The translations under genes and the position numbers were made by a program. A stretch of 64,000 nucleotides of DNA from a virus, in the IMG/VR virus record IMGVR_UViG_3300047409_000248, positions 1 to 64,000 of that record; one strand, 5' to 3'. This document shows, in pieces, positions 1 through 64,000 of this stretch; position 1 is the stretch's first letter; the number at the start of each line of letters is the position of its first letter. The notes under the pieces were generated by a model that searched no databases, was not told the origin of the DNA, and saw nothing but the letters and a program-made list of their open reading frames with translations.

Positions 1-1524
1 GACTGGTCCAAGCTCAACCAGCCTCTGGGCTCCATCAAAGGTACAGCCCCGGAAGATACTCCAGTCGCGTTCAAAACTCCAAACCTTAACATCACTGAAG
101 GAGATATCGACCGAAGCATGAATGTTGGGATGGGTTCTGGTCCCGGTATTATGGTCGGCAAATACGGCGCTTTGGCACTTCGTAACCAAGCCCATGAAGC
201 TGGCCAAGCCATGAAGCCTCATCCTGTCTATGCGGCTGAAGATGTTGCGGCGACCAAGAACTTGCGCCCTGAGATGAGAGATGCCGTGATGAACTGGCGT
301 CAGGATGCTCGGGATGCTGCTGGCCAGCAGGCTTTGGAGGCTCGATCTCCTACGACTTCAGATCGCGATATCTGGAGCGCTACTGGCTGGCATCGTGGGG
401 CTGAAGGCGCTGCCAAGAAGGAAATCCCGGATATTGGCGCTAAATTAGTTCCTGTCCCCGGAGATAAAACAGGAAATGCTTTCAGGCTGGAGCATCCGGC
501 TGGGGATTTGCATAAAGTATATGATATTCCTCCGATCCAGTTTGACCCCCTGATGAAACATGGCACAGCTTATGCTGAACCTGAGACAAGGCAGATTGTT
601 ATTGGCGGATCAGACGTAAAAGGCGCCACTTCTACAGCGCTGCATGAAATCCAGCATCTTATTCAACACGCTGAAGGCTTTGGTTCTGGCTCCAATCCAA
701 GGGCGGCGGCTCTTATTGGGCCCATGGAAAGCGAATTATTTCCCGGTCATGTGCCTTCTTGGTGGCAAGGCAAGGATGCCAGAGGTACCGGAAAAGGTCC
801 TGATGAGCTTTATGCTAAAATGGCGCCTCACAAAGGCGCGTCATTCAATATCTATGAACGCGCTGCTGGCGAGGTGGAAAGCCGTAACGTTCAAGATAGG
901 CGAACAAAGAGTTTCAGATATCAATCACACCCAGAAGACACAGAAAGCGTGACGCGCGGACTACAATGGGTGCCTGATCGCGAAAGATTAAAGAGGATCA
1001 TCGAAGGAAAGGCAGAAGGTGGAGCTTTGTCAAATCCGCCGTGGTTCGTCCGCAATGAAGCCCGCTCTCCAAGTGGCATGCTGAAGTCTTCCATTCCGGG
1101 CCGTACCGATAAAATCCCGGTCAATGTCTCTGGCGGCTCTTATGTGTTACCGGCAGATATTCCAAGTGCTTTGGGACAGGGTAACACCATGGCTGGTGGC
1201 TCCATTCTGGACAAGATGTTCACACGCGGCCCTTATGGCATGAACGTCATGAAGTCCAAGGCAGGGACATCTACCAAGATGGCCAGAATGTCGTCTCTGA
1301 CCAAGACCAGAAAGTCTGGTTATGCGGAGGGCGGGGAAACTGAAACCGCTCCCACGCCGATTGTTGCAGCAGGCGGCGAATACATATTGTCTCCAGAACA
1401 GGTAGCCCATATCGGCGGCGGCAATATCGATGCTGGCCACAAGATTTTGGATCAGTTCGTCCTTGGCGTGCGTAAGCAGCATATTAATACTCTGAAATCT
1501 CTCAAACCTCCGAAGAAAGATTAA
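1..1524 (+). CDS. Internal virion/polyvalent protein with LPD23/MPTase-like zincin (HExxH) domain, 5'-truncated
   Basis: Frame is open from base 1. Motifs ALHEIQHLIQHAEGF and YERAAGEVESRNVQDR; C-terminal GRTDKIP...GSYVLPAD...AAGGEY domain. Confidence 0.7.
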   Translation, partial: DWSKLNQPLGSIKGTAPEDTPVAFKTPNLNITEGDIDRSMNVGMGSGPGIMVGKYGALALRNQAHEAGQAMKPHPVYAAEDVAATKNLRPEMRDAVMNWRQDARDAAGQQALEARSPTTSDRDIWSATGWHRGAEGAAKKEIPDIGAKLVPVPGDKTGNAFRLEHPAGDLHKVYDIPPIQFDPLMKHGTAYAEPETRQIVIGGSDVKGATSTALHEIQHLIQHAEGFGSGSNPRAAALIGPMESELFPGHVPSWWQGKDARGTGKGPDELYAKMAPHKGASFNIYERAAGEVESRNVQDRRTKSFRYQSHPEDTESVTRGLQWVPDRERLKRIIEGKAEGGALSNPPWFVRNEARSPSGMLKSSIPGRTDKIPVNVSGGSYVLPADIPSALGQGNTMAGGSILDKMFTRGPYGMNVMKSKAGTSTKMARMSSLTKTRKSGYAEGGETETAPTPIVAAGGEYILSPEQVAHIGGGNIDAGHKILDQFVLGVRKQHINTLKSLKPPKKD

Positions 1525-1525
1525 A

Positions 1526-2083
1526 ATGGGGAACGTAGTAAAGGCTTCACCATCAGTTGTCAGAAAGGCTATTGCGGCGGATATTCCTGAAATATGGCGC
1601 CTGTTCCTTATGGGACATCGTGAGAACGGCATCTTCCCGCTATCGCCGCAGAAGGTGGATTACTTTCTAAACCGGGCGATATATCCCGATCAGGTGCTCA
1701 GCAATGATACGGGACCAAGAGGGCAAATTGCAGTTATTGGAAGGCCCGGGAAGCTGGAAGCTATCGTCTTTGTTATTCTGGGAACTTACTGGTATTCGGA
1801 AGAAATTCATCTGGAGGAATTAATCGTCTATGTGGACCCGGAATATAGGGTCTCAGAACACGCCAAGGCTTGTATCCAATGGATGAAGGACACCGCTGAC
1901 AATCTTGATATAAAGCTCGTTACCGGGATTATGTCTACTGAGCGAACTCAGGCTAAAATCCGCCTCTATGAGAGATATCTGCCAAGAGTTGGGGCATTTT
2001 TTGTCTACCCGATGTCTCCCGAAGTTAAACGCCTGAACCACAACATGGAAAAAGAGTCGTGGCTTGCTGCAAAGCGGGCATAA
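1526..2083 (+). CDS. GNAT-fold acetyltransferase-like protein in the virion module
   Basis: VRKA...EELIVYVDPEYR...RLYER pattern; lies between internal virion genes. Confidence 0.6.
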   Translation: MGNVVKASPSVVRKAIAADIPEIWRLFLMGHRENGIFPLSPQKVDYFLNRAIYPDQVLSNDTGPRGQIAVIGRPGKLEAIVFVILGTYWYSEEIHLEELIVYVDPEYRVSEHAKACIQWMKDTADNLDIKLVTGIMSTERTQAKIRLYERYLPRVGAFFVYPMSPEVKRLNHNMEKESWLAAKRA

Positions 2084-2135
2084 ATGTATAAGCCTATTGG
2101 GGAATTAATAGGGAGGGTTTTCTAGGAAACCCAAA

Positions 2136-5100
2136 TTGGGAAGCAAGGGCTCCAACACCACCACTACCAATCAGGCACAGACGTATACGCCGAATGCTCA
2201 GGTTGGTCAGGCTGGTTCCCAAGCCATTAGTATGGCCCAATCGGCTGCTTCCCAGCCGTTTAATTTGCCTGTGGCGCCGGTCGCTGGATTTAATCAGGAT
2301 CAGCAACAGGCTTTCCAGCAATACCGTGATCTTCAGGGCCAAGCCCAGCCTTATTACAATCAAGCTCAGGGCTTGCTGCAATCCAGCGCTAACCCGCTGA
2401 CTGCCAACGATATCAATCAATATTACAATCCTATGGCCTCTAACGTGCTGGCAAACCTGCACGAAAGTCAGGGCCAGCAGATGAACGATGTCACTGGCAA
2501 GCTAACCCAGACAGCGGGAGGCGTCGGCGCTAGCCGTATTGCGGTGGGACAGTCTGAGTTGGCCCGCCAGCAGCAATTGGCAGAAGGCCAGACCCTTTCC
2601 GGGCTCTATCAGAACGCTTTGGGTGCAGCGCAACAGAATAAACAGATGCAGGGGAATGCGGCCTATGGTCTGACTAATCTGGGCACTACGGCCCAAGGAG
2701 CGGCCTTGCAGGGTGCGGGCGCCTTATTTGGTGCTGGCCAAACCCAACAGCAGCAGCAGCAGCAACAGCTTAATGCCCCCTATCAGAACCAGTTAGCCCA
2801 GCTAGCCTACCCATTCCAGACCGCGCAATACCTCGCAGGCATCACGGGCGGTCTCTCAGGAGCTATGGGTGGCACGACTACGGGACAGGGACAGACTACA
2901 ACTCCAGCGCCAAGCCTCTTAAGCCAGCTTATAGGCGGCGGCACAGCCGCTGTAGGCGGTCTCGGAGCCTCTGGAGCGTTCGGAAATAATGGCTGGCTTG
3001 GCAACGCCATGGGCACTAACGAAGCCTATGGTAACGGCAATGGCGAGTATGGTGGTTCCAGTTCCAATCCGTTGCCGACACTTTCTCCCTCTGATTATGG
3101 CGCCGGTTTTGCAGCGGGTGGTGCGGCTGGCTCTCCCTTGGGCAATCCGGATTGGATGGGCGCTGACCCAACCGTTCCTCAGGTGGAAGTGCACTCTCAG
3201 GCCAATCCCGGAGCCCATTTAGACCTCAATCCAAAACCTGCTAGCAGCGGTAGCGGTGGACCCAATCCCATGGATATCGCCAAAATGGCGATGATGTTCA
3301 TTAATCGTGGCGGGCGTATTCCATCACGGGCGGAAGGAGGCGCAGTTAATCCTGCCAATCCGTTCCAGCATTTCGCTGACGGCGGCGAACTTGATTTCAA
3401 TGATCGCTTTGCTGGCACTGATGCATTGCCTGATTTCGGCGATCGTTTCGGCGATGCTTCAGGAATGGCTCAGCCGGATAGAGGTACTGCGCTAGCGCAT
3501 TATCTTCGCAGCCCGGAAGCATCTCAAGTGGCGCCGCAGGAACTGGCGCGTAGTCAGGCTGAATTTGCCAATCCAAATCCGGTAGTTAATCCTAACGATC
3601 CTGTCCGAATGCCAGATCAAGCCTCAGTGCAGGCTTGGCGCAATAGCGTCGATAATCCTGCTGGTGCCAATCTTAAGCAGGCTGTCAGCGATGACCCCGG
3701 TTCGCTTCCGCCCAATGCCAAACCGACCCAAGGCCCGCCTCCTATGGCAGCGCCACAGGCTCAGGCTTCTGATTATGCTGCTATGCGTAATCCGGTACCA
3801 TTCCCGGATATCGGCCCCGAACAGGATCAAAGCCGTCAGTTCTCCAAGTCTCCTTGGCTTGCTCTTATCAATGCTGGCGCTGCGATGATGAGCGGCACAA
3901 GTCCGTTTGCTGGCGTCAACATCGGCAAGGGTCTTCAGGCTGGCGTGAAGACACTGGAGGATCAGCGTAAACAGACCACTGAAGAAGCTGGCGTCAATGA
4001 ACGCGCCAAGCAACTGATCCAAGCCGCTGAATTCCATCTTGATCAGTACAACAAGATGACGCCGAAAGAGCAGGCTGACGTTCTGGATCGCAAGGAACAG
4101 CGCAACATCCAGAAGGAGCAGGCCAATCTCAAGGGCTGGGTGGCGGGTGTGGAAAACCCTGTCTCTGGCGAGAAAAGCTGGATCAAGCCGCAAACTGGTG
4201 AAATACGCATCCTCAAAGCTGATGGCACCATTGTATCCGGCAATATTAATGACCCATCCTCATTCCAGAAAACCACCACGACTGATGGAGTGGATAAGGA
4301 AAGCAAGCTCCCCAAGGCAGAACAACCTCCTCCTCCAATGGGCCAGCCAGAATTGGCCAGCGATCTCAAGCCTCCGGATGGTGCAGTAAATACATCCATG
4401 TACCGCCTGAAATCTGCTGCGTTGACTCAGGCCAATGCGGAAATGAAGGCTGTTACTGCTCTTCAAACTAAAGAAGCCACCAATATGGGGGCTCAAAAGC
4501 TGTTGATTGACAATAGTAAGCAAGCTTTCGGCACCCTGATGAAAGACCGCGATCAGGATGGGTTCCTGACCAAGCTGGCAACGATGCGCGGCAACAATAT
4601 CGAAGAGCGTATCCGTTATGCGCGCTCCCTGAATGAAGGATTGGTAGCTTCCGGGAAACCTCCTGCTGTCAATCCGCAAAAGCTGGCCGCGATGGAAGTC
4701 ATCAGCAAGGACCAGAACACGCTGGGTATGCTGTTCGCGTCTAACTTAAGCTCTCGTGAGGCTTTCGCTGGCCAGCAGGTTGGTATTGCCTCTACCCCCG
4801 GATTGACACAAAGCCCGTTGGGCATGTTGAGACTTATAGCTGGTTATGATGCCCAGCATCAGTACACGACTGATAAACACGCTTTCTTTAATAATTATAT
4901 CCAGAAGTATGGCGTTGCTACTGGCTGGCAGCAGGCTTTCGAGAAGCAAAATCCGCCTGAGCGTTACATCGTTCGCTCCATGATGGAGAACTTGCCCAAT
5001 CGGCGCGCTGCCGAGAAGCTTCCTGAAGCTGTTAAAATCCTCCGTGAGAATAAAACCAACCCTGATGTCGTCAAAGGCTTTAACAAAGAATACGGCAATA

Positions 5101-5150
5101 CGGCCAGCTATTGGCTGACTGGCAAACTTGATCTGCTGGGGGCTCAGTGA
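2136..5150 (+). CDS. Ejection/DNA-transfer internal virion protein
   Basis: 1004 aa. Q/G/A-rich N-terminus (MGSKGSNTTTT...) typical of podoviral pilot proteins; TTG start with upstream GGGAGG. Confidence 0.7.
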   Translation: MGSKGSNTTTTNQAQTYTPNAQVGQAGSQAISMAQSAASQPFNLPVAPVAGFNQDQQQAFQQYRDLQGQAQPYYNQAQGLLQSSANPLTANDINQYYNPMASNVLANLHESQGQQMNDVTGKLTQTAGGVGASRIAVGQSELARQQQLAEGQTLSGLYQNALGAAQQNKQMQGNAAYGLTNLGTTAQGAALQGAGALFGAGQTQQQQQQQQLNAPYQNQLAQLAYPFQTAQYLAGITGGLSGAMGGTTTGQGQTTTPAPSLLSQLIGGGTAAVGGLGASGAFGNNGWLGNAMGTNEAYGNGNGEYGGSSSNPLPTLSPSDYGAGFAAGGAAGSPLGNPDWMGADPTVPQVEVHSQANPGAHLDLNPKPASSGSGGPNPMDIAKMAMMFINRGGRIPSRAEGGAVNPANPFQHFADGGELDFNDRFAGTDALPDFGDRFGDASGMAQPDRGTALAHYLRSPEASQVAPQELARSQAEFANPNPVVNPNDPVRMPDQASVQAWRNSVDNPAGANLKQAVSDDPGSLPPNAKPTQGPPPMAAPQAQASDYAAMRNPVPFPDIGPEQDQSRQFSKSPWLALINAGAAMMSGTSPFAGVNIGKGLQAGVKTLEDQRKQTTEEAGVNERAKQLIQAAEFHLDQYNKMTPKEQADVLDRKEQRNIQKEQANLKGWVAGVENPVSGEKSWIKPQTGEIRILKADGTIVSGNINDPSSFQKTTTTDGVDKESKLPKAEQPPPPMGQPELASDLKPPDGAVNTSMYRLKSAALTQANAEMKAVTALQTKEATNMGAQKLLIDNSKQAFGTLMKDRDQDGFLTKLATMRGNNIEERIRYARSLNEGLVASGKPPAVNPQKLAAMEVISKDQNTLGMLFASNLSSREAFAGQQVGIASTPGLTQSPLGMLRLIAGYDAQHQYTTDKHAFFNNYIQKYGVATGWQQAFEKQNPPERYIVRSMMENLPNRRAAEKLPEAVKILRENKTNPDVVKGFNKEYGNTASYWLTGKLDLLGAQ

Positions 5151-7198
5151 TGGCTGACAACCCCATGGATTTCTTCAATTCCCTGAGTGCTCCTCCAGCG
5201 CCAGAAGCCGCTCCTCCTGCTTCTGGTCTTAAGCGCGTGCAAATCACCAAAGATGATCCTGCCAGCTTCTTTCAGGATATCGCAGAACCAGAAGCGCCCA
5301 AGGGAGATCAATATGGCCAACTGGAAACTATTGGGCGCCATGGTTTCCAAGGTCTCACTATGGGCTTCGGCGATGAGATGCGTGGTCTAGCCAAAGCTGG
5401 CGGGGATGAATATGGCGTTCCTACGCCAACCAATATGATCAAGGGTCTAGCCAAGATGGGCTATGAAAGGCTCTTCAGCGATGAACATCCCGCTGCCGAG
5501 ACTTATAAAAAGACCCGAGATGAGGAGAGAAAGGCTCTGGAGGAGTCGCATACTCAACATCCCATTACTTCTACTCTTTCTGATGTTGCTGGCTCTCTGG
5601 CGGTACCGGGCGGCGAATTACTCCAAGCGGGAAAACTTGGCGCCAGAGCTTTGCGCGGCGCGTTGGTATCGGGTGTTCAGGGTGGCATTCGTGGTGCGGG
5701 CGAAGCACCTGAACTAGAAGACGTTCCCAAGAGCACCGCGATGGGAACAGCCATCGGCGCTACGATAGGCGCTCCAGTAAACGCTCTTTTGGGACCTCGT
5801 GGAGCAAATATAAGCCAGCAGGCCCTGAAGCAGGTAGCTGACAGGTACGGCGTCCAACTACCCTACTACATGGTCTCGGACAGCCCCGTCGTGCAGTTCT
5901 ATGGCAAGGGCATGGATCAACTTCCCTTCGTGGGTGGCGCCATCACCAAGGCGGCTGATCGCGCCAAGGAAGGCGTAAAGAATATCCGTGATAAGATCGT
6001 AGAACAGGGAACCGGCGCGCCGGGCGCTACACCTACTGAAGCCAGAACCTTGGCCTCTCAGGCTGCGGAAGCGGCCCGGGATGCCTTTGTGCAGGATGCT
6101 AAGAAGGTATCTGAGAAAAACTACAATGCCGTAACCAACGCGATGAGCAATCCTAACTTCCGCGCGCCGCCCATGAACATGATGACGGAGATCGCGGATC
6201 AGGCTGCCAAATTGCAGCAATATGGCGGTTCTCCCGGTGGGGTTCTCCAGAAGGCTGTTGATGCCGCTCAGGTTCGTGGTGGCTTGACCTATGAAGCTCT
6301 GAAAAACCTCAGGACTGATCTCTACCGTAACTATCGCACCATGGAGGGGCGGGGAGGGATCGATTACGCCGATTACGTAAAGATCATCGGCTCGATCACC
6401 AAGGACATGGAAAACATCATTCATCAAGCTGGCGGTCCAAAGGCTGTGAAACTCTGGGAAAGCGCCAATGCACAGCACGGCATCGGTAAGGATATCGGAA
6501 AGGAATTGGAGACGGCAATTGGCAAAACGGCAAATGCTGCGGACACTTCTCCAGCGGATACAATCTTCCGCAACCTGAGTTCTGTCAGACCTAATATTGG
6601 TGAGGTTAAGACGCTAAAGAACACCATGAAGCCGCAGGAGTGGGAAAAGGTTCAAGCCGCTGCGGTCGCCAAGATGGGTGCCGATGAGGCCGGTAATTTC
6701 AGCATCCAGAAGTTCATCTCAGCCAACAGCAAAATGGCTGATGCCGGACGTGATGTTCTGTTTGGCAAAGCTGGAACCACGTCCCGGGATGCCTATGATG
6801 CTGTGCTCAAATTGGGTTCTGCGGTACAGAATGTGGAGCGTTTCGCTAATCCATCCAGAACGGCTCCGATGATGCTTGGCGCTGGGGCCGCACTACAGGT
6901 ATGGAATGACTGGGGAGAAGGTAAGTATTTCAAACCAGCCGCTGAGCTTGGTACTGGACTGACACTGGCTGCCATTTTGGCGCGTCCAGCAACCGCCCGC
7001 TCAGCCACAGCCTTCTCCAAGGCAATGGATAAATATCTTGGTACTCCTGCAATGTGGACCGCTGGAAAGGTACCAAGGGCAGTAGAAGTTGCGGCTAGGA
7101 ATTTTGCAATTTCATTAGCTAATTCAACTGGTTCTGATAAAAAGAAGATGATCGACTCGTTTGTGGCGGCTACGCCACTCTGGCTACAGGGGCAATAA
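5147..7198 (+). CDS. Ejection/internal virion protein
   Basis: QGLTMGFGDE motif, A/G-rich helical protein, coupled to the previous gene. Confidence 0.65.
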   Translation: MMADNPMDFFNSLSAPPAPEAAPPASGLKRVQITKDDPASFFQDIAEPEAPKGDQYGQLETIGRHGFQGLTMGFGDEMRGLAKAGGDEYGVPTPTNMIKGLAKMGYERLFSDEHPAAETYKKTRDEERKALEESHTQHPITSTLSDVAGSLAVPGGELLQAGKLGARALRGALVSGVQGGIRGAGEAPELEDVPKSTAMGTAIGATIGAPVNALLGPRGANISQQALKQVADRYGVQLPYYMVSDSPVVQFYGKGMDQLPFVGGAITKAADRAKEGVKNIRDKIVEQGTGAPGATPTEARTLASQAAEAARDAFVQDAKKVSEKNYNAVTNAMSNPNFRAPPMNMMTEIADQAAKLQQYGGSPGGVLQKAVDAAQVRGGLTYEALKNLRTDLYRNYRTMEGRGGIDYADYVKIIGSITKDMENIIHQAGGPKAVKLWESANAQHGIGKDIGKELETAIGKTANAADTSPADTIFRNLSSVRPNIGEVKTLKNTMKPQEWEKVQAAAVAKMGADEAGNFSIQKFISANSKMADAGRDVLFGKAGTTSRDAYDAVLKLGSAVQNVERFANPSRTAPMMLGAGAALQVWNDWGEGKYFKPAAELGTGLTLAAILARPATARSATAFSKAMDKYLGTPAMWTAGKVPRAVEVAARNFAISLANSTGSDKKKMIDSFVAATPLWLQGQ

Positions 7199-8148
7199 TG
7201 GTAGACCCAACAACCACTAATATGGTTCTTGCCCAGCCGCTTCGTGGCTCGGACGTTGGCACATGGGATGTGCCGGTCAATGTGAATATGGGAATTCTAG
7301 ATCAGGCTTTTGGTGGCGTCACCACTCTGGCCCTGTCCAGCGCCTCCATTACACTTGCTGCGTCGCAAGCGCAGAACGCCATCATCAGGCTAACTGGAAA
7401 TCTCACTGCAAACGTATCTATTACCCTTCCGTCTATCTACAAATTCTGGACGATAGACAATCAGCTTGTGAACAGTCCATCCAGTTTCGCCGCCACTCTA
7501 GTCTCGACATCTGGCGCCAGTATTATTGGCCTTCCTCCATCCATTCAGGATGTTTTTTATGATGGTATTAATGTCAATTACCGCAATCTAGGTAATGTCG
7601 GAGAATATTGGGACTATGCCGCTGGAACAATCCCAACTTGGGTTACACTCAGCACCAAGCCGCCGTATTTGAATTGCAATGGTACAGCCTTCAGTTCTGC
7701 TACCTATCCAATTCTTGCAAATCTTCTTGGCACTACTACCCTGCCAGATCAAAGGGGCATGCCACGATACAGCCTGAACCAAGGAACATCTCGATTAAAT
7801 TCATCCAACGCTGGTGTTGATGGTAATACCATATTCGCCACCAAGACTACTGTTACCGTTACGATAGGAACATCCAACTTACCGTCCTATACCCCATCTG
7901 GGTCATTATCATTAGGCTCAGGAACATTGACGGGTACGGCAAACTTTGGTGGGTCTCCGCTTATTAGCGGTGCTGGTAGTGGCGTTGGTGGCGGCGGCGC
8001 ATTTGGCGTTGTCAGTGGGACTAATGTTGCCATATCAGGCAATCCTTCTGGATCGTTCATCGGTAATAATAATGGCGGCGTCAGCAGTCCACTCGCCACT
8101 GTAGCTACAGCGCTTGTTAGCGGCATCACCATGATAAGGGCAGCATAA
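7198..8148 (+). CDS. Tail fibre with collar-like domain
   Basis: YLNCNGTAFSSATYPILANLLGTTTLPDQRG collar motif; S/T/G-rich. Confidence 0.75.
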   Translation: MVDPTTTNMVLAQPLRGSDVGTWDVPVNVNMGILDQAFGGVTTLALSSASITLAASQAQNAIIRLTGNLTANVSITLPSIYKFWTIDNQLVNSPSSFAATLVSTSGASIIGLPPSIQDVFYDGINVNYRNLGNVGEYWDYAAGTIPTWVTLSTKPPYLNCNGTAFSSATYPILANLLGTTTLPDQRGMPRYSLNQGTSRLNSSNAGVDGNTIFATKTTVTVTIGTSNLPSYTPSGSLSLGSGTLTGTANFGGSPLISGAGSGVGGGGAFGVVSGTNVAISGNPSGSFIGNNNGGVSSPLATVATALVSGITMIRAA

Positions 8149-8690
8149 TGGTAGCCAGCAACTTCAAACCATCGTTAGCCGCTGTTCTGAAATCAGAAGG
8201 CGGTAATGACGATGATCCGCAGGACCACGGCGGGCGCACCTCGCGCGGTATTATTCAGCGTGAATATGATGCTTGGCGGAAAGAACACAATCTTCCCGTC
8301 AAGGACGTTTGGACAGCCACCCAGCAGGAAATAGAGACCATCTATCACGACGAATATTGGTGGCCCTATTGCGATCTTCTGCCGGTTGGGGCTGATTATC
8401 TTCTGTTCAATATGAATGTGAATGCTGGCCCATCCCGTGGCGCCAAAATATTGCAGCAGGCGCTGGGAGTTAATGCTGACGGACGTATTGGCCCCGTTAC
8501 CCGGGAAGCTATCCGCAATGCTGATCCTGCCAAGCTGATCCAGCGCTATTCAGACGCAAGCAGGGCTTTCTATCTTGGTCTCCATCAGCCAAGGTTTACC
8601 AATGGGTGGCTCAATAGAGTTAAGTTTGTGCAAGCAACGGCTCTTGGAATGATTAAAACTCAGGTCGCATCACAGGAAATAAAGTCATGA
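8148..8690 (+). CDS. Endolysin, glycoside hydrolase family 108 with PG-binding domain
   Basis: SEGGNDDDPQDHGGRTSRGI catalytic motif, LQQALGVNADGRIGPVT and GWLNRV. Confidence 0.92.
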   Translation: MVASNFKPSLAAVLKSEGGNDDDPQDHGGRTSRGIIQREYDAWRKEHNLPVKDVWTATQQEIETIYHDEYWWPYCDLLPVGADYLLFNMNVNAGPSRGAKILQQALGVNADGRIGPVTREAIRNADPAKLIQRYSDASRAFYLGLHQPRFTNGWLNRVKFVQATALGMIKTQVASQEIKS

Positions 8691-9019
8691 ACCCAGAACA
8701 AGCCAAAGGTACTGTCCGCTGGATTATTACTACCTTTGGACCATTCATTATCCAGAACGGGTGGGCATCAGCATCGACCCTTGAGATGATTGGCGGCATT
8801 ATCGTCACAGTGGCGCCGTGGATATGGTCTCTATTTACTCATACCGAGAAGAACGCGGTTACGGTGGTTGACGCCATCGCTCAAAAACCTGAGTCTTCGG
8901 TCAAGGCCGTTGTAATGGAACCGACGCAGGCAGGCCGCGAAATCGCAGACTCAATCCCGGGCAATACCACTGTGGTAGCCGGAACCCCAGCAGCAACCAG
9001 CATAGCAAAGGCTACGTAA
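8687..9019 (+). CDS. Putative holin
   Basis: Two short hydrophobic segments; overlaps the endolysin stop (ATGA). Confidence 0.6.
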   Translation: MNPEQAKGTVRWIITTFGPFIIQNGWASASTLEMIGGIIVTVAPWIWSLFTHTEKNAVTVVDAIAQKPESSVKAVVMEPTQAGREIADSIPGNTTVVAGTPAATSIAKAT

Positions 9020-9436
9020 ATGCGGAAAATCATCATAGCTCTGACTTTATCGCTAGCTCTCGCTGGCTGCGTCAAAGGTCCGGGTGGGACCAATATCTTC
9101 CTGCCGACCGCTAGTGTCACCAATCCACTTGGGCCGACCAGCCTCTATGATCTCAAGTCAACCTATGCCATCGCACAGGCTGGCGCTGATCTCTATGTCC
9201 AGCGTTACCGCGATGGCTTCCGATGCACCAAGACGAAGCTGGAAAGCGTATCCAATCTTTGCTCCCGGCGTTCCATTGTCATAAAGATGCAGAATGCTGA
9301 TCGCTCGGCTGGAATTGCCATTGGCAAGGTGGAAGTCTTTATCCGAGATAATCCGACGATTGACGCAAGTTCGTTGCTGTCAGCCGCGCAGTCTGCCGTA
9401 ACAGCCTTTTACCAAATCCAGCAAGGAAACCCATAA
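9020..9436 (+). CDS. Lipoprotein (lysis cassette, possibly spanin-like)
   Basis: Signal peptide with LAGC lipobox. Confidence 0.65.
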   Translation: MRKIIIALTLSLALAGCVKGPGGTNIFLPTASVTNPLGPTSLYDLKSTYAIAQAGADLYVQRYRDGFRCTKTKLESVSNLCSRRSIVIKMQNADRSAGIAIGKVEVFIRDNPTIDASSLLSAAQSAVTAFYQIQQGNP

Positions 9437-9675
9437 TGGAAACCGCAGCAATCATCGCGATCATCGAACAGGTGATCGGCGCCGCAGTAACGCTAGCTCC
9501 TAATGCCATCAAGCTGGAACAGGTCATTGAACCCCTTGCAAAGGGGATTTGGGATCATCTGGTCAACAAGAAGGTCATCACTCAAGCAGATATCGATGCC
9601 CTGAATGCCACTATTGCGGCGACATCGGCTCGTATCCAAGCTCCGCTTCCGCCAGCGCAAGATGATGACGTGTAA
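9436..9675 (+). CDS. Hypothetical amphipathic protein
   Basis: TAATG-coupled to the lipoprotein gene; AAGGA SD. Confidence 0.55.
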   Translation: METAAIIAIIEQVIGAAVTLAPNAIKLEQVIEPLAKGIWDHLVNKKVITQADIDALNATIAATSARIQAPLPPAQDDDV

Positions 9676-9700
9676 AGGTTGATATAAGTGGCAGAAAAAA

Positions 9701-10114
9701 GTGAAACTCGATCATTACCTTGAAGGGAGGCTCTATGAGTGGTCAGTGACCATCTCAATGATCCTTCTTTCGGTCGAGTCCTTTTTCTGGCCGCAAACCC
9801 TACAATTCTCAGCATTCTCTGGCTTGATGCAGGTTATGACGGGACCATTCGTCACTGCATTCATGGCGGGCGTAGGTATTATCCGCGCCGCCGCATTGCT
9901 TCTTAATGGTCATGCCATTAAGGGCAAGAAGGTGGGACCGCTACTTCGTAGCGTCATGGCTGTTGTATGCGCTACAATGTGGGTTCAGTTCTCCTTCGCC
10001 CTATTTGAATTATCCATCAATCAAGGTAGACCTTCCCCGGGCTTGCCGTTCTGGACCGTATTCGTTTTCAGCGAACTATATGTAGCATATAGGGCGGTCA
10101 GGAAAAATGATTGA
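9701..10114 (+). CDS. Four-TM membrane protein
   Basis: Four hydrophobic segments. Confidence 0.6.
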   Translation: MKLDHYLEGRLYEWSVTISMILLSVESFFWPQTLQFSAFSGLMQVMTGPFVTAFMAGVGIIRAAALLLNGHAIKGKKVGPLLRSVMAVVCATMWVQFSFALFELSINQGRPSPGLPFWTVFVFSELYVAYRAVRKND

Positions 10115-10421
10115 CGAAGTAGGAAAAGCACTTGGCCCTTGGCCGATACTTCAATTCGTCTTCGGTCTAGCCGTTCTTTGCTTCGGTGCCATTGCGATAT
10201 TCAAGGGCCTGAGTAGCGAGAAAAAGAGTGACGCCATGGAGGACAAGAGAATTGAATGGGAGGCCATGGAGCGGCTTCGCTCGATAGATGAGAACACACA
10301 AAAGATCGCTGATAACCAAAGGGCTATGCTGGAGAATGTTCGTGGAGCTACGGACCAGATCAGGGGCTTGACGGAACAGATGAAAGCTCTGGCCGCAGCC
10401 ATTTGGAACAGGGGCGTATAA
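10107..10421 (+). CDS. Membrane-anchored coiled-coil protein
   Basis: N-terminal TM, then heptad pattern. Confidence 0.6.
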   Translation: MIDEVGKALGPWPILQFVFGLAVLCFGAIAIFKGLSSEKKSDAMEDKRIEWEAMERLRSIDENTQKIADNQRAMLENVRGATDQIRGLTEQMKALAAAIWNRGV

Positions 10422-10957
10422 TGGCTAATGGTGAAAAAGTCGTGGTCACTAATCCAGACCCGACAGAAGCTGTTAAAGAAGCGTTAACGCTTGCGATTAA
10501 AAATTTATCTGACCAAGTTGCCAACCAGTTTGATGCAAATGATAAAGCAGTCATCCTTGCGCGCGATGAACTTGCATCACAACTTAGCGCGATGATTGTC
10601 ACTATCGATGGTAAGTTTGCTGCCAACAAGGATTTGGTCGACCAATTGGCCAAAGCCAATGCGGTTGCTCTGACTGCGGCGCTGAGCACTCAGAAGGAAA
10701 GTGCCGCCAAGAGCGAGGTGGCGGTTGGAGATATGCTCAAGCAGTTACAGGCTTCGTTCGAGACCGCGAACCGCACCACGAATGAGAAGATTGACCGGCT
10801 GACCTCCAGAATGGATACCGGAGAAGGGCGTGGGTTCGGCACTGTAGAAAGCAAGCATGATCGGTTTGCTGATAAAGGACAGGCGCTGACTATTGTAGCG
10901 ATAATAATCGCTGGGGCGGCTCTCGCCTATTCCATCTTTGGACATTTTAAGCCATAG
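10421..10957 (+). CDS. Coiled-coil protein with C-terminal TM
   Basis: TAATG overlap start; C-terminal ALTIVAIIIAGAALAYSIF. Confidence 0.6.
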   Translation: MANGEKVVVTNPDPTEAVKEALTLAIKNLSDQVANQFDANDKAVILARDELASQLSAMIVTIDGKFAANKDLVDQLAKANAVALTAALSTQKESAAKSEVAVGDMLKQLQASFETANRTTNEKIDRLTSRMDTGEGRGFGTVESKHDRFADKGQALTIVAIIIAGAALAYSIFGHFKP

Positions 10958-11040
10958 AAAAAGACCTTCTTGTCAAGACTTTAACCTCACTATCTATCAT
11001 GTTAGCCACCCTTACCTAAATCAGGCAGGGGTTCTTCCTT

Positions 11041-11394
11041 ATGAAGAAGATCATCATCACCACGATCTTTCTATTACTCACGTCAGCCGCACAAGCCCAG
11101 ATCATCTCCCATCCCAGTGGATGCCCTCGCAGGGCATTCTGTGGCTGTGGCGCTGCGGTGGAAGTATTCGGTAGGCCAATAAGGGACCTCTGGCTGGCAG
11201 CTAACTGGTTCCGCTTCCCAAGAAGCCATCCAGCGCCCGGGATGGCGGCGGTACGGCGCCATCATGTGTTTGTGTTGCGCCAGCACGTCGCTGGTAACGT
11301 CTGGCTGGTCTATGACGCCAATTCAGGTCGGCATCAGACCCGTGTCCACACTCGATCCCTGAGCGGATACGTGGTAGTAAATCCACGTGGCTAA
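11041..11394 (+). CDS. Secreted CHAP/NlpC-like small protein (Bradyrhizobium-type family)
   Basis: Signal peptide; FCGC...HHVFVL...VYDANSG gives Cys/His/polar spacing. Confidence 0.6.
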   Translation: MKKIIITTIFLLLTSAAQAQIISHPSGCPRRAFCGCGAAVEVFGRPIRDLWLAANWFRFPRSHPAPGMAAVRRHHVFVLRQHVAGNVWLVYDANSGRHQTRVHTRSLSGYVVVNPRG

Positions 11395-11611
11395 AATCTT
11401 TGTATTAATCCTGTTGCTGGGTAGTGATTCAGCACAAGCGGCTGACTTTGAGGAACCAAAAATACCGTCTCGGTTCACATGCGCCATCGTCAAGGCGCTA
11501 TACAAAAAGTACTCAAAGCAATACTCGCAGGTAGATATGGAAAACTACCTGCGAAGTAAGCATATACCGGAAGAGAAGATAGAGAGTGCTAGACGGTGCT
11601 TGGCGGCGTAA
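11387..11611 (+). CDS. Small secreted hypothetical protein
   Basis: Signal peptide and two Cys. Confidence 0.5.
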   Translation: MAKIFVLILLLGSDSAQAADFEEPKIPSRFTCAIVKALYKKYSKQYSQVDMENYLRSKHIPEEKIESARRCLAA

Positions 11612-11831
11612 CTGCCGTGGTCAGCGCCGTGTTGTTGGTCTCGATCTGGGTAGCCGCCGCATCGATAGCAGCCTGATCGTTGGCGGCAAGAGCGGCTACA
11701 ACGGCAGCCACAGCTTCGGTATTGGCCGCAACAGCGGTATTAAGACGGGTAAGGTCAGCCATGATGATCTCCAAGAGTTCGCGGTCAGTCCGCCAAAACC
11801 ATCGGCGGTAAAGCCTGAGGTATCGTACCAT
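11589..11831 (-). CDS. Ala-rich coiled-coil hypothetical protein
   Basis: GGAGGG SD; MADLTRLNTAVAAN pattern. Confidence 0.55.
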   Translation of the reverse strand: MVRYLRLYRRWFWRTDRELLEIIMADLTRLNTAVAANTEAVAAVVAALAANDQAAIDAAATQIETNNTALTTAVTPPSTV

Positions 11832-11858
11832 TAGTCCCTCCTGCTGTCAGCTACAACA

Positions 11859-12257
11859 TTATGAACCTGATATAGTTGCAGCTACAGCTTGGGCGTAATC
11901 CAGTTTTCTATCAAGCTCCTTGACGTGACGCTCATGCCCAATAAGTGCGTCATCCTTGGTGGAATAGCGCTCGCAGGACATCTCCTCGCCCATATCACAC
12001 ACACAATTGCCAGCATCGCCCGGCTTTTCCCAACGATGGTCATCGAAGACCATTGTCTCAAACAGGATCGGGGGGCCTTTTCCTGACCAATTATGGTCAA
12101 TACCGAGAAAGACGGTCGAAACAAGATAACCATCTCTTTCGTACTGTTTTATGACAGTATTATCATGGTTCTCAAACCAAGTACCCCATACCCGCAAGGG
12201 TACATCTTTTGGGATGCCTTCTTCGTCCAGTATCCAGCGCTTGATACGATCAATCAT
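11859..12257 (-). CDS. Conserved phage hypothetical protein
   Basis: VSTVFLGIDHNW...PILFETMVF...RYST..AL.GH motif family. Confidence 0.75.
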   Translation of the reverse strand: MIDRIKRWILDEEGIPKDVPLRVWGTWFENHDNTVIKQYERDGYLVSTVFLGIDHNWSGKGPPILFETMVFDDHRWEKPGDAGNCVCDMGEEMSCERYSTKDDALIGHERHVKELDRKLDYAQAVAATISGS

Positions 12258-12456
12258 CGCAAGCCGCCTCCGCCCAGCTAGCCAGCATCACCGGCAGTCC
12301 ATACTCTCCATGTAAGTCGGCGGGCTTCCATTCCTCTTCAACCTCAGAGGCTAAATCCTCTTGCATGCGAACAAGCTCGCCGCAGAACTCCATTAGTTCT
12401 CCATAGCTCATCTCCAAGATGAGGGCTGCGATTTTGGCCTTCCTTGATTTATCCAT
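12250..12456 (-). CDS. Hypothetical protein
   Basis: Coupled to both neighbouring genes. Confidence 0.55.
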   Translation of the reverse strand: MDKSRKAKIAALILEMSYGELMEFCGELVRMQEDLASEVEEEWKPADLHGEYGLPVMLASWAEAACDD

Positions 12457-13526
12457 CAGTGCCTTACTCCAAATCCCATAGAGCGGACCTTACCGCCCTT
12501 ACCCTGATTGAATAGCTCGGCAATGGTGTACTCGCGCTTCTCCATGGGGATGGGAAGACTGGCCGCCTTGGCCGCCGCCTGAGCCTCAGTCAGGTTCAGG
12601 GCGCGAGTATGCAGAACCCCAAAGCATCGTCCCGGACGCAGTAGCGCCTGATCTACCCGGGTAAAATCATTCAGGTTGGTGGTAAACACCAGCTTCTTAT
12701 TGGGAAGCTTGATCAGGCCGTCCGAGACGTTCAGGAAGCGGGACATCATGTCATTGCCATCCCGCTCCCGGTCAGACAGGATGGTATCGGCATCCTCGAT
12801 GATCAGGACATCGCCGTCTTCATCAAACAGGAAGCTCTGGAACACCTTATCGTTACGCATCAGGGCCTCATCATAGATAACGTGAGCCGTCAGCTTGTGG
12901 TCCACGATCAGATGGCGCAGCAGCGTGGTCTTGCCGGTGCCGGGAGGGCCAGACAGCATCAGGATGCTCTCCGGAGCCGCCAGATATTCTTCCAGATATT
13001 TGGCCGGATCACCCAAGTCCGGGTAGAATTCAGGACGCAGAACGGTCTTATTGGGCGGCAGATGCATATCCCGGGTGACAGGACCATGCTGTTCTTGGGT
13101 CCACCATTTGATCTGGGATAACTGGGTATTGTCCAGAGAGGACTCGATCTCATTCTGGACGGCCTCAACAGCATCAGGATGACCTAGTATCTCTATGCCG
13201 ATATCATAAACACCAAGAGAAGATTTTCCTCTGCGGATATTGTTGGTGGTGGCTTGAATGAGAATGGGATACTTGTCGTGCTTGCCGGTCACAATCACAT
13301 TATGTCCTCCCCACGGCATGACAGCGCGAGCATTCTTAAGAGGCGCCTTCAAGCGCTCAATAATGCTGGCCATGGAATTTTGCTCTTTATCCAGACACAC
13401 GCTTACCTTAGCGCTCAGGATATCCGTGGCATTATCCACGATAAACTTCTGAGTGAATTGATGCCAACTGGAGCCATCCACGACGGTAGAATGGCCCATA
13501 TCCATTAGCTTGCCGATATCAGTCAC
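12456..13526 (-). CDS. AAA+ ATPase (classical clade)
   Basis: GPPGTGKT, IIEDAD, TTN, DQALLRPGR. Probable GTG start at 13526 after AGAGGGAAA; the frame is open to 13712. Confidence 0.85.
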   Translation of the reverse strand: MTDIGKLMDMGHSTVVDGSSWHQFTQKFIVDNATDILSAKVSVCLDKEQNSMASIIERLKAPLKNARAVMPWGGHNVIVTGKHDKYPILIQATTNNIRRGKSSLGVYDIGIEILGHPDAVEAVQNEIESSLDNTQLSQIKWWTQEQHGPVTRDMHLPPNKTVLRPEFYPDLGDPAKYLEEYLAAPESILMLSGPPGTGKTTLLRHLIVDHKLTAHVIYDEALMRNDKVFQSFLFDEDGDVLIIEDADTILSDRERDGNDMMSRFLNVSDGLIKLPNKKLVFTTNLNDFTRVDQALLRPGRCFGVLHTRALNLTEAQAAAKAASLPIPMEKREYTIAELFNQGKGGKVRSMGFGVRH

Positions 13527-13669
13527 TGACTTTTTCCCTCTTGTGATCTCTGTAATTCCCGCTGAGGCTCTGCCTGCTGTCCACCAGCCTTGTGGAGCAA
13601 CGCATTCTTCCAGAAATATTTCTTTATAGTGTTTGTATTCTTCTTCATTCCATACGGACGGAAGAGCAC

Positions 13670-14047
13670 CTATGTTCTCCGTATCGTCTTCCCACTCATG
13701 GTCCTCTTCCATCCTGACGCTCTCGATCCCGGAAATGGCCTACTCTTCCTTAGTTTTACACCCAGATGTTTGGCTTTTTTATGGTAGATGCGGGATTTTT
13801 CCGCAACATCTGCTTTTGTTTTGATCTTGTCGCAGGCTTCGTGAATAGGACGAAGGTTACTCTCACGATTTTCCCCACCGTTAATCAGCGCAATAGTGTG
13901 GTCACACACCCATCGTTTGGCGACAATCTTGATGGTGCAAATGCCACAGATGCCGCCATGGTTAGTAAAAATCCTAATGCGAACGCGAGGAGGAATGGCC
14001 GCGTCATCATTCTTTCCAATCCATTCCTCATCCAGACTTCTGCTCAT
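13670..14047 (-). CDS. HNH endonuclease
   Basis: CGIC...CDHTIALINGGENRESNL...H; AAGGAG SD before ATG 14047. Confidence 0.85.
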   Translation of the reverse strand: MSRSLDEEWIGKNDDAAIPPRVRIRIFTNHGGICGICTIKIVAKRWVCDHTIALINGGENRESNLRPIHEACDKIKTKADVAEKSRIYHKKAKHLGVKLRKSRPFPGSRASGWKRTMSGKTIRRT

Positions 14048-14234
14048 CGGACTCCTTGCCTGATCGCCAGAGTAATTAGAAAACAACCCAGCAAAAGATG
14101 CCGATGACCCCGATCAGCAGTGGGGTCATGGCGATGAATATCAACCAGTTCTTTAGTGTGCTCATTCACTACCTCGGACAGCCGGCCTGATCGCTATTGT
14201 GGCATCTCTGCGATGGTCTCATGTGTTTCGCTTT

Positions 14235-14384
14235 CTACTGATGACCGTCGAAGTCGGCCTCTAGCCACCGCATCAAATCTTCGAAATTGTCGAATGTCTT
14301 CGCGGGCGGCTTCTTCGCGGCTTCCAAAAGCTCTTTAACAAAGTCGGGGCCATATTTCTGAGGTTCGTCTTTCTCGCGGGGCAT
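14235..14384 (-). CDS. Small protein resembling the C-terminal part of RelB/DinJ antitoxins
   Basis: ELLEAAKKPPAKTFDNFEDLMRWLE; AAGGAG SD before ATG 14384. Confidence 0.4.
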   Translation of the reverse strand: MPREKDEPQKYGPDFVKELLEAAKKPPAKTFDNFEDLMRWLEADFDGHQ

Positions 14385-14667
14385 CCCCGGTCTCCTTGCC
14401 TGATCGCTAGTGCGGGTCCGTTGGGCCAAACCAATCCTCGACCGCCTTCTGGATGGTCATGGCGAGGTCGTGGCAGGCATTTTCATGAGCCGTGAAGCCG
14501 CCTCGGGCGCTCGAATGCTCGTCAGGCGGAACATCCTTCAGGAAATGTTCGGCTAGTTCGTAGCAGGCTGGATCATAATTCTTGGTGCCCATTTTGATAC
14601 CTTCGCGGATCATCGTTGTTGAAAAGATACGTCTAAGTTTCATTGTTTCGGAGTGTTTGAATGATCG

Positions 14668-14943
14668 CTACATTCCCTTAGGCTTACGGTATACACAAAG
14701 CAGCTTGGGTTTATACCCACGTAATATGCAAAGGTGATCCCGGTTATCTTTTGACCAGCGAAGGCGTGGATCAGTATAAGACAATATGCCGAAATTCTGT
14801 ACGATTACACCATCCTTTCCTTCTTCAACTGTTCCATCAGGAACAGGAGAACAATGCTGTTCATCACAGCAAGATAGCTCATACCATTCATGAGCGGCAG
14901 CAGGGCCTCCTAGAAGGATCAGGATCGGAAGGAACCACTTCAT
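14668..14943 (-). CDS. Secreted Cys-rich hypothetical protein
   Basis: Signal peptide, then HEWY..SCC...HC. Confidence 0.65.
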   Translation of the reverse strand: MKWFLPILILLGGPAAAHEWYELSCCDEQHCSPVPDGTVEEGKDGVIVQNFGILSYTDPRLRWSKDNRDHLCILRGYKPKLLCVYRKPKGM

Positions 14944-15260
14944 TTCTTCTTCCAGAACTTGCTGCGCTTGGTGTATTTGCGTTTTCCTTTGGTCGAAGTC
15001 TTTTCCACCTTGATCTTCTTGACCTTGGTTGGCTTGGCAGTAGGGATGCCGCTTTCTATAAAGCTGCATGCTTTCTCAGCAACATTAATCAGCGCATCGC
15101 CATCGAAACCACGCCGGATGAACTCCACAGTAATGCTTTCGCGTCTGCGAAGCGCTTCGCTATAAACTTGGCCTTCCAGCCAGTCGATGCGGGATTGAGT
15201 TGCTTTCTCATACTGGGCTGCTGTGTATTCGTTTTCTTTCTCTCTTTCGGATTTGGTCAT
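14940..15260 (-). CDS. Hypothetical protein with basic tail
   Basis: ATGA coupling on both sides. Confidence 0.55.
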   Translation of the reverse strand: MTKSEREKENEYTAAQYEKATQSRIDWLEGQVYSEALRRRESITVEFIRRGFDGDALINVAEKACSFIESGIPTAKPTKVKKIKVEKTSTKGKRKYTKRSKFWKKK

Positions 15261-15589
15261 AGGCGGCTTTCTGCTCTGTGTGTTGCTTCCTGAGACATGA
15301 GTTCTTGAAAACGCATCCTCAAGAACTCCATTTGAACTTTGTATAAATTAGCTTGTCGTCTGGCTTCCACCATCTTGGTAACGTGATCTTTCCACTGAGG
15401 GGAAGACTTAACCAAGACCTCTGCACGATTTACAGCAAGCTTGATGTTCTCGCTGATCAGCTTGCTTGTCATGTCAGCGAAGTATGCGCTCTTGGTCTCC
15501 TCCAGAAGCGATGCGGCAGCGTCTGCGTCAACCCACAGGTTGGCCGCCGTCCTATATTGTTCCGATATGGGCTGGTTGTTGCTCATCAA
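15257..15589 (-). CDS. Helical phage recombination-module protein (possibly UvsY-like mediator)
   Basis: Context next to SSB/ERF; all-helical pattern. Confidence 0.5.
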   Translation of the reverse strand: MMSNNQPISEQYRTAANLWVDADAAASLLEETKSAYFADMTSKLISENIKLAVNRAEVLVKSSPQWKDHVTKMVEARRQANLYKVQMEFLRMRFQELMSQEATHRAESRL

Positions 15590-16053
15590 TCCTTCCGATG
15601 AAGTTCCAGATGATGAGGTTTACAAAGCCACCTAACCTCTAACGGTTTAGAATAATCATCATGATGAGCTTCTGCCCTCTTACCGCATTTCTCACATTGC
15701 TGTCTGGAAAGCTTTCCATCACGGATCGCGTTTCCAACTTTTATATGAGCACTCCTCTTATCGCGATTGGCCGCAAGCCACTTTTCTTTATCTCGCTTTC
15801 TAGCCTGAGTCCATTCAGGATCGATACCGTATTTATTTTTATAATTCGCTCTAACTTTTTTCTTTCTGGAATCAGTGCGGCCTCGGACGCGATCATACTT
15901 ATGGATATCTTCCAGATTTAGCTCTCGATGCTTCATAACTCTAGTCTTAACGCAATCCTTGCATTTATTAAGATGGCCATCCGCCATCTTCTTGTGGACA
16001 TAGAAGTCCTCAAGATTTTTAACTATACCGCAAGAGTTGCATTTCTTCTTCAT
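15586..16053 (-). CDS. Zn-finger/HNH-like endonuclease
   Basis: CxxC...CxxC and CEKCG..AEAHHDDYSKPLEVRWLCKPHH. Confidence 0.75.
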   Translation of the reverse strand: MKKKCNSCGIVKNLEDFYVHKKMADGHLNKCKDCVKTRVMKHRELNLEDIHKYDRVRGRTDSRKKKVRANYKNKYGIDPEWTQARKRDKEKWLAANRDKRSAHIKVGNAIRDGKLSRQQCEKCGKRAEAHHDDYSKPLEVRWLCKPHHLELHRKD

Positions 16054-16373
16054 CTAAACTCTGGAGCGAATGGGATGTCGTCGCTATCCAAATCGTCTGG
16101 TTTACGAGCATCTGGTCTGACTTGTGGCGCTGGCCGCTTGAACTTGTTGACTGCTGGCGTGAACGAACCTCCAGTACCTGTTCCAGCATCGATCTTGGCC
16201 TGACCTCGCTTATCTTCAGATACCTGAAGATACTGGTTGCCAGCCGCTGAAGTCTTTTCCCAGAGAGATATGGCATGTTTGACGCCATCGATCTCTATAA
16301 CGCCAGAGAAGACTGGTCCGTTGGGGGCGTCCTTGCTGAACAAGGCGCCACTGATGCGATATTTCCCGGTCAT
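16050..16373 (-). CDS. ssb: Single-stranded DNA-binding protein (phage type)
   Basis: OB-like N-terminus, acidic DDLDSDDIPF tail, adjacent to ERF. Confidence 0.7.
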   Translation of the reverse strand: MTGKYRISGALFSKDAPNGPVFSGVIEIDGVKHAISLWEKTSAAGNQYLQVSEDKRGQAKIDAGTGTGGSFTPAVNKFKRPAPQVRPDARKPDDLDSDDIPFAPEFR

Positions 16374-17260
16374 GCTTTGGTCTCCTCTTTCTTCAGGTCA
16401 TTGATGGCCTTGATGATGGACATGCTCAGATTGGCAAAGGTCTTGGGAGCATCCTTCTCCATCTGGCCCAGCGCCGTCTGGTTCAGTTCGCGCCACATCT
16501 CAGCCATCTCTGAGTTAGGGCTCTCCTTGATTGACGCGATCAATTCCTTGCCAAAAGATACCCAGTCGCTGCCAGTCTGGTTGGCGTTCATTCCAATCAC
16601 AATCTTATACGGCCCCTGAATTGTGGTTATCGCTACTCCGTCACCGGGCGGTTCATTTGTCGGCAAGCCGCTCTTGATTTTTATACCAGTTGATATCGGG
16701 TCTTCTTTCATTACATCAGGCTTTGGAGCAATTGGCTTGCGATCCTGAACCTGATTTATAACATTACCATCTGCGGCGTTGGCATCGTCATCTTCTTCTG
16801 CCGCAATGCCCAAGAGGCTTGTCAGTGAGTACCGGCGCATGAAAGTCAGAGCCGAACCAAATTGTTGGTTGCCGCCACCATCAAACAATAGCGGCGTCTG
16901 GCAAGCGATCCACTGCCCAGAACCATGCATGAGCCGAGTATCCAGAATGTACGTACCCTCATCCAGCTTCATGATTTGTGTAAACCACAGACCATTCTCT
17001 GTCAGGGGCAATCTGACCATATCGATGATATGGTCCAATGTGGCGTAGCGAAATGAATAACCTTGTCCGCCAGATTTGGGCGTGACCTTGACTTCCCGGT
17101 TTCGCTCCGGAGACCTGATCTTGGCTTGAGCCAAAGCCAGCGCCTGTACAAGCTGTTCGATGTTCTCGGAGCGAGTTGGATCAGTCCAGCGGGGTAATAC
17201 GGATACTTCCATTTTTGGCTCGCTTGGCTTGTAAACCACGTCCGTAAATGCGTCTGACAT
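16370..17260 (-). CDS. erf: ERF-family single-strand annealing protein (start uncertain)
   Basis: YATLD...GSALTFMRRYSLTSLLGIAAEEDDDAN. Confidence 0.9.
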   Translation of the reverse strand: MSDAFTDVVYKPSEPKMEVSVLPRWTDPTRSENIEQLVQALALAQAKIRSPERNREVKVTPKSGGQGYSFRYATLDHIIDMVRLPLTENGLWFTQIMKLDEGTYILDTRLMHGSGQWIACQTPLLFDGGGNQQFGSALTFMRRYSLTSLLGIAAEEDDDANAADGNVINQVQDRKPIAPKPDVMKEDPISTGIKIKSGLPTNEPPGDGVAITTIQGPYKIVIGMNANQTGSDWVSFGKELIASIKESPNSEMAEMWRELNQTALGQMEKDAPKTFANLSMSIIKAINDLKKEETKA

Positions 17261-17981
17261 CTGCTGGTACCATCCCCTTGATTGCTTCAACTGACTTTGC
17301 GAATTTCTCAGCATGGCCTCTGTTCAAGAGCCAATCATCTGCTGCTTCAGCATAGGCATTGTTTGTGGTCAAATTAAGTTCTCGCATTTGTTCGTGCGGG
17401 ACATAAATCGGCGCTGGTTCGATGATAACCGGCTCCGTCATCATCCAGACGTGGTTCATGAACCTGTTAGCCCGTGCCATCAATTCGTCAGCGTAGTCTT
17501 TGTCGTAATTGACGTACTCGACATATGGCTCAGCAGCGCCAGCAATGATGGAGATCGCGCACTTGTTGCTCTTGGTGCATTCCATCTGCCATGTCATCTG
17601 CGGGAAGTAGCGCTGAATAATTGTTTCAGTCTTTTCCCATCCTCCCACATGTTTAGTTTCCACTGGGCATAACAAAACCGGATCGAACCCGTCCAAGGTA
17701 GCGGCAGCCCAGTCATGGTCAGGATGTATAACCACCTCGCCACGGCGAGTAAGAGATACCCCGTGCTTTTTCTCGTACCAATCAAGGTTCAATCCCTCCG
17801 TAACTTCGCCCAATCTCACGGGCCAGTTGTCACTGAAGTCTGGCTCGACATAGCCGGGATCGCCAACCATCTCGCGCCAGAGGTTCATGATGCGCTCCTT
17901 GTCACCAGAGACAAGAGAGCCGATAGAGGAAGCCGTTAGCTTCCCCTGCCTAGCCGCTTTCTGTTCAGGAGTGAGTGCCAC
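17181..17981 (-). CDS. YqaJ/lambda-type exonuclease
   Basis: R..KLTAS...G...E...ATLDG...VETK...Q..WQM motifs. Confidence 0.88.
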   Translation of the reverse strand: MALTPEQKAARQGKLTASSIGSLVSGDKERIMNLWREMVGDPGYVEPDFSDNWPVRLGEVTEGLNLDWYEKKHGVSLTRRGEVVIHPDHDWAAATLDGFDPVLLCPVETKHVGGWEKTETIIQRYFPQMTWQMECTKSNKCAISIIAGAAEPYVEYVNYDKDYADELMARANRFMNHVWMMTEPVIIEPAPIYVPHEQMRELNLTTNNAYAEAADDWLLNRGHAEKFAKSVEAIKGMVPADVRRIYGRGLQAKRAKNGSIRITPLD

Positions 17982-18177
17982 GGATTTTCGTTACCTTATC
18001 CATAATATTCTTGGCAAATTGCTCTGCATGATCCACATCCATGCCGAACCACGCCACTTCTGTTCCGAAGTGGACAACGATCTTTTCCTGATCAATGCCA
18101 ACTCTAATTACTAATTCCCCCTCATCATCGTCATTAAGTTTTCCTTGAGGAAAATTACCTGTCGGTCCTGCTTTCAT
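17965..18177 (-). CDS. Conserved phage hypothetical protein
   Basis: GPTGNFPQGKLNDDDEGEL...FGTEVAWFGM motif. Confidence 0.65.
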   Translation of the reverse strand: MKAGPTGNFPQGKLNDDDEGELVIRVGIDQEKIVVHFGTEVAWFGMDVDHAEQFAKNIMDKVTKIRGTHS

Positions 18178-18650
18178 TTTATGATCTCCCGGATGCAGTT
18201 GCGAGTTTTGGTAGTTTGAAATCTTTCTTCTGGCGGTCCCTGATCTTGATCTCCATCAGGAACCAGAGAGCAATATTGGCGAAGTTAGCTGCCAATTCCA
18301 AATAGCCAGCACCCTTGATGGTATCCGTGATAAGGAAAGTCCCATTGAAGAAGAGAAAGAATGTTCTAACGTAGAAGCTACCGCGCCCACCGGCCAGTAC
18401 AAGTCTATTGTAAGCTTCTGGTCCCTTATTCTGGAGGATATATCGAGGCAGTGAGATCAGCGTGCTACATAAGAATACCATGGCGCCGATCCACATGCTC
18501 TGGCGCTGGATGCATGACAGAACAACAATGGTCATATCCAGAAAGATGAACGTCGCCACGAACATCCCTGTCCAGTCAAAGACCCAGAGATAGAGATCAT
18601 TGATCCGGGCGACTAACCAAGCATCAGCCTTTTTGTAAATCTCCATGGCG

Positions 18651-19805
18651 TCATGCTGCCTTTGACTTCTTGACAAATTTACCGTTCTCGCGAATGGCTC
18701 CACGCCGCCGCGCCATGCCTTCCTTTCGGCCAGCAGCCCGAACACTAGGGAGATCGGAGCGTTCGATCAGACGATTGATCTTCTGGCCCTTGTTCATATG
18801 ATCGACCATCAGACGATAGAGTAGATCAGCCGCCGCTCCACCACCAGCAGAAAGCTTCTGAATAGTGGGATCAGTCAAAGGAAACGCCTTCAGCTTCAAG
18901 CGCTGCTTGGCGTCAATCACCAAACGATTTTTATCCCAGAAGTTTTCATGAAGTGTAAATACCTTGGCAATCATGTTGAGGAAGTTCGCTCGCAAATGCG
19001 TCGTCAGGTCTACATATTTGACGCCTTTGATACCCCAGATTTCATCGATCACTTCATAGAAGCGATAGATGTTATCGCGCAAAACCTGAATGCCGACTTC
19101 ATCAGCCACCCGAGCCAGCAATGGTGGGATCAAGGTAACGGAAGTAGTCGGCCCTACAGAAGCAATACCTCTAGATAGGTGCAGCGCCACCTTGCAGTAG
19201 GAAGAGGCCGTCATAAGCTCGTTGCGGCTCATGCGTTGGTTCCAGCAAACACGCCCATAAAGCGCAAAACTGGGATCATTGTGCGTGAGGCCATAGAGCG
19301 TAAGCAGCCCGTTACTTTCCTCGCGAGCATTGCGAAGAATGATATTGGGAGACATCGCAGTGCGGCGGACATTCAGCAACGTAAAGAGTTCCTTCTCACT
19401 CTCACGCGTGGTGCTGAAGCGAACTTCGGCGCCAATCCTGATAGAGGCGATATCGTCTGGATTATTGACGGCATACTTGCGGAGCGCGCTTACCCGCTGG
19501 AGACCGTCGATGATATAAACATCATCCTCCAGATAGAACATCTGGCCGCGCGTCGTAAACTTCTCGCCACGCATGCCCAGCATAATGTCAGGCAGGCGCG
19601 TATGGTTCTCTACTGCGGCGTAGATAGATGATTTCTGCTTGTTGGCATGCTCCAGAATTTCCCGCTGGTAATCACCAACACGAAGCTCCAGAAGTGCAGC
19701 CAGATCAAGCCAGCCGTGTGCAACAATAGTTCCGTCACCCTTGTCATCCAGAGTAGCGTTCTGGAGGCGAACGGCAACGATCTCCCTCTCATGCTTGGCA
19801 GCCAT
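18651..19805 (-). CDS. DGQHR/ParB-Srx-fold protein
   Basis: YQRE...LPDIMLG...YIIDGLQRVSAL...E..LF..LN; AGAGGGAAA SD. Confidence 0.65.
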   Translation of the reverse strand: MAAKHEREIVAVRLQNATLDDKGDGTIVAHGWLDLAALLELRVGDYQREILEHANKQKSSIYAAVENHTRLPDIMLGMRGEKFTTRGQMFYLEDDVYIIDGLQRVSALRKYAVNNPDDIASIRIGAEVRFSTTRESEKELFTLLNVRRTAMSPNIILRNAREESNGLLTLYGLTHNDPSFALYGRVCWNQRMSRNELMTASSYCKVALHLSRGIASVGPTTSVTLIPPLLARVADEVGIQVLRDNIYRFYEVIDEIWGIKGVKYVDLTTHLRANFLNMIAKVFTLHENFWDKNRLVIDAKQRLKLKAFPLTDPTIQKLSAGGGAAADLLYRLMVDHMNKGQKINRLIERSDLPSVRAAGRKEGMARRRGAIRENGKFVKKSKAA

Positions 19806-20031
19806 AGTGTTTCCCTCTTTGTATAAATCGAATAGCGCTAGCCGATATAGTTACCGCAACTATTCTCTATGCCTGACTGGGAGCGACCCACTTGGTGCAC
19901 CAATCTATATCGCAGGGTTAGTGGCGGCGCGTTGGAAAGGAACCGAGCCTTTCTCGGGGAATGTCCTCAGGTTACATTCCGACTGTCATCTCTCCCGGCT
20001 TTTCCTCCCCCGGGACGGCCTTGCGCCAAAC

Positions 20032-20466
20032 TTATTCAGTGCTGAATTCCCGCACGCCTTCTATCAGATGATAGGGCGGACGCTTGTTCTTTACCACCTT
20101 CTTCTTTCCGTTGGGCGCCTTGGTCTTACTTTGCGTTTTTCCAGAACCACGGTGCGAAGGCTGCATCGGAGATAGCACATATACTCCGGGCATGAAATTG
20201 GTGCCACGATCAAACGCGACAATCTCCAGCCGCATGCTTTCAGGTGTATGATACCGAAACCACTTGTTCCTCACCTTCAAATAGGTTCGGCTTTTGTAGA
20301 CACGAACCGAAGTACATTTCGGTACCTGCCGCAAGCAAGCTCTGGCAGCGGCGCAACTGGAAGGCTCTTTAGACTTTCCAGCATTGATATCCTGACGGCT
20401 GATCTCGATCACAACGCGTGACTTTGCGTCATGAACCGGCATCCCGTCGATCTTCAAATTCTTCAT
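20032..20466 (-). CDS. Hypothetical protein
   Basis: AGAGGGAA SD; first gene after a TTGACA promoter candidate. Confidence 0.65.
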   Translation of the reverse strand: MKNLKIDGMPVHDAKSRVVIEISRQDINAGKSKEPSSCAAARACLRQVPKCTSVRVYKSRTYLKVRNKWFRYHTPESMRLEIVAFDRGTNFMPGVYVLSPMQPSHRGSGKTQSKTKAPNGKKKVVKNKRPPYHLIEGVREFSTE

Positions 20467-20494
20467 CTAATTCCCTCTAAGTAAGGTTTCGATC

Positions 20495-20543
20495 CCACAC
20501 TAAATACACATTGGGTTTGGCATGTCAAGCCCAATTTGGGTTT
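20495..20543 (-). promoter_or_regulatory. Candidate sigma70 promoter (TTGACA) with overlapping CCCAA/TTGGG inverted repeats
   Basis: TTGACA at 20523-20528 on the minus strand; palindromic CCCAATTTGGG. Confidence 0.45.
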
Positions 20544-20648
20544 AAGGGCAATAGCCATCCAGCCAGCATCCTAATTGTACAGTAGCGATCAGAAGAAAGA
20601 GAATTCCCAGCGCAACAATCAAAGTGCCGCCAAATGTAGTGTTGCGGA

Positions 20649-21035
20649 TCATTTGGGCTTTCCATCTGTCGATGTGTCCGAGTGGGTACCAGCCCCGCCG
20701 AGATCCAACGTCACCGATGGATCACTCTCTCCCGAGGGTAGAGAGCCTATGCGAAGCGGGGCTGATTGTGGTGTCGATGAGAGCGCAACAGCGACGAGCA
20801 CCTGTTGCAGGATCATGTCCTTGTAGGCCACATCATTTGTGATGAGCGCGGTTTCTATCCGGGCGAGACAAGCATCATCTAGCGGTCTTTGGGCATGACC
20901 GGCAAACTTCTGTAGGTAATGAGCGGCTTCACCTAGAGCATTTCGAACGTCAGCGCTGGGCATATCCTCTTGCAGATAGATCAGCGCCTGCGCCAACTCA
21001 TTCAGTCTCGCGGTCTCAGGAGAAATCTGGTTCAT
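20649..21035 (-). CDS. Hypothetical protein
   Basis: AGAGGGAAA SD. Confidence 0.55.
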   Translation of the reverse strand: MNQISPETARLNELAQALIYLQEDMPSADVRNALGEAAHYLQKFAGHAQRPLDDACLARIETALITNDVAYKDMILQQVLVAVALSSTPQSAPLRIGSLPSGESDPSVTLDLGGAGTHSDTSTDGKPK

Positions 21036-21108
21036 TTCATTTCCCTCTTGTGTTGATCGTCAGTATACATTATGGGTATTGGTAGAGGCTTGGCAAGAGG
21101 ATATTAGC

Positions 21109-21306
21109 ATGCGACTTCGCGAATGGATGGATAAGACAAATACGGATGTTCTGAAGTTCGCAGAATTAACCGGATCATCAGTGCATACTGTAAAGAAGTG
21201 GCTGAAGAACCGAGAAAAAGACGGTAGAACACCAAGACCAGCCATGCAGGCCAAGATAAGGGCCGTAACCAAAGGTGATGTAATGCCCAATGATTGGGTG
21301 GCATAA
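21109..21306 (+). CDS. Cro-like HTH regulator
   Basis: MRLREWM...FAELTGSSVHTVKKW...RTPRP...I...TKGDVMPNDW. Confidence 0.8.
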   Translation: MRLREWMDKTNTDVLKFAELTGSSVHTVKKWLKNREKDGRTPRPAMQAKIRAVTKGDVMPNDWVA

Positions 21307-21824
21307 TGGCCGCCAAGGGCTCCAAGGGAGTATACTACGGCGATACGCCGTGGAACGAACGCACAATTAGTCATTTGAAATTATGGTGGGAACAAGGTTT
21401 AACGGCCACTGAGATTTCTATAAAGTTCTCTGAGATGGAGTATTCTATTACCAGAAACGCGGTAATAGGTAAGGCGCACAGGATGAGCTTCAAGCAGCCC
21501 CCACGGGGTATTTCCCCCAAGGCGCCACGACAGCGCCCCCGGAAGCGGATCATTTTGCCGCCAGCGGACCCGCGCGCCAAGGTCTGGTCCAGCAAGAAGA
21601 CCAAACTGCCCACCATCATCCAGACTAATATTCTGGATATGGACAACCCGGGCATCTCGATCATGGAGCTTCGAGATGATACCTGCCACGCCATTGTGCG
21701 GGACGGTACCTTCAACGCGCTTGCTACATACTGCGGTGTGAAGACGGAAGATAAAAGTTCTTACTGCCCAGCCCATGCTGAGCTTTTCTATCAGCCGCCT
21801 CAGGAACGTTCCCGTAGGCGCTAA
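21306..21824 (+). CDS. gcrA: GcrA-family cell-cycle regulator homologue
   Basis: W....LKLWWEQGLTATEIS...TRNAVIGKAHRM and SIMEL...C...YCG...SYCPAH...YQP. Confidence 0.9.
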   Translation: MAAKGSKGVYYGDTPWNERTISHLKLWWEQGLTATEISIKFSEMEYSITRNAVIGKAHRMSFKQPPRGISPKAPRQRPRKRIILPPADPRAKVWSSKKTKLPTIIQTNILDMDNPGISIMELRDDTCHAIVRDGTFNALATYCGVKTEDKSSYCPAHAELFYQPPQERSRRR

Positions 21825-21915
21825 CGAGGCAGAGAAACGGCGGCTCGTTAATGGGGTTTACTCCGCGTCGTGACAGGTAGGAAAGACTCCCAACCCATCC
21901 TCAAAGGAACCATCC

Positions 21916-22380
21916 ATGCCCATTTCTCTCGGCGAGAAGACGACATCCATATTCAGTCAGTTACCGCTGGCATCCCTGAACAAACCTAACGGTTTATGCA
22001 CGTCTATCGTGGATGTGGATACGACTGACTTCGCGCCGGGGTGGTACAGCTTTTCAGGGAATTTCATGATCGCGGTATGGATTGGCCACGTCATGTACAC
22101 GCATCACATCGATATCGGAACCAGCCTGACGCCAGAGACTGCGCCAGCGGGCGGGGCTGGATTGGGCAACCACGATCCGGTTCAAGGCGATGCTGGCCCC
22201 GGAGGCAATGCGGTGACACTGCTTAAGCCGGTTGGTACCCGCCTCATCAAGATCGATAACCCGGGCATCCAGCATGTCTATCTACGCGCCCAAGTATACC
22301 ATAACGGCGCTAACATCGATGGCACCAATGCCTGTTATGGGTCTGGCTGCCTGAACTGGCACAAGATCGCGGAACTTTAA
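21916..22380 (+). CDS. Hypothetical beta-rich protein
   Basis: AAAGGA SD; clean ORF. Confidence 0.6.
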   Translation: MPISLGEKTTSIFSQLPLASLNKPNGLCTSIVDVDTTDFAPGWYSFSGNFMIAVWIGHVMYTHHIDIGTSLTPETAPAGGAGLGNHDPVQGDAGPGGNAVTLLKPVGTRLIKIDNPGIQHVYLRAQVYHNGANIDGTNACYGSGCLNWHKIAEL

Positions 22381-22590
22381 TATAATAGGACGCTCTTCGC
22401 CCCTAAGCAGCCTGATTAATTCCATAATTTCTTCTTCATCGCTCATCTGGGTTCCCTCCTTATTTGGAAGCCCAGATTTGGCATGTCCAGAGATTTAAGT
22501 CTGAGCAATATTGCTCAACAGCCCCTACAAATATCAGGAGGCTTGGCAGGAAAGGGCGGCAAGTCATCCACTTGGCTGGGATGATCCCGG

Positions 22591-23034
22591 CTATTTACTA
22601 CCTTTGAGGAGTTGAAAGTTGGAACCTTGAATGATCCCTAGCCCTCCCCCGAACAAGGCCCGTTCCGCGACCACCAAGATCGCAATTAGAGCAAGTGCTC
22701 CAATGACATACTTTATGGGTACAGAGAGATTACCGGGCGCCAAGAAATCTATCACCATGTAGATGATATATAAAACCACCATCACTACGATAAGACCGAT
22801 AGCGAACTCGATTACAGCTACTGGCGTAATGGCCATGACGCCGCCGCCGCCAAATAAAACGCCTTTTATAGCAACCAGAAAGACCAATAGTGCAGTGCCG
22901 CCAACAGCATATCTGGCAATCAGCTTGAAGCGTTCGTCTGGCGCGATGAAGTCCAAGGCGAGAAAAATCAGGTAAACAATTATACACAACCCGACTACGG
23001 CTATCAGAAAGTCCATCAAGCCTGAGCCTGTCAT
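22591..23034 (-). CDS. Four-TM membrane protein with internal duplication
   Basis: Two repeats of YxIxxxxDFxAP. Confidence 0.7.
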   Translation of the reverse strand: MTGSGLMDFLIAVVGLCIIVYLIFLALDFIAPDERFKLIARYAVGGTALLVFLVAIKGVLFGGGGVMAITPVAVIEFAIGLIVVMVVLYIIYMVIDFLAPGNLSVPIKYVIGALALIAILVVAERALFGGGLGIIQGSNFQLLKGSK

Positions 23035-23075
23035 GGCGCATTCCCTCCGGGGGTGAAACTGTATAACAATACACC

Positions 23076-23456
23076 ATGGACCCGAAAAGTTCCCGTATCA
23101 CTTTGGACCTCTCCCTTCCACCCAGCGTCAACCGTTTGTGGAAGGTCAGCAATGGCAAGCTGTATCGCTCTCCGCAGTACATGCAATGGCTCAAGACGGC
23201 TGGGGTAGAACTTATCAGCCAAAAGCCCAAACTACCCTGCAAAGCCATCTCTGGCCCTTACAGCATGATCCTGAGATTGAAGCTAGGCGGCGCTAGCGAT
23301 CTGGACAATCGCATCAAGGCTGTGTCCGACCTGCTACAGGCGCACCAAATTATTCAGAACGATAATCTTTGTAGAAAGCTACTTGTGCTTTGGGATGAAA
23401 ATCTACCAGTAGCGTGCAGGGTGACGATTAGATCAATCCCTAGCCGTATTGACTGA
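23076..23456 (+). CDS. rusA: RusA-like Holliday junction resolvase
   Basis: PPSVNRLW...DLDNRIKAVSDLL...IIQND. Confidence 0.85.
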   Translation: MDPKSSRITLDLSLPPSVNRLWKVSNGKLYRSPQYMQWLKTAGVELISQKPKLPCKAISGPYSMILRLKLGGASDLDNRIKAVSDLLQAHQIIQNDNLCRKLLVLWDENLPVACRVTIRSIPSRID

Positions 23457-23638
23457 CGCATATCTGTCATGCAGAATTCGCATATCAGACGAGCGGCTTC
23501 AGAAATGAAGCGGCCCCCGGTGCGGAGGGAAATCACACACCGAGGGCCAAACGCAAGTCGCGGGATACGGAAGCGCGCCCTGCTTACTGGGTAATATACC
23601 TAGTCGCATTCCGTTCCACAAGAGAGGATACGGAATGT

Positions 23639-24409
23639 ATGTCTGATATCTCCCAAAAGCTTTTTGAAATCGCCAGCATCGATCCGACCAGTTCCATTGG
23701 AATTGCTGTCAAGCAGCTTGCTGAGATGCAGGCAAAAGAGGAGCACAGAAAGGCTTCCCAAAGGGAGCGAACTAGGCGCTGCGTGGCCAAGGCAAACGTT
23801 AGCCTAACGGTGTGTGAGCCTAACGTTAGTTTAACGGTGGAGGCTGAAAACACCAATAAAATCAATACAGGAGACCGTTATCCTAACGTCGATGAGGTAT
23901 ATATATATAATACTATCCCTAGTAATAGTGTATTAGTAGTAGAAGAAAGTAAGAAAGAAGGAAGTAAGAAGAAGAGAGTAATATCGCGCGCGCGCGAGGC
24001 TGAGTTCCAGATCGAATTCGATGGAACAATCTGGCCAATGTACCCCAACAAGGTTTCAAAAAAAGACTCGCTGAAAGCATATTGCGCTGCACGCGAGAAG
24101 GTTCCCCTCCAGACCATTGCGGATGGTCTCCAGCGCTACATCTCCACAAAACCAGAATACCAAGATTGGTCGCACCTAGCGACATGGCTCAACAAGGAGC
24201 GATGGGAGGATGTCCAGAATGCCAACAGAGCTAACAAAACCAGAACCATGGCAGTTGCCCATTCGACTAGCGGAAGTGGCATGTTGGCCGCTCTGGGTAG
24301 AGGAGCGGCGCGTGTCCTTGAAGACGGTTTATCGAAACGGAGCGAAGATACCCCCGGCGTTTTTGCCTTCCCACCTATTGCCCACGCCAGAACAGCGAGC
24401 CGAAATTGA
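23639..24409 (+). CDS. Replication initiator-like protein
   Basis: WPMYPNKVSKKDS..AY...HLATWLNKERWED C-terminal domain; internal iterons. Confidence 0.75.
   Translation: MSDISQKLFEIASIDPTSSIGIAVKQLAEMQAKEEHRKASQRERTRRCVAKANVSLTVCEPNVSLTVEAENTNKINTGDRYPNVDEVYIYNTIPSNSVLVVEESKKEGSKKKRVISRAREAEFQIEFDGTIWPMYPNKVSKKDSLKAYCAAREKVPLQTIADGLQRYISTKPEYQDWSHLATWLNKERWEDVQNANRANKTRTMAVAHSTSGSGMLAALGRGAARVLEDGLSKRSEDTPGVFAFPPIAHARTASRN
23796..23960. repeat. Three CGTTA-NNN-TAACG iterons followed by an AT/purine-rich tract (candidate origin)
   Basis: 16-mers at 23796-23811, 23823-23838 and inverted at 23874-23889; then TATATATATATAATACTAT. Confidence 0.6.
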
Positions 24410-24854
24410 AAAATTCAGACAACATATCCTGACTAGGTTCCCGATGTATCTTGGCCCAGAGAGCGCTGCCAAGACTATGGCCACTATATCCAAGATGATC
24501 ATGGTGCTTGCTAGTAAGTCTGGTGGGGATGACGCTATGGAAGCTAGGGGAGAAGCCTACATGATGGCGCTGGAAGATATCCAATCATGGGCTGTAGAAG
24601 AGGCTGCGCGGAAGTGGTATCGCGGGGAATATGGATCAGAATATGATTATAAGTGGATGCCTGACCCAGCTACAATTCGATCTCTTGCCCATCAAGAGGC
24701 TTATAAAGTTCGTTCTGCCTTAGTGCTGGCAATCGATATTGGACTCGCCCAACCTCTTTTGGAAGAGCCGGATTACAGCGATGAATATCGCGCTAAAATG
24801 CTTGAGAAGCTTTCTCATCTAAAATTAGATTTAAAGGATAGTGAGATAAACTAA
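24210..24854 (+). CDS. Replication accessory (helicase-loader-like) protein
   Basis: Follows the initiator; AY..ALED...WAVEEA.RKW...KWMP.PA. Confidence 0.6.
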   Translation: MSRMPTELTKPEPWQLPIRLAEVACWPLWVEERRVSLKTVYRNGAKIPPAFLPSHLLPTPEQRAEIEKFRQHILTRFPMYLGPESAAKTMATISKMIMVLASKSGGDDAMEARGEAYMMALEDIQSWAVEEAARKWYRGEYGSEYDYKWMPDPATIRSLAHQEAYKVRSALVLAIDIGLAQPLLEEPDYSDEYRAKMLEKLSHLKLDLKDSEIN

Positions 24855-25084
24855 TGAAATATTATACAGGACCGATCGAAGAAGTTCGCCCCGGAGATAT
24901 ATTAACCGCTGAGCGCCAGCTTGAATATCGTGAATATATGGCCAAGAAACATAATATGAAAAATATTAAACTGTGGGGACCTAACGAGACCTACAAGGAT
25001 AGCGGCGCTAGACCTTTCGCCGTTAATATCTCTCCTGCTAAGCCTCTTCCTAAACAACCAGAAGAACCTAACCCGTTTGAATGA
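24854..25084 (+). CDS. Hypothetical protein ending PNPFE
   Basis: TAATG coupling. Confidence 0.55.
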   Translation: MKYYTGPIEEVRPGDILTAERQLEYREYMAKKHNMKNIKLWGPNETYKDSGARPFAVNISPAKPLPKQPEEPNPFE

Positions 25085-25340
25085 ATTCCATGGCGCTGGT
25101 GATTTCTTCTTCCGAGAAATCGCTAGGAGTTTCAGCCCGGCCATACCAAGGCCTGTCAATTGTCCAATCTGGAGCTTGATACATCACTGTCCAGCCATTA
25201 CCTAAATCCTCGCAATGCCGCATACTGCCTTCTGGCAGTATGGTATCCAAAGCGTACAATCTCTTTCCATCCTTTGAGACTTTGTGTGCATATCTCTGGT
25301 TCATGGTAGAAATTCGATTGATGATCCATTCTTCAACCAT
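25068..25340 (-). CDS. Small protein with acidic C-terminal tag
   Basis: Ends DFSEEEITSAMEFIQTG. Confidence 0.65.
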   Translation of the reverse strand: MVEEWIINRISTMNQRYAHKVSKDGKRLYALDTILPEGSMRHCEDLGNGWTVMYQAPDWTIDRPWYGRAETPSDFSEEEITSAMEFIQTG

Positions 25341-25809
25341 TGATTATCTCCATGGCGCGTTCAATACCTTCTTCGGTAAAGCCATCATCAGTGATTACTA
25401 CACCCCATGGAAATACATCATGCGCCGTTAATGCCTTCTCTGAGTTCTCAAATTCAAACATTGTTGGGGTTTCTAATCTAGTTGCAAACTGATATGGATG
25501 ATGTCTGTTATTATGACCCGATATCTGTACCTGTGTGAGAACAATCATTCTCCCGCGCGGAGTCATGACTTCCTTATGATCCCAATATTGGGTATTGCGA
25601 GGAATTTTCTCCCAATCCTCCGGGATATCCCAGATACGATTGGGGTCATTAATATCGCCATAGATGAACACTAGAACCCAGTGTTTTCGCCCATCCGGTC
25701 CCATCACCACATAGCTGCGCTCGATTACTGCGTGGTTTATCCTTTCCATGTTAGAAACAAATGCAGTTTCTTCTGGCGTGAGATGTATTGGATGTAGGAT
25801 TGTGCTCAT
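25333..25809 (-). CDS. Protein with acidic C-terminal tag
   Basis: Ends GFTEEGIERAMEIING. Confidence 0.65.
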   Translation of the reverse strand: MSTILHPIHLTPEETAFVSNMERINHAVIERSYVVMGPDGRKHWVLVFIYGDINDPNRIWDIPEDWEKIPRNTQYWDHKEVMTPRGRMIVLTQVQISGHNNRHHPYQFATRLETPTMFEFENSEKALTAHDVFPWGVVITDDGFTEEGIERAMEIING

Positions 25810-25873
25810 AACGGCCCCTGTAGTATCCTGCTGCCTAGATAAACCCAGATTGTGTCACTATCAAGGATGATCC

Positions 25874-26377
25874 ATGGGAGTGCTTCGTAACATAGACGAT
25901 GAACGGTTCTGCCAACTGGTAGTCTCAGGCCGCGACCCCGCAGATGCCTATACCGACACTGGAGGGCTGTCCAAGAACCCTAGCTACGCCGCCGATCGCA
26001 AGATGCGAAAGCTGGTCATCCGGAAGCGGCTGGAGGAATTACTCGACGTAGGGGCTCGCAAGGCCATGCTGAGCCGGTCCCAGATACTCCAGAGGATGGT
26101 GGAAGATTGGGATTTGTCTCGAAAGCTAGGTCAAATGGCAGCCGCAGCAACAAATGCAAAATTAATAGGGATGGAGACTCATAAAATGTTCGTTGAACGC
26201 AAGGAGATAGGAGGTGCTGGGGATTTTGATCAAAAAACCGCCACAGAGTTGTTAGAGTTTATCAAACATGAGATTTCAGAGCTTGGCCTTGGCGCTGAAG
26301 AGATCAAACAACTTGGTATAAATATTGAACCCAATGTCACCATCTTGCCTCCATTGAAGAAGACTGGTACGGAATGA
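25874..26377 (+). CDS. terS: Terminase small subunit
   Basis: ERFCQLVVSG....DAY...G.....AADR...IRKRLEEL N-terminal HTH; helical hairpin; KLIG...KMFVER tail. Confidence 0.75.
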   Translation: MGVLRNIDDERFCQLVVSGRDPADAYTDTGGLSKNPSYAADRKMRKLVIRKRLEELLDVGARKAMLSRSQILQRMVEDWDLSRKLGQMAAAATNAKLIGMETHKMFVERKEIGGAGDFDQKTATELLEFIKHEISELGLGAEEIKQLGINIEPNVTILPPLKKTGTE

Positions 26378-26916
26378 AAAAATGCTCATGTTGCCAAATA
26401 CTTAAACAAGAAGATGAATTTTGGAGAGTTCGTAAAGGCCAACCAAAACTACAGAATAAGTGCAAGGCCTGTGGCACAGCCATGACGCGAGAATGGCGCC
26501 GTAAAAATCCAGAACGCAGCGCCGAACTTAGCATGTGGGCCAAGAAAAACCCAGATAAAGTTCGATCCAAGCTTCTCCTGAAGCTTTACGGCCTAACTCC
26601 CGCTGATTGGGATCGAATGTTGGCTGACCAAGATGGCGGCTGCGCCATTTGCGGCGATAATGAGCCAGCCAGAGGGTTCCACGTAGATCATTGTCATAAG
26701 ACTGGGCGCGTCCGTGGCTTGCTCTGCACCAACTGCAATCATGGTATTGGGAACTTTAGTGAGGACCCCAAGACGATCTTGGAAGCGGCCCGCTATGTCA
26801 TGAGGGACCAGCTTATCAAGCTAGATGCGCCGGTTCCAATGGATGATAACCAAGCCGCAGAATTCCTGCGAGATATAGAAGAGGGAAGAGCCATTCCGGT
26901 TGTGAAGAGGAACTAG
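26374..26916 (+). CDS. Endonuclease VII-type HNH
   Basis: YGLT..W..M...Q.G.CAIC...HVDHCHKTGRVRGLLCTNCN.GIG. Confidence 0.9.
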   Translation: MKKCSCCQILKQEDEFWRVRKGQPKLQNKCKACGTAMTREWRRKNPERSAELSMWAKKNPDKVRSKLLLKLYGLTPADWDRMLADQDGGCAICGDNEPARGFHVDHCHKTGRVRGLLCTNCNHGIGNFSEDPKTILEAARYVMRDQLIKLDAPVPMDDNQAAEFLRDIEEGRAIPVVKRN

Positions 26917-27188
26917 CTTTCTATAAATTCTATTGCCTTGGTGATATCTTCCTCGTTGAATTCTTCCTGAGATAATTCAGCAATTAAATCCTCAGGAAAT
27001 GTACCATTCCATCTATTCCATTCAGGAGACGCATTATCGGGGTATCGATGCGTGGAATACCATTTATTTATTCCTTCTATGGTTACTAAGAACCAACCAC
27101 GTTTGGTTTTGTACCAAGTCTGTTCTTGGTGGTTCCACGAAGATAAATCCTCTTCTCCCGTCAAATCCCATACGCCTTCATAGTTCAT
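26913..27188 (-). CDS. Small protein with acidic C-terminal tag
   Basis: Ends EFNEEDITKAIEFIES. Confidence 0.65.
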   Translation of the reverse strand: MNYEGVWDLTGEEDLSSWNHQEQTWYKTKRGWFLVTIEGINKWYSTHRYPDNASPEWNRWNGTFPEDLIAELSQEEFNEEDITKAIEFIES

Positions 27189-27553
27189 GATCTTTCCTCC
27201 TCTATTTCATCCATGATGATCTGAGCCAACTCGATATCTTCCTCATCGAATTCTGGCGTCATGAAAGATGACGGCGCAATGATGTGCGGCGCTATGTAAC
27301 TATCCCAGAACGTTGGGGGTATTCCCTCCACTTTTGGTTCTCCAACAGCACCACCATCATAGAGTTCAGTGGCCATGTATTCGTTAATAGCATTTGGGAC
27401 ATTATGCCTAAAGATGAGACCTTTTTTAGTTAGGTGTATGGAAATATACTCAGATGCGCAGCAAAATATTCTTGCATATTCTTCCACGCTTATATCACTC
27501 AGCAAATTCCATACCCTCTTCTCATCATCGAATATTGGATGATAGATGCTCAT
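27185..27553 (-). CDS. Small protein with acidic C-terminal tag
   Basis: AGAGGGAAA SD; ends EFDEEDIELAQIIMDEIEEERS. Confidence 0.7.
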   Translation of the reverse strand: MSIYHPIFDDEKRVWNLLSDISVEEYARIFCCASEYISIHLTKKGLIFRHNVPNAINEYMATELYDGGAVGEPKVEGIPPTFWDSYIAPHIIAPSSFMTPEFDEEDIELAQIIMDEIEEERS

Positions 27554-27577
27554 TGTGTTTCCCTCTTGTTGTCCTAT

Positions 27578-28066
27578 ATGGCCCTTACGATGCCTACAGG
27601 AATCAGAACAGCACCTCCCATTTATGGGAGGAAGATATGCGCCAAGTGTGGCGAAGAAAAGCCTATCGAGGATTTCTATAGAGAAAGAAATCCTTGCCGG
27701 GCTTGCCGCTATAAAGCCTCCAATGCATGGAGATTGAATAATCTAGAAAAAGTAGCGGCTCAAACGCGGGCATGGCACAAGCGTAATCCGGAACGTAGCA
27801 GCGATATGTATCGTCGCCGAAAATATAAAAATTTAGAGTGGGGTGATTTCGACCGGATGCTCAAGGAGCAAGATAGCAAGTGTGCCATTTGCGGTATAAC
27901 CGACCCAATGGGGCGTGGAGGTTTCCACATAGATCATTGCCATAAAACAGAAAAGATACGTGCGATACTTTGTCATAACTGCAACTTGGGAATAGGTAAT
28001 CTCCAGCACGACCCGCGTATTTTGCAGGCCGCGCTGGAGTATTTGTTGAAGCATAGCGACGAATGA
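27578..28066 (+). CDS. Endonuclease VII-type HNH (start uncertain)
   Basis: CAICG...HIDHCHKTEKIRAILCHNCNLGIG. Confidence 0.88.
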   Translation: MALTMPTGIRTAPPIYGRKICAKCGEEKPIEDFYRERNPCRACRYKASNAWRLNNLEKVAAQTRAWHKRNPERSSDMYRRRKYKNLEWGDFDRMLKEQDSKCAICGITDPMGRGGFHIDHCHKTEKIRAILCHNCNLGIGNLQHDPRILQAALEYLLKHSDE

Positions 28067-28068
28067 TT

Positions 28069-29280
28069 TTACTTGTAACTTACTGTCCTGCCATAGGGAG
28101 CTTTGGCGCCAGAGTTGGCCCAGTCTACCCAAACTACGGGAAACTCAGGCTGTGGACCAAAACTGGAGGTCATCATGTCCGTGAGGAAGATGCAGCCGAT
28201 GACATCGGACATCTCACCAACGGTCTTCATAGCGGTATCGAAGTTAGTCCCACCACCACCACCAGCATTCCAGCCCTTCAGGTCTTCTGAGGACTTGGCT
28301 TCCAGTGTGTTCTGGATGCGGGTATCCACAGAGATAAGCGTGACATGGTTGATCAGGTTCTGATCCAGAAGGCTTGCAGCCTCCTCGCACATTTCTTGGA
28401 TCATCTGCTGGCTGACTGAGCCAGAGACATCCAAGCACATGACCAGCTTGAACACCTTGTCATTTCCGTTCCCGGGAAAATATTCATCATTCCCAAGGCG
28501 GCGCCGGTTGGGCCGTGTCCAAACGCGAGTGGTGTTGGACTTGGCATCGCGAGACATATCCCGGATCAGGTCTTTCCAATCGATTTTCTCTTTCGGGAAA
28601 AGGTCTTGGATCAGACGCTGAAGATTACCGGGCATGGTACCGGGCGGGGATTTCTCGATAGCTCCCGCGACGGAATTCTTCCATTGGCGCTCGCCCTGTT
28701 CCTGTTCTTGCTCTGATGTCTCGTCAGAGAACATGGAGCCGGGCTTTTCTTGTTCTCCCTCTTGGCCCTCGCCTTCGCCTTCCCCGTCGCCATCTCCATC
28801 CTCAGGCTGGCCTTGACCCTGACCTTTGCCCTTCTGTTTCTGCTTCTGCTTTTCTTGTTTTTCTTCCTGCTGTTGCAGGAGTTCATAAACAGCCTCAGGT
28901 GATAGTTTGCTGAACTTATCATCCCTCAAAGCATCTTCAGGGAGCTTGAAATAGTCTTCCACGACCTTATTGGCCGGGAAAGAACAGGACTGGTTCCAGC
29001 GCTCCTCCTGACGATAGCGACGGCGGGAAACGTGCAACATCGCGCAATGCAGCACCGTCTTGAGCAGGATACCTTCCAGAAACTTGTCGGCTTCGCCATC
29101 TTCCACGAAATCAGGATTGTAAAAGATATCGATGCCGTTGGTCCAGACGGTTTGATGTTTCTTGCTCTCAATGATGTTTGCACCAAACAGGATTGATGCA
29201 AAGAACGGATTGCGCTTAGCCACGCGTTCCCGCGCTATAAGCATTCGTCGCATTGCAGTTGGTTTCAGAATGTTGAACAT
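28069..29280 (-). CDS. DUF2201-type metallopeptidase-like domain plus VWA domain
   Basis: TNG..IFYNPDF; VWA motifs DVSGS, GGGGTNF, FLTD; start ATG 29280 after AGAGGGAAA. Confidence 0.85.
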   Translation of the reverse strand: MFNILKPTAMRRMLIARERVAKRNPFFASILFGANIIESKKHQTVWTNGIDIFYNPDFVEDGEADKFLEGILLKTVLHCAMLHVSRRRYRQEERWNQSCSFPANKVVEDYFKLPEDALRDDKFSKLSPEAVYELLQQQEEKQEKQKQKQKGKGQGQGQPEDGDGDGEGEGEGQEGEQEKPGSMFSDETSEQEQEQGERQWKNSVAGAIEKSPPGTMPGNLQRLIQDLFPKEKIDWKDLIRDMSRDAKSNTTRVWTRPNRRRLGNDEYFPGNGNDKVFKLVMCLDVSGSVSQQMIQEMCEEAASLLDQNLINHVTLISVDTRIQNTLEAKSSEDLKGWNAGGGGGTNFDTAMKTVGEMSDVIGCIFLTDMMTSSFGPQPEFPVVWVDWANSGAKAPYGRTVSYK

Positions 29281-29348
29281 TGGTTTCCCTCTTTGAGCGA
29301 GATTGCTCAATACTGGAGTGGATTTCACCACTCCAGAGTTTAGCAATC

Positions 29349-30386
29349 TTATTTGCCGCTGCCTTCCAGCAACAACTCCTTGAGTTGCGGGATATTCGCA
29401 AGAGACTTATCCCGGCTCATGGCGTCATGAACGCACATGGAAGCGACATCCGGCAACAGTCTTGCCAGATATTTGGCGAACTGCGCCGCGTTCTTGGCCG
29501 TCATGTTGCGAGCGATGGTGCCGCCCATCAGATACTGAAAGTGAGCATCTGCGGGAAGCTTGGCCTTGACCGGATCAGCTAAGATATCCGCGATCTTCGG
29601 CAGTCCTGCTGCCAAGCGATCAAGGAAACTCTCGAACTGACGGCTAAAACCCTCGCCCAAGATAGCCAGCGCCGCGTTGCCCAGAACCGTTTTCAGGGTT
29701 TTCTGGTCCAGTCCCAGCGCATCACTATCCTTAAGAACCTTATTGAAGTTCTCAAGACTGCGCGGCGTTGGAAATGCAGCATGATTGACATCCACCTTAT
29801 GGACCAACTCAGGACGAAGCTGGAGAAACGCGATCAGGCGCTTGTCCCAGCCCCATTCCTTGGTCTTTTCGATGAAGCCCGGCTCATCTACTTCCACAAG
29901 GATATGCGCCATGCGATTTTCAAGAGGCTTGAGCATCTTGTTATCGCCACCACCATCCTCGCGGGTATTGGAGCCCAGAATGATCCGGTTCTGCTTGGGA
30001 AGCGGATAGCCGCCGCAAGACCGATCCAGAACCAACTGGTAAGTCATCTGCTGAAGCTGGACGCTGGCATGACCGAATTCGTCATAGAACATGACGTGCA
30101 TATTGTCGTCTTCTTCCGGGACGAACGCGGGCCGCGTCCAGTATGTGGCCATCTTCTCGCGGTCAATCAGCGGCATGCCCGTGCCATCCACAATATCCTT
30201 TGTGGAAAGCCTAGTGTCATGCAAACGAGACTGGGGACCAAAATCACTCCTGACCTTGGTCATGATCTCGGTATTGATGACCGCAGACTTGCCGACGCCC
30301 GTTGGTCCCTTGATCATTACCGGAACGTTGGCGTGGATCAGGGGATACGCGACTTCGGCAAGCTTGGTAATTTTGCACTTTAACAT
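29349..30386 (-). CDS. MoxR-like AAA+ ATPase
   Basis: GPTGVGKS, FYDE, PLENRMAH, FPTPRS. Confidence 0.88.
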   Translation of the reverse strand: MLKCKITKLAEVAYPLIHANVPVMIKGPTGVGKSAVINTEIMTKVRSDFGPQSRLHDTRLSTKDIVDGTGMPLIDREKMATYWTRPAFVPEEDDNMHVMFYDEFGHASVQLQQMTYQLVLDRSCGGYPLPKQNRIILGSNTREDGGGDNKMLKPLENRMAHILVEVDEPGFIEKTKEWGWDKRLIAFLQLRPELVHKVDVNHAAFPTPRSLENFNKVLKDSDALGLDQKTLKTVLGNAALAILGEGFSRQFESFLDRLAAGLPKIADILADPVKAKLPADAHFQYLMGGTIARNMTAKNAAQFAKYLARLLPDVASMCVHDAMSRDKSLANIPQLKELLLEGSGK

Positions 30387-30798
30387 CAAGGTTTTCCCTC
30401 TTGTAGAGCAGGATTGCTCAATAATGGGCTGGGATTAGCCAGCCCATAGTTTAGCAAACTGGTATCTTGAGACTTTTAGAGAAGCCATCGAGCTTTACTA
30501 TTAGCTCATTGGCTTCTTTATGATAGCCAGCGCAGAAAGACCACCAATTGATCTCTGCGATGGCTTCCGCAATTACTCGGCGAGTAATCTCTATATCGTC
30601 TTGTTGCGGATCGCCTTGACCATAAGCCATTTAGTGGCCCTCCTCATTTGGAGATTTGTGTAAACGCGTGACTGAAGCAATCAACGCGATTGCCATGCCA
30701 AGCGCATACAGGATGAACAAGATTTCCATATTCCCTCTATCTCGCACTTTCTACAAAGCACGTTTATTGGGCGATTTTATGGCGCCCAATAGACTTAC

Positions 30799-31719
30799 TC
30801 AGAGATCGTATTCTGCTGCTTCTGCAACCATCTCAGACACTTCAAGATCAAGAGTGTCCAATTCCACGACTTTGGCTAGGATATCTTTGCCGCGAATAAT
30901 AGCGTCTTTACGGGAATAGGAACTATCCCGCAATTCACTGGCGGTAAGATGTCCCAATCTTGCAATCGACCGCGCTAGCAGTTTGATGTCTTCACTCTCA
31001 GTAATATTCATATCCCTGAGAAGTTCTGATATCTCCCTGCAATTGTTCACAAGACTATCGCGGATCAGCTTGCCATCGGCTGTTGATTTATAGCTCTCCA
31101 ACCTATCGACAAATATCCCCACGATTTCCTTGGCGCGGTTTACCATGGTCATGGCGGCCTCTTTCAGCCTCGTTTCAATCTCCAGCGACATCTGGCTGGT
31201 CGCTTGCGCTACAGCCTCTTTCGCTATGTCAGCCACGAAATGGCCGGTTGAAGGCATTGGCCAATACGTGAGCTTGAACCGGAACATATCCTTTGCCTTG
31301 TTGGGACTGGGATATTCAGTGCGATCAAACAAATCGCCTAGTTCTCGCTCGCTATCGGCTATCAGTGCAGGATAAACTTGCAAATACTCATCCCATGCCA
31401 AGCGTAATTCGTGCTCAGCATCTGAGATTTTCCTTGTGAATTCATCATGCACCGCGACCGGAAGCAATCTGGTTTTGTCATCGCCCCATGGTAGAGAGTA
31501 TTTGTAAACAATTTCGCGTACCCTCTGCGATGCAGCAACAACGGCTTTGACCTTGGCATGCCTACGGTCGATAAGGAACTTGCTGGCTTTTGCGCGCCGG
31601 TCATGAAGATTGAACTTTCTTTCCACATATCCGGTTGCTGTCTTGTCGCGCCGTTCACCCAGCAATCCGCCATTTATAATGGTCACAGAAACAAGCATTG
31701 CAGATTTGGCTAGGTCCAT
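30799..31719 (-). CDS. DUF3150-like protein (usual partner of phage AAA/VWA pairs)
   Basis: SLPW...RLLP...LGDLFDRTEYPS...RDSLVNN. Confidence 0.7.
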   Translation of the reverse strand: MDLAKSAMLVSVTIINGGLLGERRDKTATGYVERKFNLHDRRAKASKFLIDRRHAKVKAVVAASQRVREIVYKYSLPWGDDKTRLLPVAVHDEFTRKISDAEHELRLAWDEYLQVYPALIADSERELGDLFDRTEYPSPNKAKDMFRFKLTYWPMPSTGHFVADIAKEAVAQATSQMSLEIETRLKEAAMTMVNRAKEIVGIFVDRLESYKSTADGKLIRDSLVNNCREISELLRDMNITESEDIKLLARSIARLGHLTASELRDSSYSRKDAIIRGKDILAKVVELDTLDLEVSEMVAEAAEYDL

Positions 31720-31989
31720 TTGAATGTTTCCCTCTTATAGAACGCTCGTTTGGCGCTCATCACTGAGGCTCTAAAGCCTCAGGACATGAACGTCATTTCT
31801 CAACCATGAGAAAGGTGGCTTTCCCATCCGATATTTGGATTATCCCGAGTTTATCGGGATGATCGAATACTTCAGCGCTATCTGGGTTGATCCAGGTTCG
31901 CTCAAATGCCGTCCAGCTAGCAGCTAGCAATCCTCCGATGAAAGCTAATTCGGCCTCTTTTGTCTCGAAAGACAGTTGATAGGCTATCA

Positions 31990-32388
31990 TCAGTGCAGTG
32001 TCTTGCCGTCTTTGCGCGGAGATTTCTGCACACCACAATCGCAAATATGATCGTGGCATTGGTCCGCTACCATTCCGAAATTATCCTCGCTGATATGGCC
32101 CATTTGCGCGGCCATGATCATGAAAGGTCTGATTGCTTCAATGGGCAATCCGATGGCTTTGCGAATTCGCTTTGCCTTGAAGATGGCATACTTGCCAACC
32201 TTAGTCGGAGCTTCGTCCATCTGCTTGGTTTCAGCGAAAAACGGCATGATAAGAAGATACCGCCAGAAGGTTTCCGCGTTGCTTTCCCATTGCGGGAAAA
32301 ACTCAGCCAGCTTGCGCTTGCTGAAAGTCACACCATTGACCCTGAAGGCCGCCGATGTCTCGTTACATTCGATGCACATGACAGGCAT
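31990..32388 (-). CDS. Hypothetical protein
   Basis: Preceded by a structured element and SD. Confidence 0.65.
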   Translation of the reverse strand: MPVMCIECNETSAAFRVNGVTFSKRKLAEFFPQWESNAETFWRYLLIMPFFAETKQMDEAPTKVGKYAIFKAKRIRKAIGLPIEAIRPFMIMAAQMGHISEDNFGMVADQCHDHICDCGVQKSPRKDGKTLH

Positions 32389-32664
32389 GGTTAAATCTCC
32401 CTCTTGTAGAGCATAATGCTCTATGCTGCGCTACGTGATTTGTACATAGCGCAGTGAAGAACATTAGACATATTCGTGGAATTGCGTTCCGTATTGCTCC
32501 GCGACCTGTTCTTTGGTCAGCGGTGGATTGCGCTTTTCGTGGATCATCTGCTTATAATTGAGCGCATAGTAAGTCACCCAATTAGCTGCATGTGGATATC
32601 CTACCATTTGGAACGGCGTCCTTGGCCGCTTCAGAAGGCGCGATATGGGCGTAGGTTGGCCATT

Positions 32665-32940
32665 TTAATGGCCCTCCTCAAACGTATCCACAAGCTCAAA
32701 ACCGGCCTCATCAAGCTCCATCGTCATATATGTTATGGGCTGGTTGATGGTTTCGGCATAAGCTTTGACGGTTTGATCTGGCGCGCAGAATATTTCATCT
32801 GCCGCTGTTTCCAGCAGTTGTTGATTTTTAATGAACCAACCAGCGCCAGCGATTTCAGCCTCATCGCGGTTTTTGGCTTCCACCTCAATCTCAATTCCGA
32901 TTGCTGCGGAGGCTTCAAAATGCACTTTAAATTTTGGCAT
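32665..32940 (-). CDS. Acidic hypothetical protein
   Basis: Preceded by a structured element and SD. Confidence 0.7.
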   Translation of the reverse strand: MPKFKVHFEASAAIGIEIEVEAKNRDEAEIAGAGWFIKNQQLLETAADEIFCAPDQTVKAYAETINQPITYMTMELDEAGFELVDTFEEGH

Positions 32941-33178
32941 GGTTTTCCCTCTTATTGAGCGTAATGCTCATCACTGAAGCCCGTAAGCTTCAGGACATGA
33001 GCACTAGATAAAACAGGCTATGATAAAGCCTATACTGCCAAAGCCTATTGTAAGGGTCAGGCAGTCAAAGATTGCAGTGCGGAATTCCGCTTCTTCCTGC
33101 GTCATGATATGAGCCATATCATTCCTGCGGCCCAGAGCGCCATATAGACGCCCCAGAACGCAACCAGATATTTGTCAA

Positions 33179-33373
33179 TCATGAGCTAACCCATGATGCG
33201 CCGCAGGCCAGATAGAATTGCTCCGCGTGAAAGTTGGCATTGGTATCGCCAAGCCGGTCAGCGAAAGCCTTTGCGACTTTCTGCTTTTCAGCTTGTTCGA
33301 TGTCCAAGCCATCAATCGTTGCGGCAATCAACTCGAAATGCCGTCGCTGCATTGATGTTTGATGTCTTGCCAT
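33179..33373 (-). CDS. Conserved small phage protein
   Basis: RRHFELIA...FADRL..TNANF...F..AC; start after the element SD. Confidence 0.7.
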   Translation of the reverse strand: MARHQTSMQRRHFELIAATIDGLDIEQAEKQKVAKAFADRLGDTNANFHAEQFYLACGASWVSS

Positions 33374-33440
33374 GGTGTTTTCCCTCTTGAAGCTTAAGCG
33401 CTTCGTGCTGCACCTATTGCTAGGTGCAGTGTCGAAAAGC

Positions 33441-33689
33441 TTATTCTGCGGCTTGCAATTCACGCGTGCTGCGCTTGATGGCAGCCCGAACCGAATTCAA
33501 CGCTCCGAAAACCTTGGATTTAATTTCCTTGTTTCCGATTGCGTTGGCATGCGGCCAAGCGAGTTCAAGCGCAGTCTTTGCAGCGCCGAATTCACCGTTG
33601 CGGATAAGACGCTCTGCGGTAGAAAGATGCAGGGTCAACGTGACTTTGTGACTGTCGCGCTCTGCATCGTTCAATTGCCTTTTTGCCAT
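33441..33689 (-). CDS. Hypothetical protein
   Basis: Flanked by two structured elements. Confidence 0.7.
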   Translation of the reverse strand: MAKRQLNDAERDSHKVTLTLHLSTAERLIRNGEFGAAKTALELAWPHANAIGNKEIKSKVFGALNSVRAAIKRSTRELQAAE

Positions 33690-33750
33690 GGTATTTCCCT
33701 CTTAGAGCGGAATGCTCTATGACGCTCTCCGTAGAGAGCGCTTAGAACAC

Positions 33751-33930
33751 TCAATCAGCGTCGTCAGTCTTGAGCGGGGAAGCGTAGTAATATTGTTCGT
33801 TCTTTGCGTACAGGAACGCTCCGAGCTTGACGACTTTAACGCCGCCGCGCTTAAGCGCCACTTCCATCGTATCGCCTTCAGCCATACGAATAGGAGATTT
33901 AACCGCCCAAACCTTTGCAAATTGTGCCAT
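33751..33930 (-). CDS. Hypothetical 59-aa protein (not in ORF track)
   Basis: MAQFAKVWAVKS...DDAD*; flanked by two structured elements. Confidence 0.65.
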   Translation of the reverse strand: MAQFAKVWAVKSPIRMAEGDTMEVALKRGGVKVVKLGAFLYAKNEQYYYASPLKTDDAD

Positions 33931-34002
33931 GTGTTTTCCCTCTCTTGAAGCAAAATGCTTCGTGCTGGAGAGTGGTTAAGCTCTCCAGTGTCGAAACACT
34001 CG

Positions 34003-34512
34003 CTAAAGACAAGCGCCAGCTTTGATCCGGAAGCGAGCGGAACTAAATCCGCCAGATACAGGGTCAGTGATTACCAGTTGACCGTCCTGGCGAAGCATCC
34101 AATTTCCGCTGTGCAAATCGCCGCTAAGATTGTTACGGCGAAGTTCAGCGACATATTCAACGATATCCGTTGCTTCGCATTGGCCGCGATTAAAGATATT
34201 ATTGAAGACACGCGCTTGTGCTGTTCTAGCACCATGTTCGTATTTGAGTTCACTCATGGTGCAGATAAGGCGTTCCATGATAGCCACGTAAAACTCATCA
34301 TGGAATTTCAGGCTGTAGACCTTGGGAGCGAATTTCCCAGCGTGGCCGTTATTCGTGGCCCATTGGATATAGGAAGGCCATTCGTCCAGTTCCCCAACCT
34401 TAATCACCTTATCGAAGGCGTTAGGAATGGAGTAAACCTTGGAATAAAGGCCGCTCCCTATCTGGAGACATCCAAGCTCTGCCAGTCTTGCCTGATATTC
34501 GCGTTGGTTCAT
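34003..34512 (-). CDS. Ser/Thr protein kinase, T7 gp0.7-like minimal kinase
   Basis: IGSGLYSKVY glycine loop, VIK, APKVY, MERL, DLHSGNWM catalytic loop, ITDP. Confidence 0.82.
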   Translation of the reverse strand: MNQREYQARLAELGCLQIGSGLYSKVYSIPNAFDKVIKVGELDEWPSYIQWATNNGHAGKFAPKVYSLKFHDEFYVAIMERLICTMSELKYEHGARTAQARVFNNIFNRGQCEATDIVEYVAELRRNNLSGDLHSGNWMLRQDGQLVITDPVSGGFSSARFRIKAGACL

Positions 34513-34600
34513 GGTGGTTTCCCTCTCTATGGCAGTTGAAAATTGCCTAACCGGCTAGACTAAACGCCTAGCCGAAATAATGTGCTGAGGTATTCTAATA

Positions 34601-34816
34601 CTAAGCTCCGATACGCCATATGTCAGAAGTGACATTATGGTGGTCGATTGCGCCGCATGATTTAAGCCCGGCTTTCACCGGGATACGAAAATCGTTTGGC
34701 CTTGTTTTCCATGTCTGAGTTTTGCCATTGCGGCGGCATTTCCAATAGTTCCCGTTGCCCATACGGGCATAAAGCGAACCATTGTCCAATGCCGTTTCAA
34801 GTGCTTCCTTTGTCAT
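34601..34816 (-). CDS. Conserved small phage protein
   Basis: RRNGKTQTWKTRPNDFRIPVKAGL motif. Confidence 0.75.
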   Translation of the reverse strand: MTKEALETALDNGSLYARMGNGNYWKCRRNGKTQTWKTRPNDFRIPVKAGLKSCGAIDHHNVTSDIWRIGA

Positions 34817-35506
34817 GGTATGTAATCCCTCTTTCGGCTAAATTGCCTAATAGCTAAAGAGGCTTAGCAGGGTAGGAAGTCGGAAAATGAATTCCGGCTA
34901 ACCACACTGCCAAGCCTCTAAAGCCAAAAAGCCAGCTTTCTAGGGCTAGCTGGTAGTAGAGAGAAAAGGGTATGGAACAGCTTGTTACGGCTGTTCCCCA
35001 TGTTGCCAAGTGCAATGCTTGGTATCATCCCCCCATGCCAACCTGCTCAATGAGACTTACGGCGCGATCCGGGGATAGGTAGCTTATGACGACCAGACGA
35101 TGCTGGCGCTACTGTCCCGCCTTGCTAGGCAATGGAAAGAGGAGTTTTAGGCGTTCTAGCCCGATTTTTATCCCCGCCATGGTTACTCTCGCTCCGCTAC
35201 ACGGGAACGCTATGCCCCTATCGCGTAAGCTACCCTAGCCATAGTCCAGAAAGGGAAATTGCTCGCAAGTATTGCCTAATGAGGGCTGGATCGCTGGAGG
35301 TTGTCTGTCCCTCCTTGGACGGCATATGGCGCTTGCTACGCCTGCCGGGACTAGGGCCTAATCGACCTAGTGGCTGAATGCGCTCTATCAAATCTCCATC
35401 TCGTTAACCTGAGATAAAGATACGCCTTTGTAGCAATCCAGTTAGTGGGTTAGACGCATGGCTGGTATGCGCTGAGATCATAACGCTTGCTAAGTGTAGC
35501 TAATCA

Positions 35507-35845
35507 ATGCATTATTGCATGGCAGGTATGCACATGACGCAGCAATGCTCTAATTGCCAATCAATCCACGATGCATCTGGGCGCTACTGTAAGCCTTGCC
35601 GAGCGGCTTATATGCGAAATTATCGCCGCATCAATCCTGCCAAGCCATCGCACGAGCAACGCTCTAAAGCCATCTGTAGGGCTACCGCTAACGTCTACAA
35701 ACGTAGAGGCAAGATAACCCTAGAACCATGTGAGCATTGCCTAGCTGATAAAGTCGAAATGCATCATGACGACTATACCAAGCCCCTAGTCGTCAGGTTC
35801 CTATGTGTCCCATGCCATAGGGCGCTGCATTATCCCGGACCATGA
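35507..35845 (+). CDS. Zn-finger/HNH-like protein, paralogous to 15586-16053
   Basis: CEHC...EMHHDDYTKPLVVRFLCVPCH. Confidence 0.7.
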   Translation: MHYCMAGMHMTQQCSNCQSIHDASGRYCKPCRAAYMRNYRRINPAKPSHEQRSKAICRATANVYKRRGKITLEPCEHCLADKVEMHHDDYTKPLVVRFLCVPCHRALHYPGP

Positions 35846-35849
35846 ATAA

Positions 35850-36250
35850 CGGGCGAAAGGGTAAGGCAATCGACCTCCCTCGCGTTGTTCCACGTGTAAC
35901 CCACATGCACATGCGAGTCATTCGCATATAGCCACATGCGAACCACTAGCAACAAGCCTCATGCCAATGAGATATGCACATAGCGCATAGACCCATGCGT
36001 GCTAAGCATATGATATTCCACAAGTTCCCACCCCCTCCCCCATGCATAGCAGCTAGCTCATCCAGATAAGAACAGTTCGCATCAAGCCTCATGCCAAGCA
36101 CCTATGCACTACAGCATTGCACCTATGCGCCCATAGGAGGGCTAGTCGATAATGATAGTCATTCGCAAAAGGGTACCTTGGGGTCGGCCAACCCGCCTAT
36201 AGGATCGCCCCGCCCAGTCGGAGCCTTCTCGGCCATTCGACCTTTATGTA
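35850..36250. repeat. Non-coding ATGC/GCAT-rich region with short direct repeats
   Basis: CAAGCCTCATGCCAA at 35953 and 36083; AGTCATTCGCA at 35916 and 36157. Confidence 0.55.
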
Positions 36251-36337
36251 AAATTTTATAGAAGACCCTTCTTGTATCGTAAGCGGTGTAAGCATATCCT
36301 GTAAGGATTGTAAGTACTGCATGTAAGGGAGCGTAAT

Positions 36338-36700
36338 ATGGATACTGAGACCATTAGAATGGCTATAGCTAGGGTGAGGCGTGGCTCTACTAACCGTGAT
36401 GTTTTGGACGTTTGTGATTTTGCGGAAAAATGTTTGGGCTCGAAACCCAAGTTGTCCGAGCTTGAGCGTAAGGAGAAGGAGCGGGAGTATATGAAGGGGT
36501 ATCGAGCTAGGCTGAGAATGAAGAGGCTGGCCAAGGAGGGGGATCGTATTGAGCAACGATCCTTGGTCAGGGCGGTGAAGGATGGGAAGCTGGAGACGAT
36601 AGACCGGATACGGCGGATGGTGGCGGACCAGCAGGCGCTGGCATCGGTTCCCCGGTTCCCCAAGGATGAGGACGATCCCAATCCATTTGAGGAGGGTTAG
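36338..36700 (+). CDS. Hypothetical protein ending PNPFEEG
   Basis: AAGGGAG SD; first rightward gene after the non-coding region. Confidence 0.65.
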   Translation: MDTETIRMAIARVRRGSTNRDVLDVCDFAEKCLGSKPKLSELERKEKEREYMKGYRARLRMKRLAKEGDRIEQRSLVRAVKDGKLETIDRIRRMVADQQALASVPRFPKDEDDPNPFEEG

Positions 36701-36891
36701 ATGGCGACGGTAAAGAAGGGGATACTGAGCAGGGCTCAGGAATGGTGGAAGCATTTGAGGGGGACCAAGCGTCCTTTCTGGAAGAGGGAGAGGAAGGCGG
36801 CGAAGCGGGATATTTCCAAAAGACTGTCTGAATAAGAACACAATCTGTACCTAGAGTGTGATCGGGTTAGGCCACATTAGAGAGGAGGTGT

Positions 36892-37182
36892 GTGATGAAG
36901 ATCACAACGACGTTTAATGATCTGGTTCAGGCCAATGCCGAGTGTGCGGGTATTATTGTGAAGCAGATGGAAGAGATTGAGAGTCTGAGGGATGCTCTTC
37001 GGATGATCGTGGAGTGGAGTAAGGCATACCCGTTGAGTGTATTCCCGGAACCTGACTTGATAAAGGCCAGCGCTCTACTAGAGGCTGGCGGGCAGACGTT
37101 GGATGCCATTAGTGCCCATGCGATGCGGCATGTGGTGGAGGGTGTGGGGGAGATCGCCAAGGGAGCCCTGAAGGAGGTTTGA
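36892..37182 (+). CDS. Conserved phage hypothetical protein
   Basis: GAGGAGG SD; W..AYPL.VFPEPD...TLDAISA..MRH. Confidence 0.7.
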   Translation: MMKITTTFNDLVQANAECAGIIVKQMEEIESLRDALRMIVEWSKAYPLSVFPEPDLIKASALLEAGGQTLDAISAHAMRHVVEGVGEIAKGALKEV

Positions 37183-37358
37183 GATGATCCATGATGTGGA
37201 TGACCAGATGGAGATGGAGCGGGCTTTGCGGGAGTGGCAGGCTGCGCGGAGGGCGATCTTTGTTTTTCCGATGACGACGCCTGCCAGCCCTGAACAACTC
37301 AGGCTATGGGAGCGGCTGGGGAATGCGGAAGATGCTCTGATGAAGATTGAGGTCTGAG

Positions 37359-37649
37359 ATGGCAAACCAGCACATCCGATCAGAAACCTTCCTGCGCTGG
37401 GGCGATATACTGGATCGGGCTTATCGGTTGGATAACCACGATGAGGTCTTGGCCGAATTTAACCACCGCATTAGTGCCATTGATCTCCAAGGAGGTCATC
37501 CACGGGATGCCAGTGACGAGCGATACGCATTGTGTACCCGTGTGATGCAGGAGGTGATGGGAGAGAAGGAAGTTGAGGTAACGCTGGATGCCCAAGCAGA
37601 CGAGTATGAGGAGTGCATGCGTGCACAGGAACTGATGGAAACTCTCTGA
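37359..37649 (+). CDS. Small protein with acidic C-terminal tag
   Basis: Ends QADEYEECMRAQELMETL. Confidence 0.65.
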   Translation: MANQHIRSETFLRWGDILDRAYRLDNHDEVLAEFNHRISAIDLQGGHPRDASDERYALCTRVMQEVMGEKEVEVTLDAQADEYEECMRAQELMETL

Positions 37650-37999
37650 TGGCAAAGATGGCAAATCTGAATACATTTACAGGCATCATTGAGCATATCA
37701 GGCCATACATTCGGCATGAAGCGGAAGCCACTGGCGTCTTTATGAATACCCAGATTAATTATTGCGATGACACGTTATTTCTGAGTGCTGTCTACGAGAA
37801 AAATGAGAACCACAGCATCCTCCTTACCAGAGAGGAGGTAGAGCAACGGCGCTGGATGCCTCTGGTCGAGGAAAGAGTGCGCGCTGCCATCCAAGCGGTC
37901 AAGCCTGACATCTCTCTTTCCTGCCAAGCCGACGAATACGAGGAGACCATGAAAGCAGAAGAGATCATAGAAGAGTTAACGCCGGTCGGGGCCAAATAA
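37649..37999 (+). CDS. Small protein with acidic C-terminal tag
   Basis: TGATG coupling; QADEYEETMKAEEIIEEL. Confidence 0.65.
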   Translation: MAKMANLNTFTGIIEHIRPYIRHEAEATGVFMNTQINYCDDTLFLSAVYEKNENHSILLTREEVEQRRWMPLVEERVRAAIQAVKPDISLSCQADEYEETMKAEEIIEELTPVGAK

Positions 38000-38263
38000 T
38001 GAGCCGCATATCCAAAAAGAAAGAACGGTCTTGGCGACTTCGCAAGAAGCGTTGGAAACTCCAGCCCAAGGATTACGACAGGCGAGACGATACGATGGCT
38101 ATCGTGGCTGCCGATCTGGCTGATTGGCAATGGAAGGCTCTCCCTGAAGAGAGCAAGGAGATTTACCGCGCCAGAGCGGAAAAGGCCTTTTCTGTCTTCT
38201 CCTCAAAATAGACTTAATTGAGTGTGATCTGATATTCACAAACATAAAGAGGGAAAACACTAC

Positions 38264-38815
38264 ATGGCTAACGAACCCAAGATCGGTCAGTTGCTGACCA
38301 GCCATCTCGCTGACCGAGATGCAATCCATATCGCGGTGGCGCCCGTGATCGCAGCGGAAGAACTGCGTCCGGGACAGCACGTTGGCTTTGTCAAAGACGG
38401 AGACACTACTGTTGTTGGTCCGAACGCCAACTCTCTTATTGGCATCATCGATCCATATCTGGATGAGATCGTTCATCCCGGTGCAGCCTGCTGGCTGTTC
38501 CTGTATCCGCAGACGATTACCTCGCTGCGCCATAACTGGACGCATCCAGCCTTTGGCGAAAAGAAGCCCGTCATTTCAAGTTCTGAAAGGTGGCTTAGAG
38601 ACTTCGCCGATGAAGTTGATGCTGACTATGATGAAATGATGCATGTTGCGTCTACTCATTGTACCGGCAATAAAGACCGTTGGCCTGACTACTTAATTGA
38701 TGGCGGCAAATGGGAAGGCACGAGCACACCAGAAGAATTCTGGACGCATTTCACTGCCGTAACCGGCAAGACGCCAACCGATGGCCCGACTGGCATATTT
38801 TCCTGTGGCTGCTAA
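38264..38815 (+). CDS. Conserved phage hypothetical protein
   Basis: RDAIHIAVAPV...GIIDPYL...WLFLYPQTITSLRHNWTHPAF...FSCGC; AGAGGGAAA SD. Confidence 0.75.
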   Translation: MANEPKIGQLLTSHLADRDAIHIAVAPVIAAEELRPGQHVGFVKDGDTTVVGPNANSLIGIIDPYLDEIVHPGAACWLFLYPQTITSLRHNWTHPAFGEKKPVISSSERWLRDFADEVDADYDEMMHVASTHCTGNKDRWPDYLIDGGKWEGTSTPEEFWTHFTAVTGKTPTDGPTGIFSCGC

Positions 38816-39074
38816 GCCATTGGCACCAAAGGATCATCTTCTATTAATTATAGCAAACCGTTCCAGACCAAGGAAGGTTGGGATGAATTCAATCGGCGCG
38901 TGGCATTGCTGCATAACTTTGCCACCCCGGGCCAAGCCTCCGGTATTATGCGTGAAGTTCAGATATGGGAAAACAACTTCACGGGCTCTTACCTGCAAGA
39001 ACAGGAATACAACGAGATCATGAAGGCCAATGAGCTTTACATGAAACTGTGCGAGAAAGATTGAGGGAAAGACA

Positions 39075-39338
39075 ATGGACGAGTTCGACAGACTAGGTTT
39101 CAACCAGTTGCCTCCATCCGGCAAGACAGCCCTTGATCAGATGAAGGCATTGATCGATGACAGCGCAGGGCCAGCCGATGTTGGCGTAGCTGTTTCCTTG
39201 GGGCTGGGGTATCTTCTGGCTGTCTCCAATGAGCCGGAAGATATCCTCAAGGTAACGATCATGACCGCTATGAAGGTCAAGCAGATCATGGAGGCCGGGA
39301 TAGAAAAGGATCGCTCCGATGCCCAATGGTCCAACTGA
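39075..39338 (+). CDS. Hypothetical protein
   Basis: GAGGGAAA SD. Confidence 0.6.
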   Translation: MDEFDRLGFNQLPPSGKTALDQMKALIDDSAGPADVGVAVSLGLGYLLAVSNEPEDILKVTIMTAMKVKQIMEAGIEKDRSDAQWSN

Positions 39339-39585
39339 CCGTCATGAACAATACGACAGCACTCAGGATTTACTGAAACGTATTAAGGCGCAGAGTTCTT
39401 ACCAACAAAAGCAGGATCGCATCCTGCAAGATATCGCTCATGAGAAGCGTCTCAGAGTTTTAGAGGCCGAAGCTATAGCTGTAGTGGACAGGAAGCTATC
39501 CGAAGTCGAGAGGGAATACTTGGAGACCATCAAGGCCCAAGAGATCATGGATCAGATCGATGAAAACCGCAAAAGAGATGCTTGA
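39319..39585 (+). CDS. Small protein with acidic C-terminal tag
   Basis: EREYLETIKAQEIMDQI. Confidence 0.6.
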   Translation: MPNGPTDRHEQYDSTQDLLKRIKAQSSYQQKQDRILQDIAHEKRLRVLEAEAIAVVDRKLSEVEREYLETIKAQEIMDQIDENRKRDA

Positions 39586-39892
39586 TAGCGTTGCCGGGTT
39601 TGCCCTGAAGATGGAGTGGATTATAGGAACCTCTCTGGTGATTTTCTGGTTCACCATCGCGGTTGTCGGGTTCGCTTTTGTATTTGAATATTTCCATAGC
39701 AGGTCCCTTCAGCGCCATCGGGCGATACTGGAGGATGAGTACGAGCGAGCGCTTATCTATCATAAAGCCCGGGAGAAAGAAAAAGAACTGGAGCAACGCC
39801 AAGCCATTCTGGAAGAGACTGACAGGGAATACATGGACGCAATACGAGCGCAGGAAATTATAGAAGAGTTGGAAAAGGGAAACATCAAATGA
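39560..39892 (+). CDS. TM protein with acidic C-terminal tag
   Basis: TM segment; DREYMDAIRAQEIIEEL. Confidence 0.6.
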   Translation: MKTAKEMLDSVAGFALKMEWIIGTSLVIFWFTIAVVGFAFVFEYFHSRSLQRHRAILEDEYERALIYHKAREKEKELEQRQAILEETDREYMDAIRAQEIIEELEKGNIK

Positions 39893-40401
39893 GCTATGGC
39901 GAGTTCTTTCTCTATATCACTGCTGGCGCCTTCTGGGGCATCGTCGGTTTTACAAATGGCCGCAACCTGTATCGGCGCTGGAAAGCCCCGCGCCAAATGT
40001 CCAAGCTGGATGATATGATCTCCAGACTTAAGCAGGAAGCCCAAGAGGCTATGGAGGCGATGAAGATAGAGATCAAGCAGACCCCTTCCACTCCAGAGAC
40101 CCACGTCCTGTCATGGCGCTACAAGGGCGAGCTACAGCAGGTCAAGATCGTTATCGACCCGGCTCTGGATACCGCCATTGAAGGCAGCAGGGAAGAGTTT
40201 GAGCAATTGGTTAAAGAGGGTGATGCCGGGAAGCTTCAGGACCTTCTGGATGGTCTGGCCAGCAACGATGCCAAGGATAGGATTTCCGCTCAGGACATCT
40301 TCGTGTTTTCCAGAAAGGCTGTTGAGCAAATGAAGATGGCCGATATGTCCCCGGACGATATCGTCACCAAAATACTGAAAGCCTCTGGGAGGATGGATTA
40401 A
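39889..40401 (+). CDS. Membrane-anchored hypothetical protein
   Basis: N-terminal TM; ATGA coupling. Confidence 0.6.
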   Translation: MSYGEFFLYITAGAFWGIVGFTNGRNLYRRWKAPRQMSKLDDMISRLKQEAQEAMEAMKIEIKQTPSTPETHVLSWRYKGELQQVKIVIDPALDTAIEGSREEFEQLVKEGDAGKLQDLLDGLASNDAKDRISAQDIFVFSRKAVEQMKMADMSPDDIVTKILKASGRMD

Positions 40402-40892
40402 TGGGCTGGTTTACCTTTGCCGATGAGGCAGTAGCCAAGCTGTTCCAGCAGCATAAGCAGGAATGCATTGACCGAAAACCCAAAACAGATACTCTCCAGC
40501 CAGATCAACCGGCTGGAGATACTTCCATGGCAACAGTTACGATGACGACCAATCTTACTCCCTACGCCGCAAATACCGGAGTCGTAGCGCTCCCCAGCAA
40601 TAGCGGTCCTTATTATACTTATACGCCTGCTGGCCAGCTTGGCGCTGGCCAATATGTTGGCGCCGCGAATGCTGTCTACGCCTACGGTAATTCTCCACAA
40701 TACGTGACCGCTGCTTATCCGGCCGGTGGTCTTCATGGCATGGCGTGGCCTATCGCAACTCTTGCCAACAACGGACAATGGTTTGAAGCGGCTCAATTGG
40801 GTGCCCAGCCGATCCAACCAGTAGATCGTTCCGAATTCTCCGAAGAGGAAATCTCTCAGGCAGAAAAACTGATGGAGGAACTGAGTGCCTAG
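40401..40892 (+). CDS. Low-complexity protein with acidic C-terminal tag
   Basis: Y/A/G-rich; ends EFSEEEISQAEKLMEELSA. Confidence 0.6.
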   Translation: MGWFTFADEAVAKLFQQHKQECIDRKPKTDTLQPDQPAGDTSMATVTMTTNLTPYAANTGVVALPSNSGPYYTYTPAGQLGAGQYVGAANAVYAYGNSPQYVTAAYPAGGLHGMAWPIATLANNGQWFEAAQLGAQPIQPVDRSEFSEEEISQAEKLMEELSA

Positions 40893-41352
40893 AGGGCGCC
40901 CCAAAGGCCCTATCATGGCCAATGAATTCCAGAACCTGTCCCAGCGGCTTCGTTGGCTGCGGCAGAACCAGAAGCCATACATGACCCAAGAGCAGCTAGC
41001 CTATGCGTCCGGGGTTAGCGTGCAGTTCATCCGGCTTTACGAGACGGGCGGTCAAATCCACATGGGGACAGAAACCATCCAGAAGCTGGCCTCTGCCCTT
41101 GGATGCCGCTTCTCTATTCGTCTGAAGAGACTAAGCAGTCGAGAGACAATGGAGTTCCCGGCTCCAAGTGCATCTTTGCCATCCGTCCCAAAACGGAAGG
41201 GTAAAATTTCGGTGCAAGCCCGAACGCAGGCCGAATTACGCGAATGTTCTCCTTGGACAGTTTTTCACCAGCGGAAACAGGAGCGGTTACGTAAATCGAG
41301 CGCCGGAACTGAAGGTTCGCTGCCTGCGAAGGTGAAGAAGAGGGCCGGGTAG
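40885..41352 (+). CDS. XRE-family HTH regulator
   Basis: LRWLR...MTQEQLAYASGVSVQFIRLYETG...TIQKLASALG. Confidence 0.8.
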   Translation: MPRGRPKGPIMANEFQNLSQRLRWLRQNQKPYMTQEQLAYASGVSVQFIRLYETGGQIHMGTETIQKLASALGCRFSIRLKRLSSRETMEFPAPSASLPSVPKRKGKISVQARTQAELRECSPWTVFHQRKQERLRKSSAGTEGSLPAKVKKRAG

Positions 41353-42166
41353 CCTCCCATGCTTCCCTGCACGCCGTTACAAGAGCCCCAAACTCCATAG
41401 GCTCCAGACTAAAATGGCTATCTGGGCCGCCAGCACTGCGGCTAAGGCAGAGGTGCTTCTCGACAATGCAGGCACCAAAAGCGATAGCAGCAGCAGAGAC
41501 CCCGACACCAAGAGTATGATCTGATATTCCAACAACATGTCTTCCTCCCAGAAGACTACTCAACTGTCCCAACCTTGGTAGGTTGGACTGACTGGCGCTG
41601 GCCGGATAAGCACTGATGCAGTGCAATAAGGCTACATCAGGATTTGCGGAAAATCTATTGATGGTATTCAGTGCATCTCGGATTTCCTGAGAGCCCCCCA
41701 TTCCAGTAGATAGGATGATTGGTCTGTCAGTTTCTGCCGTAGCTTGGATGAGCGGCAGATCAGTAAGCTCAAAACTCGCGATCTTGTAAGCAGAAACATT
41801 GAGCCTTTGCAGCAAGTCAATTGCGGTCTCATCGAATACCGACGCGAACACCTCGATCTTTCTAACAGACCTAGCGTAATCGAAAATTCTCTCAAACCAC
41901 TCTGGGGGAGTATGAGCCTCCCGATAGAGATCGTATAAAGTCCTTCCCTTCCATGGACCGTCCTTGATAAGGAAATCATCTCTGTCACTCTTCATGGTAA
42001 TTGTATCAGGCGTGTAACACTGAAGTTTGACCGCATCAGCGCCATTAAAATAGGCATTATCAATCAGGCGATATACGTTATTGATGTCACCATTATGATT
42101 GCCAGAAAGCTCAGCAATCATATAGGGCGACTGATCCGGCCCTATCTCTCTGGTGCCGATCCTCAT
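41114..42166 (-). CDS. pseI: Pseudaminic acid synthase (NeuB family, SAF C-domain)
   Basis: IAELSGNHNG, AVKLQCYTPDTIT, LYDLY..AHTP.EW, YKIASFE, LSTGM, SDHTLG, GGPDS.FSLEP, FRRS. Confidence 0.92.
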   Translation of the reverse strand: MRIGTREIGPDQSPYMIAELSGNHNGDINNVYRLIDNAYFNGADAVKLQCYTPDTITMKSDRDDFLIKDGPWKGRTLYDLYREAHTPPEWFERIFDYARSVRKIEVFASVFDETAIDLLQRLNVSAYKIASFELTDLPLIQATAETDRPIILSTGMGGSQEIRDALNTINRFSANPDVALLHCISAYPASASQSNLPRLGQLSSLLGGRHVVGISDHTLGVGVSAAAIAFGACIVEKHLCLSRSAGGPDSHFSLEPMEFGALVTACREAWEATRPSSSPSQAANLQFRRSIYVTAPVSAGEKLSKENIRVIRPAFGLAPKFYPSVLGRMAKMHLEPGTPLSLDCLVSSDE

Positions 42167-42378
42167 TTCTTCTCCAGATCGCGCGGGATATAATCCTCTG
42201 TGGCCATGGCTCGCATCAGGCGGGATATTTCGAGGTCCATGACGAGTATCTTCCCCATGACTTCCTTGGTGGATTTTGGATCAGCCCTCATGGCAATCCG
42301 AAGTATCTCCATCCAGTTGTTGTTATTGTATGACCTGACACGTTCGATCTGGTCCAGAAGATGCTCATCAGTGATCAC
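42163..42378 (-). CDS. Small phage hypothetical protein within the sugar operon
   Basis: IE.VR..NN.NWM.ILRIA motif; coupled to its neighbours. Confidence 0.65.
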   Translation of the reverse strand: MITDEHLLDQIERVRSYNNNNWMEILRIAMRADPKSTKEVMGKILVMDLEISRLMRAMATEDYIPRDLEKK

Positions 42379-43489
42379 TTAATCTCCTCCTCAATTCATC
42401 TAGATGTTCCAGCTTGATATCATAGGAGCATGTCTCGATCAGCATCAGCTTGCCGAGACTGCGATAGACATCGGTATCCAGAAGCTCCATCTGGCGCTGC
42501 GGAGTAAGCCACTTGTTGCTAACCGTCATGGTCAGCAGGTTACCATGATAGCCAAGCGAAACCGGGATGGGATTTCTAGCCCTAATCCAATCTACTATGG
42601 TGGAAGGATTGTATTCCTCACTGGGATCAACCAGCATCGAGAAGGCGTAATAGGTATGGTCGCAGCCCGCTCTGGGCTTGGGAACACCGAGAAATTCAAA
42701 TCTGGAAAATATCTCAGCAAGATGGCTGGCAATCAGTTGCCTGCTGGCAACGATGCGGGGAAGTTTCTTGAGTTGTTCTCGCCCTACGGCTGCGGTCAGT
42801 TCTGTCATGCGAAGATTAAGCCCGGGAGTTTCCTGATGACGGCACTCACCATGATTGATGGCGTCATGTAGCTTCATAAGGAGATCGCCATCCTTGGTCA
42901 TTACCATGCCGCCCTCTCCGGTCTGGATATGCTTGTGTACGTTCAGGGAGAACACGCCCATATGGCCGATGGTGCCGGTAAACTCCCCGTCCTCGCGCGC
43001 CATGATCGCCTGAGCGTTATCCTCAATCAGGATAATACCGCGACTGTCACACATGGAACGCAACTGCTTGAGCTTGGCTGGATGGCCGAACATATTGGTG
43101 GCGATCACGGCTTTGGTGTTTTCCGTAATCTGCCTGCCGACATCATTGGGATCAAGGCAGAACGTTTCGGGTTCGATATCCGCCAGAATGATCGTGGCTC
43201 CCAGCACCGCAGGCGCACAGGCGGTTGCTGACATCGTGAAGTAGGGAACGATCACTTCATCCATCGGCCCTACACCAGCCGCCATACAGGCTGCCAGCAA
43301 ACCAGACGTGGCTGAATTACAGGAGACGGCATATCCGCCAAAGGCGCTTTCCCATTCAGCCTCGAATAATGTTACCTCCGCGCCTGCCTTGCTGCTGCTT
43401 GCTACAAAGCCTGACAGGTTGCCGCTGCGGATCACCCGCAAGACGGCCTCTTCTTCCTCTTTGCCGATGGTCAAAAACTTCTGGATCAT
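42368..43489 (-). CDS. DegT/DnrJ PLP sugar aminotransferase (PseC role)
   Basis: NSATSGL, IEDNAQA, FSLNVHKHIQTGEGG, NLRMTE. Confidence 0.9.
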   Translation of the reverse strand: MIQKFLTIGKEEEEAVLRVIRSGNLSGFVASSSKAGAEVTLFEAEWESAFGGYAVSCNSATSGLLAACMAAGVGPMDEVIVPYFTMSATACAPAVLGATIILADIEPETFCLDPNDVGRQITENTKAVIATNMFGHPAKLKQLRSMCDSRGIILIEDNAQAIMAREDGEFTGTIGHMGVFSLNVHKHIQTGEGGMVMTKDGDLLMKLHDAINHGECRHQETPGLNLRMTELTAAVGREQLKKLPRIVASRQLIASHLAEIFSRFEFLGVPKPRAGCDHTYYAFSMLVDPSEEYNPSTIVDWIRARNPIPVSLGYHGNLLTMTVSNKWLTPQRQMELLDTDVYRSLGKLMLIETCSYDIKLEHLDELRRRLSDH

Positions 43490-43616
43490 TTCTTTTTCTT
43501 TTCTTCCAGCTTATCGATTAGAGATAATATGACTGCGCTCTCAGCCGCCCTCAACTCTTTGAGAACCTCTATCCTCCCCTTGAGTGACCTGATAATCTTT
43601 TTGTAAGTTTTCTTCT

Positions 43617-44534
43617 TCATAGGTAGGTCCGCAATTGCTCTATGGTCAGGAATTTGGTGTTGGTGTCGCTGGAGTACCGGAAACCCGGCTTGACGTTGTT
43701 GCTGATATCCGGGTTCAGGATGTATCGATCATGAGCTTCCAGCGCCAAGTAGCTCTCCTCCTCCGTCATCAGTACCTCATGCAGCTTCTCGCCCGGCCTG
43801 ATGCCAACGATCTTCATGCCGAGATCAGGCGCCATCGCGGTTGCCAGATCAACCACGCGCATGGAGGGAAGCTTGGGGATGAATATCTCACGGCCCTTCA
43901 TCATCGAGAGGGATGAAAGGACAAGTTCTACCGCCTGATCCATCGTCATCCAGAAGCGTGTCATGCGAGGGTCCGTGATCGGTAGTTCCTGCTTTAGCCT
44001 ACTAAGCCGGTCAAATAGAGGAACCACAGAACCCCTAGAACCAACAACGTTCCCATAACGGCAGACAGAATAATTACATCGTCCAGCACTGACATTATTT
44101 GCGGCGACAAGGATTTTTTCTGCGGCGAGTTTAGTCGCTCCGTAAAGGTTAAGCGGTGATACAGCTTTGTCAGTAGACAAGCCGATAACACGGTCCACAC
44201 CAGCAGCAAGACTAGCCCGACAGACATTTTCGGCTCCATGGATATTGGTCAGCACGCACTCGAACGGATTATATTCCGCAATCGGCACCACCTTCATGGC
44301 AGCCGCATGGATTACAGTATCGATCCCGTTCATGGCCATTTGAAGGCGTGGCTGGTCGCGGACATCGCCAATGAAGAAGCGCAGGCGCTGATCATCGAAC
44401 TTCCGCGCCATATCCTCCTGAAGATGCTCTCCGCGCGAGTATATGACGATGCGATCCGCCAGCTTGTCATCCAGCAGCCGCTTGGTGAATGCCTGCCCAA
44501 ACGATCCAGAACCTCCCGTAATAAGAACCCTCAC
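43617..44534 (-). CDS. pseB: UDP-GlcNAc 4,6-dehydratase (inverting)
   Basis: GGSGSFG, FFIGDVRD, AEYNPFEC, STDKA, YGATK, RYGNVVGSRGSV, MTRFW, GIRPGEKLHE. Confidence 0.93.
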   Translation of the reverse strand: MRVLITGGSGSFGQAFTKRLLDDKLADRIVIYSRGEHLQEDMARKFDDQRLRFFIGDVRDQPRLQMAMNGIDTVIHAAAMKVVPIAEYNPFECVLTNIHGAENVCRASLAAGVDRVIGLSTDKAVSPLNLYGATKLAAEKILVAANNVSAGRCNYSVCRYGNVVGSRGSVVPLFDRLSRLKQELPITDPRMTRFWMTMDQAVELVLSSLSMMKGREIFIPKLPSMRVVDLATAMAPDLGMKIVGIRPGEKLHEVLMTEEESYLALEAHDRYILNPDISNNVKPGFRYSSDTNTKFLTIEQLRTYL

Positions 44535-44875
44535 TTAACCTCCAAAATCTCTACGCCAGCTTTTCGGGCCTTATTGATCATATCAGCGGTGCCGTTTCCG
44601 CCCGGGAAGGCGACTACCAAATCAGGGCCCCACGTCAGCATATGTGCATTTCGTATTGGACCTGCGGCTAGTCCATGCGTATCCCAGTCAGCGTAACTTA
44701 CGTATCTGGTAATTTCGGGCTTGGTCTTGGCCCAATCACTGGCAAAGGTATCAACTCCTTTGGCGCCACCATGAATGAGATCAGTAAACTTATGGATGGA
44801 ATGCAGGGCATCCAGCGCCTTCGATACTTGCGCTGGACTCCTGAAGTTCCTGCCACCACAGACCAGAACTCTCAT
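44531..44875 (-). CDS. YspA-related SLOG family protein
   Basis: RVLVCGGR, IHGGAKGVD, AAGPIRN, AFPGGNGTADM. Confidence 0.88.
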   Translation of the reverse strand: MRVLVCGGRNFRSPAQVSKALDALHSIHKFTDLIHGGAKGVDTFASDWAKTKPEITRYVSYADWDTHGLAAGPIRNAHMLTWGPDLVVAFPGGNGTADMINKARKAGVEILEVK

Positions 44876-45075
44876 TTGTGCTCTTTTACCAAACCAAGGA
44901 AATCAAGAAGTTGATGGCGTCCATCGGCACGCTTAGTGTGCTCTTGCGCCTTGGCAACAGTAGCATCTGCTTTGGCTTTGGTATTTTGCATGGACGCAAA
45001 GGTGAGGAAGCCTACGGCCCCTACCATAGTTACAAAGCCCGCGATCCAAACAATCATTGTCCTGCGATCCATCAC
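44872..45075 (-). CDS. Small membrane protein
   Basis: One TM segment; coupled to its neighbours. Confidence 0.55.
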   Translation of the reverse strand: MMDRRTMIVWIAGFVTMVGAVGFLTFASMQNTKAKADATVAKAQEHTKRADGRHQLLDFLGLVKEHK

Positions 45076-47054
45076 CTAACTCCCTTGGCTGCAACCAGAC
45101 CACCATCCAGATGTTCTAGGATGTCAGAGCCTACGGCTTCTTCGATCTTCTTGAGGGCTTCGTGCCATCCGCCGATGATGCGTAGAAATTCAGACTGCCT
45201 GTGGACAGCACTTAGATTATGGCTTCCGATAATCAACACACCAGCCTTAGCCATCTCCTGAATGAACAGGGTCTGGATGCCATTGTTCTTGAACTTGATG
45301 CGATTGAGTTCTGGTAGCCCATAAAGACTGATGAAGTCTTCAAGGCCATAATCGCCGATGATCTTGTTCAAAACCGACCGCAAATTAATGCCATCTAATT
45401 GAAGCTTTTCATGAACCAAATCCCGCTCCAGCTTCTCAATGGTGGCGATAGCTGCTGCGATGGAAAGCGTCTCGCCAAAGAAAGTCCCGGAATAACTAAT
45501 CTCTGGCATATGCTTCATATACTTCTCCAGACCAACCAGCGCCGATATGGGCATGCCGTTAGCCATGGATTTGCCGAAACATGCCAGATCAGGAATGACG
45601 CCCAGCGAAGCCTGTAGACCACCCAGACCACACCTGAAGCCGGTAATGATCTCATCGAAGATCAGGATGATGCCACGATCAGTGCAATCAAGCCTCATTT
45701 GCTTCAATTCCTGTGGAGAATAGAATTCAGGCTCCACAATGCAGGCAGCAATCTCACCTGAAGGAGTTATCTGATCAAAGGTACAGCTATTGGCCTTGAC
45801 CCCATCCGGGATGCCATTATTGCGTATGGTATGAGCCATACTCCAATCGTGCCAGCCGTGATAGCCTCCCACCATGACCTTATCGCGCCTCGTCACATGC
45901 CGAGCCAGTCTTACTGCTGCTGTAGTGACATCAGAGCCGTTCTTGCCGAACTTCACCATCTCAGCACAGGGGATATGCTTAGTCAGGATGGAGGCAAGTT
46001 TTTCCTCCAGTGGTGTCGCAAGACTAAAACTAATACCAGAATTAAGCTGATGCCTAATAGCTCCGTCCACGTCTGGGTCACGATACCCAAGTATGTTAGG
46101 CAGAAGGGCACCGACGCAATCAACATAATCATTACCATCCACATCAAATACATAGGCCCCATCTCCATGGGTAACGAACAGTGGCGCTGCGCCCTCCGGG
46201 AACATCAGCTTGCTCTTGCTGAAAGTTTGAGTTCCGAGAGGTATTAAGCTCTCAGCAGCGCTCAGCAATGCCTTGGAGTTCGAGTAGGATCGCTTGACAC
46301 TACCCTCGCCAGCTAGCGCTTCATAGAAGCGTTCGTTGCGGGAGTATTTCGCGTTGATCTTTCTAATCCACGGCTCCTTATCAAGGATTGACAGGATTTG
46401 TAGATAGCTGGGTGGCGTGCCGCTATCCCCAAGCATCTTCGCGACTTCCCGAACGAAGTCATAATCCTCCGGACTATCGAGAACCCATCTCTCCCGAACC
46501 AGATCAGGAACGCCGCAGACAAGGTTAGCCGCCAGAAAACGATAACGGTTTCGGACCATAAATCGCGTAACAGTATCCCGATCAGTTGGCCGCACTGCTT
46601 CACGATTTGCCGCCTCCAGAGCATCTTTGGTGAACACTTCCACATCAAGGCCATCCGGGTAAGTGGGAGGATCAGTGTTAGTAGCATAGTCAGCATTCCT
46701 CATAGTGCGAAGCCGAATGACTTCACCGATAACGGCTGGATCAAGGAAAGGGCAATCAGCGGTCAGGCGCACGATGATATCGGCACCAGTAGCACTCAAT
46801 GCCGCCAGATAGCGCGAGAGTACATCCGTCTCGCTGCCTCTGACGACATTGATACCGCGTTTGGATGCCCACTGAGCAATGGCATCATCCTGAGGGAGGG
46901 TGGAAGTCGCGACAACCACCTCATCCACGCCCGGGGCACGGCGGGCAGCTTCTACCACCCATTCAATGGTCGGTCTACCCGCAATGTCCATCAATACCTT
47001 GCCCGGCAGACGGGTTGATCCCATGCGGGCCTGAACTACAGCTACGGTCTTCAT
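45072..47054 (-). CDS. spsF: SpsF-type cytidylyltransferase fused to a class III PLP aminotransferase
   Basis: N-terminal QARMGSTRLPGKVL, RGSETDVL, RLTADCP; C-terminal QTFSK, FDEIITGFR, PDLACFGKSMANG. Confidence 0.9.
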   Translation of the reverse strand: MKTVAVVQARMGSTRLPGKVLMDIAGRPTIEWVVEAARRAPGVDEVVVATSTLPQDDAIAQWASKRGINVVRGSETDVLSRYLAALSATGADIIVRLTADCPFLDPAVIGEVIRLRTMRNADYATNTDPPTYPDGLDVEVFTKDALEAANREAVRPTDRDTVTRFMVRNRYRFLAANLVCGVPDLVRERWVLDSPEDYDFVREVAKMLGDSGTPPSYLQILSILDKEPWIRKINAKYSRNERFYEALAGEGSVKRSYSNSKALLSAAESLIPLGTQTFSKSKLMFPEGAAPLFVTHGDGAYVFDVDGNDYVDCVGALLPNILGYRDPDVDGAIRHQLNSGISFSLATPLEEKLASILTKHIPCAEMVKFGKNGSDVTTAAVRLARHVTRRDKVMVGGYHGWHDWSMAHTIRNNGIPDGVKANSCTFDQITPSGEIAACIVEPEFYSPQELKQMRLDCTDRGIILIFDEIITGFRCGLGGLQASLGVIPDLACFGKSMANGMPISALVGLEKYMKHMPEISYSGTFFGETLSIAAAIATIEKLERDLVHEKLQLDGINLRSVLNKIIGDYGLEDFISLYGLPELNRIKFKNNGIQTLFIQEMAKAGVLIIGSHNLSAVHRQSEFLRIIGGWHEALKKIEEAVGSDILEHLDGGLVAAKGVR

Positions 47055-47884
47055 TCTAATCCTGCTTTCTGTCTCGCTTGCATCACAATTTCCAGTGCGG
47101 CTACTCCATCAGCGCCATCAGCCAATGGTCCGGGATCACCACCATCAACGGCCCGAAGGAATGCGCTCATCTCATCAAGGTAGACCTGATCCCAATTATC
47201 CTTGGTCAGGCTGTATCTTGCAGATTTATTCGAACCGATTATTTCAAACTGGCGTATCTCAGGATCGGTGATATAATCCGCTGCAATCTGAACATTCATC
47301 TCATGCTCAATGGACGAAGCTTCGATCAGGCAAGATATATCCTGCCCTTTGTTCATAACAGCAAGGCACTCACTAACATGCAGATTACCTAGCAGATATC
47401 TTGCGATATCAATCTCATGAGAAGCCCAGTTTCGGATCACCCCATCCCTGAGATATTCCGGCTTTTCGTTTTTTTGCCTGACCTCAAATGAGGCGTGCTC
47501 CAGCCTGCCAAAATATCCTCGTTCTATCTTTTTCTTGGCTTCCTGAACCACCGGATGGAAACGGCACATGAAGCCAGTTGCAACAACCAGATCAGGCTTT
47601 GCCCTTCTGGCGCCCATGATTAGTCCAGCGATAAAGGGCGGGCTATCAAATCCAATAGGCTTCTCAACAAGTACGTGCTTACGAGCGCCAAGGACATCTA
47701 TAAGGTCTGAGGCATGCGCCTTGGTGGGAGACGCAATGATCACAGCATCAGCTTCATGGATGACATCTACTCGCCGCATGGATAGCTGCTCAGGGTCATA
47801 GGCGATAACCTGATGACCCAGCAGCATCAGGTTGCGGGCGTGTCTTGTGCCGATGGAGCCGAGTCCGAGAATTCCGACAAGCAT
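47051..47884 (-). CDS. Gfo/Idh/MocA NAD(P)-dependent oxidoreductase
   Basis: GLGSIG, VLVEKP, SHEID. Confidence 0.9.
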   Translation of the reverse strand: MLVGILGLGSIGTRHARNLMLLGHQVIAYDPEQLSMRRVDVIHEADAVIIASPTKAHASDLIDVLGARKHVLVEKPIGFDSPPFIAGLIMGARRAKPDLVVATGFMCRFHPVVQEAKKKIERGYFGRLEHASFEVRQKNEKPEYLRDGVIRNWASHEIDIARYLLGNLHVSECLAVMNKGQDISCLIEASSIEHEMNVQIAADYITDPEIRQFEIIGSNKSARYSLTKDNWDQVYLDEMSAFLRAVDGGDPGPLADGADGVAALEIVMQARQKAGLE

Positions 47885-48504
47885 GGAAATGCAGCCTTCT
47901 GATCTTTCTTGAGAAGCCAGACAGCGGTGCCGTCCGGCATGGCGTTCTTTGCAACAAGCTTATAGGCAGGATTGGCTAGCCAGAGTTGGCTCCAGTCCAT
48001 TTTATATGTGAGCAATCCATCTACATGCTTGTTTGGGACAGAATGAGGAAACTCTGGGTCAAAATCATGAATAATGATGTAGCCGCCATCTTGCAGGATA
48101 TTGTTGCCTTGGGTCGCGATCTCGAAATGCTCTTCGGGATCACAAACATAAAGGCAAAAACCATAGATGATTAAGCTAAATGCATTTGCTTGATATGGAT
48201 GACCAGTGACGGTCCCACGATCTATATGAATATTTGGGAAGCGGGCCTGTCCATTTGAGATCGCCACAGCGGATGGATCAAGCCCACAGCACTCCCAGCC
48301 ATAATAATTTCTAAGATTTTCTAATCTCCAGCCATTAGAACAGCCAAACTCAAGGACACCTCTGCCATGAGATGGCAGCACGCTCTGCTTCATTATGGCG
48401 AAGACTGGATCATGAGCTTCTTCGTCCTGCATCTTCCAGAAGTTACGGTTGAACCAAGCGTCTCCTTCGCCCTCTGCAAAGATATCTTCCTGCTTGCCCA
48501 TCAC
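47827..48504 (-). CDS. Class I SAM methyltransferase of the type found beside nonulosonate clusters
   Basis: FAEGEGDAWFNRN, VLEFGCSNG, GGYIIIHDF. Confidence 0.85.
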   Translation of the reverse strand: MMGKQEDIFAEGEGDAWFNRNFWKMQDEEAHDPVFAIMKQSVLPSHGRGVLEFGCSNGWRLENLRNYYGWECCGLDPSAVAISNGQARFPNIHIDRGTVTGHPYQANAFSLIIYGFCLYVCDPEEHFEIATQGNNILQDGGYIIIHDFDPEFPHSVPNKHVDGLLTYKMDWSQLWLANPAYKLVAKNAMPDGTAVWLLKKDQKAAFPCLSEFSDSAPSAQDTPAT

Positions 48505-49313
48505 GTTTTCTCCGGAATGTTCTCCAGAATGATCATATAGTTTGGAGAACAGGCGTAATGATCACCCATGTTAGGCAATTTTGAGGCAATTTCATTGATG
48601 GGGTGATCATAGGATGGCTCTTTGCCCTCAAGGGCAGCTAGTTTGGCATAAACTACCCTTGAGAGCAGATAGTAGAGGTTTCCGATGTTCTCCGACATCA
48701 CCAAGGAGAAGAGTTTGCCGATGTTGTCGGCTATAAACGTGGAGAATTCCTTCTCTGGAAGGTAAAAGTTGTGCCAGCGCTGTTCAATCGGCGGCAAATC
48801 GACCATTTCACGGACCTTGTTGAGCTTATTGAGCCCATCCGTGATGTTTTCGACCAAAATCAGGTTGCCATCCTTCTCCAGAAGCTTCCGCATCTGCAAA
48901 ATGCCGAGTTTTTGCTCTTCCCAGTTGGCCAGATTGATCAAACAGCGCGTGCTGATCACTGCACCGAAGCGCAATTGTTGTAAATTGGGATGCCGAGAGA
49001 TCGAAAGCACGTCACCAACGAAAAAAGTCACGTTAGAAACGCCAGCGGCAGCCTTCTTGGCCTCTTCGATCATCTTTTCGGAGTAATCAACGCCGATCAC
49101 GATGGCTGTAGGATTGGCCTTGGCGATCTCCAGCGTAGAGAAGCCGTTACCGCACCCGACATCTAGGATGGTATCTGGCTCCATAAGCTTCAGGACTTCC
49201 AGAATGCGCTTGATCTCGACGTTGACGCGGTAGAAATGATCCGGCGCCGTAGCCAGATCACTCTCGCCATGCTGTTCAGCCTGTTCGTCCCAGAACGTCT
49301 TTACATCAGTCAT
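48501..49313 (-). CDS. Class I SAM methyltransferase
   Basis: ILDVGCGNG, GVDYSEKMI, RCLINL. Confidence 0.88.
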   Translation of the reverse strand: MTDVKTFWDEQAEQHGESDLATAPDHFYRVNVEIKRILEVLKLMEPDTILDVGCGNGFSTLEIAKANPTAIVIGVDYSEKMIEEAKKAAAGVSNVTFFVGDVLSISRHPNLQQLRFGAVISTRCLINLANWEEQKLGILQMRKLLEKDGNLILVENITDGLNKLNKVREMVDLPPIEQRWHNFYLPEKEFSTFIADNIGKLFSLVMSENIGNLYYLLSRVVYAKLAALEGKEPSYDHPINEIASKLPNMGDHYACSPNYMIILENIPEKT

Positions 49314-49819
49314 AGAAGCCTTCCAAATCTAAAGAGTGGATACCTGATACCGCCCTCATCCATGAAATGATCATGGATATGAGCCTCCATGGGCATCTGC
49401 ATCTTTGCAAAGAGTATGACCATGCCGGTGTTTAGAGGGTGGCAGCCGCCTTCTATCTTCTGAACGCCATTAACTCCCAGCCAATCCATGATGCCTTGCC
49501 AAGCCTCTGCGCCGTATCCCTTGCGCCATTCAGACTTTTCACCAAGCATGATGCCGATCTCAGCCCTCTTGTGAGGCCAACAGATGTTTGTGGAGATGCT
49601 GCCAATAGGAGTGCCGTCGTCAAACTTCTGGATTTCCCACAGATGATCAGAGTAGCCATCGAAAGACTCGAAATATTTCTTCTGGCTATTCTTGGTATGA
49701 TTAAGGAACCGCTGTTCGCTAAATTCAACAACATAAGGGTCAGTAAGCCATCGAAGATAATGATCAAATCCGGATGGATCAGTTAACTTCAATCGAGCCG
49801 TTATCAGGACCGGAGTCAC
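49310..49819 (-). CDS. GNAT N-acetyltransferase (RimL/PseH-like)
   Basis: YLRWL.DP, AEIGIMLGEKSEWRKGYGAEAW. Confidence 0.85.
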   Translation of the reverse strand: MTPVLITARLKLTDPSGFDHYLRWLTDPYVVEFSEQRFLNHTKNSQKKYFESFDGYSDHLWEIQKFDDGTPIGSISTNICWPHKRAEIGIMLGEKSEWRKGYGAEAWQGIMDWLGVNGVQKIEGGCHPLNTGMVILFAKMQMPMEAHIHDHFMDEGGIRYPLFRFGRLL

Positions 49820-49998
49820 TTCTTGACCCTCTTTGCTTCCGGAGGGGTCATCTCGATAGCGTGCTCTGTCAGCGTGAGCATGCCTTCCAACAGCACCATC
49901 ATGTGCTTGGAATTGGCATCGAACTCGCCAAGCTTCTTCCGCTCCAGATGCGTATCTGAGATAGAATGATAGAGTTCAATCAGGTCTTTGCGCTTCAT
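49816..49998 (-). CDS. Hypothetical protein
   Basis: Coupled to both neighbours. Confidence 0.5.
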   Translation of the reverse strand: MKRKDLIELYHSISDTHLERKKLGEFDANSKHMMVLLEGMLTLTEHAIEMTPPEAKRVKK

Positions 49999-50258
49999 GC
50001 CTTCACCTTGTTTGTCTTGAGCATGGCAGTGAATATTGAAATATCGGTCTTGACCGCAGGCTTGAACCTAGATCGGTGCCACCAGCCTTCCACACCACCA
50101 ACCTTCAGGAAGATTTCCCGATACCCCTCTCGGATATCGATAATGCGGTAAGCTTGCCCTTTGACGAGATACTTTCCTGCTTCTCCCCCGCATGGAGTTG
50201 GTTCTTTGTTTTCCCGATCTGTCTTTATGCAGATCACTTCCTGCCCGACCTGAAACAT
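49995..50258 (-). CDS. Small SH3-like phage protein, first gene of the leftward operon
   Basis: MFQVGQEVICI...GQAYRI...RFKP...TDISIF; AAGGAG SD. Confidence 0.7.
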   Translation of the reverse strand: MFQVGQEVICIKTDRENKEPTPCGGEAGKYLVKGQAYRIIDIREGYREIFLKVGGVEGWWHRSRFKPAVKTDISIFTAMLKTNKVKA

Positions 50259-50284
50259 CGTCATCTCCTTCGTCCACCCAGAAC

Positions 50285-50320
50285 GTATTGACACATTGCG
50301 GCGCAATTATGTTATCAAGT
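50285..50320. promoter_or_regulatory. Quasi-palindromic divergent promoter/operator between the sugar operon and terL
   Basis: TTGACA (+, 50288) and TTGATA (-, 50318) flank the palindrome ATTGCG-G-CGCAAT. Confidence 0.45.
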
Positions 50321-50324
50321 CCAT

Positions 50325-51929
50325 ATGGACCAAGCTAAAATTGCTCAAATAGCCAAGGCGACCGCCAAGCTTCGTGAGAAAATGGAAGCGGCGGCTTATG
50401 AAAAGAGCCTGATCAGTTTCGTTGATTATGTCTGGCCAGTGGTTGAACCGGCCATCCCATTCGTCAAAGGCTGGGCCATCTCGGCAATTGCCGAACATCT
50501 GGAAGCCGTTACCCATGGCGAGATCAAGCGCCTCCTGATCAACGTCCCGCCCGGCTTCTCCAAGTCATTATTAACAGATGTGTTCTGGCCCGCATGGGAG
50601 TGGGGACCGCAAAACAAGCCATGGTATAGATATGTCTGCGCTGCATATTCCAACCATTTGACAGAACGAGACAATATGCGGTGCAGAAACGTGGTGATGA
50701 GTGATCGTTACCAGCGGCTCTGGAGTTCTCGTTTCAAGATTTCCAACGATCAGTTCACCAAGGTCAAATTCGCCAATGACCAGACCGGCTGGAAGCTGGC
50801 TACTTCGGTCGGAGGTATCGGTGTCGGTGAACGCGGAGACAGGTTCATCATCGATGACGCCAACAATACCATGATGATGGAGTCAGAAGCCGTCCGCGCC
50901 AACGTCAATATGTGGTTTACGGAAGTCGTCCCTGATCGCCTCAATAACCCGTCAAAGTCGGCAATTGTCGTTATTCAACAGAGGCTTCATGAGGAAGATG
51001 TCTCTGGTGTGGCTATCTCCAAGGAACTTGGATACACGCATCTGATGATCCCGATGCGATATGAGCCGAGTCGCCATTGCGTCACTGTTCTTGGTAAAAA
51101 TCATGTTGGCGAAGATATCCAATGGGAGGACCCCCGCGTAGAAGAGAACGAACTGGCGTGGCCGGAACGGTTCCCTGATGAGGTCTGCGACCAGCTAGAG
51201 CACGCCAAAGGCCCCTACGCTTGGGCGGGCCAGTACCAGCAGACCCCAGAACCCCGTGGCGGCGCCATTATCAAGCGGGACTGGTGGCAGCTATGGGAAG
51301 AAAAGAGTTATCCCCGGGTAGAATTCATTCTGGCTTCGCTGGACAGCGCCTATACTGAAAAAGAGGAAAATGACCCTTCTGCCATGACGTTTTGGGGGGT
51401 TTTCCGGGATGAAATCGGCAATCCCAAGGCTATGTTGCTTCATGCTTGGGAAGAGCGCTTGGCCCTGAATGACCTTGTTCAGCGGGTTATTGAAAGCTGT
51501 ACGGTTGATCAGCGCAAATTAACCACTGGTTATCCCCGATATCGGGTCGATAAGCTCCTGATTGAGAGCAAAGCCAGCGGCATCTCGGTTTCTCAGGAAA
51601 TCCGGCGTCTGGTTGGTTTTACAGGACAATTAGGCATCGAATTGGTTAACCCTACTCGACAAGGCGATAAGGTCGCTCGCGCCCATAGTATCGTGCATTT
51701 ATTCTCGGAAGGTATGATTTACGCTCCGGACCGGGAATGGGCCGATAAAGTCATCGATCAATGTGCTTCTTTTCCTAAGGGCTCCCATGACGATTTGGTT
51801 GACTCGACAACCATGGCCCTCAGGTACTTGAGGGAAATGGGTTTTGTACTCAGGAAAGATGAGTATCAATTTGAGGTGGATGAAAAGATGGCTTATAAGC
51901 GGATACAACAAGCACTCTACCCCGTGTAG
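50325..51929 (+). CDS. terL: Terminase large subunit
   Basis: LLINVPPGFSKS Walker A, FIIDD Walker B, QRLH, YQQ.P, IESKASG, FPKGSHDDLVDS. Confidence 0.95.
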   Translation: MDQAKIAQIAKATAKLREKMEAAAYEKSLISFVDYVWPVVEPAIPFVKGWAISAIAEHLEAVTHGEIKRLLINVPPGFSKSLLTDVFWPAWEWGPQNKPWYRYVCAAYSNHLTERDNMRCRNVVMSDRYQRLWSSRFKISNDQFTKVKFANDQTGWKLATSVGGIGVGERGDRFIIDDANNTMMMESEAVRANVNMWFTEVVPDRLNNPSKSAIVVIQQRLHEEDVSGVAISKELGYTHLMIPMRYEPSRHCVTVLGKNHVGEDIQWEDPRVEENELAWPERFPDEVCDQLEHAKGPYAWAGQYQQTPEPRGGAIIKRDWWQLWEEKSYPRVEFILASLDSAYTEKEENDPSAMTFWGVFRDEIGNPKAMLLHAWEERLALNDLVQRVIESCTVDQRKLTTGYPRYRVDKLLIESKASGISVSQEIRRLVGFTGQLGIELVNPTRQGDKVARAHSIVHLFSEGMIYAPDREWADKVIDQCASFPKGSHDDLVDSTTMALRYLREMGFVLRKDEYQFEVDEKMAYKRIQQALYPV

Positions 51930-51954
51930 GTCAGCTTGTAGGGGTACACTATAG

Positions 51955-54609
51955 ATGGCGGCTGGTCTTACCAATCTTGATCCAATCGATGTAACGGGTT
52001 CTCCCCCGTCTAATCCCTTTTCCAAGCCGCAAACTGTTGAATTAAATCAGCCTGATAACGTGGTGTCTATGAACGGGGGCGTCCAGCAGGTAAAAAATCC
52101 TGATGGCTCCGTTACCTTTGACTTTAGTCCTAAGGTTGCTCCCTCCGAAGACGACAAGGACGATTTCTACCGTAATCTGGCCGACGATATCGAGGAGGGA
52201 GAGCTTGATCGTATCTCCGCTGAACTGCTGGATGGCATCCAGATCGATATTCAGTCCCGTAGAGAATGGCTGGATACCGGGGCTCGCGGCATAGAATTAC
52301 TTGGTTTTAAACTGGAAATCCCGACCGGCGAGGCTACCGGAGAGGGCATTTCCAAGGTCCGACACCCTCTTCTGGCTGACGCTGTACTGAGGTTCCAAGC
52401 TAATGCCCGTGGCGAGCTACTTCCTTCTGGAGGCCCGGTAAAGGTCCGAAATGACACTACTTTGGGTCCTAAGTCCCCTCTCCAGCAAACGCCACCGCCA
52501 CAACCTCCTCCGCAGCCGCCTCAAATGGGCCATAATGGTGGTCCACCGATGGGTGGTCCCGGGGCCGCACCTCCGGGGCCGTCCGCAGGAGGCCCGCCGC
52601 CTCAACCCCCACCGACAATGGCAGGTGGGCCTCCTGCACCCAATCAGTCCCCGGGCATGCAAAACCCAGCCCTAAATGCGGCTGGGCCACAAACTGCCCC
52701 TGCTCCGGGGGCACCTCCTCCTACTGGCATGATGCAGCCGCCAGCGCCTGCTATTCCGGATGGCCAGAATGATCCTGCCGATGAGATGGCGCAGGCTCTG
52801 GAGACGGACTTCAATCATTACCTGACAGCGGTAGCTACCGAATACGTGCCTGACACGGATCGGATGCTATTCTGGGTGGGCGCGCGAGGACAAGGGTTCA
52901 AGAAGGTCTACAACTGTCCTTTGAGAAATCGTCCGGTTTCAGAAAGCGTGGACGCTGAAAATCTGGTGGTGAATAATGCCACGACGGATTTGGATAATTG
53001 TGGACGCATCACGCACATTATCAAGATGCGTCCCTCTACATTGAAGAGGATGCAATTAGTCGGCGCCTACCGCGACATCGATCTCGTCTCAGCCCCAGCC
53101 TACGTACCCCCGACGCCAGTTGACCAAGCCAAGAACGAAATATCAGGCATCACTCCTCAGGCTCAAAAACCGCAAGACGCTGAGCATGAAATCTATGAGT
53201 GCTATTGCGAACTGGATATCTCGGGTTTCGAGCATAAGAATAAGGGGAAGATAACGGGATTAGCCGTTCCTTATGTGGTGACAGTCCACAAGGAGAGCCG
53301 CAAGGTTCTACAGGTTCGCAGGAACTGGGAAGAAAAAGACAAGCTCTGCATTGCCAAGCAATACTTCGTCAGCTTTCCCTTCGTTAATGCCACTGGCTTC
53401 TATGGTATTGGTCTTATTAACATTCTAGGTAATACGACTGCTGCGCTGACAGCGGCTTGGCGTGAATGTCTGGATGCCGGGATGTTCGCCAATTTCCCCG
53501 GCTTTGTGTTCCAGAAACAGTTTGGGCGCCAGCTAACCAACAACTTCCGCGTCTCCCCCGGTGGCGGCATTGGGCTTGATACAGGCGGCATGCCAATCAA
53601 CCAAGCCGTCATGCCACTTCCCTATAAGGATATCGGCGCAGCCTTTGCTGCCTTCATCCAGCACATGGAGGAAGTCGGTCAACGGGTAGGTGGCGCTGCG
53701 GATATCAGCATTGGCGAAGGCAAACAGGATGCGCCTGTCGGGACTACGCTAGCGCTGATCGAACAAGCCACCAAGGTTATGGATGCAGTGCACAAACGAT
53801 TGCATGCCTCTCAGGCCAAGGAATTCATGCTGCTAAAGGATCGTTTCAAGGAGGACCCGGAAGCGTTCTGGCGGTTTAACAATCACCCCGCGATGCCTTG
53901 GAAGAAGTCTCAGTTCCTGAAAGCCCTTAATGACTGCAATCTTGTTCCGGTGGCTGATCCGAATAACCCGACCAGCATGCATCGGATTGCAAAGGGTGCG
54001 GTTATTCAAGCCTTGGCCTCTGCCAAACCGCAACTATACGATCCGATTGCTGTCGATGTACGCACCATGCGTATTGCTGGCATTGATCCGCAGGGGCTAT
54101 TCCGTCCAACGCCTGCCGCGCCGCCTCCCGATCCGGGGATGATAGCCGCACAAGCCAAGATGCAGGCTAACCAGATGCAGCAGCAGGCCCAGATGGCCCA
54201 GATGCAGCTTAAGCAGCAAATCCAGCAGATGCAGTCTCAGGACAAGGCGGCTGATCGTGAAAGCCGCGAGCGCGTCGAACAGATGAAGATCGTGCTGGAG
54301 CGCCTGAAGATCATCGAAGAGCGCATCATCCATGGCGATCAGGAACAGGGCGGCGATCACGACGCTCTGGCCAAGGCTGCCGAGCTAATCATGCAACAGC
54401 ACCAGCACAACAGCCAGCTTCAGCATGACCAACAGTCCCAGCATACTCAACTAGCCGTGGACGATGCCCAGCATCGTCGGGAACTGGAGCATGAGCGCCA
54501 GATGGCCCTGCTTGATCATGGAACCAAGGTTCATATCGCTGGACTGAATAACGAAGCCAAGATCGAAGCCGTTAAAGCAAGACCAAAGCCGACATCAAAG
54601 GGGAACTGA
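51955..54609 (+). CDS. Portal protein with Pro-rich insertion
   Basis: Follows TerL; HPLLADAVLRFQA..RGELLP, FYGIGL, PVGTTLAL.EQ; Q-rich C-terminal barrel. Confidence 0.88.
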   Translation: MAAGLTNLDPIDVTGSPPSNPFSKPQTVELNQPDNVVSMNGGVQQVKNPDGSVTFDFSPKVAPSEDDKDDFYRNLADDIEEGELDRISAELLDGIQIDIQSRREWLDTGARGIELLGFKLEIPTGEATGEGISKVRHPLLADAVLRFQANARGELLPSGGPVKVRNDTTLGPKSPLQQTPPPQPPPQPPQMGHNGGPPMGGPGAAPPGPSAGGPPPQPPPTMAGGPPAPNQSPGMQNPALNAAGPQTAPAPGAPPPTGMMQPPAPAIPDGQNDPADEMAQALETDFNHYLTAVATEYVPDTDRMLFWVGARGQGFKKVYNCPLRNRPVSESVDAENLVVNNATTDLDNCGRITHIIKMRPSTLKRMQLVGAYRDIDLVSAPAYVPPTPVDQAKNEISGITPQAQKPQDAEHEIYECYCELDISGFEHKNKGKITGLAVPYVVTVHKESRKVLQVRRNWEEKDKLCIAKQYFVSFPFVNATGFYGIGLINILGNTTAALTAAWRECLDAGMFANFPGFVFQKQFGRQLTNNFRVSPGGGIGLDTGGMPINQAVMPLPYKDIGAAFAAFIQHMEEVGQRVGGAADISIGEGKQDAPVGTTLALIEQATKVMDAVHKRLHASQAKEFMLLKDRFKEDPEAFWRFNNHPAMPWKKSQFLKALNDCNLVPVADPNNPTSMHRIAKGAVIQALASAKPQLYDPIAVDVRTMRIAGIDPQGLFRPTPAAPPPDPGMIAAQAKMQANQMQQQAQMAQMQLKQQIQQMQSQDKAADRESRERVEQMKIVLERLKIIEERIIHGDQEQGGDHDALAKAAELIMQQHQHNSQLQHDQQSQHTQLAVDDAQHRRELEHERQMALLDHGTKVHIAGLNNEAKIEAVKARPKPTSKGN

Positions 54610-54610
54610 G

Positions 54611-54850
54611 ATGCCTGAAGTTAAGGAAGTTGTAGGGACCAATCTGTTACTTTATACAAAGTTTGAGCCAAAGTTCCAAATAGGTGATACAGTTAGGCTG
54701 AAAAGTGGCAGTCCCTTGATGACTGTCGTGGCATGTGACAACACAGAAGTTCAGGTTCATTGGTATGTTGGCGATCAGCTAAATGGTGCCAACCACCCTA
54801 TTCAAGCAGTAAAGGGAGCGGGGCGGAAGAGTCACCATGTTAACGGCTGA
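54611..54850 (+). CDS. YodC/DUF2158-like small protein
   Basis: FQIGDTVRLKSGSPLMTV. Confidence 0.8.
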   Translation: MPEVKEVVGTNLLLYTKFEPKFQIGDTVRLKSGSPLMTVVACDNTEVQVHWYVGDQLNGANHPIQAVKGAGRKSHHVNG

Positions 54851-55316
54851 TATAGCTAGGAAGATTTGGTCTTACGATACTGACACGGGTTTCTTCTTTT
54901 GGAAGGAGAGTCCTAAGTATGATGTTTTGGTTGGTACTAGGGCTGGGTATTTTGACGGTAAATACTGGCGCTTAGCTTACAGAGGTAAGCGCTATAAAGC
55001 CTCTCGCGTTGCATGGTTATACACTACTGGTGAGTGGCCAAAAGATCAGATCGACCACATCAATGGTGATAAACTAGATGATCGTATTATAAACTTACGG
55101 AATGCTACCAACGCCCAAAACTGCAAAAATAGAAATTTAAGGTCTGATAATACATTGGGGGTTAAAGGCGTGCATCAAACCAAACGTGGGTTTGTTGCTC
55201 AAGTTGTGGTAAACGGTGTTCACGTCTTGAATAAGACCTTTGGAACGCTAGAAGCAGCCCAAGAAGCCTATATCCGCACAGCGCGTGCGGCTCATGGCGA
55301 ATACGCAAGGGTATAG
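54837..55316 (+). CDS. HNH-AP2 homing endonuclease
   Basis: IDHINGDKLDDRIINLR...N..GVKGV...F.T.E.A..AY...HGEYA. Confidence 0.9.
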   Translation: MLTADIARKIWSYDTDTGFFFWKESPKYDVLVGTRAGYFDGKYWRLAYRGKRYKASRVAWLYTTGEWPKDQIDHINGDKLDDRIINLRNATNAQNCKNRNLRSDNTLGVKGVHQTKRGFVAQVVVNGVHVLNKTFGTLEAAQEAYIRTARAAHGEYARV

Positions 55317-55320
55317 GAAA

Positions 55321-55788
55321 ATGCATCCATTCAAATCTCAGGCTGAAAGCTCGAACAAGAGCAAGCGGTCTTCCATCAACGCCCCTGCCAAGACACTGCC
55401 TTACTTGGCAATGAACGGAGCCTATAAGGACGTTAAGTCCTCCACGGGCAATCTCCAGCAGCATAAAGACCAGAACGCAGCGCCGGGCATGAAGCGTGGC
55501 GGGCGTCTGGATAAGGGCAAGCGCGGTAAATCAAAGATTGTGCGTGATCTGGTTCAGGCTACTCCTCCCTCGCCGGAAGATATGATCACTGCACAAGCTG
55601 GGGCGGGGGGTCTTTCCCCACCTTCCGCTCCAGCATCTCCTATGCCTCCTCCCCAGATGCCGATGCGGAAGAGCGGCGGCGCTGTTAAGAAGGCCGATGG
55701 CGGCTCCGTCAAACTTGGTAAGTATCCCATTGATGCAGGCGCCATGACCGGCGTGGCCCGTGTGGAGCTACAAAAAAAGTCTAAATAA
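55321..55788 (+). CDS. Basic low-complexity virion-module protein with xxGG motifs
   Basis: MKRGG, RKSGG, KADGG. Confidence 0.7.
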   Translation: MHPFKSQAESSNKSKRSSINAPAKTLPYLAMNGAYKDVKSSTGNLQQHKDQNAAPGMKRGGRLDKGKRGKSKIVRDLVQATPPSPEDMITAQAGAGGLSPPSAPASPMPPPQMPMRKSGGAVKKADGGSVKLGKYPIDAGAMTGVARVELQKKSK

Positions 55789-55973
55789 TGGATACGCTAT
55801 TCGAGAGGGAGCTTGCCAAGCGTTTGGCTGAAGTAAAGCAAGGTAAAACAGATAGCTTTACACAAACTGTCTTGACACAAGACGAGTATCACCGGCAAAT
55901 GGGATACTTTCAGTGTCTCCGCGATATCGAAGCATTGTGCGAAGAAATCAGGAGCGACCTACGCAAAGGATGA
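55788..55973 (+). CDS. Conserved small head-module protein
   Basis: EY....G...L pattern; lies before the GroES-like gene. Confidence 0.7.
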   Translation: MDTLFERELAKRLAEVKQGKTDSFTQTVLTQDEYHRQMGYFQCLRDIEALCEEIRSDLRKG

Positions 55974-55982
55974 GGTATTCTA

Positions 55983-56399
55983 ATGGGGAAAATTGAGGCA
56001 GTGCCGACCTTCCGGATGCTGGACCACGTTAGCGATCCGATCAAAGCCGAGATCATCAAGGACGTAGGTGACATCTCCGAAGTGGAGGTCATGTATAACT
56101 ACGTTCTGCTTGGTATCTACGTCCGCCCAGAGAAAACCCAGTCTGGTCTCTATCTGGCTGATACCACTCGCAAAGAGGACGTTTATCAGGGCAAGACTGG
56201 ATTGGTCCTGAAGGTTGGCCCGACCGCCTTCGTTGATGGCCCTGACATGGATTTCGCTGGCCAGACTGTACAGGTCGGTGACTGGATCGTGCTTCGCCCC
56301 GGTGACGGCTGGCAGGTAAAGGTTGGCAAGCGCGATTGCCGCATGGTCCCGGATACCAGCATCAAGCTGAAGGTCCCCAAGCCCGACATGATTTATTGA
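55983..56399 (+). CDS. groES: GroES-like co-chaperonin
   Basis: EKTQSGLYL...G.VLKVGP.A...VQVGDWIV. Confidence 0.82.
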   Translation: MGKIEAVPTFRMLDHVSDPIKAEIIKDVGDISEVEVMYNYVLLGIYVRPEKTQSGLYLADTTRKEDVYQGKTGLVLKVGPTAFVDGPDMDFAGQTVQVGDWIVLRPGDGWQVKVGKRDCRMVPDTSIKLKVPKPDMIY

Positions 56400-56406
56400 G
56401 GTCGAT

Positions 56407-57483
56407 ATGCCCAGACTTAAGCCCCCGCCGAACCAGAAAGAAGACCCCAAGACGCTTGAGGTAGAACTTGAGCCTGATGGGACAGTTGTTCTGGATGAGA
56501 ACGAAGAGAACATTCAGGAATTAGCTACCGATACCGATGAGCAAAAGGCTGCCAAGCGAGATGCAGCCCGGGAATATCGCCAGAAGAAGAAGGAAGATGA
56601 GGAAGCGCTAGCTGCCTCCAATTCCGATCTCAAGAGGCAGCTTGACGAAATGAAGGCTGCGGTAGAGGAAAGCCGCAAGCAAACTCAAGCCGCTCAAACC
56701 CGCCAAGCCGAACTTGATGCTAAGATCAGGGAACGTGAGCAAGAAAATCATCAATATCTCTCCCGCGCCGAAGAAGCTGAGTATCAGTCTGTCCTTACTG
56801 CCATGGCAGCCGCTGAAGGAGAGGCTGAAAGCAGCAACCGCGATCTCGAAGCCGCCCTTACTGATGGAGATCATAAAAAGGCCGCCGATGCACAACGCCG
56901 CATCGCAAGGGCAGAGGCCAAGCTGGTTCAGCTTGAAGAAGGCAAGGATATTCTAGAGCGGCGCAAGTCTCAGGCAGCAGCAAGGGCAGAAGAAGCCCGT
57001 AAAAATCCTCCTGCACCGCAAAATCTATCAGTAGAACAACAGATTGACGCCGTTAATGCCCTCCTGCCAAGCCAGAAGGCGTGGCTCAAGGAACATTCTG
57101 ACTCTTGGACCGACCAGCGCAAGAATATGCGTCTTCAGGGTGCTCATGTAGAAGCTGAAGATAAAGGTCTCCAGCCCGGCACCAAAGGATACTTTGAGTA
57201 TCTGGAAGAGCGTCTTGGCTACAAGAAGCCTGATCCGACAAATGATGACGATGATGACGATGATGGTCCGGATCAAAACAAGCGTCGTCAGGAACGGAGA
57301 ACTCTTGTGTCAGCGCCAGTTTCCAGAGACGCAAAAGACAATAGCGGCAAGTCCAAAACCAAGATCACGCTTAGTGAAAAGCAGCTTGAGGCTGCCCAAA
57401 TCGCTGGTGTCGATCCGCAGACCTATGCCCGCAACCTGATGAAGCTGAATGCCATGAAAGAGGATGGTTATTATGACAACTGA
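56407..57483 (+). CDS. Putative capsid scaffolding protein
   Basis: Acidic coiled coil; C-terminal ITLS..Q..AA...GV....YA motif. Confidence 0.7.
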   Translation: MPRLKPPPNQKEDPKTLEVELEPDGTVVLDENEENIQELATDTDEQKAAKRDAAREYRQKKKEDEEALAASNSDLKRQLDEMKAAVEESRKQTQAAQTRQAELDAKIREREQENHQYLSRAEEAEYQSVLTAMAAAEGEAESSNRDLEAALTDGDHKKAADAQRRIARAEAKLVQLEEGKDILERRKSQAAARAEEARKNPPAPQNLSVEQQIDAVNALLPSQKAWLKEHSDSWTDQRKNMRLQGAHVEAEDKGLQPGTKGYFEYLEERLGYKKPDPTNDDDDDDDGPDQNKRRQERRTLVSAPVSRDAKDNSGKSKTKITLSEKQLEAAQIAGVDPQTYARNLMKLNAMKEDGYYDN

Positions 57484-58009
57484 ACCAAAGAAGCGTGGCC
57501 GTCCTGCTGGCTCTGTCAATAAAGCCAAACCCGCCCCGGTACGGGCCAATTCACGCCTTCCCAGCGATTTCGTCTACACTCTTGATGAAGATGATGATCG
57601 TCTGAATGGCCCCATTAATAGCGGTGAAGCAAAAATCCCGGATGGCATGAGCTATCAGTGGGTTACGGACAGCATTTTTGGCCAGCTTCAGCCGCAGCGC
57701 CGTTCTCGTTTCGAACGCAAGGGCTGGATGCCTGTCCCCGCTGAGCGCCATGATGGCGTCTGGACCCCGCGCGGCGCCAAGGGTGAGATCAACGTGGATG
57801 GTCTGGTTCTTATGGAGCGCCCGGCTGAATACACCAAGATGGCTCACGATCATGACAAGCGTAAAGCCCGCGAACAAGTGCTGATTAAGGAACAGCAGCT
57901 TCGTGGCGGCGATGTCGGCGTTACGCTGGATGGACGGCATCAGAGCGCCCTGAATAGCAATCGCATCAGCAAGAGTTATGAACCGCTTCTACAGGTCCCG
58001 GATGAATGA
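57473..58009 (+). CDS. Conserved head-module protein
   Basis: IPDGMSYQW...GW.PVPA.RH...GLVLMERP. Confidence 0.75.
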   Translation: MTTEPKKRGRPAGSVNKAKPAPVRANSRLPSDFVYTLDEDDDRLNGPINSGEAKIPDGMSYQWVTDSIFGQLQPQRRSRFERKGWMPVPAERHDGVWTPRGAKGEINVDGLVLMERPAEYTKMAHDHDKRKAREQVLIKEQQLRGGDVGVTLDGRHQSALNSNRISKSYEPLLQVPDE

Positions 58010-58010
58010 A

Positions 58011-58185
58011 ACTTGACGACAATTTAATTATGTCGTAAGTGTGTCGATATTAAGCCTTTGATAAGGCGAGCGTGCCGCTCAAACCTACCCATCACGCGCC
58101 GTGATGGCTTCTGTCAGTCAAGCAGAGCTTGCTGGCTTCACACAAAGCAGGATGGTCCTGCCGAGTATGAAAAGGAGCTATCACT
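58011..58185 (+). promoter_or_regulatory. Capsid operon promoter and structured leader
   Basis: TTGACG-17-TAAGTG inside an inverted repeat; several hairpins; AAGGAG SD. Confidence 0.5.
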
Positions 58186-58788
58186 ATGGCAAATATCGCT
58201 GCCCCCTTTGGTTTTCGTCAGCTTCGCCGCCTCGATGGTGGCGCTCCGACTGCTGGCTTTGAGACCGTTACCATTCTTTCCTCGGATACCAACCTGTACT
58301 TCACGGGTGATCCGGTCGCGTCTGCCACCGATGGCAACATTACCCTCCCCACGTCTGGCGCTGTCCAGATCAGGGGCATCTTCATGGGCTGCGAATATTA
58401 CAACGCGTCCGTGAACCGCATCGTCTTTGGCGCCTATTTCCCGGGTAACGTCAGCGCTGGCAACATCATCACCGGCTGGGTCTGTACCGATCCGGATATG
58501 CTCTATATCGCCCAGTGCTCCACCAACGCAGTTGTTGGCTCCAGCCGCAAAAACGAGAACATCGCCTTCAGCGTAGCCACTTCTTCGCTGGGTAATACCC
58601 TGAGCGGTGTTTCGGCAGTCAGTCTCTCTACCGACATTGGAACCAGTTCTTCGTATCCTTTCAGGATTTACGACTTCTATTCCAACTACGCACCTCCCGG
58701 CACCAACGGAACAGACAACACGTCAGCCGGTCAAATTCTGGTTGTCGCTCCGAATAACTTCGACCGCAACAACCTCGTCGGCGTCTAA
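58186..58788 (+). CDS. Capsid decoration/auxiliary protein
   Basis: MAN..APFGF...GD.V...GIF.GCEY...DPD; immediately upstream of the MCP. Confidence 0.7.
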   Translation: MANIAAPFGFRQLRRLDGGAPTAGFETVTILSSDTNLYFTGDPVASATDGNITLPTSGAVQIRGIFMGCEYYNASVNRIVFGAYFPGNVSAGNIITGWVCTDPDMLYIAQCSTNAVVGSSRKNENIAFSVATSSLGNTLSGVSAVSLSTDIGTSSSYPFRIYDFYSNYAPPGTNGTDNTSAGQILVVAPNNFDRNNLVGV

Positions 58789-58810
58789 CGGACCTTAGGA
58801 GTAGACCACT

Positions 58811-59725
58811 ATGCCCGTCGCACTCGCTCAAATTCGTGATCTACTCATTCCCGGTCTCTGGGGGGTCAGTGGCAAGTACGATCAGATCGAACGCCAGTGG
58901 CCCAAGATTTTCAAGCAGACCAACTCACAGATGGCTGTGGAGCGACGTGCTTCCATGCGCTATCTTGGTCTGGCCCAGTTGAAGCAGGAAGGTGGTCCCA
59001 CCTCCTTCGACAACGCGGCGGGCGAGCGATACGTCTACAACCAAGAGCATCAGGAAATTGGTCTGGGTTACGCGATTACCCGCAAGGCCATTGATGACAA
59101 CCTCTACAAGTCAGAGTTTGGCCCGTCCAACGACGGCTTGATGTTCTCCTTCGCCCAGACGGAGGAAATCTACGGCGCCAACGTCCTGAACAGCGGCACC
59201 ACCTTCAACGCCTCGGTAGGCGGCGACGGTAAGGCACTGTTCGATCCGGCCCATCCTATTGATGGCTCCACGATTTCTAACAAGCCTTCTGTGGACGTGG
59301 ACCTGAACGAAACTTCGCTTCTGAATGCCGGCATCCAGATCAGGTCTACTTGGCGAGATAACGCTGGCCTGAAGATTTATGCTCGCGGCAAGAAGCTTGT
59401 TATCCCGGTAGGGCTTGAGCCGGTCGCCATCCGCCTGTTCCGCAGCGAACTTCGCCCCGGCACGGCAACCAATGATGTCAATGCCATCATGGGCATGAAC
59501 GATAGCTTCAAGGAAGGCTATATCGTCAATGACTATCTGACTTCCAACTTTGCGTGGTTCCTTGTCACCAACGTTGACGGCCTGATCTTCATGAACCGCA
59601 AGCCTTATGAAATGGATATGTCGGTGGAATTCACCACCGATAACCTTCTGGTCAAGGGCTACCAGCGTTATAGCTTCGGCTATTATGACTGGCGCGCAAT
59701 CTGGGGCACGTTCCCGACTTCGTAA
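58811..59725 (+). CDS. Major capsid protein
   Basis: L.PGL N-terminus, K.EG, GYAITR.AIDDNLY, GGDG..LF...HP, NDVNAI, RYSFG..DWR...G. Confidence 0.9.
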   Translation: MPVALAQIRDLLIPGLWGVSGKYDQIERQWPKIFKQTNSQMAVERRASMRYLGLAQLKQEGGPTSFDNAAGERYVYNQEHQEIGLGYAITRKAIDDNLYKSEFGPSNDGLMFSFAQTEEIYGANVLNSGTTFNASVGGDGKALFDPAHPIDGSTISNKPSVDVDLNETSLLNAGIQIRSTWRDNAGLKIYARGKKLVIPVGLEPVAIRLFRSELRPGTATNDVNAIMGMNDSFKEGYIVNDYLTSNFAWFLVTNVDGLIFMNRKPYEMDMSVEFTTDNLLVKGYQRYSFGYYDWRAIWGTFPTS

Positions 59726-59738
59726 AGGATAAAACCAG

Positions 59739-59879
59739 ATGATTTCGGTCTTTAACACTCTGCCGGTGATTGGTGCAGTTCAGGCGGTATCGTTTAATAC
59801 CACGATTACCAGAGCGACCACGACTACGGCAGAGACGCTTAACGAATGCATCTGGATGCTACAGGCTGGTGGATATTAA
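59739..59879 (+). CDS. 46-aa protein (not in ORF track)
   Basis: AAAGGA SD; MISVFNTLP...LQAGGY*. Confidence 0.5.
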   Translation: MISVFNTLPVIGAVQAVSFNTTITRATTTTAETLNECIWMLQAGGY

Positions 59880-59891
59880 GGAAACGAGACT

Positions 59892-60218
59892 ATGGCACAA
59901 TCGGTAACTCTTTCTTCGGTCGGCACTGCCACCATTATCCTTAACCCGGTGTATAAAAGCACCAGTGTTATGCTTACTGGCGGCGGAAGCTCAGCGGGAA
60001 CTGTCCAGATCGAGATGACCTTGGATGATCCCACCATCGCTGGTGGACCTTCTTTATCTTGGGGTCTACTTAGCTCTGGCACGGCGATGCTGTCTTCTAA
60101 CGTGTCCTCACTGGTTTATACCGTGCTGTCGCCAATTGGCGGGGTTCGCATCAACTCGTCAGCAAACGGCGGTCTCGGCACGTGGACGCTGAAGGCCCTT
60201 CAGGCGGTTACGGCTTAA
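59892..60218 (+). CDS. Ser/Thr-rich beta structural protein
   Basis: IEMTLDDP...PIGGVRIN; paralogue-like to 60656-61006. Confidence 0.65.
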   Translation: MAQSVTLSSVGTATIILNPVYKSTSVMLTGGGSSAGTVQIEMTLDDPTIAGGPSLSWGLLSSGTAMLSSNVSSLVYTVLSPIGGVRINSSANGGLGTWTLKALQAVTA

Positions 60219-60228
60219 GGAGATAGAG

Positions 60229-60477
60229 ATGGCTAATCGTCATAAGGCTAGCGGCGGCAAGGTATCGGGCGGCATCAGCAAAGCTCAGGTTGATTACGGC
60301 AATCCTGACGTGCTCAAGGAAGCCAAGGCCAAGAAACGTGGCGGTTCCTGCGGCAAGGCGATGGGTGGCAAGTCCAAAGGCCGTCTGGATAAATATGCAC
60401 GCGGCGGCAAGGTGGGTGGTGATTGCACCAAATCCCCTTTTACGTCGGCATACGTCAAGACGAACGGGGACGCGTAG
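60229..60477 (+). CDS. Small basic protein with repeated xxGG motifs
   Basis: KASGG, KKRGG, KAMGG, YARGG; AAGGAG SD. Confidence 0.7.
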   Translation: MANRHKASGGKVSGGISKAQVDYGNPDVLKEAKAKKRGGSCGKAMGGKSKGRLDKYARGGKVGGDCTKSPFTSAYVKTNGDA

Positions 60478-60656
60478 AAAAGGCTGGCGGCGGCTGGATC
60501 AAAGGCACCGTCAAACATCCCGGCGCTTTCACTGCATCTGCCAACAAGGCTGGTAAATCGGTTCATGAGTATGCTGAAGAAAAGAAGCATGCATCCGGGA
60601 CCTTAGGCAGGCGCGCAAGACTGGCTCTTACTTTTGAAGGCATGCATAAGAAGTAA
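60423..60656 (+). CDS. Small basic protein (WIK...HPGA...GRRARLA.T type), probably a -1-frame extension of the previous gene
   Basis: No good start of its own; C CCT TTT at 60435-60441. Confidence 0.55.
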   Translation: MHQIPFYVGIRQDERGRVEKAGGGWIKGTVKHPGAFTASANKAGKSVHEYAEEKKHASGTLGRRARLALTFEGMHKK

Positions 60657-61006
60657 TGGGCAACCCGGTCTACATCTCGATCACTTCCTCCAGCAGCGCT
60701 CCTACGCGCGCTGTAAACCTTGATACGTCCCAATCTCCGTTCAATGTCTCTGTCGGCGTTGTCTTTGGCTCTACCAGCCTGACAGCCGCTTATGGCGTTG
60801 AGTTCACCATGGATGACCGGCAATATCTGGATGCTATCGGCTCAACGAGAGCACTTAGCTGGCTGCCGGATGCCAACCTGCCTGCTGGAACGTCTTCTGG
60901 TGCTACCTCCAACTATATGTTTCCAGTAGCCGCTGTCCGATGCACTGTGACCTCGCTTTCATCCAGCTATGTGGTCTTTCAGGTCATACAGGGCGGTAGA
61001 GCGTAA
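60656..61006 (+). CDS. Ser/Thr-rich beta structural protein
   Basis: SPFNVSVG...VEFTMDD...NY.FPV.AVR. Confidence 0.7.
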   Translation: MGNPVYISITSSSSAPTRAVNLDTSQSPFNVSVGVVFGSTSLTAAYGVEFTMDDRQYLDAIGSTRALSWLPDANLPAGTSSGATSNYMFPVAAVRCTVTSLSSSYVVFQVIQGGRA

Positions 61007-61018
61007 CAAGGGGGCGCC

Positions 61019-61510
61019 ATGGCTGTCTCCTTAGACGCAAAAGGCAAAGTCGGCGGTGGCGTTACCTTAACCGGATATACAGTTCAACTTGGTGGTTTGG
61101 GGCTCACCCTCACCAGTGAGGGCGTAAGCCTGATCCCGGTCAATGCGGCTTGGTTTGGCCCCAGCGGCACCCTAAGCCTTTCCAATACTCTGGTGAATGT
61201 TCTCTCCAGTGTCGGCACTGTGGTTGGTACACTTTCTGTGTCTGGCGGCTCTACCCGGGCGTATACGTTTACACTGGTGAATGATCCCAGTGCCTTCTTC
61301 TCTGTCGGCGGGTCGACACTTTCTGTGAGCGCAGCGCTGAGTGTGGGTACGGACACAATAACGGTTCGTGCCAGCGATACTGGAACGTCCGTCATCAATG
61401 GCGCGTTTGCTATTACGATATTCAGCACCGCATCAGGAGCGACTGGCTCTTTGTCCTTCAATAATGTAAATAACTCTATGTATTTCCCATTACTGGGAGG
61501 CATAGGCTAA
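61019..61510 (+). CDS. Structural protein with a cadherin/Ig-like domain
   Basis: GTVVGTLSV...YTFTL...F.V.G.TL...ITVRASD. Confidence 0.65.
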   Translation: MAVSLDAKGKVGGGVTLTGYTVQLGGLGLTLTSEGVSLIPVNAAWFGPSGTLSLSNTLVNVLSSVGTVVGTLSVSGGSTRAYTFTLVNDPSAFFSVGGSTLSVSAALSVGTDTITVRASDTGTSVINGAFAITIFSTASGATGSLSFNNVNNSMYFPLLGGIG

Positions 61511-61674
61511 TGGCCAGTATCTCTCTGGTGGTTAATTCCAGTATTGGCACTATCACCTTCTCGGCTAGTGGGACGTTTATTCTTATCCCGTTGCCTAAAA
61601 CTACTAATACCATGGGGATGCGATTTAACTTGGCAAGTAACTCGATGTACATTCCTCTGATGAGGCTAGGATAG
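61510..61674 (+). CDS. 54-aa protein (not in ORF track) sharing a C-terminal motif with the upstream gene
   Basis: TAATG coupling, GGAGG SD; ends MRFNLASNSMYIPLMRLG. Confidence 0.55.
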   Translation: MASISLVVNSSIGTITFSASGTFILIPLPKTTNTMGMRFNLASNSMYIPLMRLG

Positions 61675-61678
61675 AAAA

Positions 61679-63118
61679 ATGGCCGACAATATCACTGTCT
61701 TAAATTCTACCGGAGGTACCTTCACACTCCGTATGACGGATGTTGGCGGCGGTATCCTTACCAACAACTCCATCCCGACCAGCACGTCTGGTTCGCCTAT
61801 GTCGGTGCAGGCTGGCGCTGCGGTAACTTCCACGGCGCAAGGCGCTGCGGTGGTGGTGATCTCCTCGCTTTCTCCAAAGCATCTTGTAGAACCATCTTCA
61901 GCCATTCAGGTCACGTTGACCAGTAATACGGTGGCGGTTTCCTCTGCTACCGTAACTCTCTCTTCTGTGGCCACGATTACTCCATCTTCCGTTCTAACCA
62001 TTACCCCGTCCAGCAATCTGACTGTTGGCAGCGTTTCTTCCGGGGCTGTATCCCTGATATCGGGCGCCAATACGGCTAATATCGTTGCAGGCGCCAGCGC
62101 CGTTACCTCCACCATGAGCGCCTTGGTAGTGGCCTTGTCTACGCTGGGCAACTTCAGTGTAACAACCAGCAGCCAAATCCAGATAACCAATGGCACCGCA
62201 ACGGCCAACGTAGTCGCTGGCTCCAGTGCCGTGACTTCGACCATGAGCGCTCTTGTTGTGGCGCTGTCCACTCTTGGTAACTTCTCGGTCACGACCAGCA
62301 GTCAAGTCGGTATTATTGGCGGCACGGCTGGCGCCAATACGGCTACTGTGGTTGCAGGCTCCAGCGCTGTCACTTCTACCATGGCGGCCCTTGTGGTAGC
62401 CATCTCTACGCTGGGTACTGGTCAGAGCATCAGCACGATTACGTCGATGACTTCTGGCACGGTGGTTATTTCCAACGGCGCCAATCTTGCTAACGTTCTG
62501 GCTGGATCTTCTACTGTAACCTCCACCATGGCATCCTTGGTGGTTGCGCTTTCTTCCAATGGCGCAGGTATTATTGCCACGGGCACGCCAACCACTCCAT
62601 CGTCTCAGTATATTTCGGCGGTGGTGGTTGGGGATTTGCTAACTGGCGCCGCTAATTCTTCTGCCAGCAACCCGGTTGCTATCGGCGGTATCTATAACTC
62701 TACTAATCCAACCAGTGTTACCTCTGGTCAGCGTGTTCAGGCTTGGATGGATAAATCCGGCAAGCAAATCGCTGTAGGCGCCTTGCGTGCTCTCAAAGGG
62801 ACGCAATCAACCATCATCTCATGTGCTACGACTGAGACAAACATTACTGCTACCAGTTCTGGCGGCAATCTGATCGATATTTACGGCCTGATGGTCGCCA
62901 ATGGCAGCACTGGTCAGGTCCAGACAGTTACCATCAAGGATAGCTCTGGCGGCACGGTACGTGGCACGGTGATAGTCCCCTCTCTGGACACAAGAGGCTT
63001 TATGCTTGCGGTTGACTCAGCTTGGGTTCAATCGGCTTCCAGCCAAGCTTGGACCGCGACCCTAAGCAACTCCAGCGGAGTGGTTTCCATCACCACCATG
63101 TATGTTACCAACGTCTAA
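61679..63118 (+). CDS. Ser/Thr/Ala/Val-rich fibre-like virion protein with tandem repeats
   Basis: Four repeats of ANxVAGxSxVTSTMxxLVVAxS; almost no charged residues in the repeat region. Confidence 0.7.
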   Translation: MADNITVLNSTGGTFTLRMTDVGGGILTNNSIPTSTSGSPMSVQAGAAVTSTAQGAAVVVISSLSPKHLVEPSSAIQVTLTSNTVAVSSATVTLSSVATITPSSVLTITPSSNLTVGSVSSGAVSLISGANTANIVAGASAVTSTMSALVVALSTLGNFSVTTSSQIQITNGTATANVVAGSSAVTSTMSALVVALSTLGNFSVTTSSQVGIIGGTAGANTATVVAGSSAVTSTMAALVVAISTLGTGQSISTITSMTSGTVVISNGANLANVLAGSSTVTSTMASLVVALSSNGAGIIATGTPTTPSSQYISAVVVGDLLTGAANSSASNPVAIGGIYNSTNPTSVTSGQRVQAWMDKSGKQIAVGALRALKGTQSTIISCATTETNITATSSGGNLIDIYGLMVANGSTGQVQTVTIKDSSGGTVRGTVIVPSLDTRGFMLAVDSAWVQSASSQAWTATLSNSSGVVSITTMYVTNV

Positions 63119-63130
63119 TGGAATTAAAAA

Positions 63131-63823
63131 ATGCTCATGGGAATGATAGATGGCAAGGTGACTGTTGCCAGCGCCGGTGGCGGCGCTGCTGTTTTGGCTG
63201 TTGGCGGAACTAACTCTGGGGGTATTACTGCGGCACCTTGGACTGCTGGCACGTTTTCATTTTCTCCCGGCCTTGCTGTTGTAGGATTGGTTACTGGGCG
63301 TAGCGGCGGTTTTGCAAATATATCTGGCGTTACCATTAGTGGCATTGCGGCAAGCAGCATTGGAGGAGGGACGGCTACCAACGAATTTACAGTATCACTC
63401 TGGCAAGCGGCTGTTTCAAGCGCTGGAACCGTTGTCGTTACCAGTACTGGGGCAAGCATAAGCAATACATGCATTTGCGCGTGGTCACTGACTGGATTGG
63501 GGAGCAATACCGCTACCCAGCTTATCAGCGCTGATAATTACACTTCTCCTCACAACGATCCCCAATCCTTGGGCGCCTTGACAGTCAATACTGGAGGTGT
63601 TGGCGTCGTCTTTATCGGCGCAGACTTCAAGAGTAGCGCAGTTAATCCCACGATTTGGGCAAATGCCACTAGAGACTCCACTACTGAAAACAGTGATGGC
63701 AACTTCTCCATAGCTGGCGCCCATGTGACTGGTGCTAGCACAGCCGTCATTACAGCTACCGCAACTTCGACTGGTTCTGCCGATTGGAATTTCAACGGTA
63801 TGCAAGCAGCCTCTTGGGCTTAA
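63131..63823 (+). CDS. Ser/Thr/Gly-rich beta structural protein
   Basis: Composition and position in the virion module. Confidence 0.6.
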   Translation: MLMGMIDGKVTVASAGGGAAVLAVGGTNSGGITAAPWTAGTFSFSPGLAVVGLVTGRSGGFANISGVTISGIAASSIGGGTATNEFTVSLWQAAVSSAGTVVVTSTGASISNTCICAWSLTGLGSNTATQLISADNYTSPHNDPQSLGALTVNTGGVGVVFIGADFKSSAVNPTIWANATRDSTTENSDGNFSIAGAHVTGASTAVITATATSTGSADWNFNGMQAASWA

Positions 63824-63828
63824 TGTAA

Positions 63829-64000
63829 ATGGCAGGCTTCCTCCTATTAGGTTCCGCAGCAGGATCAGGCGCATCTGGCGCCATCTCGCAACAAAATCTT
63901 CCTATCGGCGGCATCGGTCTGACGCGCGGTATGACGATGGCGGCAGATGGCACGCTACTGACGTGGAACGATAGCACCGGACCATATAAGAACACCACGG
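63829..64000 (+). CDS. 3'-truncated protein, possibly a beta-propeller/tailspike
   Basis: MAGFLLLG...PIGGIGLTRGMTMAADGTLLTWNDSTGPY; open to the window end. Confidence 0.5.
   Translation, partial: MAGFLLLGSAAGSGASGAISQQNLPIGGIGLTRGMTMAADGTLLTWNDSTGPYKNTT

Follow-up and report, generated by a model that had tools for sequence, protein, structure and literature searches.

A common C-terminal helix on diverse small proteins of an uncultured phage family

Results

Two gene clusters encode ten small proteins with a common C-terminal peptide

The stretch of DNA analysed here (the window; 64,000 nt) is part of a complete 74,179-bp virus record, the genome of a phage that we refer to as G000. A sequence-only reading of the window had described an acidic tag shared by the C-termini of about ten small proteins. 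We confirmed all ten peptides, five of type A and five of type B (Table 1), and also their placement at or near the stop codon, with the motif ending 2–11 residues from the stop in every protein. None of the ten matched a Pfam or PHROG family at the curated cut-off. One frame, ending at position 39064, had been noted as unannotated; it does carry the tag, and its orthologues in two related phages indicate that it is a real gene. The gene listed as 37613–37999 probably starts at the ATG at position 37649, giving a protein of 116 aa, the form that is an entry in the protein collection.

Wherever a genome has a MoxR gene and a gene for a zincin-like domain fused to a vWA domain (zincin-vWA), the type A genes lie directly after this pair and on its strand; in the window they share an operon with the zincin-vWA gene, which immediately precedes them. 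The zincin-vWA product matches the Pfam families DUF2201_N (E 3e-31), DUF2201 and VWA_2. The conserved 306-aa protein encoded upstream of MoxR finishes in an acidic tail that is likewise conserved and bears an aromatic residue close to its end. Most type B genes are in another operon, divergently transcribed from these three genes, and the type A gene at 40401–40892 is the last gene before an HTH regulator, a position that is kept in all relatives.

Table 1. Tagged genes and neighbouring genes in the window.
Feature	Coordinates	Strand	Tag	Remarks
Type A protein, 90 aa	25068..25340	-	25080-25118	orthologue in G001
Type A protein, 158 aa	25333..25809	-	25342-25380	no detectable orthologue
Type A protein, 91 aa, Trp-rich	26913..27188	-	26922-26960	orthologues in G001, G002
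Type A protein, 122 aa	27185..27553	-	27212-27250	remote paralogue of 26913
DUF2201_N (zincin-like, KTVLH) fused to DUF2201/vWA, MIDAS intact	28069..29346	-		Pfam
MoxR-class AAA+ ATPase	29349..30389	-		PHROG phrog_1297; Walker A GPTGVGKS, Walker B DE conserved
Conserved 306-aa protein upstream of MoxR	30799..31719	-		possible third triad member
Type B protein, 100 aa	37347..37649	+	37605-37637	
Type B protein	37613..37999	+	37937-37969	
Type B protein, 54 aa	38900..39064	+	39008-39040	orthologues G001_56594, G002_31129
Type B protein, 88 aa, coiled-coil-like	39319..39585	+	39517-39549	
Type B protein, 110 aa, N-terminal TM helix	39560..39892	+	39830-39862	KD19 2.30
Type A protein, 163 aa, Y/G/A/Q-rich low-complexity body	40401..40892	+	40836-40874	

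The tag is selected as a peptide

We searched the 74,179-bp genome with a pattern for type A, [FYW]-x-[ED]-[EDG]-x-[ILMV]-x-x-A-x-x-h-h, and one for type B, [FYW]-x3-[MILV]-[KR]-A-x-[EDKN]-h-h. The type A pattern matched six times, with five of the six matches at C-termini, and the type B pattern matched five times, always at a C-terminus. Mononucleotide shuffles gave means of 0.07 (type A) and 0.15 (type B) matches, and 0.00–0.02 near a stop codon, so both motifs are enriched over the ~0.1 matches found in shuffled controls. Consistent with this, profile HMMs of the tag scored their members at E 1e-5 to 1e-9, clearly better than the best reversed or shuffled decoys (E 0.4–1.6).

Within the tags, identity was 70–72% at codon positions 1 and 2 and 35–37% at position 3, and the majority of identical residues were encoded by different codons. 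Conservation at positions 1 and 2 but not at position 3 indicates selection on the peptide rather than on the DNA, and rules out that the sharing stems from a DNA or RNA repeat. Between orthologues, the tag was better conserved than the body in nine of ten pairs, with identities of 41–82% for tags and 21–35% for bodies.

Types A and B are dialects of one helical module

The tag is a module of 16–18 residues, in which an acidic lead-in is followed by an aromatic residue, then by an N-cap or capping-box start and finally by a short helix. The consensus is [ED]-F-[STDN]-E-E-[ED]-I-x-x-A... for type A and E-Y-[DE]-E-x-M-[KR]-A... for type B, and both contain the core A-x-E-[IL]-[IM]-[ED]-[ED]-L. 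Alignment of the A profile with the B profile using hhalign gave a probability of 91% (E 1e-6), and a single SH3-like body family bears either form. Hence, the two are not separate types, as first described, but related dialects of one module. The residue before the acidic pair in type A could be thought a target for phosphorylation by a phage kinase; we rejected this idea, since the S, T, D or N found there is more simply a helix N-cap.

The net charge of the tag is -3 to -7, and between 0 and 22 variable residues trail the conserved helix. In structure predictions the tag is helical, with pLDDT ~95 in the better model; an AlphaFold2 model of the 26913 protein built from five sequences had pLDDT 46 and is usable solely for the helical state of its tag. 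The helix had also been called amphipathic, which holds only to a moderate degree (hydrophobic moment 0.18–0.51).

The tag is a hallmark of one phage family

Five related uncultured phages, with TerL identities of 69–84%, carry the same tags. Across the six genomes we counted ~60 tagged ORFs, every one with the tag at the C-terminus, corresponding to 6–15 tagged small accessory proteins per genome; genomes of this family are 73–77 kb. The region had no Megablast match among 50,697 phage records, and the nearest TerL from a cultured or deposited phage is just 46% identical. No relative turned up when 185,579 bacterial and archaeal genomes were scanned with an SH3-plus-tag alignment, indicating that there is no prophage or host copy among them. 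Searches for related loci that started from the zincin-vWA protein, or from an alignment of it, found the same two relatives and no others. Strict DNA patterns for the tag, run against IMG/VR, recovered chiefly relatives that were already known, together with an unrelated family that has a type A-like peptide at the N-terminus; two further DNA patterns recovered nothing new, and a metagenome scan yielded a single 1-kb contig. A search of 1.84 billion proteins with the tag profile gave 55 significant matches, 53 of them to small proteins from several body families with the match at the C-terminus; ~35 additional tagged proteins stem from other assemblies. We conclude that the tag is characteristic of a single family of uncultured phages.

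The tag outlasts the proteins that bear it

The bodies of the tagged proteins include SH3-like barrels, Trp-rich proteins, low-complexity "FTDAxG" proteins and a TM-anchored coiled coil. When the tags were masked, iterative HMM clustering left 48 tagged proteins in 40 groups. BLAST of the G000 tagged proteins against G005, which holds 15 tagged ORFs, found no orthologue, such that the bodies have been fully replaced between these two phages while the tag has been kept. The idea of a variable body joined to a common label is therefore borne out: the tag sits on clearly different architectures and outlasts the bodies in the five relatives. The accompanying claim that the bodies are unrelated needs qualification. 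Most have no detectable homology to one another, but the 26913 and 27185 proteins are remote full-length paralogues, and in both G005 and G006 the type A cluster consists of SH3-like paralogues (Foldseek with an SH3-like member gave weak SH3-like matches, E 0.03–0.1).

Since several tagged proteins are paralogous, part of the sharing of the tag reflects common descent. It could be that all of it does: a few ancestors were duplicated, and the C-terminal helix, read by no common partner, is the most constrained piece of the fold or a self-association helix. In the model of the SH3-like member, pLDDT is highest at the helix, which fits packing on the barrel, and a Trp or other aromatic residue recurs ~20 residues upstream of the tag in many type A proteins; a conserved helix could also serve folding or self-association. 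This explanation is nevertheless unlikely, because paralogy does not readily account for the same tag on SH3-like, Trp-rich, "FTDAxG" and TM-anchored bodies, or for 40 groups among 48 proteins, and because helices with a net charge of -3 to -7 are poorly suited to homomeric bundles.

In each complete genome, one tagged protein carries a TM helix at its N-terminus, which bears on the suggestion that the tag is a capsid-targeting or ejection signal, by which diverse anti-defence cargo would enter the prohead for co-injection, as with the targeting sequence of the T4 internal proteins or the C-terminal peptides that load cargo into encapsulins. The many copies of a binding site inside a capsid would suit 10–15 competing cargo proteins. 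However, a membrane-anchored protein is not packageable, and we found no tagged ORF among the structural genes of the six genomes. The tagged genes all lie in two divergent non-structural operons, adjoining a T7 gp0.7-like kinase, MoxR and a regulator, and the tag is C-terminal, which the T4 signal is not. These observations weaken the capsid-loading suggestion to the point that we consider it improbable.

The neighbouring zincin motif is degenerate and the MIDAS is intact

We compared the zincin-vWA proteins of the tag-bearing phages. In each of the five tag-bearing genomes with the gene, the HExxH motif has degenerated (KTVLH, HTVLH, HSVLH, EVIMH and ECVMH); the catalytic Glu is lost in each, and the first His is also lost in three. 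By contrast, the motif is intact in homologues from the N4-like phages Axy10 and Pastis and a Vibrio jumbo phage (HELWH, HEVWH and HEILH). The MIDAS residues, D-x-S-x-S...T...D, are invariant. We observed no A- or B-type tag in the 13 kb around the MoxR/zincin-vWA pair of N4-like phages, indicating that the pair does not generally need such tags. The tag-bearing genomes are all members of a single family, and hence the tags and the dead zincin motif represent one evolutionary event. A predicted complex that combined zincin-vWA and MoxR with a type A tag segment and Mg scored about the same as a control with chain 1 replaced, a result that weighs neither for nor against binding.

An AAA+ ATPase and a peptidase-like domain encoded next door, together with a C-terminal tag common to many early-operon proteins, might suggest a degron or timer that marks early accessory proteins for timed proteolysis by host or phage. 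We strongly doubt this, because the adjacent zincin motif is catalytically dead and because the helix is followed by 0–22 variable residues, indicating that the free C-terminus is not the signal. To our knowledge, acidic helices are not typical degrons for ClpXP, Lon or FtsH.

Discussion

Our preferred reading, which we hold at a probability of about 0.5, is that the tag is a portable docking helix for one common cytoplasmic partner, and that this partner is likeliest to be the adjacent triad. The tag would act as a short linear motif, through which otherwise unlike soluble and membrane-anchored proteins are bound by this partner. The candidate partner is the phage's own triad of DUF3150-like, MoxR AAA+ and zincin-vWA proteins. 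With its peptidase motif dead, the zincin domain would bind clients rather than cut them; the intact MIDAS could grip an acidic residue of the client, and the MoxR ATPase might then remodel, release or position it. Alternatively, the partner could be a hub protein of the host. The MoxR/VWA pair had been named as a possible reader from the outset. Conserved operon adjacency, a dead zincin with an intact MIDAS and a published analogue speak for it, and the location of most type B genes in another operon and the N4-like pair without tags speak against it; the triad is the leading candidate, on circumstantial grounds. More tentatively still, the tag may be a handle for clients of a viral MoxR system, in which a peptidase-vWA protein devoid of catalysis has become the receptor for an acidic helix specific to this phage family and the ATPase handles accessory proteins. 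One ATPase could in that case load, remodel or position a rapidly renewable library of 6–15 host-takeover or anti-defence proteins, including one member at the membrane.

About one-tenth of the genes of this phage, and its fastest-evolving ones, are joined by a single short peptide that is strongly selected. Should one partner read the tag, dozens of ORFan proteins across the phage family would share a pathway, and searches with the tag could help to find accessory or anti-defence genes. Should that reader be the triad of MoxR and dead-zincin-vWA proteins, a gene pair found widely among N4-like and jumbo phages would gain a first function, and bacterial vWA-MoxR peptide systems would have a viral counterpart.

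Comparison with known systems

The capsid targeting signal of T4 is removed by the prohead protease. Like the tagged proteins, the T4 internal proteins are small and hypervariable with only a short address peptide in common (PMC3012670). The T4 signal, however, is N-terminal, whereas the tag is C-terminal and is also found on membrane-anchored proteins. Shared acidic C-terminal tails are known to bring proteins to a hub, as for T7 gp2.5 and gp4 on the polymerase, bacterial SSB and the clamp-binding tails of T4. Those systems resemble the one proposed here in that unlike proteins use one short C-terminal peptide for one partner. Tails of the SSB/T7 type are read at the extreme C-terminus, where an acidic run ends in an aromatic or hydrophobic residue; the tag lacks this feature, being an internal helix with variable ends. 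The C-terminus of NorD docks on the ring of the MoxR-class ATPase NorQ (PMC13036017), and in that case the partner is itself a MoxR ring.

A MoxR/metallopeptidase-vWA chaperone pair occurs in group 2.2 jumbo phages (Iyer et al., 2021, PMC7824862) and in N4-like phages, and the processing of structural proteins has been proposed as its role. The jumbo and N4-like proteins have homologous DUF2201_N and DUF2201 domains (~25% identity) and are encoded beside MoxR; they differ in keeping HExxH and, for the N4-like pair, in having no A or B tags nearby.

The closest published analogue is the group of peptide-processing systems in which a zincin and variable precursors are coupled to vWA-MoxR, and in which C-terminal peptides, including an "acidic type", are conserved (Kaur, Burroughs, Iyer and Aravind, 2020, PMC7159879). 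The vWA domains of those systems were proposed to capture the substrate peptide, with MoxR releasing the remodelled substrate (PMC7159879). In both cases, MoxR, vWA and a zincin-like domain are encoded beside genes for small, fast-diverging proteins of which only an acid-rich C-terminal peptide is conserved. The published systems belong to actinobacteria and other multicellular bacteria and have one precursor, whereas here a phage carries 6–15 tagged genes per genome, the zincin is fused to vWA and has lost HExxH, we saw no VMAP, AP-ATPase or radical-SAM partner, and the conserved peptide is a helix of 16–18 residues followed by 0–22 trailing ones.

Genome organization of the tagged phage

The virus record that contains the window (its bases 1–64,000) is 74,179 bp long and is rated 100% complete. 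We found no near relative among 50,697 deposited phage genomes, where the best TerL match had 46% identity. Gene layout was derived from Pfam and PHROG matches (see the table). The leftward operon passes through the kinase, the 306-aa protein, the MoxR ATPase and the zincin-vWA protein, with four type A genes coming last. In the rightward operon, five type B genes are accompanied by a conserved TM protein, by one type A gene and by an HTH regulator.

Features of the phage genome discussed in the text. For tagged genes, the first coordinate is given.
Feature	Position	Strand	Basis or context
Structural and packaging genes	50.3-74 kb and 0.1-11.8 kb		Pfam/PHROG
Replication and recombination genes	12-24 kb		Pfam/PHROG
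Two divergent non-structural operons	origin near 35 kb		Pfam/PHROG
Erf-like single-strand annealing protein	16370-17314	-	phrog_2324, E 4e-35
Type A genes	25068, 25333, 26913, 27185	-	leftward operon
TerS-like gene	25874-26377	+	weak phrog_51 match; antisense among type A genes, 24 kb from TerL
Endonuclease_7/HNH gene	26374-26916	+	opposite strand within type A cluster
Endonuclease_7/HNH gene	27434-28066	+	opposite strand within type A cluster; paralogue of the preceding, 39% identical
DUF2201_N/DUF2201 zincin-vWA protein	28069-29346	-	leftward operon
MoxR ATPase	29349-30389	-	leftward operon
Conserved 306-aa protein	30799-31719	-	leftward operon, upstream of MoxR
T7 gp0.7-like Ser/Thr protein kinase, 169 aa	34003-34512	-	PHROG families, phrog_15752 E 1e-17; near start of leftward early operon
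Type B genes	37347, 37613, 38900, 39319, 39560	+	rightward operon
Conserved 170-aa protein	39889-40401	+	N-terminal TM helix; between TM-anchored type B gene and last type A gene
Type A gene	40401	+	rightward operon

A short acidic peptide recurs at the C-termini of ten small proteins

All ten C-terminal peptides described in the sequence-only reading were found where that reading had placed them. The type A pattern matches six times in the genome, with five of the six matches lying 2–8 residues ahead of a stop codon; for type B there are five matches, all of them 3–11 residues ahead of one. By contrast, shuffled genomes yielded 0.07 (type A) and 0.15 (type B) matches, with almost none near a stop codon. 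Profile HMMs of the tags likewise separated the members (E 1e-5 to 1e-9) from the best reversed or shuffled decoy (E 0.4–1.6). Codon identity within the tags is 70–72% at positions 1 and 2 and only 35–37% at position 3, indicating that selection acts on the peptide rather than on a DNA or RNA element.

The type A consensus is [ED]-F-[STDN]-E-E-[ED]-I-x-x-A-x-x-[IL]-[IM], the beginning of which we take to be a textbook helix start, combining a hydrophobic staple (F at N', I at N4) with a capping box (S/T/D/N ... E). The type B consensus is E-Y-[DE]-E-x-M-[KR]-A-x-E-[IL]-[MY]-E-x-L. Profile-profile comparison aligned the two types with a probability of 91% (E 1e-6), anchored on the common core A-x-E-[IL]-[IM]-E-E-L, and the type A HMM also detected type B tags with scores above those of decoys. 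The tags have a net charge of 0 to -7 and a hydrophobic moment of 0.18–0.51, and are followed by 0–22 variable residues. Both AlphaFold models predict the tag to be a helix; in the better model, pLDDT was 76 overall and about 95 for the tag.

The tag is conserved across one phage family

We identified five related virus records (G001, G002, G003, which is a 15-kb fragment, G005 and G006) with TerL identities of 69–84%, and the tag is present in all five. The six genomes encode about 60 tagged ORFs in total (14 in G001, 6 in G002, 3 in G003, 15 in G005, 12 in G006 and 10 in the genome studied here, G000), and no tag is more than 22 residues away from a stop codon. Type A genes are found downstream of, and on the same strand as, the MoxR and zincin-vWA genes, an order kept across the genomes that hold the pair. 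A low-complexity type A protein is encoded directly ahead of the HTH regulator across genomes, and each complete genome has one TM-anchored type B protein. In G005 and G006, types A and B are intermixed in a single cluster.

No structural gene is tagged in any of the six genomes. Capsid loading, which the sequence-only reading had listed among several possible roles, would resemble the action of the T4 capsid targeting sequence (PMC3012670); this explanation is weakened by the TM-anchored tagged members and by the location of all tagged genes outside the structural region.

Other genes in the tagged clusters were also compared between genomes. The odd position of the TerS-like gene is kept in G001, G002, G005 and G006. 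The two Endonuclease_7/HNH genes, which are likely mobile homing endonucleases, have no counterparts in G001 or G002; G005 has one such gene, adjoining its zincin-vWA gene. The 170-aa TM protein has a C-terminus of its own, S-P-D-[DE]-[ILV]-V-x-x-[MI]-L-K-A-[SA]-G-R-M, that is conserved in all six genomes.

Searching 5.8 billion proteins with the type B profile yielded members of this family and nothing else, on contigs no longer than 30 kb. A search of 1.84 billion representatives with the type A profile (E <= 1e-3) returned 55 matches, 53 of them proteins of 44–195 aa matched at the C-terminus, with SH3-like, 'PIGP...CGG', low-complexity 'FTDAxG' and other bodies; the remaining two, both large repeat proteins, are probably spurious. 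Some of the matches are encoded on contigs of 75,050 bp and 60,920 bp, the latter being G006. We found no relatives among 185,579 bacterial and archaeal genomes. On the basis of these searches, the tag is specific to one uncultured phage family, in which it is a general feature.

Other IMG/VR contigs (L007:2172-2453, L008 and L010–L013, one of them 424 kb) encode small viral proteins of an unrelated family in which a type A-like peptide, F-T-E-E-E-I-D-F-A-M-E-M-I, occurs at the N-terminus, 10 residues past the start; this family has no Pfam match.

The tag outlasts the bodies that carry it

The proteins had been described as sharing a tag on otherwise unrelated N-terminal bodies. This description largely holds: with tags removed, BLAST found orthologue pairs between genomes and no similarity between bodies within G000, and iterated HMM searches sorted 48 tagged proteins into 40 groups. 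It fails for 26913 and 27185, paralogues that align over their full length via their orthologues, and for an SH3-like 'K-x-G-D-x-V-x-I' paralogue family that makes up the type A clusters in both G005 and G006. The SH3-like family also matches two type B proteins weakly, which argues for types A and B being variants of a single module. In G006, a natural fusion (P0046; 38698-39243 of that genome, L047) joins two SH3-like-plus-tag units, with one tag internal and the other C-terminal.

No tagged protein of G000 has a BLAST orthologue in G005. In nine of ten orthologue pairs the tag is better conserved than the body (41–82% versus 21–35% identity). A purely structural or oligomerisation helix of diverged paralogues would explain part of these data; however, it leaves unexplained why proteins of plainly different architecture carry the tag and why the tag survives complete turnover of the body.

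An adjacent triad is a candidate reader of the tag

The case for the adjacent triad (the 306-aa protein, which is DUF3150-like, MoxR and the zincin-vWA protein) as the reader of the tag is circumstantial, and draws on gene context, on the zincin and MIDAS motifs and on the published systems compared below. Among the tag-bearing genomes, each one that has the MoxR/zincin-vWA pair keeps it next to type A genes in one operon. The MIDAS residues of the vWA domain (D-V-S-G-S, T, D) are invariant. In each of the five tag-bearing genomes with the gene, the zincin motif is degenerate (KTVLH, HTVLH, HSVLH, EVIMH and ECVMH; in G000, KTVLH...H at residues about 96–105), whereas it is intact (HELWH, HEVWH and HEILH) in the homologues of a Vibrio jumbo phage and of two N4-like phages. 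A dead peptidase domain that retains its fold could plausibly serve as a peptide receptor. It is also possible that the tag is a degron, but the adjoining peptidase motif is dead and a free C-terminus is not conserved.

Two observations count against the triad as reader: we found no type A or B tags in the 13 kb around the MoxR/zincin-vWA pair of N4-like phages, and type B genes mostly lie in the other operon. Moreover, the co-occurrence of tag and degenerate zincin represents one event, because the tag-bearing genomes all belong to one clade. The 306-aa protein itself has a conserved acidic C-terminal tail with an aromatic residue 1–4 residues before the end (for example, ...AEAAEYDL, ...AGEYEF and ...ASEYL), similar to the first half of the type B tag.

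Comparison with known systems

Our literature searches turned up no earlier description of the tag motif, of the phage family that bears it, of this number of tagged genes per genome or of the dead-zincin context. The docking of unlike proteins to one hub through shared C-terminal peptides is already known, as are variable precursors paired with zincin/vWA-MoxR systems. A phage MoxR/peptidase-vWA pair has been noted previously and was assigned to virion assembly (PMC7824862), and docking of the NorD C-terminus on the NorQ MoxR ring is structurally documented (PMC13036017). In vWA-MoxR systems with an attached zincin and variable precursors, the C-terminal peptides of the precursors are conserved, one type being acidic; vWA domains have been proposed to capture a substrate peptide, and MoxR to release the substrate in remodelled form (PMC7159879).

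Follow-up and report, generated by a model that had tools for sequence, protein, structure and literature searches.

Results

The early operon and its repeated element

The minus strand of the 64-kb stretch of soil-phage DNA analysed here (the window) carries a leftward operon in which a repeated intergenic element of about 70 nt precedes most early genes (Table 1). The first-pass annotation had described eight intergenic regions with one shared architecture, and a covariance model of the element (R1) recovers exactly eight canonical copies in the block 29284-34008, with scores of 35-73 bits (E 4e-8 to 6e-19). R1 finds nothing beyond these eight at E<1 in the 64 kb, and the antisense strand reaches 17 bits at most. 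Each copy is flanked by the upstream stop codon and the AGAGGGA ribosome-binding site of the next gene, and the order of parts proposed earlier is correct in all eight sequences: stop codon, 5' arm, small internal loop, upper hairpin of 8-11 bp (mostly CUG...CAG), mid arm, short loop, 3' arm, AGAGGGA and ATG. The mid arms read CGAAGCA, UAGAGCA or AUGAGCA, and the 3' arms GCUUC or GCUCU/A. As had also been claimed, the stop codon of the upstream ORF always falls 4-14 nt inside the element, where it is in or at the 5' arm (8/8 copies). The alternative hairpin of element 6 is a longer variant, and this copy has an ortholog in L003. Conserved stretches among copies are limited to blocks of about 10 nt.

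Table 1. Elements, junctions and genes of the leftward early operon.
Feature	Positions	Strand	Details
Type-2 junction, operon head	34817-34926	-	long irregular hairpin, UUAGGCAAUUUAGCC small hairpin, ribosome-binding site
Type-2 junction before kinase gene	34513-34597	-	hairpin, GUUAGGCAAUUUU...UGCC, ribosome-binding site
T7 gp0.7-like protein kinase gene, 169 aa	34003-34512	-	second gene of the operon; BLASTP and phrog matches
Canonical element 1	33935-34008	-	R1 72.7 bits, E 6e-19; junction of kinase gene and 59-aa ORF; stop TAG 34005-34003; 5' arm 34001-33992; internal loop ACA 33991-33989; upper stem and loop 33988-33965; internal loop CA 33964-33963; mid arm CGAAGCAUUU 33962-33953; 3' arm GCUUC 33951-33947; AGAGGG 33943-33938; ATG 33930
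Canonical element 2 (UAGAGC/GCUCUA type)	33694-33759	-	R1 35.1 bits, E 4e-8; before 82-aa ORF
Canonical element 3 (CGAAGC/GCUUC type)	33379-33449	-	R1 62.5 bits; before 64-aa ORF
Canonical element 4 (AUGAGC/GCUCA type)	32944-33013	-	R1 62.2 bits; before 91-aa ORF
Canonical element 5 (UAGAGC/GCUCUA type)	32396-32473	-	R1 50.4 bits; before 132-aa ORF
Canonical element 6	31727-31802	-	R1 53.6 bits; before conserved 306-aa gene
Conserved trio punctuated by elements	28069-31719	-	
Trio member, 306-aa protein	30799-31719	-	
Two consecutive hairpins after 306-aa gene	30730-30797	-	lacking the lower stem; same position kept in L003
Canonical element 7	30393-30464	-	R1 50.9 bits; before AAA ATPase gene
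Trio member, AAA ATPase	29349-30386	-	
Canonical element 8	29284-29357	-	R1 47.6 bits; junction of ATPase and DUF2201/VWA genes
Trio member, DUF2201 metallopeptidase/VWA protein	28069-29280	-	

Three further sites (30730-30797, 34513-34597 and 34817-34925) had been listed as divergent copies, which our search does not bear out, as they have no R1 match at E<=10. Two of them share a second, simpler layout (type 2), consisting of a hairpin, GUUAG, a small covarying hairpin and the ribosome-binding site. The junction at the operon head was considered as a member of the R1 family and rejected for want of an R1 match; an alignment with relatives shows GGC/GCC, GUCC/GGAC and GACC/GGUC changes. The same junction has a sub-threshold match to Rfam mir-449.

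The 169-aa product of the second gene matches T7 gp0.7 in BLASTP (E 2e-9, 29% identity over 157 aa), as well as phrog_15752 (E 1e-17) and phrog_2828 (E 1e-12). Searches of the four close relatives, of G005-G009 and of the other loci retrieved gave no such kinase; with the gene missing from all nine other carrier genomes or records searched, it cannot be an obligatory partner of the element.

Covariation and geometry

The mid arm had been proposed to pair either upstream or downstream, with compensatory changes and G-U pairs that would indicate RNA on the minus strand. Comparison of 102 distinct copies from many phages strongly supports this, and the two pairings, which exclude each other, both covary. 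The long interrupted helix of about 20 bp is paired at 93.8%, against 66.9% with shuffled partners and 34-46% with partners slid, and two-sided changes occur at 8/8 upper-stem and 7/10 lower-stem pairs. In the alternative hairpin, pair 97-141 is GC in 66 copies, UA in 10 and AU in 4, and pair 98-140 is AU in 66 and GC in 20; among the copies with no aligned 3' arm, 9/14 form this hairpin in another register. Covariation extends to the stop codon and its partner (UAA-UUA, UGA-CCA; pair 9-104 is AU in 56 and GC in 43). A U14.G100 wobble is present in 88/102 copies, and the four-base loops (n=49) include 20 UNCG (about 0.8 expected) and 12 GNRA (about 1.5 expected), which shows that the element acts as sense-strand RNA. 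Within the polycistronic early RNA of this operon it is a structured element acting in cis.

The lower stem measures 10 bp and the upper stem mostly 8-10 bp, with 49/101 copies at 7-8 bp, which is short for an RNase III half-site. The sequence of the 3x2 internal loop varies (ACA/CA, GUC/UG, GC/UG, GAA/CG, CCU/CA), and of the 102 copies just 3 and 1 could pair the loop bases adjoining the helices, where shuffled partners give 22.6 +/- 2.8 and 5.7 +/- 1.7; the loop is thus held unpaired by selection. In 68/102 copies the stop codon begins at -3 or -4 relative to the 5' arm, and in 91/102 it lies within -16 to +4. In folding calculations the long helix is favoured over the upper plus alternative hairpins by merely 3.6 +/- 2.7 kcal/mol. 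The probability that the ribosome-binding site is paired is 0.62 in the long-helix state and 0.53 in the alternative state, compared with 0.58 with a shuffled linker. The conserved GUUUC of the 5' arm is single-stranded in the alternative state only. After a notional cut, the alternative hairpin begins no more than 3 nt from the new 5' end in 92/101 copies.

Distribution

The covariance-model search shows a genuine and specific family that extends to other phage genomes. Four related phages carry 9-13 copies each, on a single strand and in a single block, and more copies lie in Bradyrhizobium prophages and in some 12 other IMG/VR contigs with GC contents of 42-70%. No RNA run was found to contain the phage of the window. 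In two Bradyrhizobium genomes (9.7-9.9 Mb) the copies are confined to the prophage cluster, except for a single weak match (E 0.003) on another contig. The element recurs across many unrelated phages of Bradyrhizobium-type bacteria. The conserved trio was not found in G005-G009. Among proteins of at least 70 aa with recognisable similarity, no family is common to four otherwise unrelated carriers (G000, G007, G008 and the G005 prophage), so a host-encoded trans-acting factor is probable.

Discussion

The most likely function of the element, which we put forward tentatively, is to mark intercistronic RNA for RNase III processing in the manner of T7, with a 3' arm that refolds to give a hairpin at the 5' terminus. 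During transcription the interrupted helix of about 20 bp would form first, with a lower stem of about 10 bp that takes in the upstream stop codon, the 3x2 unpaired loop above it, and a stable 8-10-bp upper hairpin, often with a UNCG or GNRA cap. Host RNase III would then nick the internal loop on its 3' side, in the same way as at T7 early sites, and the upper hairpin would stay on the upstream cistron as an exonuclease-resistant 3' end. The released mid arm (GAAGC/GAGC) could pair with the 3' arm (GCUUC/GCUC) just downstream, helping to displace the 5' arm, so that the downstream cistron would gain a hairpin 1-3 nt from its new 5'-monophosphate end and a few bases before the ribosome-binding site. 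This refolded hairpin should protect the RNA from 5'-end-dependent decay. Of this interpretation, already offered by the first-pass annotation, the structural part stands on the 102-copy comparison; what we infer is the cleavage itself, the nuclease responsible and the protection that would follow, all of which fit every feature tested.

A helix of roughly two turns, with an internal loop at its centre that selection keeps open, is consistent with RNase III, whose idealised substrate is 22 bp (PMC3867540). Internal loops limit its cleavage to one strand, leaving stabilising 3' hairpins (PMC3867540), and T7 R1.1, with its 4/5 internal loop, is a substrate that an alphaproteobacterial RNase III cleaves (PMC6121014). 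When T7 R0.3-R1.3 were folded alongside the element they showed the same layout, with the stop codon inside the lower stem in R0.5 and just before it in R1. Like R0.3, R0.5, R1, R1.1 and R1.3, the element is a hairpin repeated between the cistrons of a polycistronic early RNA that host RNA polymerase makes. As in those sites, the upper stem is in the 8-12-bp range and the internal loop asymmetric, the lower stem extends as far as the stop codon of the upstream gene, the bases around the loop form a conserved core, and the next ribosome-binding site follows just after (PMC3867540; PMC6121014). It differs from them in its 3x2 loop (4x5 in R1.1), its longer and better paired lower stem, and the second, covarying downstream partner of the lower-stem 3' strand, which gives a two-state design; the hosts are alphaproteobacterial, the phages are of unrelated types, and cleavage is here a prediction. 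The absence of sequence homology to the T7 sites counts against the RNase III reading, as do the short upper stems of nearly half the copies and the strong conservation of the core UGUUUCG...CGAAGCA and its U.G wobble across GC contents of 42-70%. RNase III has little sequence specificity, and this conservation may be explained by the triple pairing constraint or, alternatively, by a sequence-specific factor. The fixed stop-codon register, which the RNase III model does not require, suggests that the terminating ribosome may play a part.

In Bacillus phage SP82, early RNA is cut at Bs-RNase III sites and then carries a polypurine 5' stabiliser. The element would likewise leave a protected 5' end after a putative RNase III cut beside a strong polypurine ribosome-binding sequence, AGAGGGAAA, but SP82 has a Gram-positive host, its protection comes from ribosome binding rather than from a refolded hairpin, and we know of no bistable pairing described for it. 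Stabilising hairpins of the E. coli ompA type and the intercistronic hairpins of the Rhodobacter puf operon offer a further parallel: a hairpin at the 5' terminus, or starting no more than about 2 nt from it, shields RNA from 5'-end-dependent attack by RNase E, and 3' hairpins block exonucleases. Unlike the proposed element, these are single, static structures and not refolded processing sites.

The T7 likeness extends to the gp0.7-type kinase gene within the operon. T7 gp0.7 raises RNase III activity (PMC4858673). The kinase encoded here might modulate the host enzymes RNase III and RNase E, and its gene lends circumstantial support to the RNase III reading; its absence from the other carriers weighs the other way.

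It is less probable, though still worth weighing, that the element is a ribosome-driven coupling switch that is never cleaved. A terminating ribosome would melt the 5' arm at the lower-stem stop codon, and the mid arm would flip onto the 3' arm and alter initiation of the next gene. The stop-codon register, the covariation of the stop codon with its partner, the small gap of about 3.6 kcal/mol between the two states and the weak pairing that the freed 3' arm (CUUC/CUCU) could form with GAGG/AGAG of the ribosome-binding site all agree with such a switch. However, neither state clearly sequesters the ribosome-binding site, stop codons are overlapped by T7 RNase III sites too, and the maintained internal loop and very stable tetraloop-capped upper hairpin are left unexplained.

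It is rather unlikely that RNase III plays no part and that the element instead stabilises RNA or marks it for processing by a different host nuclease, RNase E for instance. The long helix would hide the U-rich 5' arm (GUUUC), which is exposed solely in the alternative state, and the stable hairpins that flank every cistron would block exonucleases and 5'-end sensing. This accords with the lack of a phage protein common to all carriers, and RNase E is also an annotated target of T7 gp0.7-type kinases (phrog_15752 description), but simple protection needs neither a two-turn coaxial helix with a selected internal loop nor three-way covariation.

It seems improbable that the element is an operator for a phage-encoded RNA-binding protein, such as a global repressor of early translation resembling RegA, that would recognise the conserved core or the small hairpin beside the ribosome-binding site. 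Conservation of the core and wobble exceeds pairing needs, the element stands before most early genes, and the small hairpin is retained in type-2 junctions; against this, the four unrelated carriers have no common protein family within the size range searched, and G005-G009 lack the trio.

Marginally more doubtful still is a gene-cassette junction acting primarily as DNA, with an incidental RNA fold. Integron attC sites are bottom-strand single-stranded DNA folds that require the integron integrase; the element resembles them as an imperfect hairpin closing the 3' end of each cassette, but its strand signature is that of sense RNA. T4-type PeSL (promoter-early stem-loop) cassettes, which combine an early promoter with a terminator stem-loop, are DNA recombination substrates (PMC2839356, PMC4122927), and they too are composite motifs repeated alongside the small, variable early genes of a mosaic region. 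The small early genes here are also mosaic, as most window ORFs have no counterpart in the relatives (the ATPase is 63-82% identical), and the presence of the element in phages with no other genes in common implies horizontal spread. However, U.G wobbles and UNCG/GNRA loops are properties of sense-strand RNA, the antisense strand scores poorly, conservation is confined to short blocks, the carriers share no recombinase, and the copies have no promoter or U-tract terminator, unlike PeSL (PMC2839356). Together with a self-cleaving motif, this alternative had been raised by the first-pass annotation, and both are poorly supported.

A small self-cleaving ribozyme separating the cistrons is very improbable: the element recurs in conserved form, does not depend on phage proteins, and several ribozyme classes occur near phage genes, but its sole conserved unpaired bases are those of the 3x2 loop, which varies in sequence, and Rfam ribozymes are unmatched at E<=1.

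Our searches of Rfam, where the element matches no described family, and of the literature, where we found no paper that describes it, indicate that this is a previously undescribed RNA family. Read as an RNase III processing signal, what would be new relative to T7-like cutting sites is an extra, built-in protective refold.

An intercistronic RNA element shared by phages and prophages

The complete IMG/VR virus record, whose bases 1-64000 were analyzed here, is 74,179 bp long and comes from soil, and megablast and blastn found no close relative of the region among GenBank phages. The sequencing runs listed as containing the sequence were all of soil DNA, one of them perhaps its source; no RNA run was among them. 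A leftward operon on the minus strand starts at ~34.9 kb with small ORFs of unassigned function, followed by a conserved 306-aa gene, an AAA ATPase, a DUF2201 metallopeptidase/VWA protein and, later, the ERF and YqaJ recombination genes. Almost all of its genes are preceded by the ribosome-binding site AGAGGGAAA, and from its position and its gp0.7-like kinase we infer that the operon is early.

Eight gene junctions of this operon share a module of ~70 nt. It opens with the upstream stop codon and the 5' arm, which a 3-nt bulge separates from an upper hairpin of 8-11 bp; a 2-nt bulge then leads to the mid arm, and a short loop connects this to the 3' arm, after which come the ribosome-binding site and ATG. 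A covariance model, R1, was built from 37 aligned copies, taken from the window and from four related phages retrieved via the ATPase. With filters off, R1 recovered exactly eight copies in the 64-kb window at 35-73 bits, the same number for which the first-pass annotation had described a common architecture, and it reached at most 17 bits on the antisense strand, with no other match at E<1. Three regions that had been listed there as divergent copies (30730-30797, 34513-34597 and 34817-34925) gave no R1 match and could not be upheld as the same element. The four relatives have 9-13 R1 copies each, always on a single strand and within a single block of 5-8 kb.

Rfam 15, including its ribozymes and CRISPR direct repeats, had no match in the window at the gathering score, and at E<=1 a sub-threshold match of the operon's leader hairpin to mir-449 was the only one. 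The novelty claimed at first depended on Rfam holding no such family, and the element itself is without a match at either level. A single element compared with GenBank phages (blastn, E<=10) returned just chance matches of 18-31 nt, and no description of it was found in the literature on RNase III, phage intercistronic stem-loops and the core motif. The element forms a well-defined RNA family, so far undescribed.

About 16 contigs in total carry the element, counting the four relatives and the contigs of an IMG/VR pattern scan confirmed by R1; their GC content ranges from 42 to 70% and most are multi-copy. The 18-base pattern by itself is estimated to give ~40 chance matches in viral contigs, and only R1-confirmed contigs were counted. 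A scan of reference genomes found the element in Bradyrhizobium elkanii WSM2783, Bradyrhizobium sp. SRL28 and one Bradyrhizobium MAG, and whole-genome searches of the first two, both isolates, placed the copies in a prophage cluster, except for one weak match (E 0.003) on another contig. The prophage of WSM2783 (G005) is on contig 47 at ~28.6-31.8 kb, and L058:7177-7246 (minus strand) is one Bradyrhizobium prophage copy. Because the element is found in Bradyrhizobium prophages, the hosts are likely alphaproteobacteria of the Bradyrhizobium type. This phage, a Bradyrhizobium prophage, a 61.5-kb phage and a 43-kb phage with terminal repeats are carriers without other kinship, and no protein family is shared by all four.

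Two alternative pairings of the element

The structure of the element was established on an alignment of 104 rows fitted to R1, 102 of them distinct; shuffle and slide controls matter here because such an alignment leans toward its model. The long helix, formed by a lower stem (5' arm and mid arm) of 10 pairs, an internal loop and an upper stem of mostly 8-10 pairs, is paired at 93.8%, compared with 66.9% in shuffles and 34-46% with slid partners, and changes on both sides were seen at all eight upper-stem pairs and at 7 of the 10 lower-stem pairs. The stop codon lies within this pairing, as UAA/UUA, UGA/CCA or UAAGC/GCUUA (pair 9-104: AU 56, GC 43), and starts 3 or 4 nt ahead of the 5' arm core in 68/102 copies, with the next start codon mostly 25-35 nt past the mid arm.

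The mid arm can also pair with the 3' arm, and this alternative hairpin covaries in step (97-141: GC 66, UA 10, AU 4; 98-140: AU 66, GC 20). In 14 copies the 3' arm is unaligned, and nine of these form the alternative hairpin in another register with compensations of their own, GAAAC/GUUUU and GGAAC/GUUCC among them. Four copies, one at the end of the cluster in each relative, have one state only, since their ribosome-binding site comes directly after the mid arm and there is no 3' arm. In one relative, L004, three copies have an extra hairpin and T-run, which may be added terminators, placed after the alternative hairpin and ahead of the ribosome-binding site.

A U.G wobble at 14-100 is retained in 88/102 copies, and the four-base loops (n=49) comprise 20 UNCG and 12 GNRA, where ~0.8 and ~1.5 would be expected; both are properties of a sense-strand RNA. 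The first-pass annotation had proposed two pairings for the 3' arm of the lower stem, with compensatory changes and RNA on the sense strand, and 102 distinct copies bear this out by covariation, wobble and loops. The internal loop is 3x2 and is selected to remain open, because the loop bases adjoining the helices would be able to pair in just 3/102 and 1/102 copies, less often than with shuffled loop partners (22.6 +/- 2.8 and 5.7 +/- 1.7).

The long helix has a mean energy of -25.7 kcal/mol, to which the upper hairpin contributes -14.7 and the lower stem ~-11, and in constrained ensembles it is favored over the upper hairpin plus alternative hairpin by just 3.6 +/- 2.7 kcal/mol. The near-equal energies of the two states, together with the register of the stop codon, make a switch driven by the ribosome an attractive alternative to processing, but neither state clearly hides the ribosome-binding site, whose paired probability is 0.62 in one and 0.53 in the other, against 0.58 with a shuffled linker. 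A role of the 3' arm as an anti-ribosome-binding site was rejected, the effect being too small.

Genes and other features of the operon

The first one or two operon junctions in all relatives are of a second type, which lacks the lower stem and runs from a variable hairpin through an invariant GUUAG and a small AUUU-loop hairpin to the ribosome-binding site; the small hairpin covaries (GGC/GCC, GUCC/GGAC, GACC/GGUC). The first ORF is preceded by a long, irregular leader hairpin containing UGGCAGUGU, whose resemblance to the Rfam mir-449 precursor (33.9 bits against a gathering score of 60.4, E 7e-5) is almost certainly coincidental, of the sort that a long hairpin can give. Directly upstream of this leader is a terminator-like hairpin with a T-run. 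Also upstream of the operon, in non-coding DNA of two phages, an identical 17-nt box, AAGCATTGCACTTGGCA, is followed by a GC-rich hairpin and could serve as a promoter or in regulation, and one relative, L003, has tandem iteron-like repeats there. Two paralogous ORFs on the plus strand within the operon have a homologue of 33% identity in an unrelated carrier (G007) and may be mobile endonuclease-type genes.

Features of the window and of related phages (loci L003-L006)
Feature	Location	Strand	Basis or remark
Eight copies of the element	window 29.28-34.01 kb	-	model R1
Last cluster copies in relatives	L003:10810-10873, L004:10604-10667, L005:10940-11005, L006:11406-11453		no 3' arm
Copies with extra hairpin and T-run	L004 near 3790-3856, 5790-5854, 9300-9370
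T7 gp0.7-like serine/threonine kinase (putative), 169 aa, kinase domain only, second operon gene	window 34003-34512	-	BLASTP, PHROG
Conserved trio: 306-aa unknown protein, AAA ATPase, DUF2201 metallopeptidase/VWA	window 28069-31719	-	kept in 9-10 element-bearing contigs, missing from others
Paralogous ORFs	window 26374-26916, 27434-28066	+
Second-type junctions	window 34817-34926, 34513-34597	-	alignment with relatives
Second-type junctions in relatives	L003:3255-3351, L005:2740-2828, L006:3855-3947, L006:4205-4295
Leader hairpin	window 34851-34926	-
Terminator-like hairpin and T-run	window 34930-34951	-
17-nt box	window 35004-35020; L003:3204-3220	- (window)	identical in two phages
Tandem GCGTTAC-type repeats	L003 ~1890-1960

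The kinase ORF aligns with residues 66-216 of T7 gp0.7 (BLASTP E 2e-9), including the VIKVG, DxHSGN and ITDP motifs, and matches phrog_15752 (E 1e-17), which is annotated as positive regulation of RNase III and negative regulation of RNase E; it had no Pfam match. By sequence, it is a homologue of the T7 gp0.7 kinase, with putative kinase activity. RNase III activity rises during T7 infection via the phage-encoded kinase (PMC4858673). The gene is a suggestive companion, but it is missing from the four close relatives and from all other carriers examined and therefore counts as accessory, outside the mechanism; as an obligatory partner it was rejected. The conserved trio was rejected as partner as well, for neither the 306-aa protein nor the ATPase nor the VWA protein occurs in five of the other carriers (G005-G009). 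The nearest GenBank relatives of the ATPase include N4 gp24-like proteins (~27% identity), and an N4-like origin was considered because of this resemblance; it was rejected, as there is no ORF for a giant virion RNA polymerase and the largest ORF has 1012 aa.

Discussion

That RNase III punctuates early mRNA is textbook knowledge for T7, but to our knowledge such punctuation has hardly been explored beyond enterobacterial and Bacillus phages. The element has the layout of the T7 early signals: like them, it is a hairpin of about two helical turns with an internal loop at its center, sited between cistrons, at the stop codon and ahead of the next ribosome-binding site. When the T7 sites R0.3-R1.3 were folded here, they showed an upper stem (9-12 bp) and a lower stem on either side of a central internal loop; the stop codon is within the lower stem at R0.5 and just ahead of it at the T7 R1 site. 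Our covariance model had no match at any of these sites (its best T7 score, 6.7 bits, fell elsewhere), so the likeness is one of design and not of common descent, and the conserved second state reached by refolding is a new feature relative to the T7 design.

The T7 early precursor has five RNase III signals; the idealized substrate is 22 bp and symmetric about the cut, internal loops allow just one strand to be cut, and the 3' hairpins left behind stabilize the RNA (PMC3867540). RNase III from S. meliloti, an alphaproteobacterium, cuts T7 R1.1, which has a 4/5 loop, at its canonical site (PMC6121014).

The likeliest reading of the element is a processing signal between phage cistrons, of the type that RNase III cuts in T7 early RNA; the cut, its enzyme and the protection that follows are inferences. 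The cut would fall on the 3' side of the internal loop, as in T7, and refolding would then help to free the nicked lower stem and give the downstream RNA a 5'-terminal hairpin. Assuming a cut on that side, the alternative hairpin starts <=3 nt from the new 5' end in 92/101 copies, a few bases ahead of the ribosome-binding site. For RNase E, a 5'-terminal hairpin impedes 5'-end-dependent decay. A search with PF14622, in which positive controls were detected, found no RNase III gene in the phage or its relatives (five genomes), and this, with the lack of a protein family common to the four unrelated carriers, points to an enzyme of the host, not of the phage. A search for a phage RNA polymerase with PF00940 gave no match, and its positive controls likewise gave none.

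Another nuclease may act at the element, or its function may be pure protection. Junctions for DNA recombination, of the PeSL or attC type, fit in part, since they would suit the mosaic gene content, but they do not account for the RNA-strand signatures. PeSLs join a sigma-70 early promoter to a terminator stem-loop, whereas no promoter- or terminator-like site coincides with any copy of the element; integron attC sites act as a bottom-strand DNA fold with an integrase, whereas the element has a sense-strand RNA signature and its carriers share no protein family, a recombinase included. The same lack of a common protein disfavors a phage RNA-binding protein as the partner of the element. A ribozyme is unlikely, the element's only conserved unpaired bases being those of the variable 3x2 loop and Rfam giving no match. 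An intrinsic terminator or attenuator was rejected, as the upper hairpin is followed by CA and the mid arm without a direct U-run and no copy appeared in a terminator scan. Mimicry of the CRISPR-repeat or RNA anti-CRISPR kind, suggested by an antisense hairpin followed by ...GAAAC, was also rejected: there was no match to Rfam CRISPR direct repeats, and it is at odds with the covariation of the lower stem and with the sense-strand loops.

A more far-reaching reading, which we regard as rather improbable when taken whole, is that the element represents a novel kind of bistable punctuation RNA, spread horizontally among unrelated alphaproteobacterial phages. In this reading, the lower stem, with the stop codon in it, is contested between RNase III and the terminating ribosome. 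As long as translation of the upstream gene continues, the element would be held in its uncut alternative state; once translation ends, the long helix would re-form and be cut, and the downstream cistron would snap into a protected 5' hairpin. If this were true, the cutting and stability of each early gene's mRNA would be set by the translation of its neighbor.

The element is distinguished by an unusually clean three-way covariation, a stop codon embedded in a helix and a selected internal loop, and it is spread over otherwise unrelated soil phages and Bradyrhizobium prophages. Its covariance model is ready to be used for annotating early operons in phages of this sort, and the element, a compact natural part, could insulate and stabilize cistrons in synthetic operons built for alphaproteobacteria. 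For the coupling of translation, RNase III cleavage and RNA refolding, a cultured strain of Bradyrhizobium elkanii with its inducible prophage offers a tractable system.
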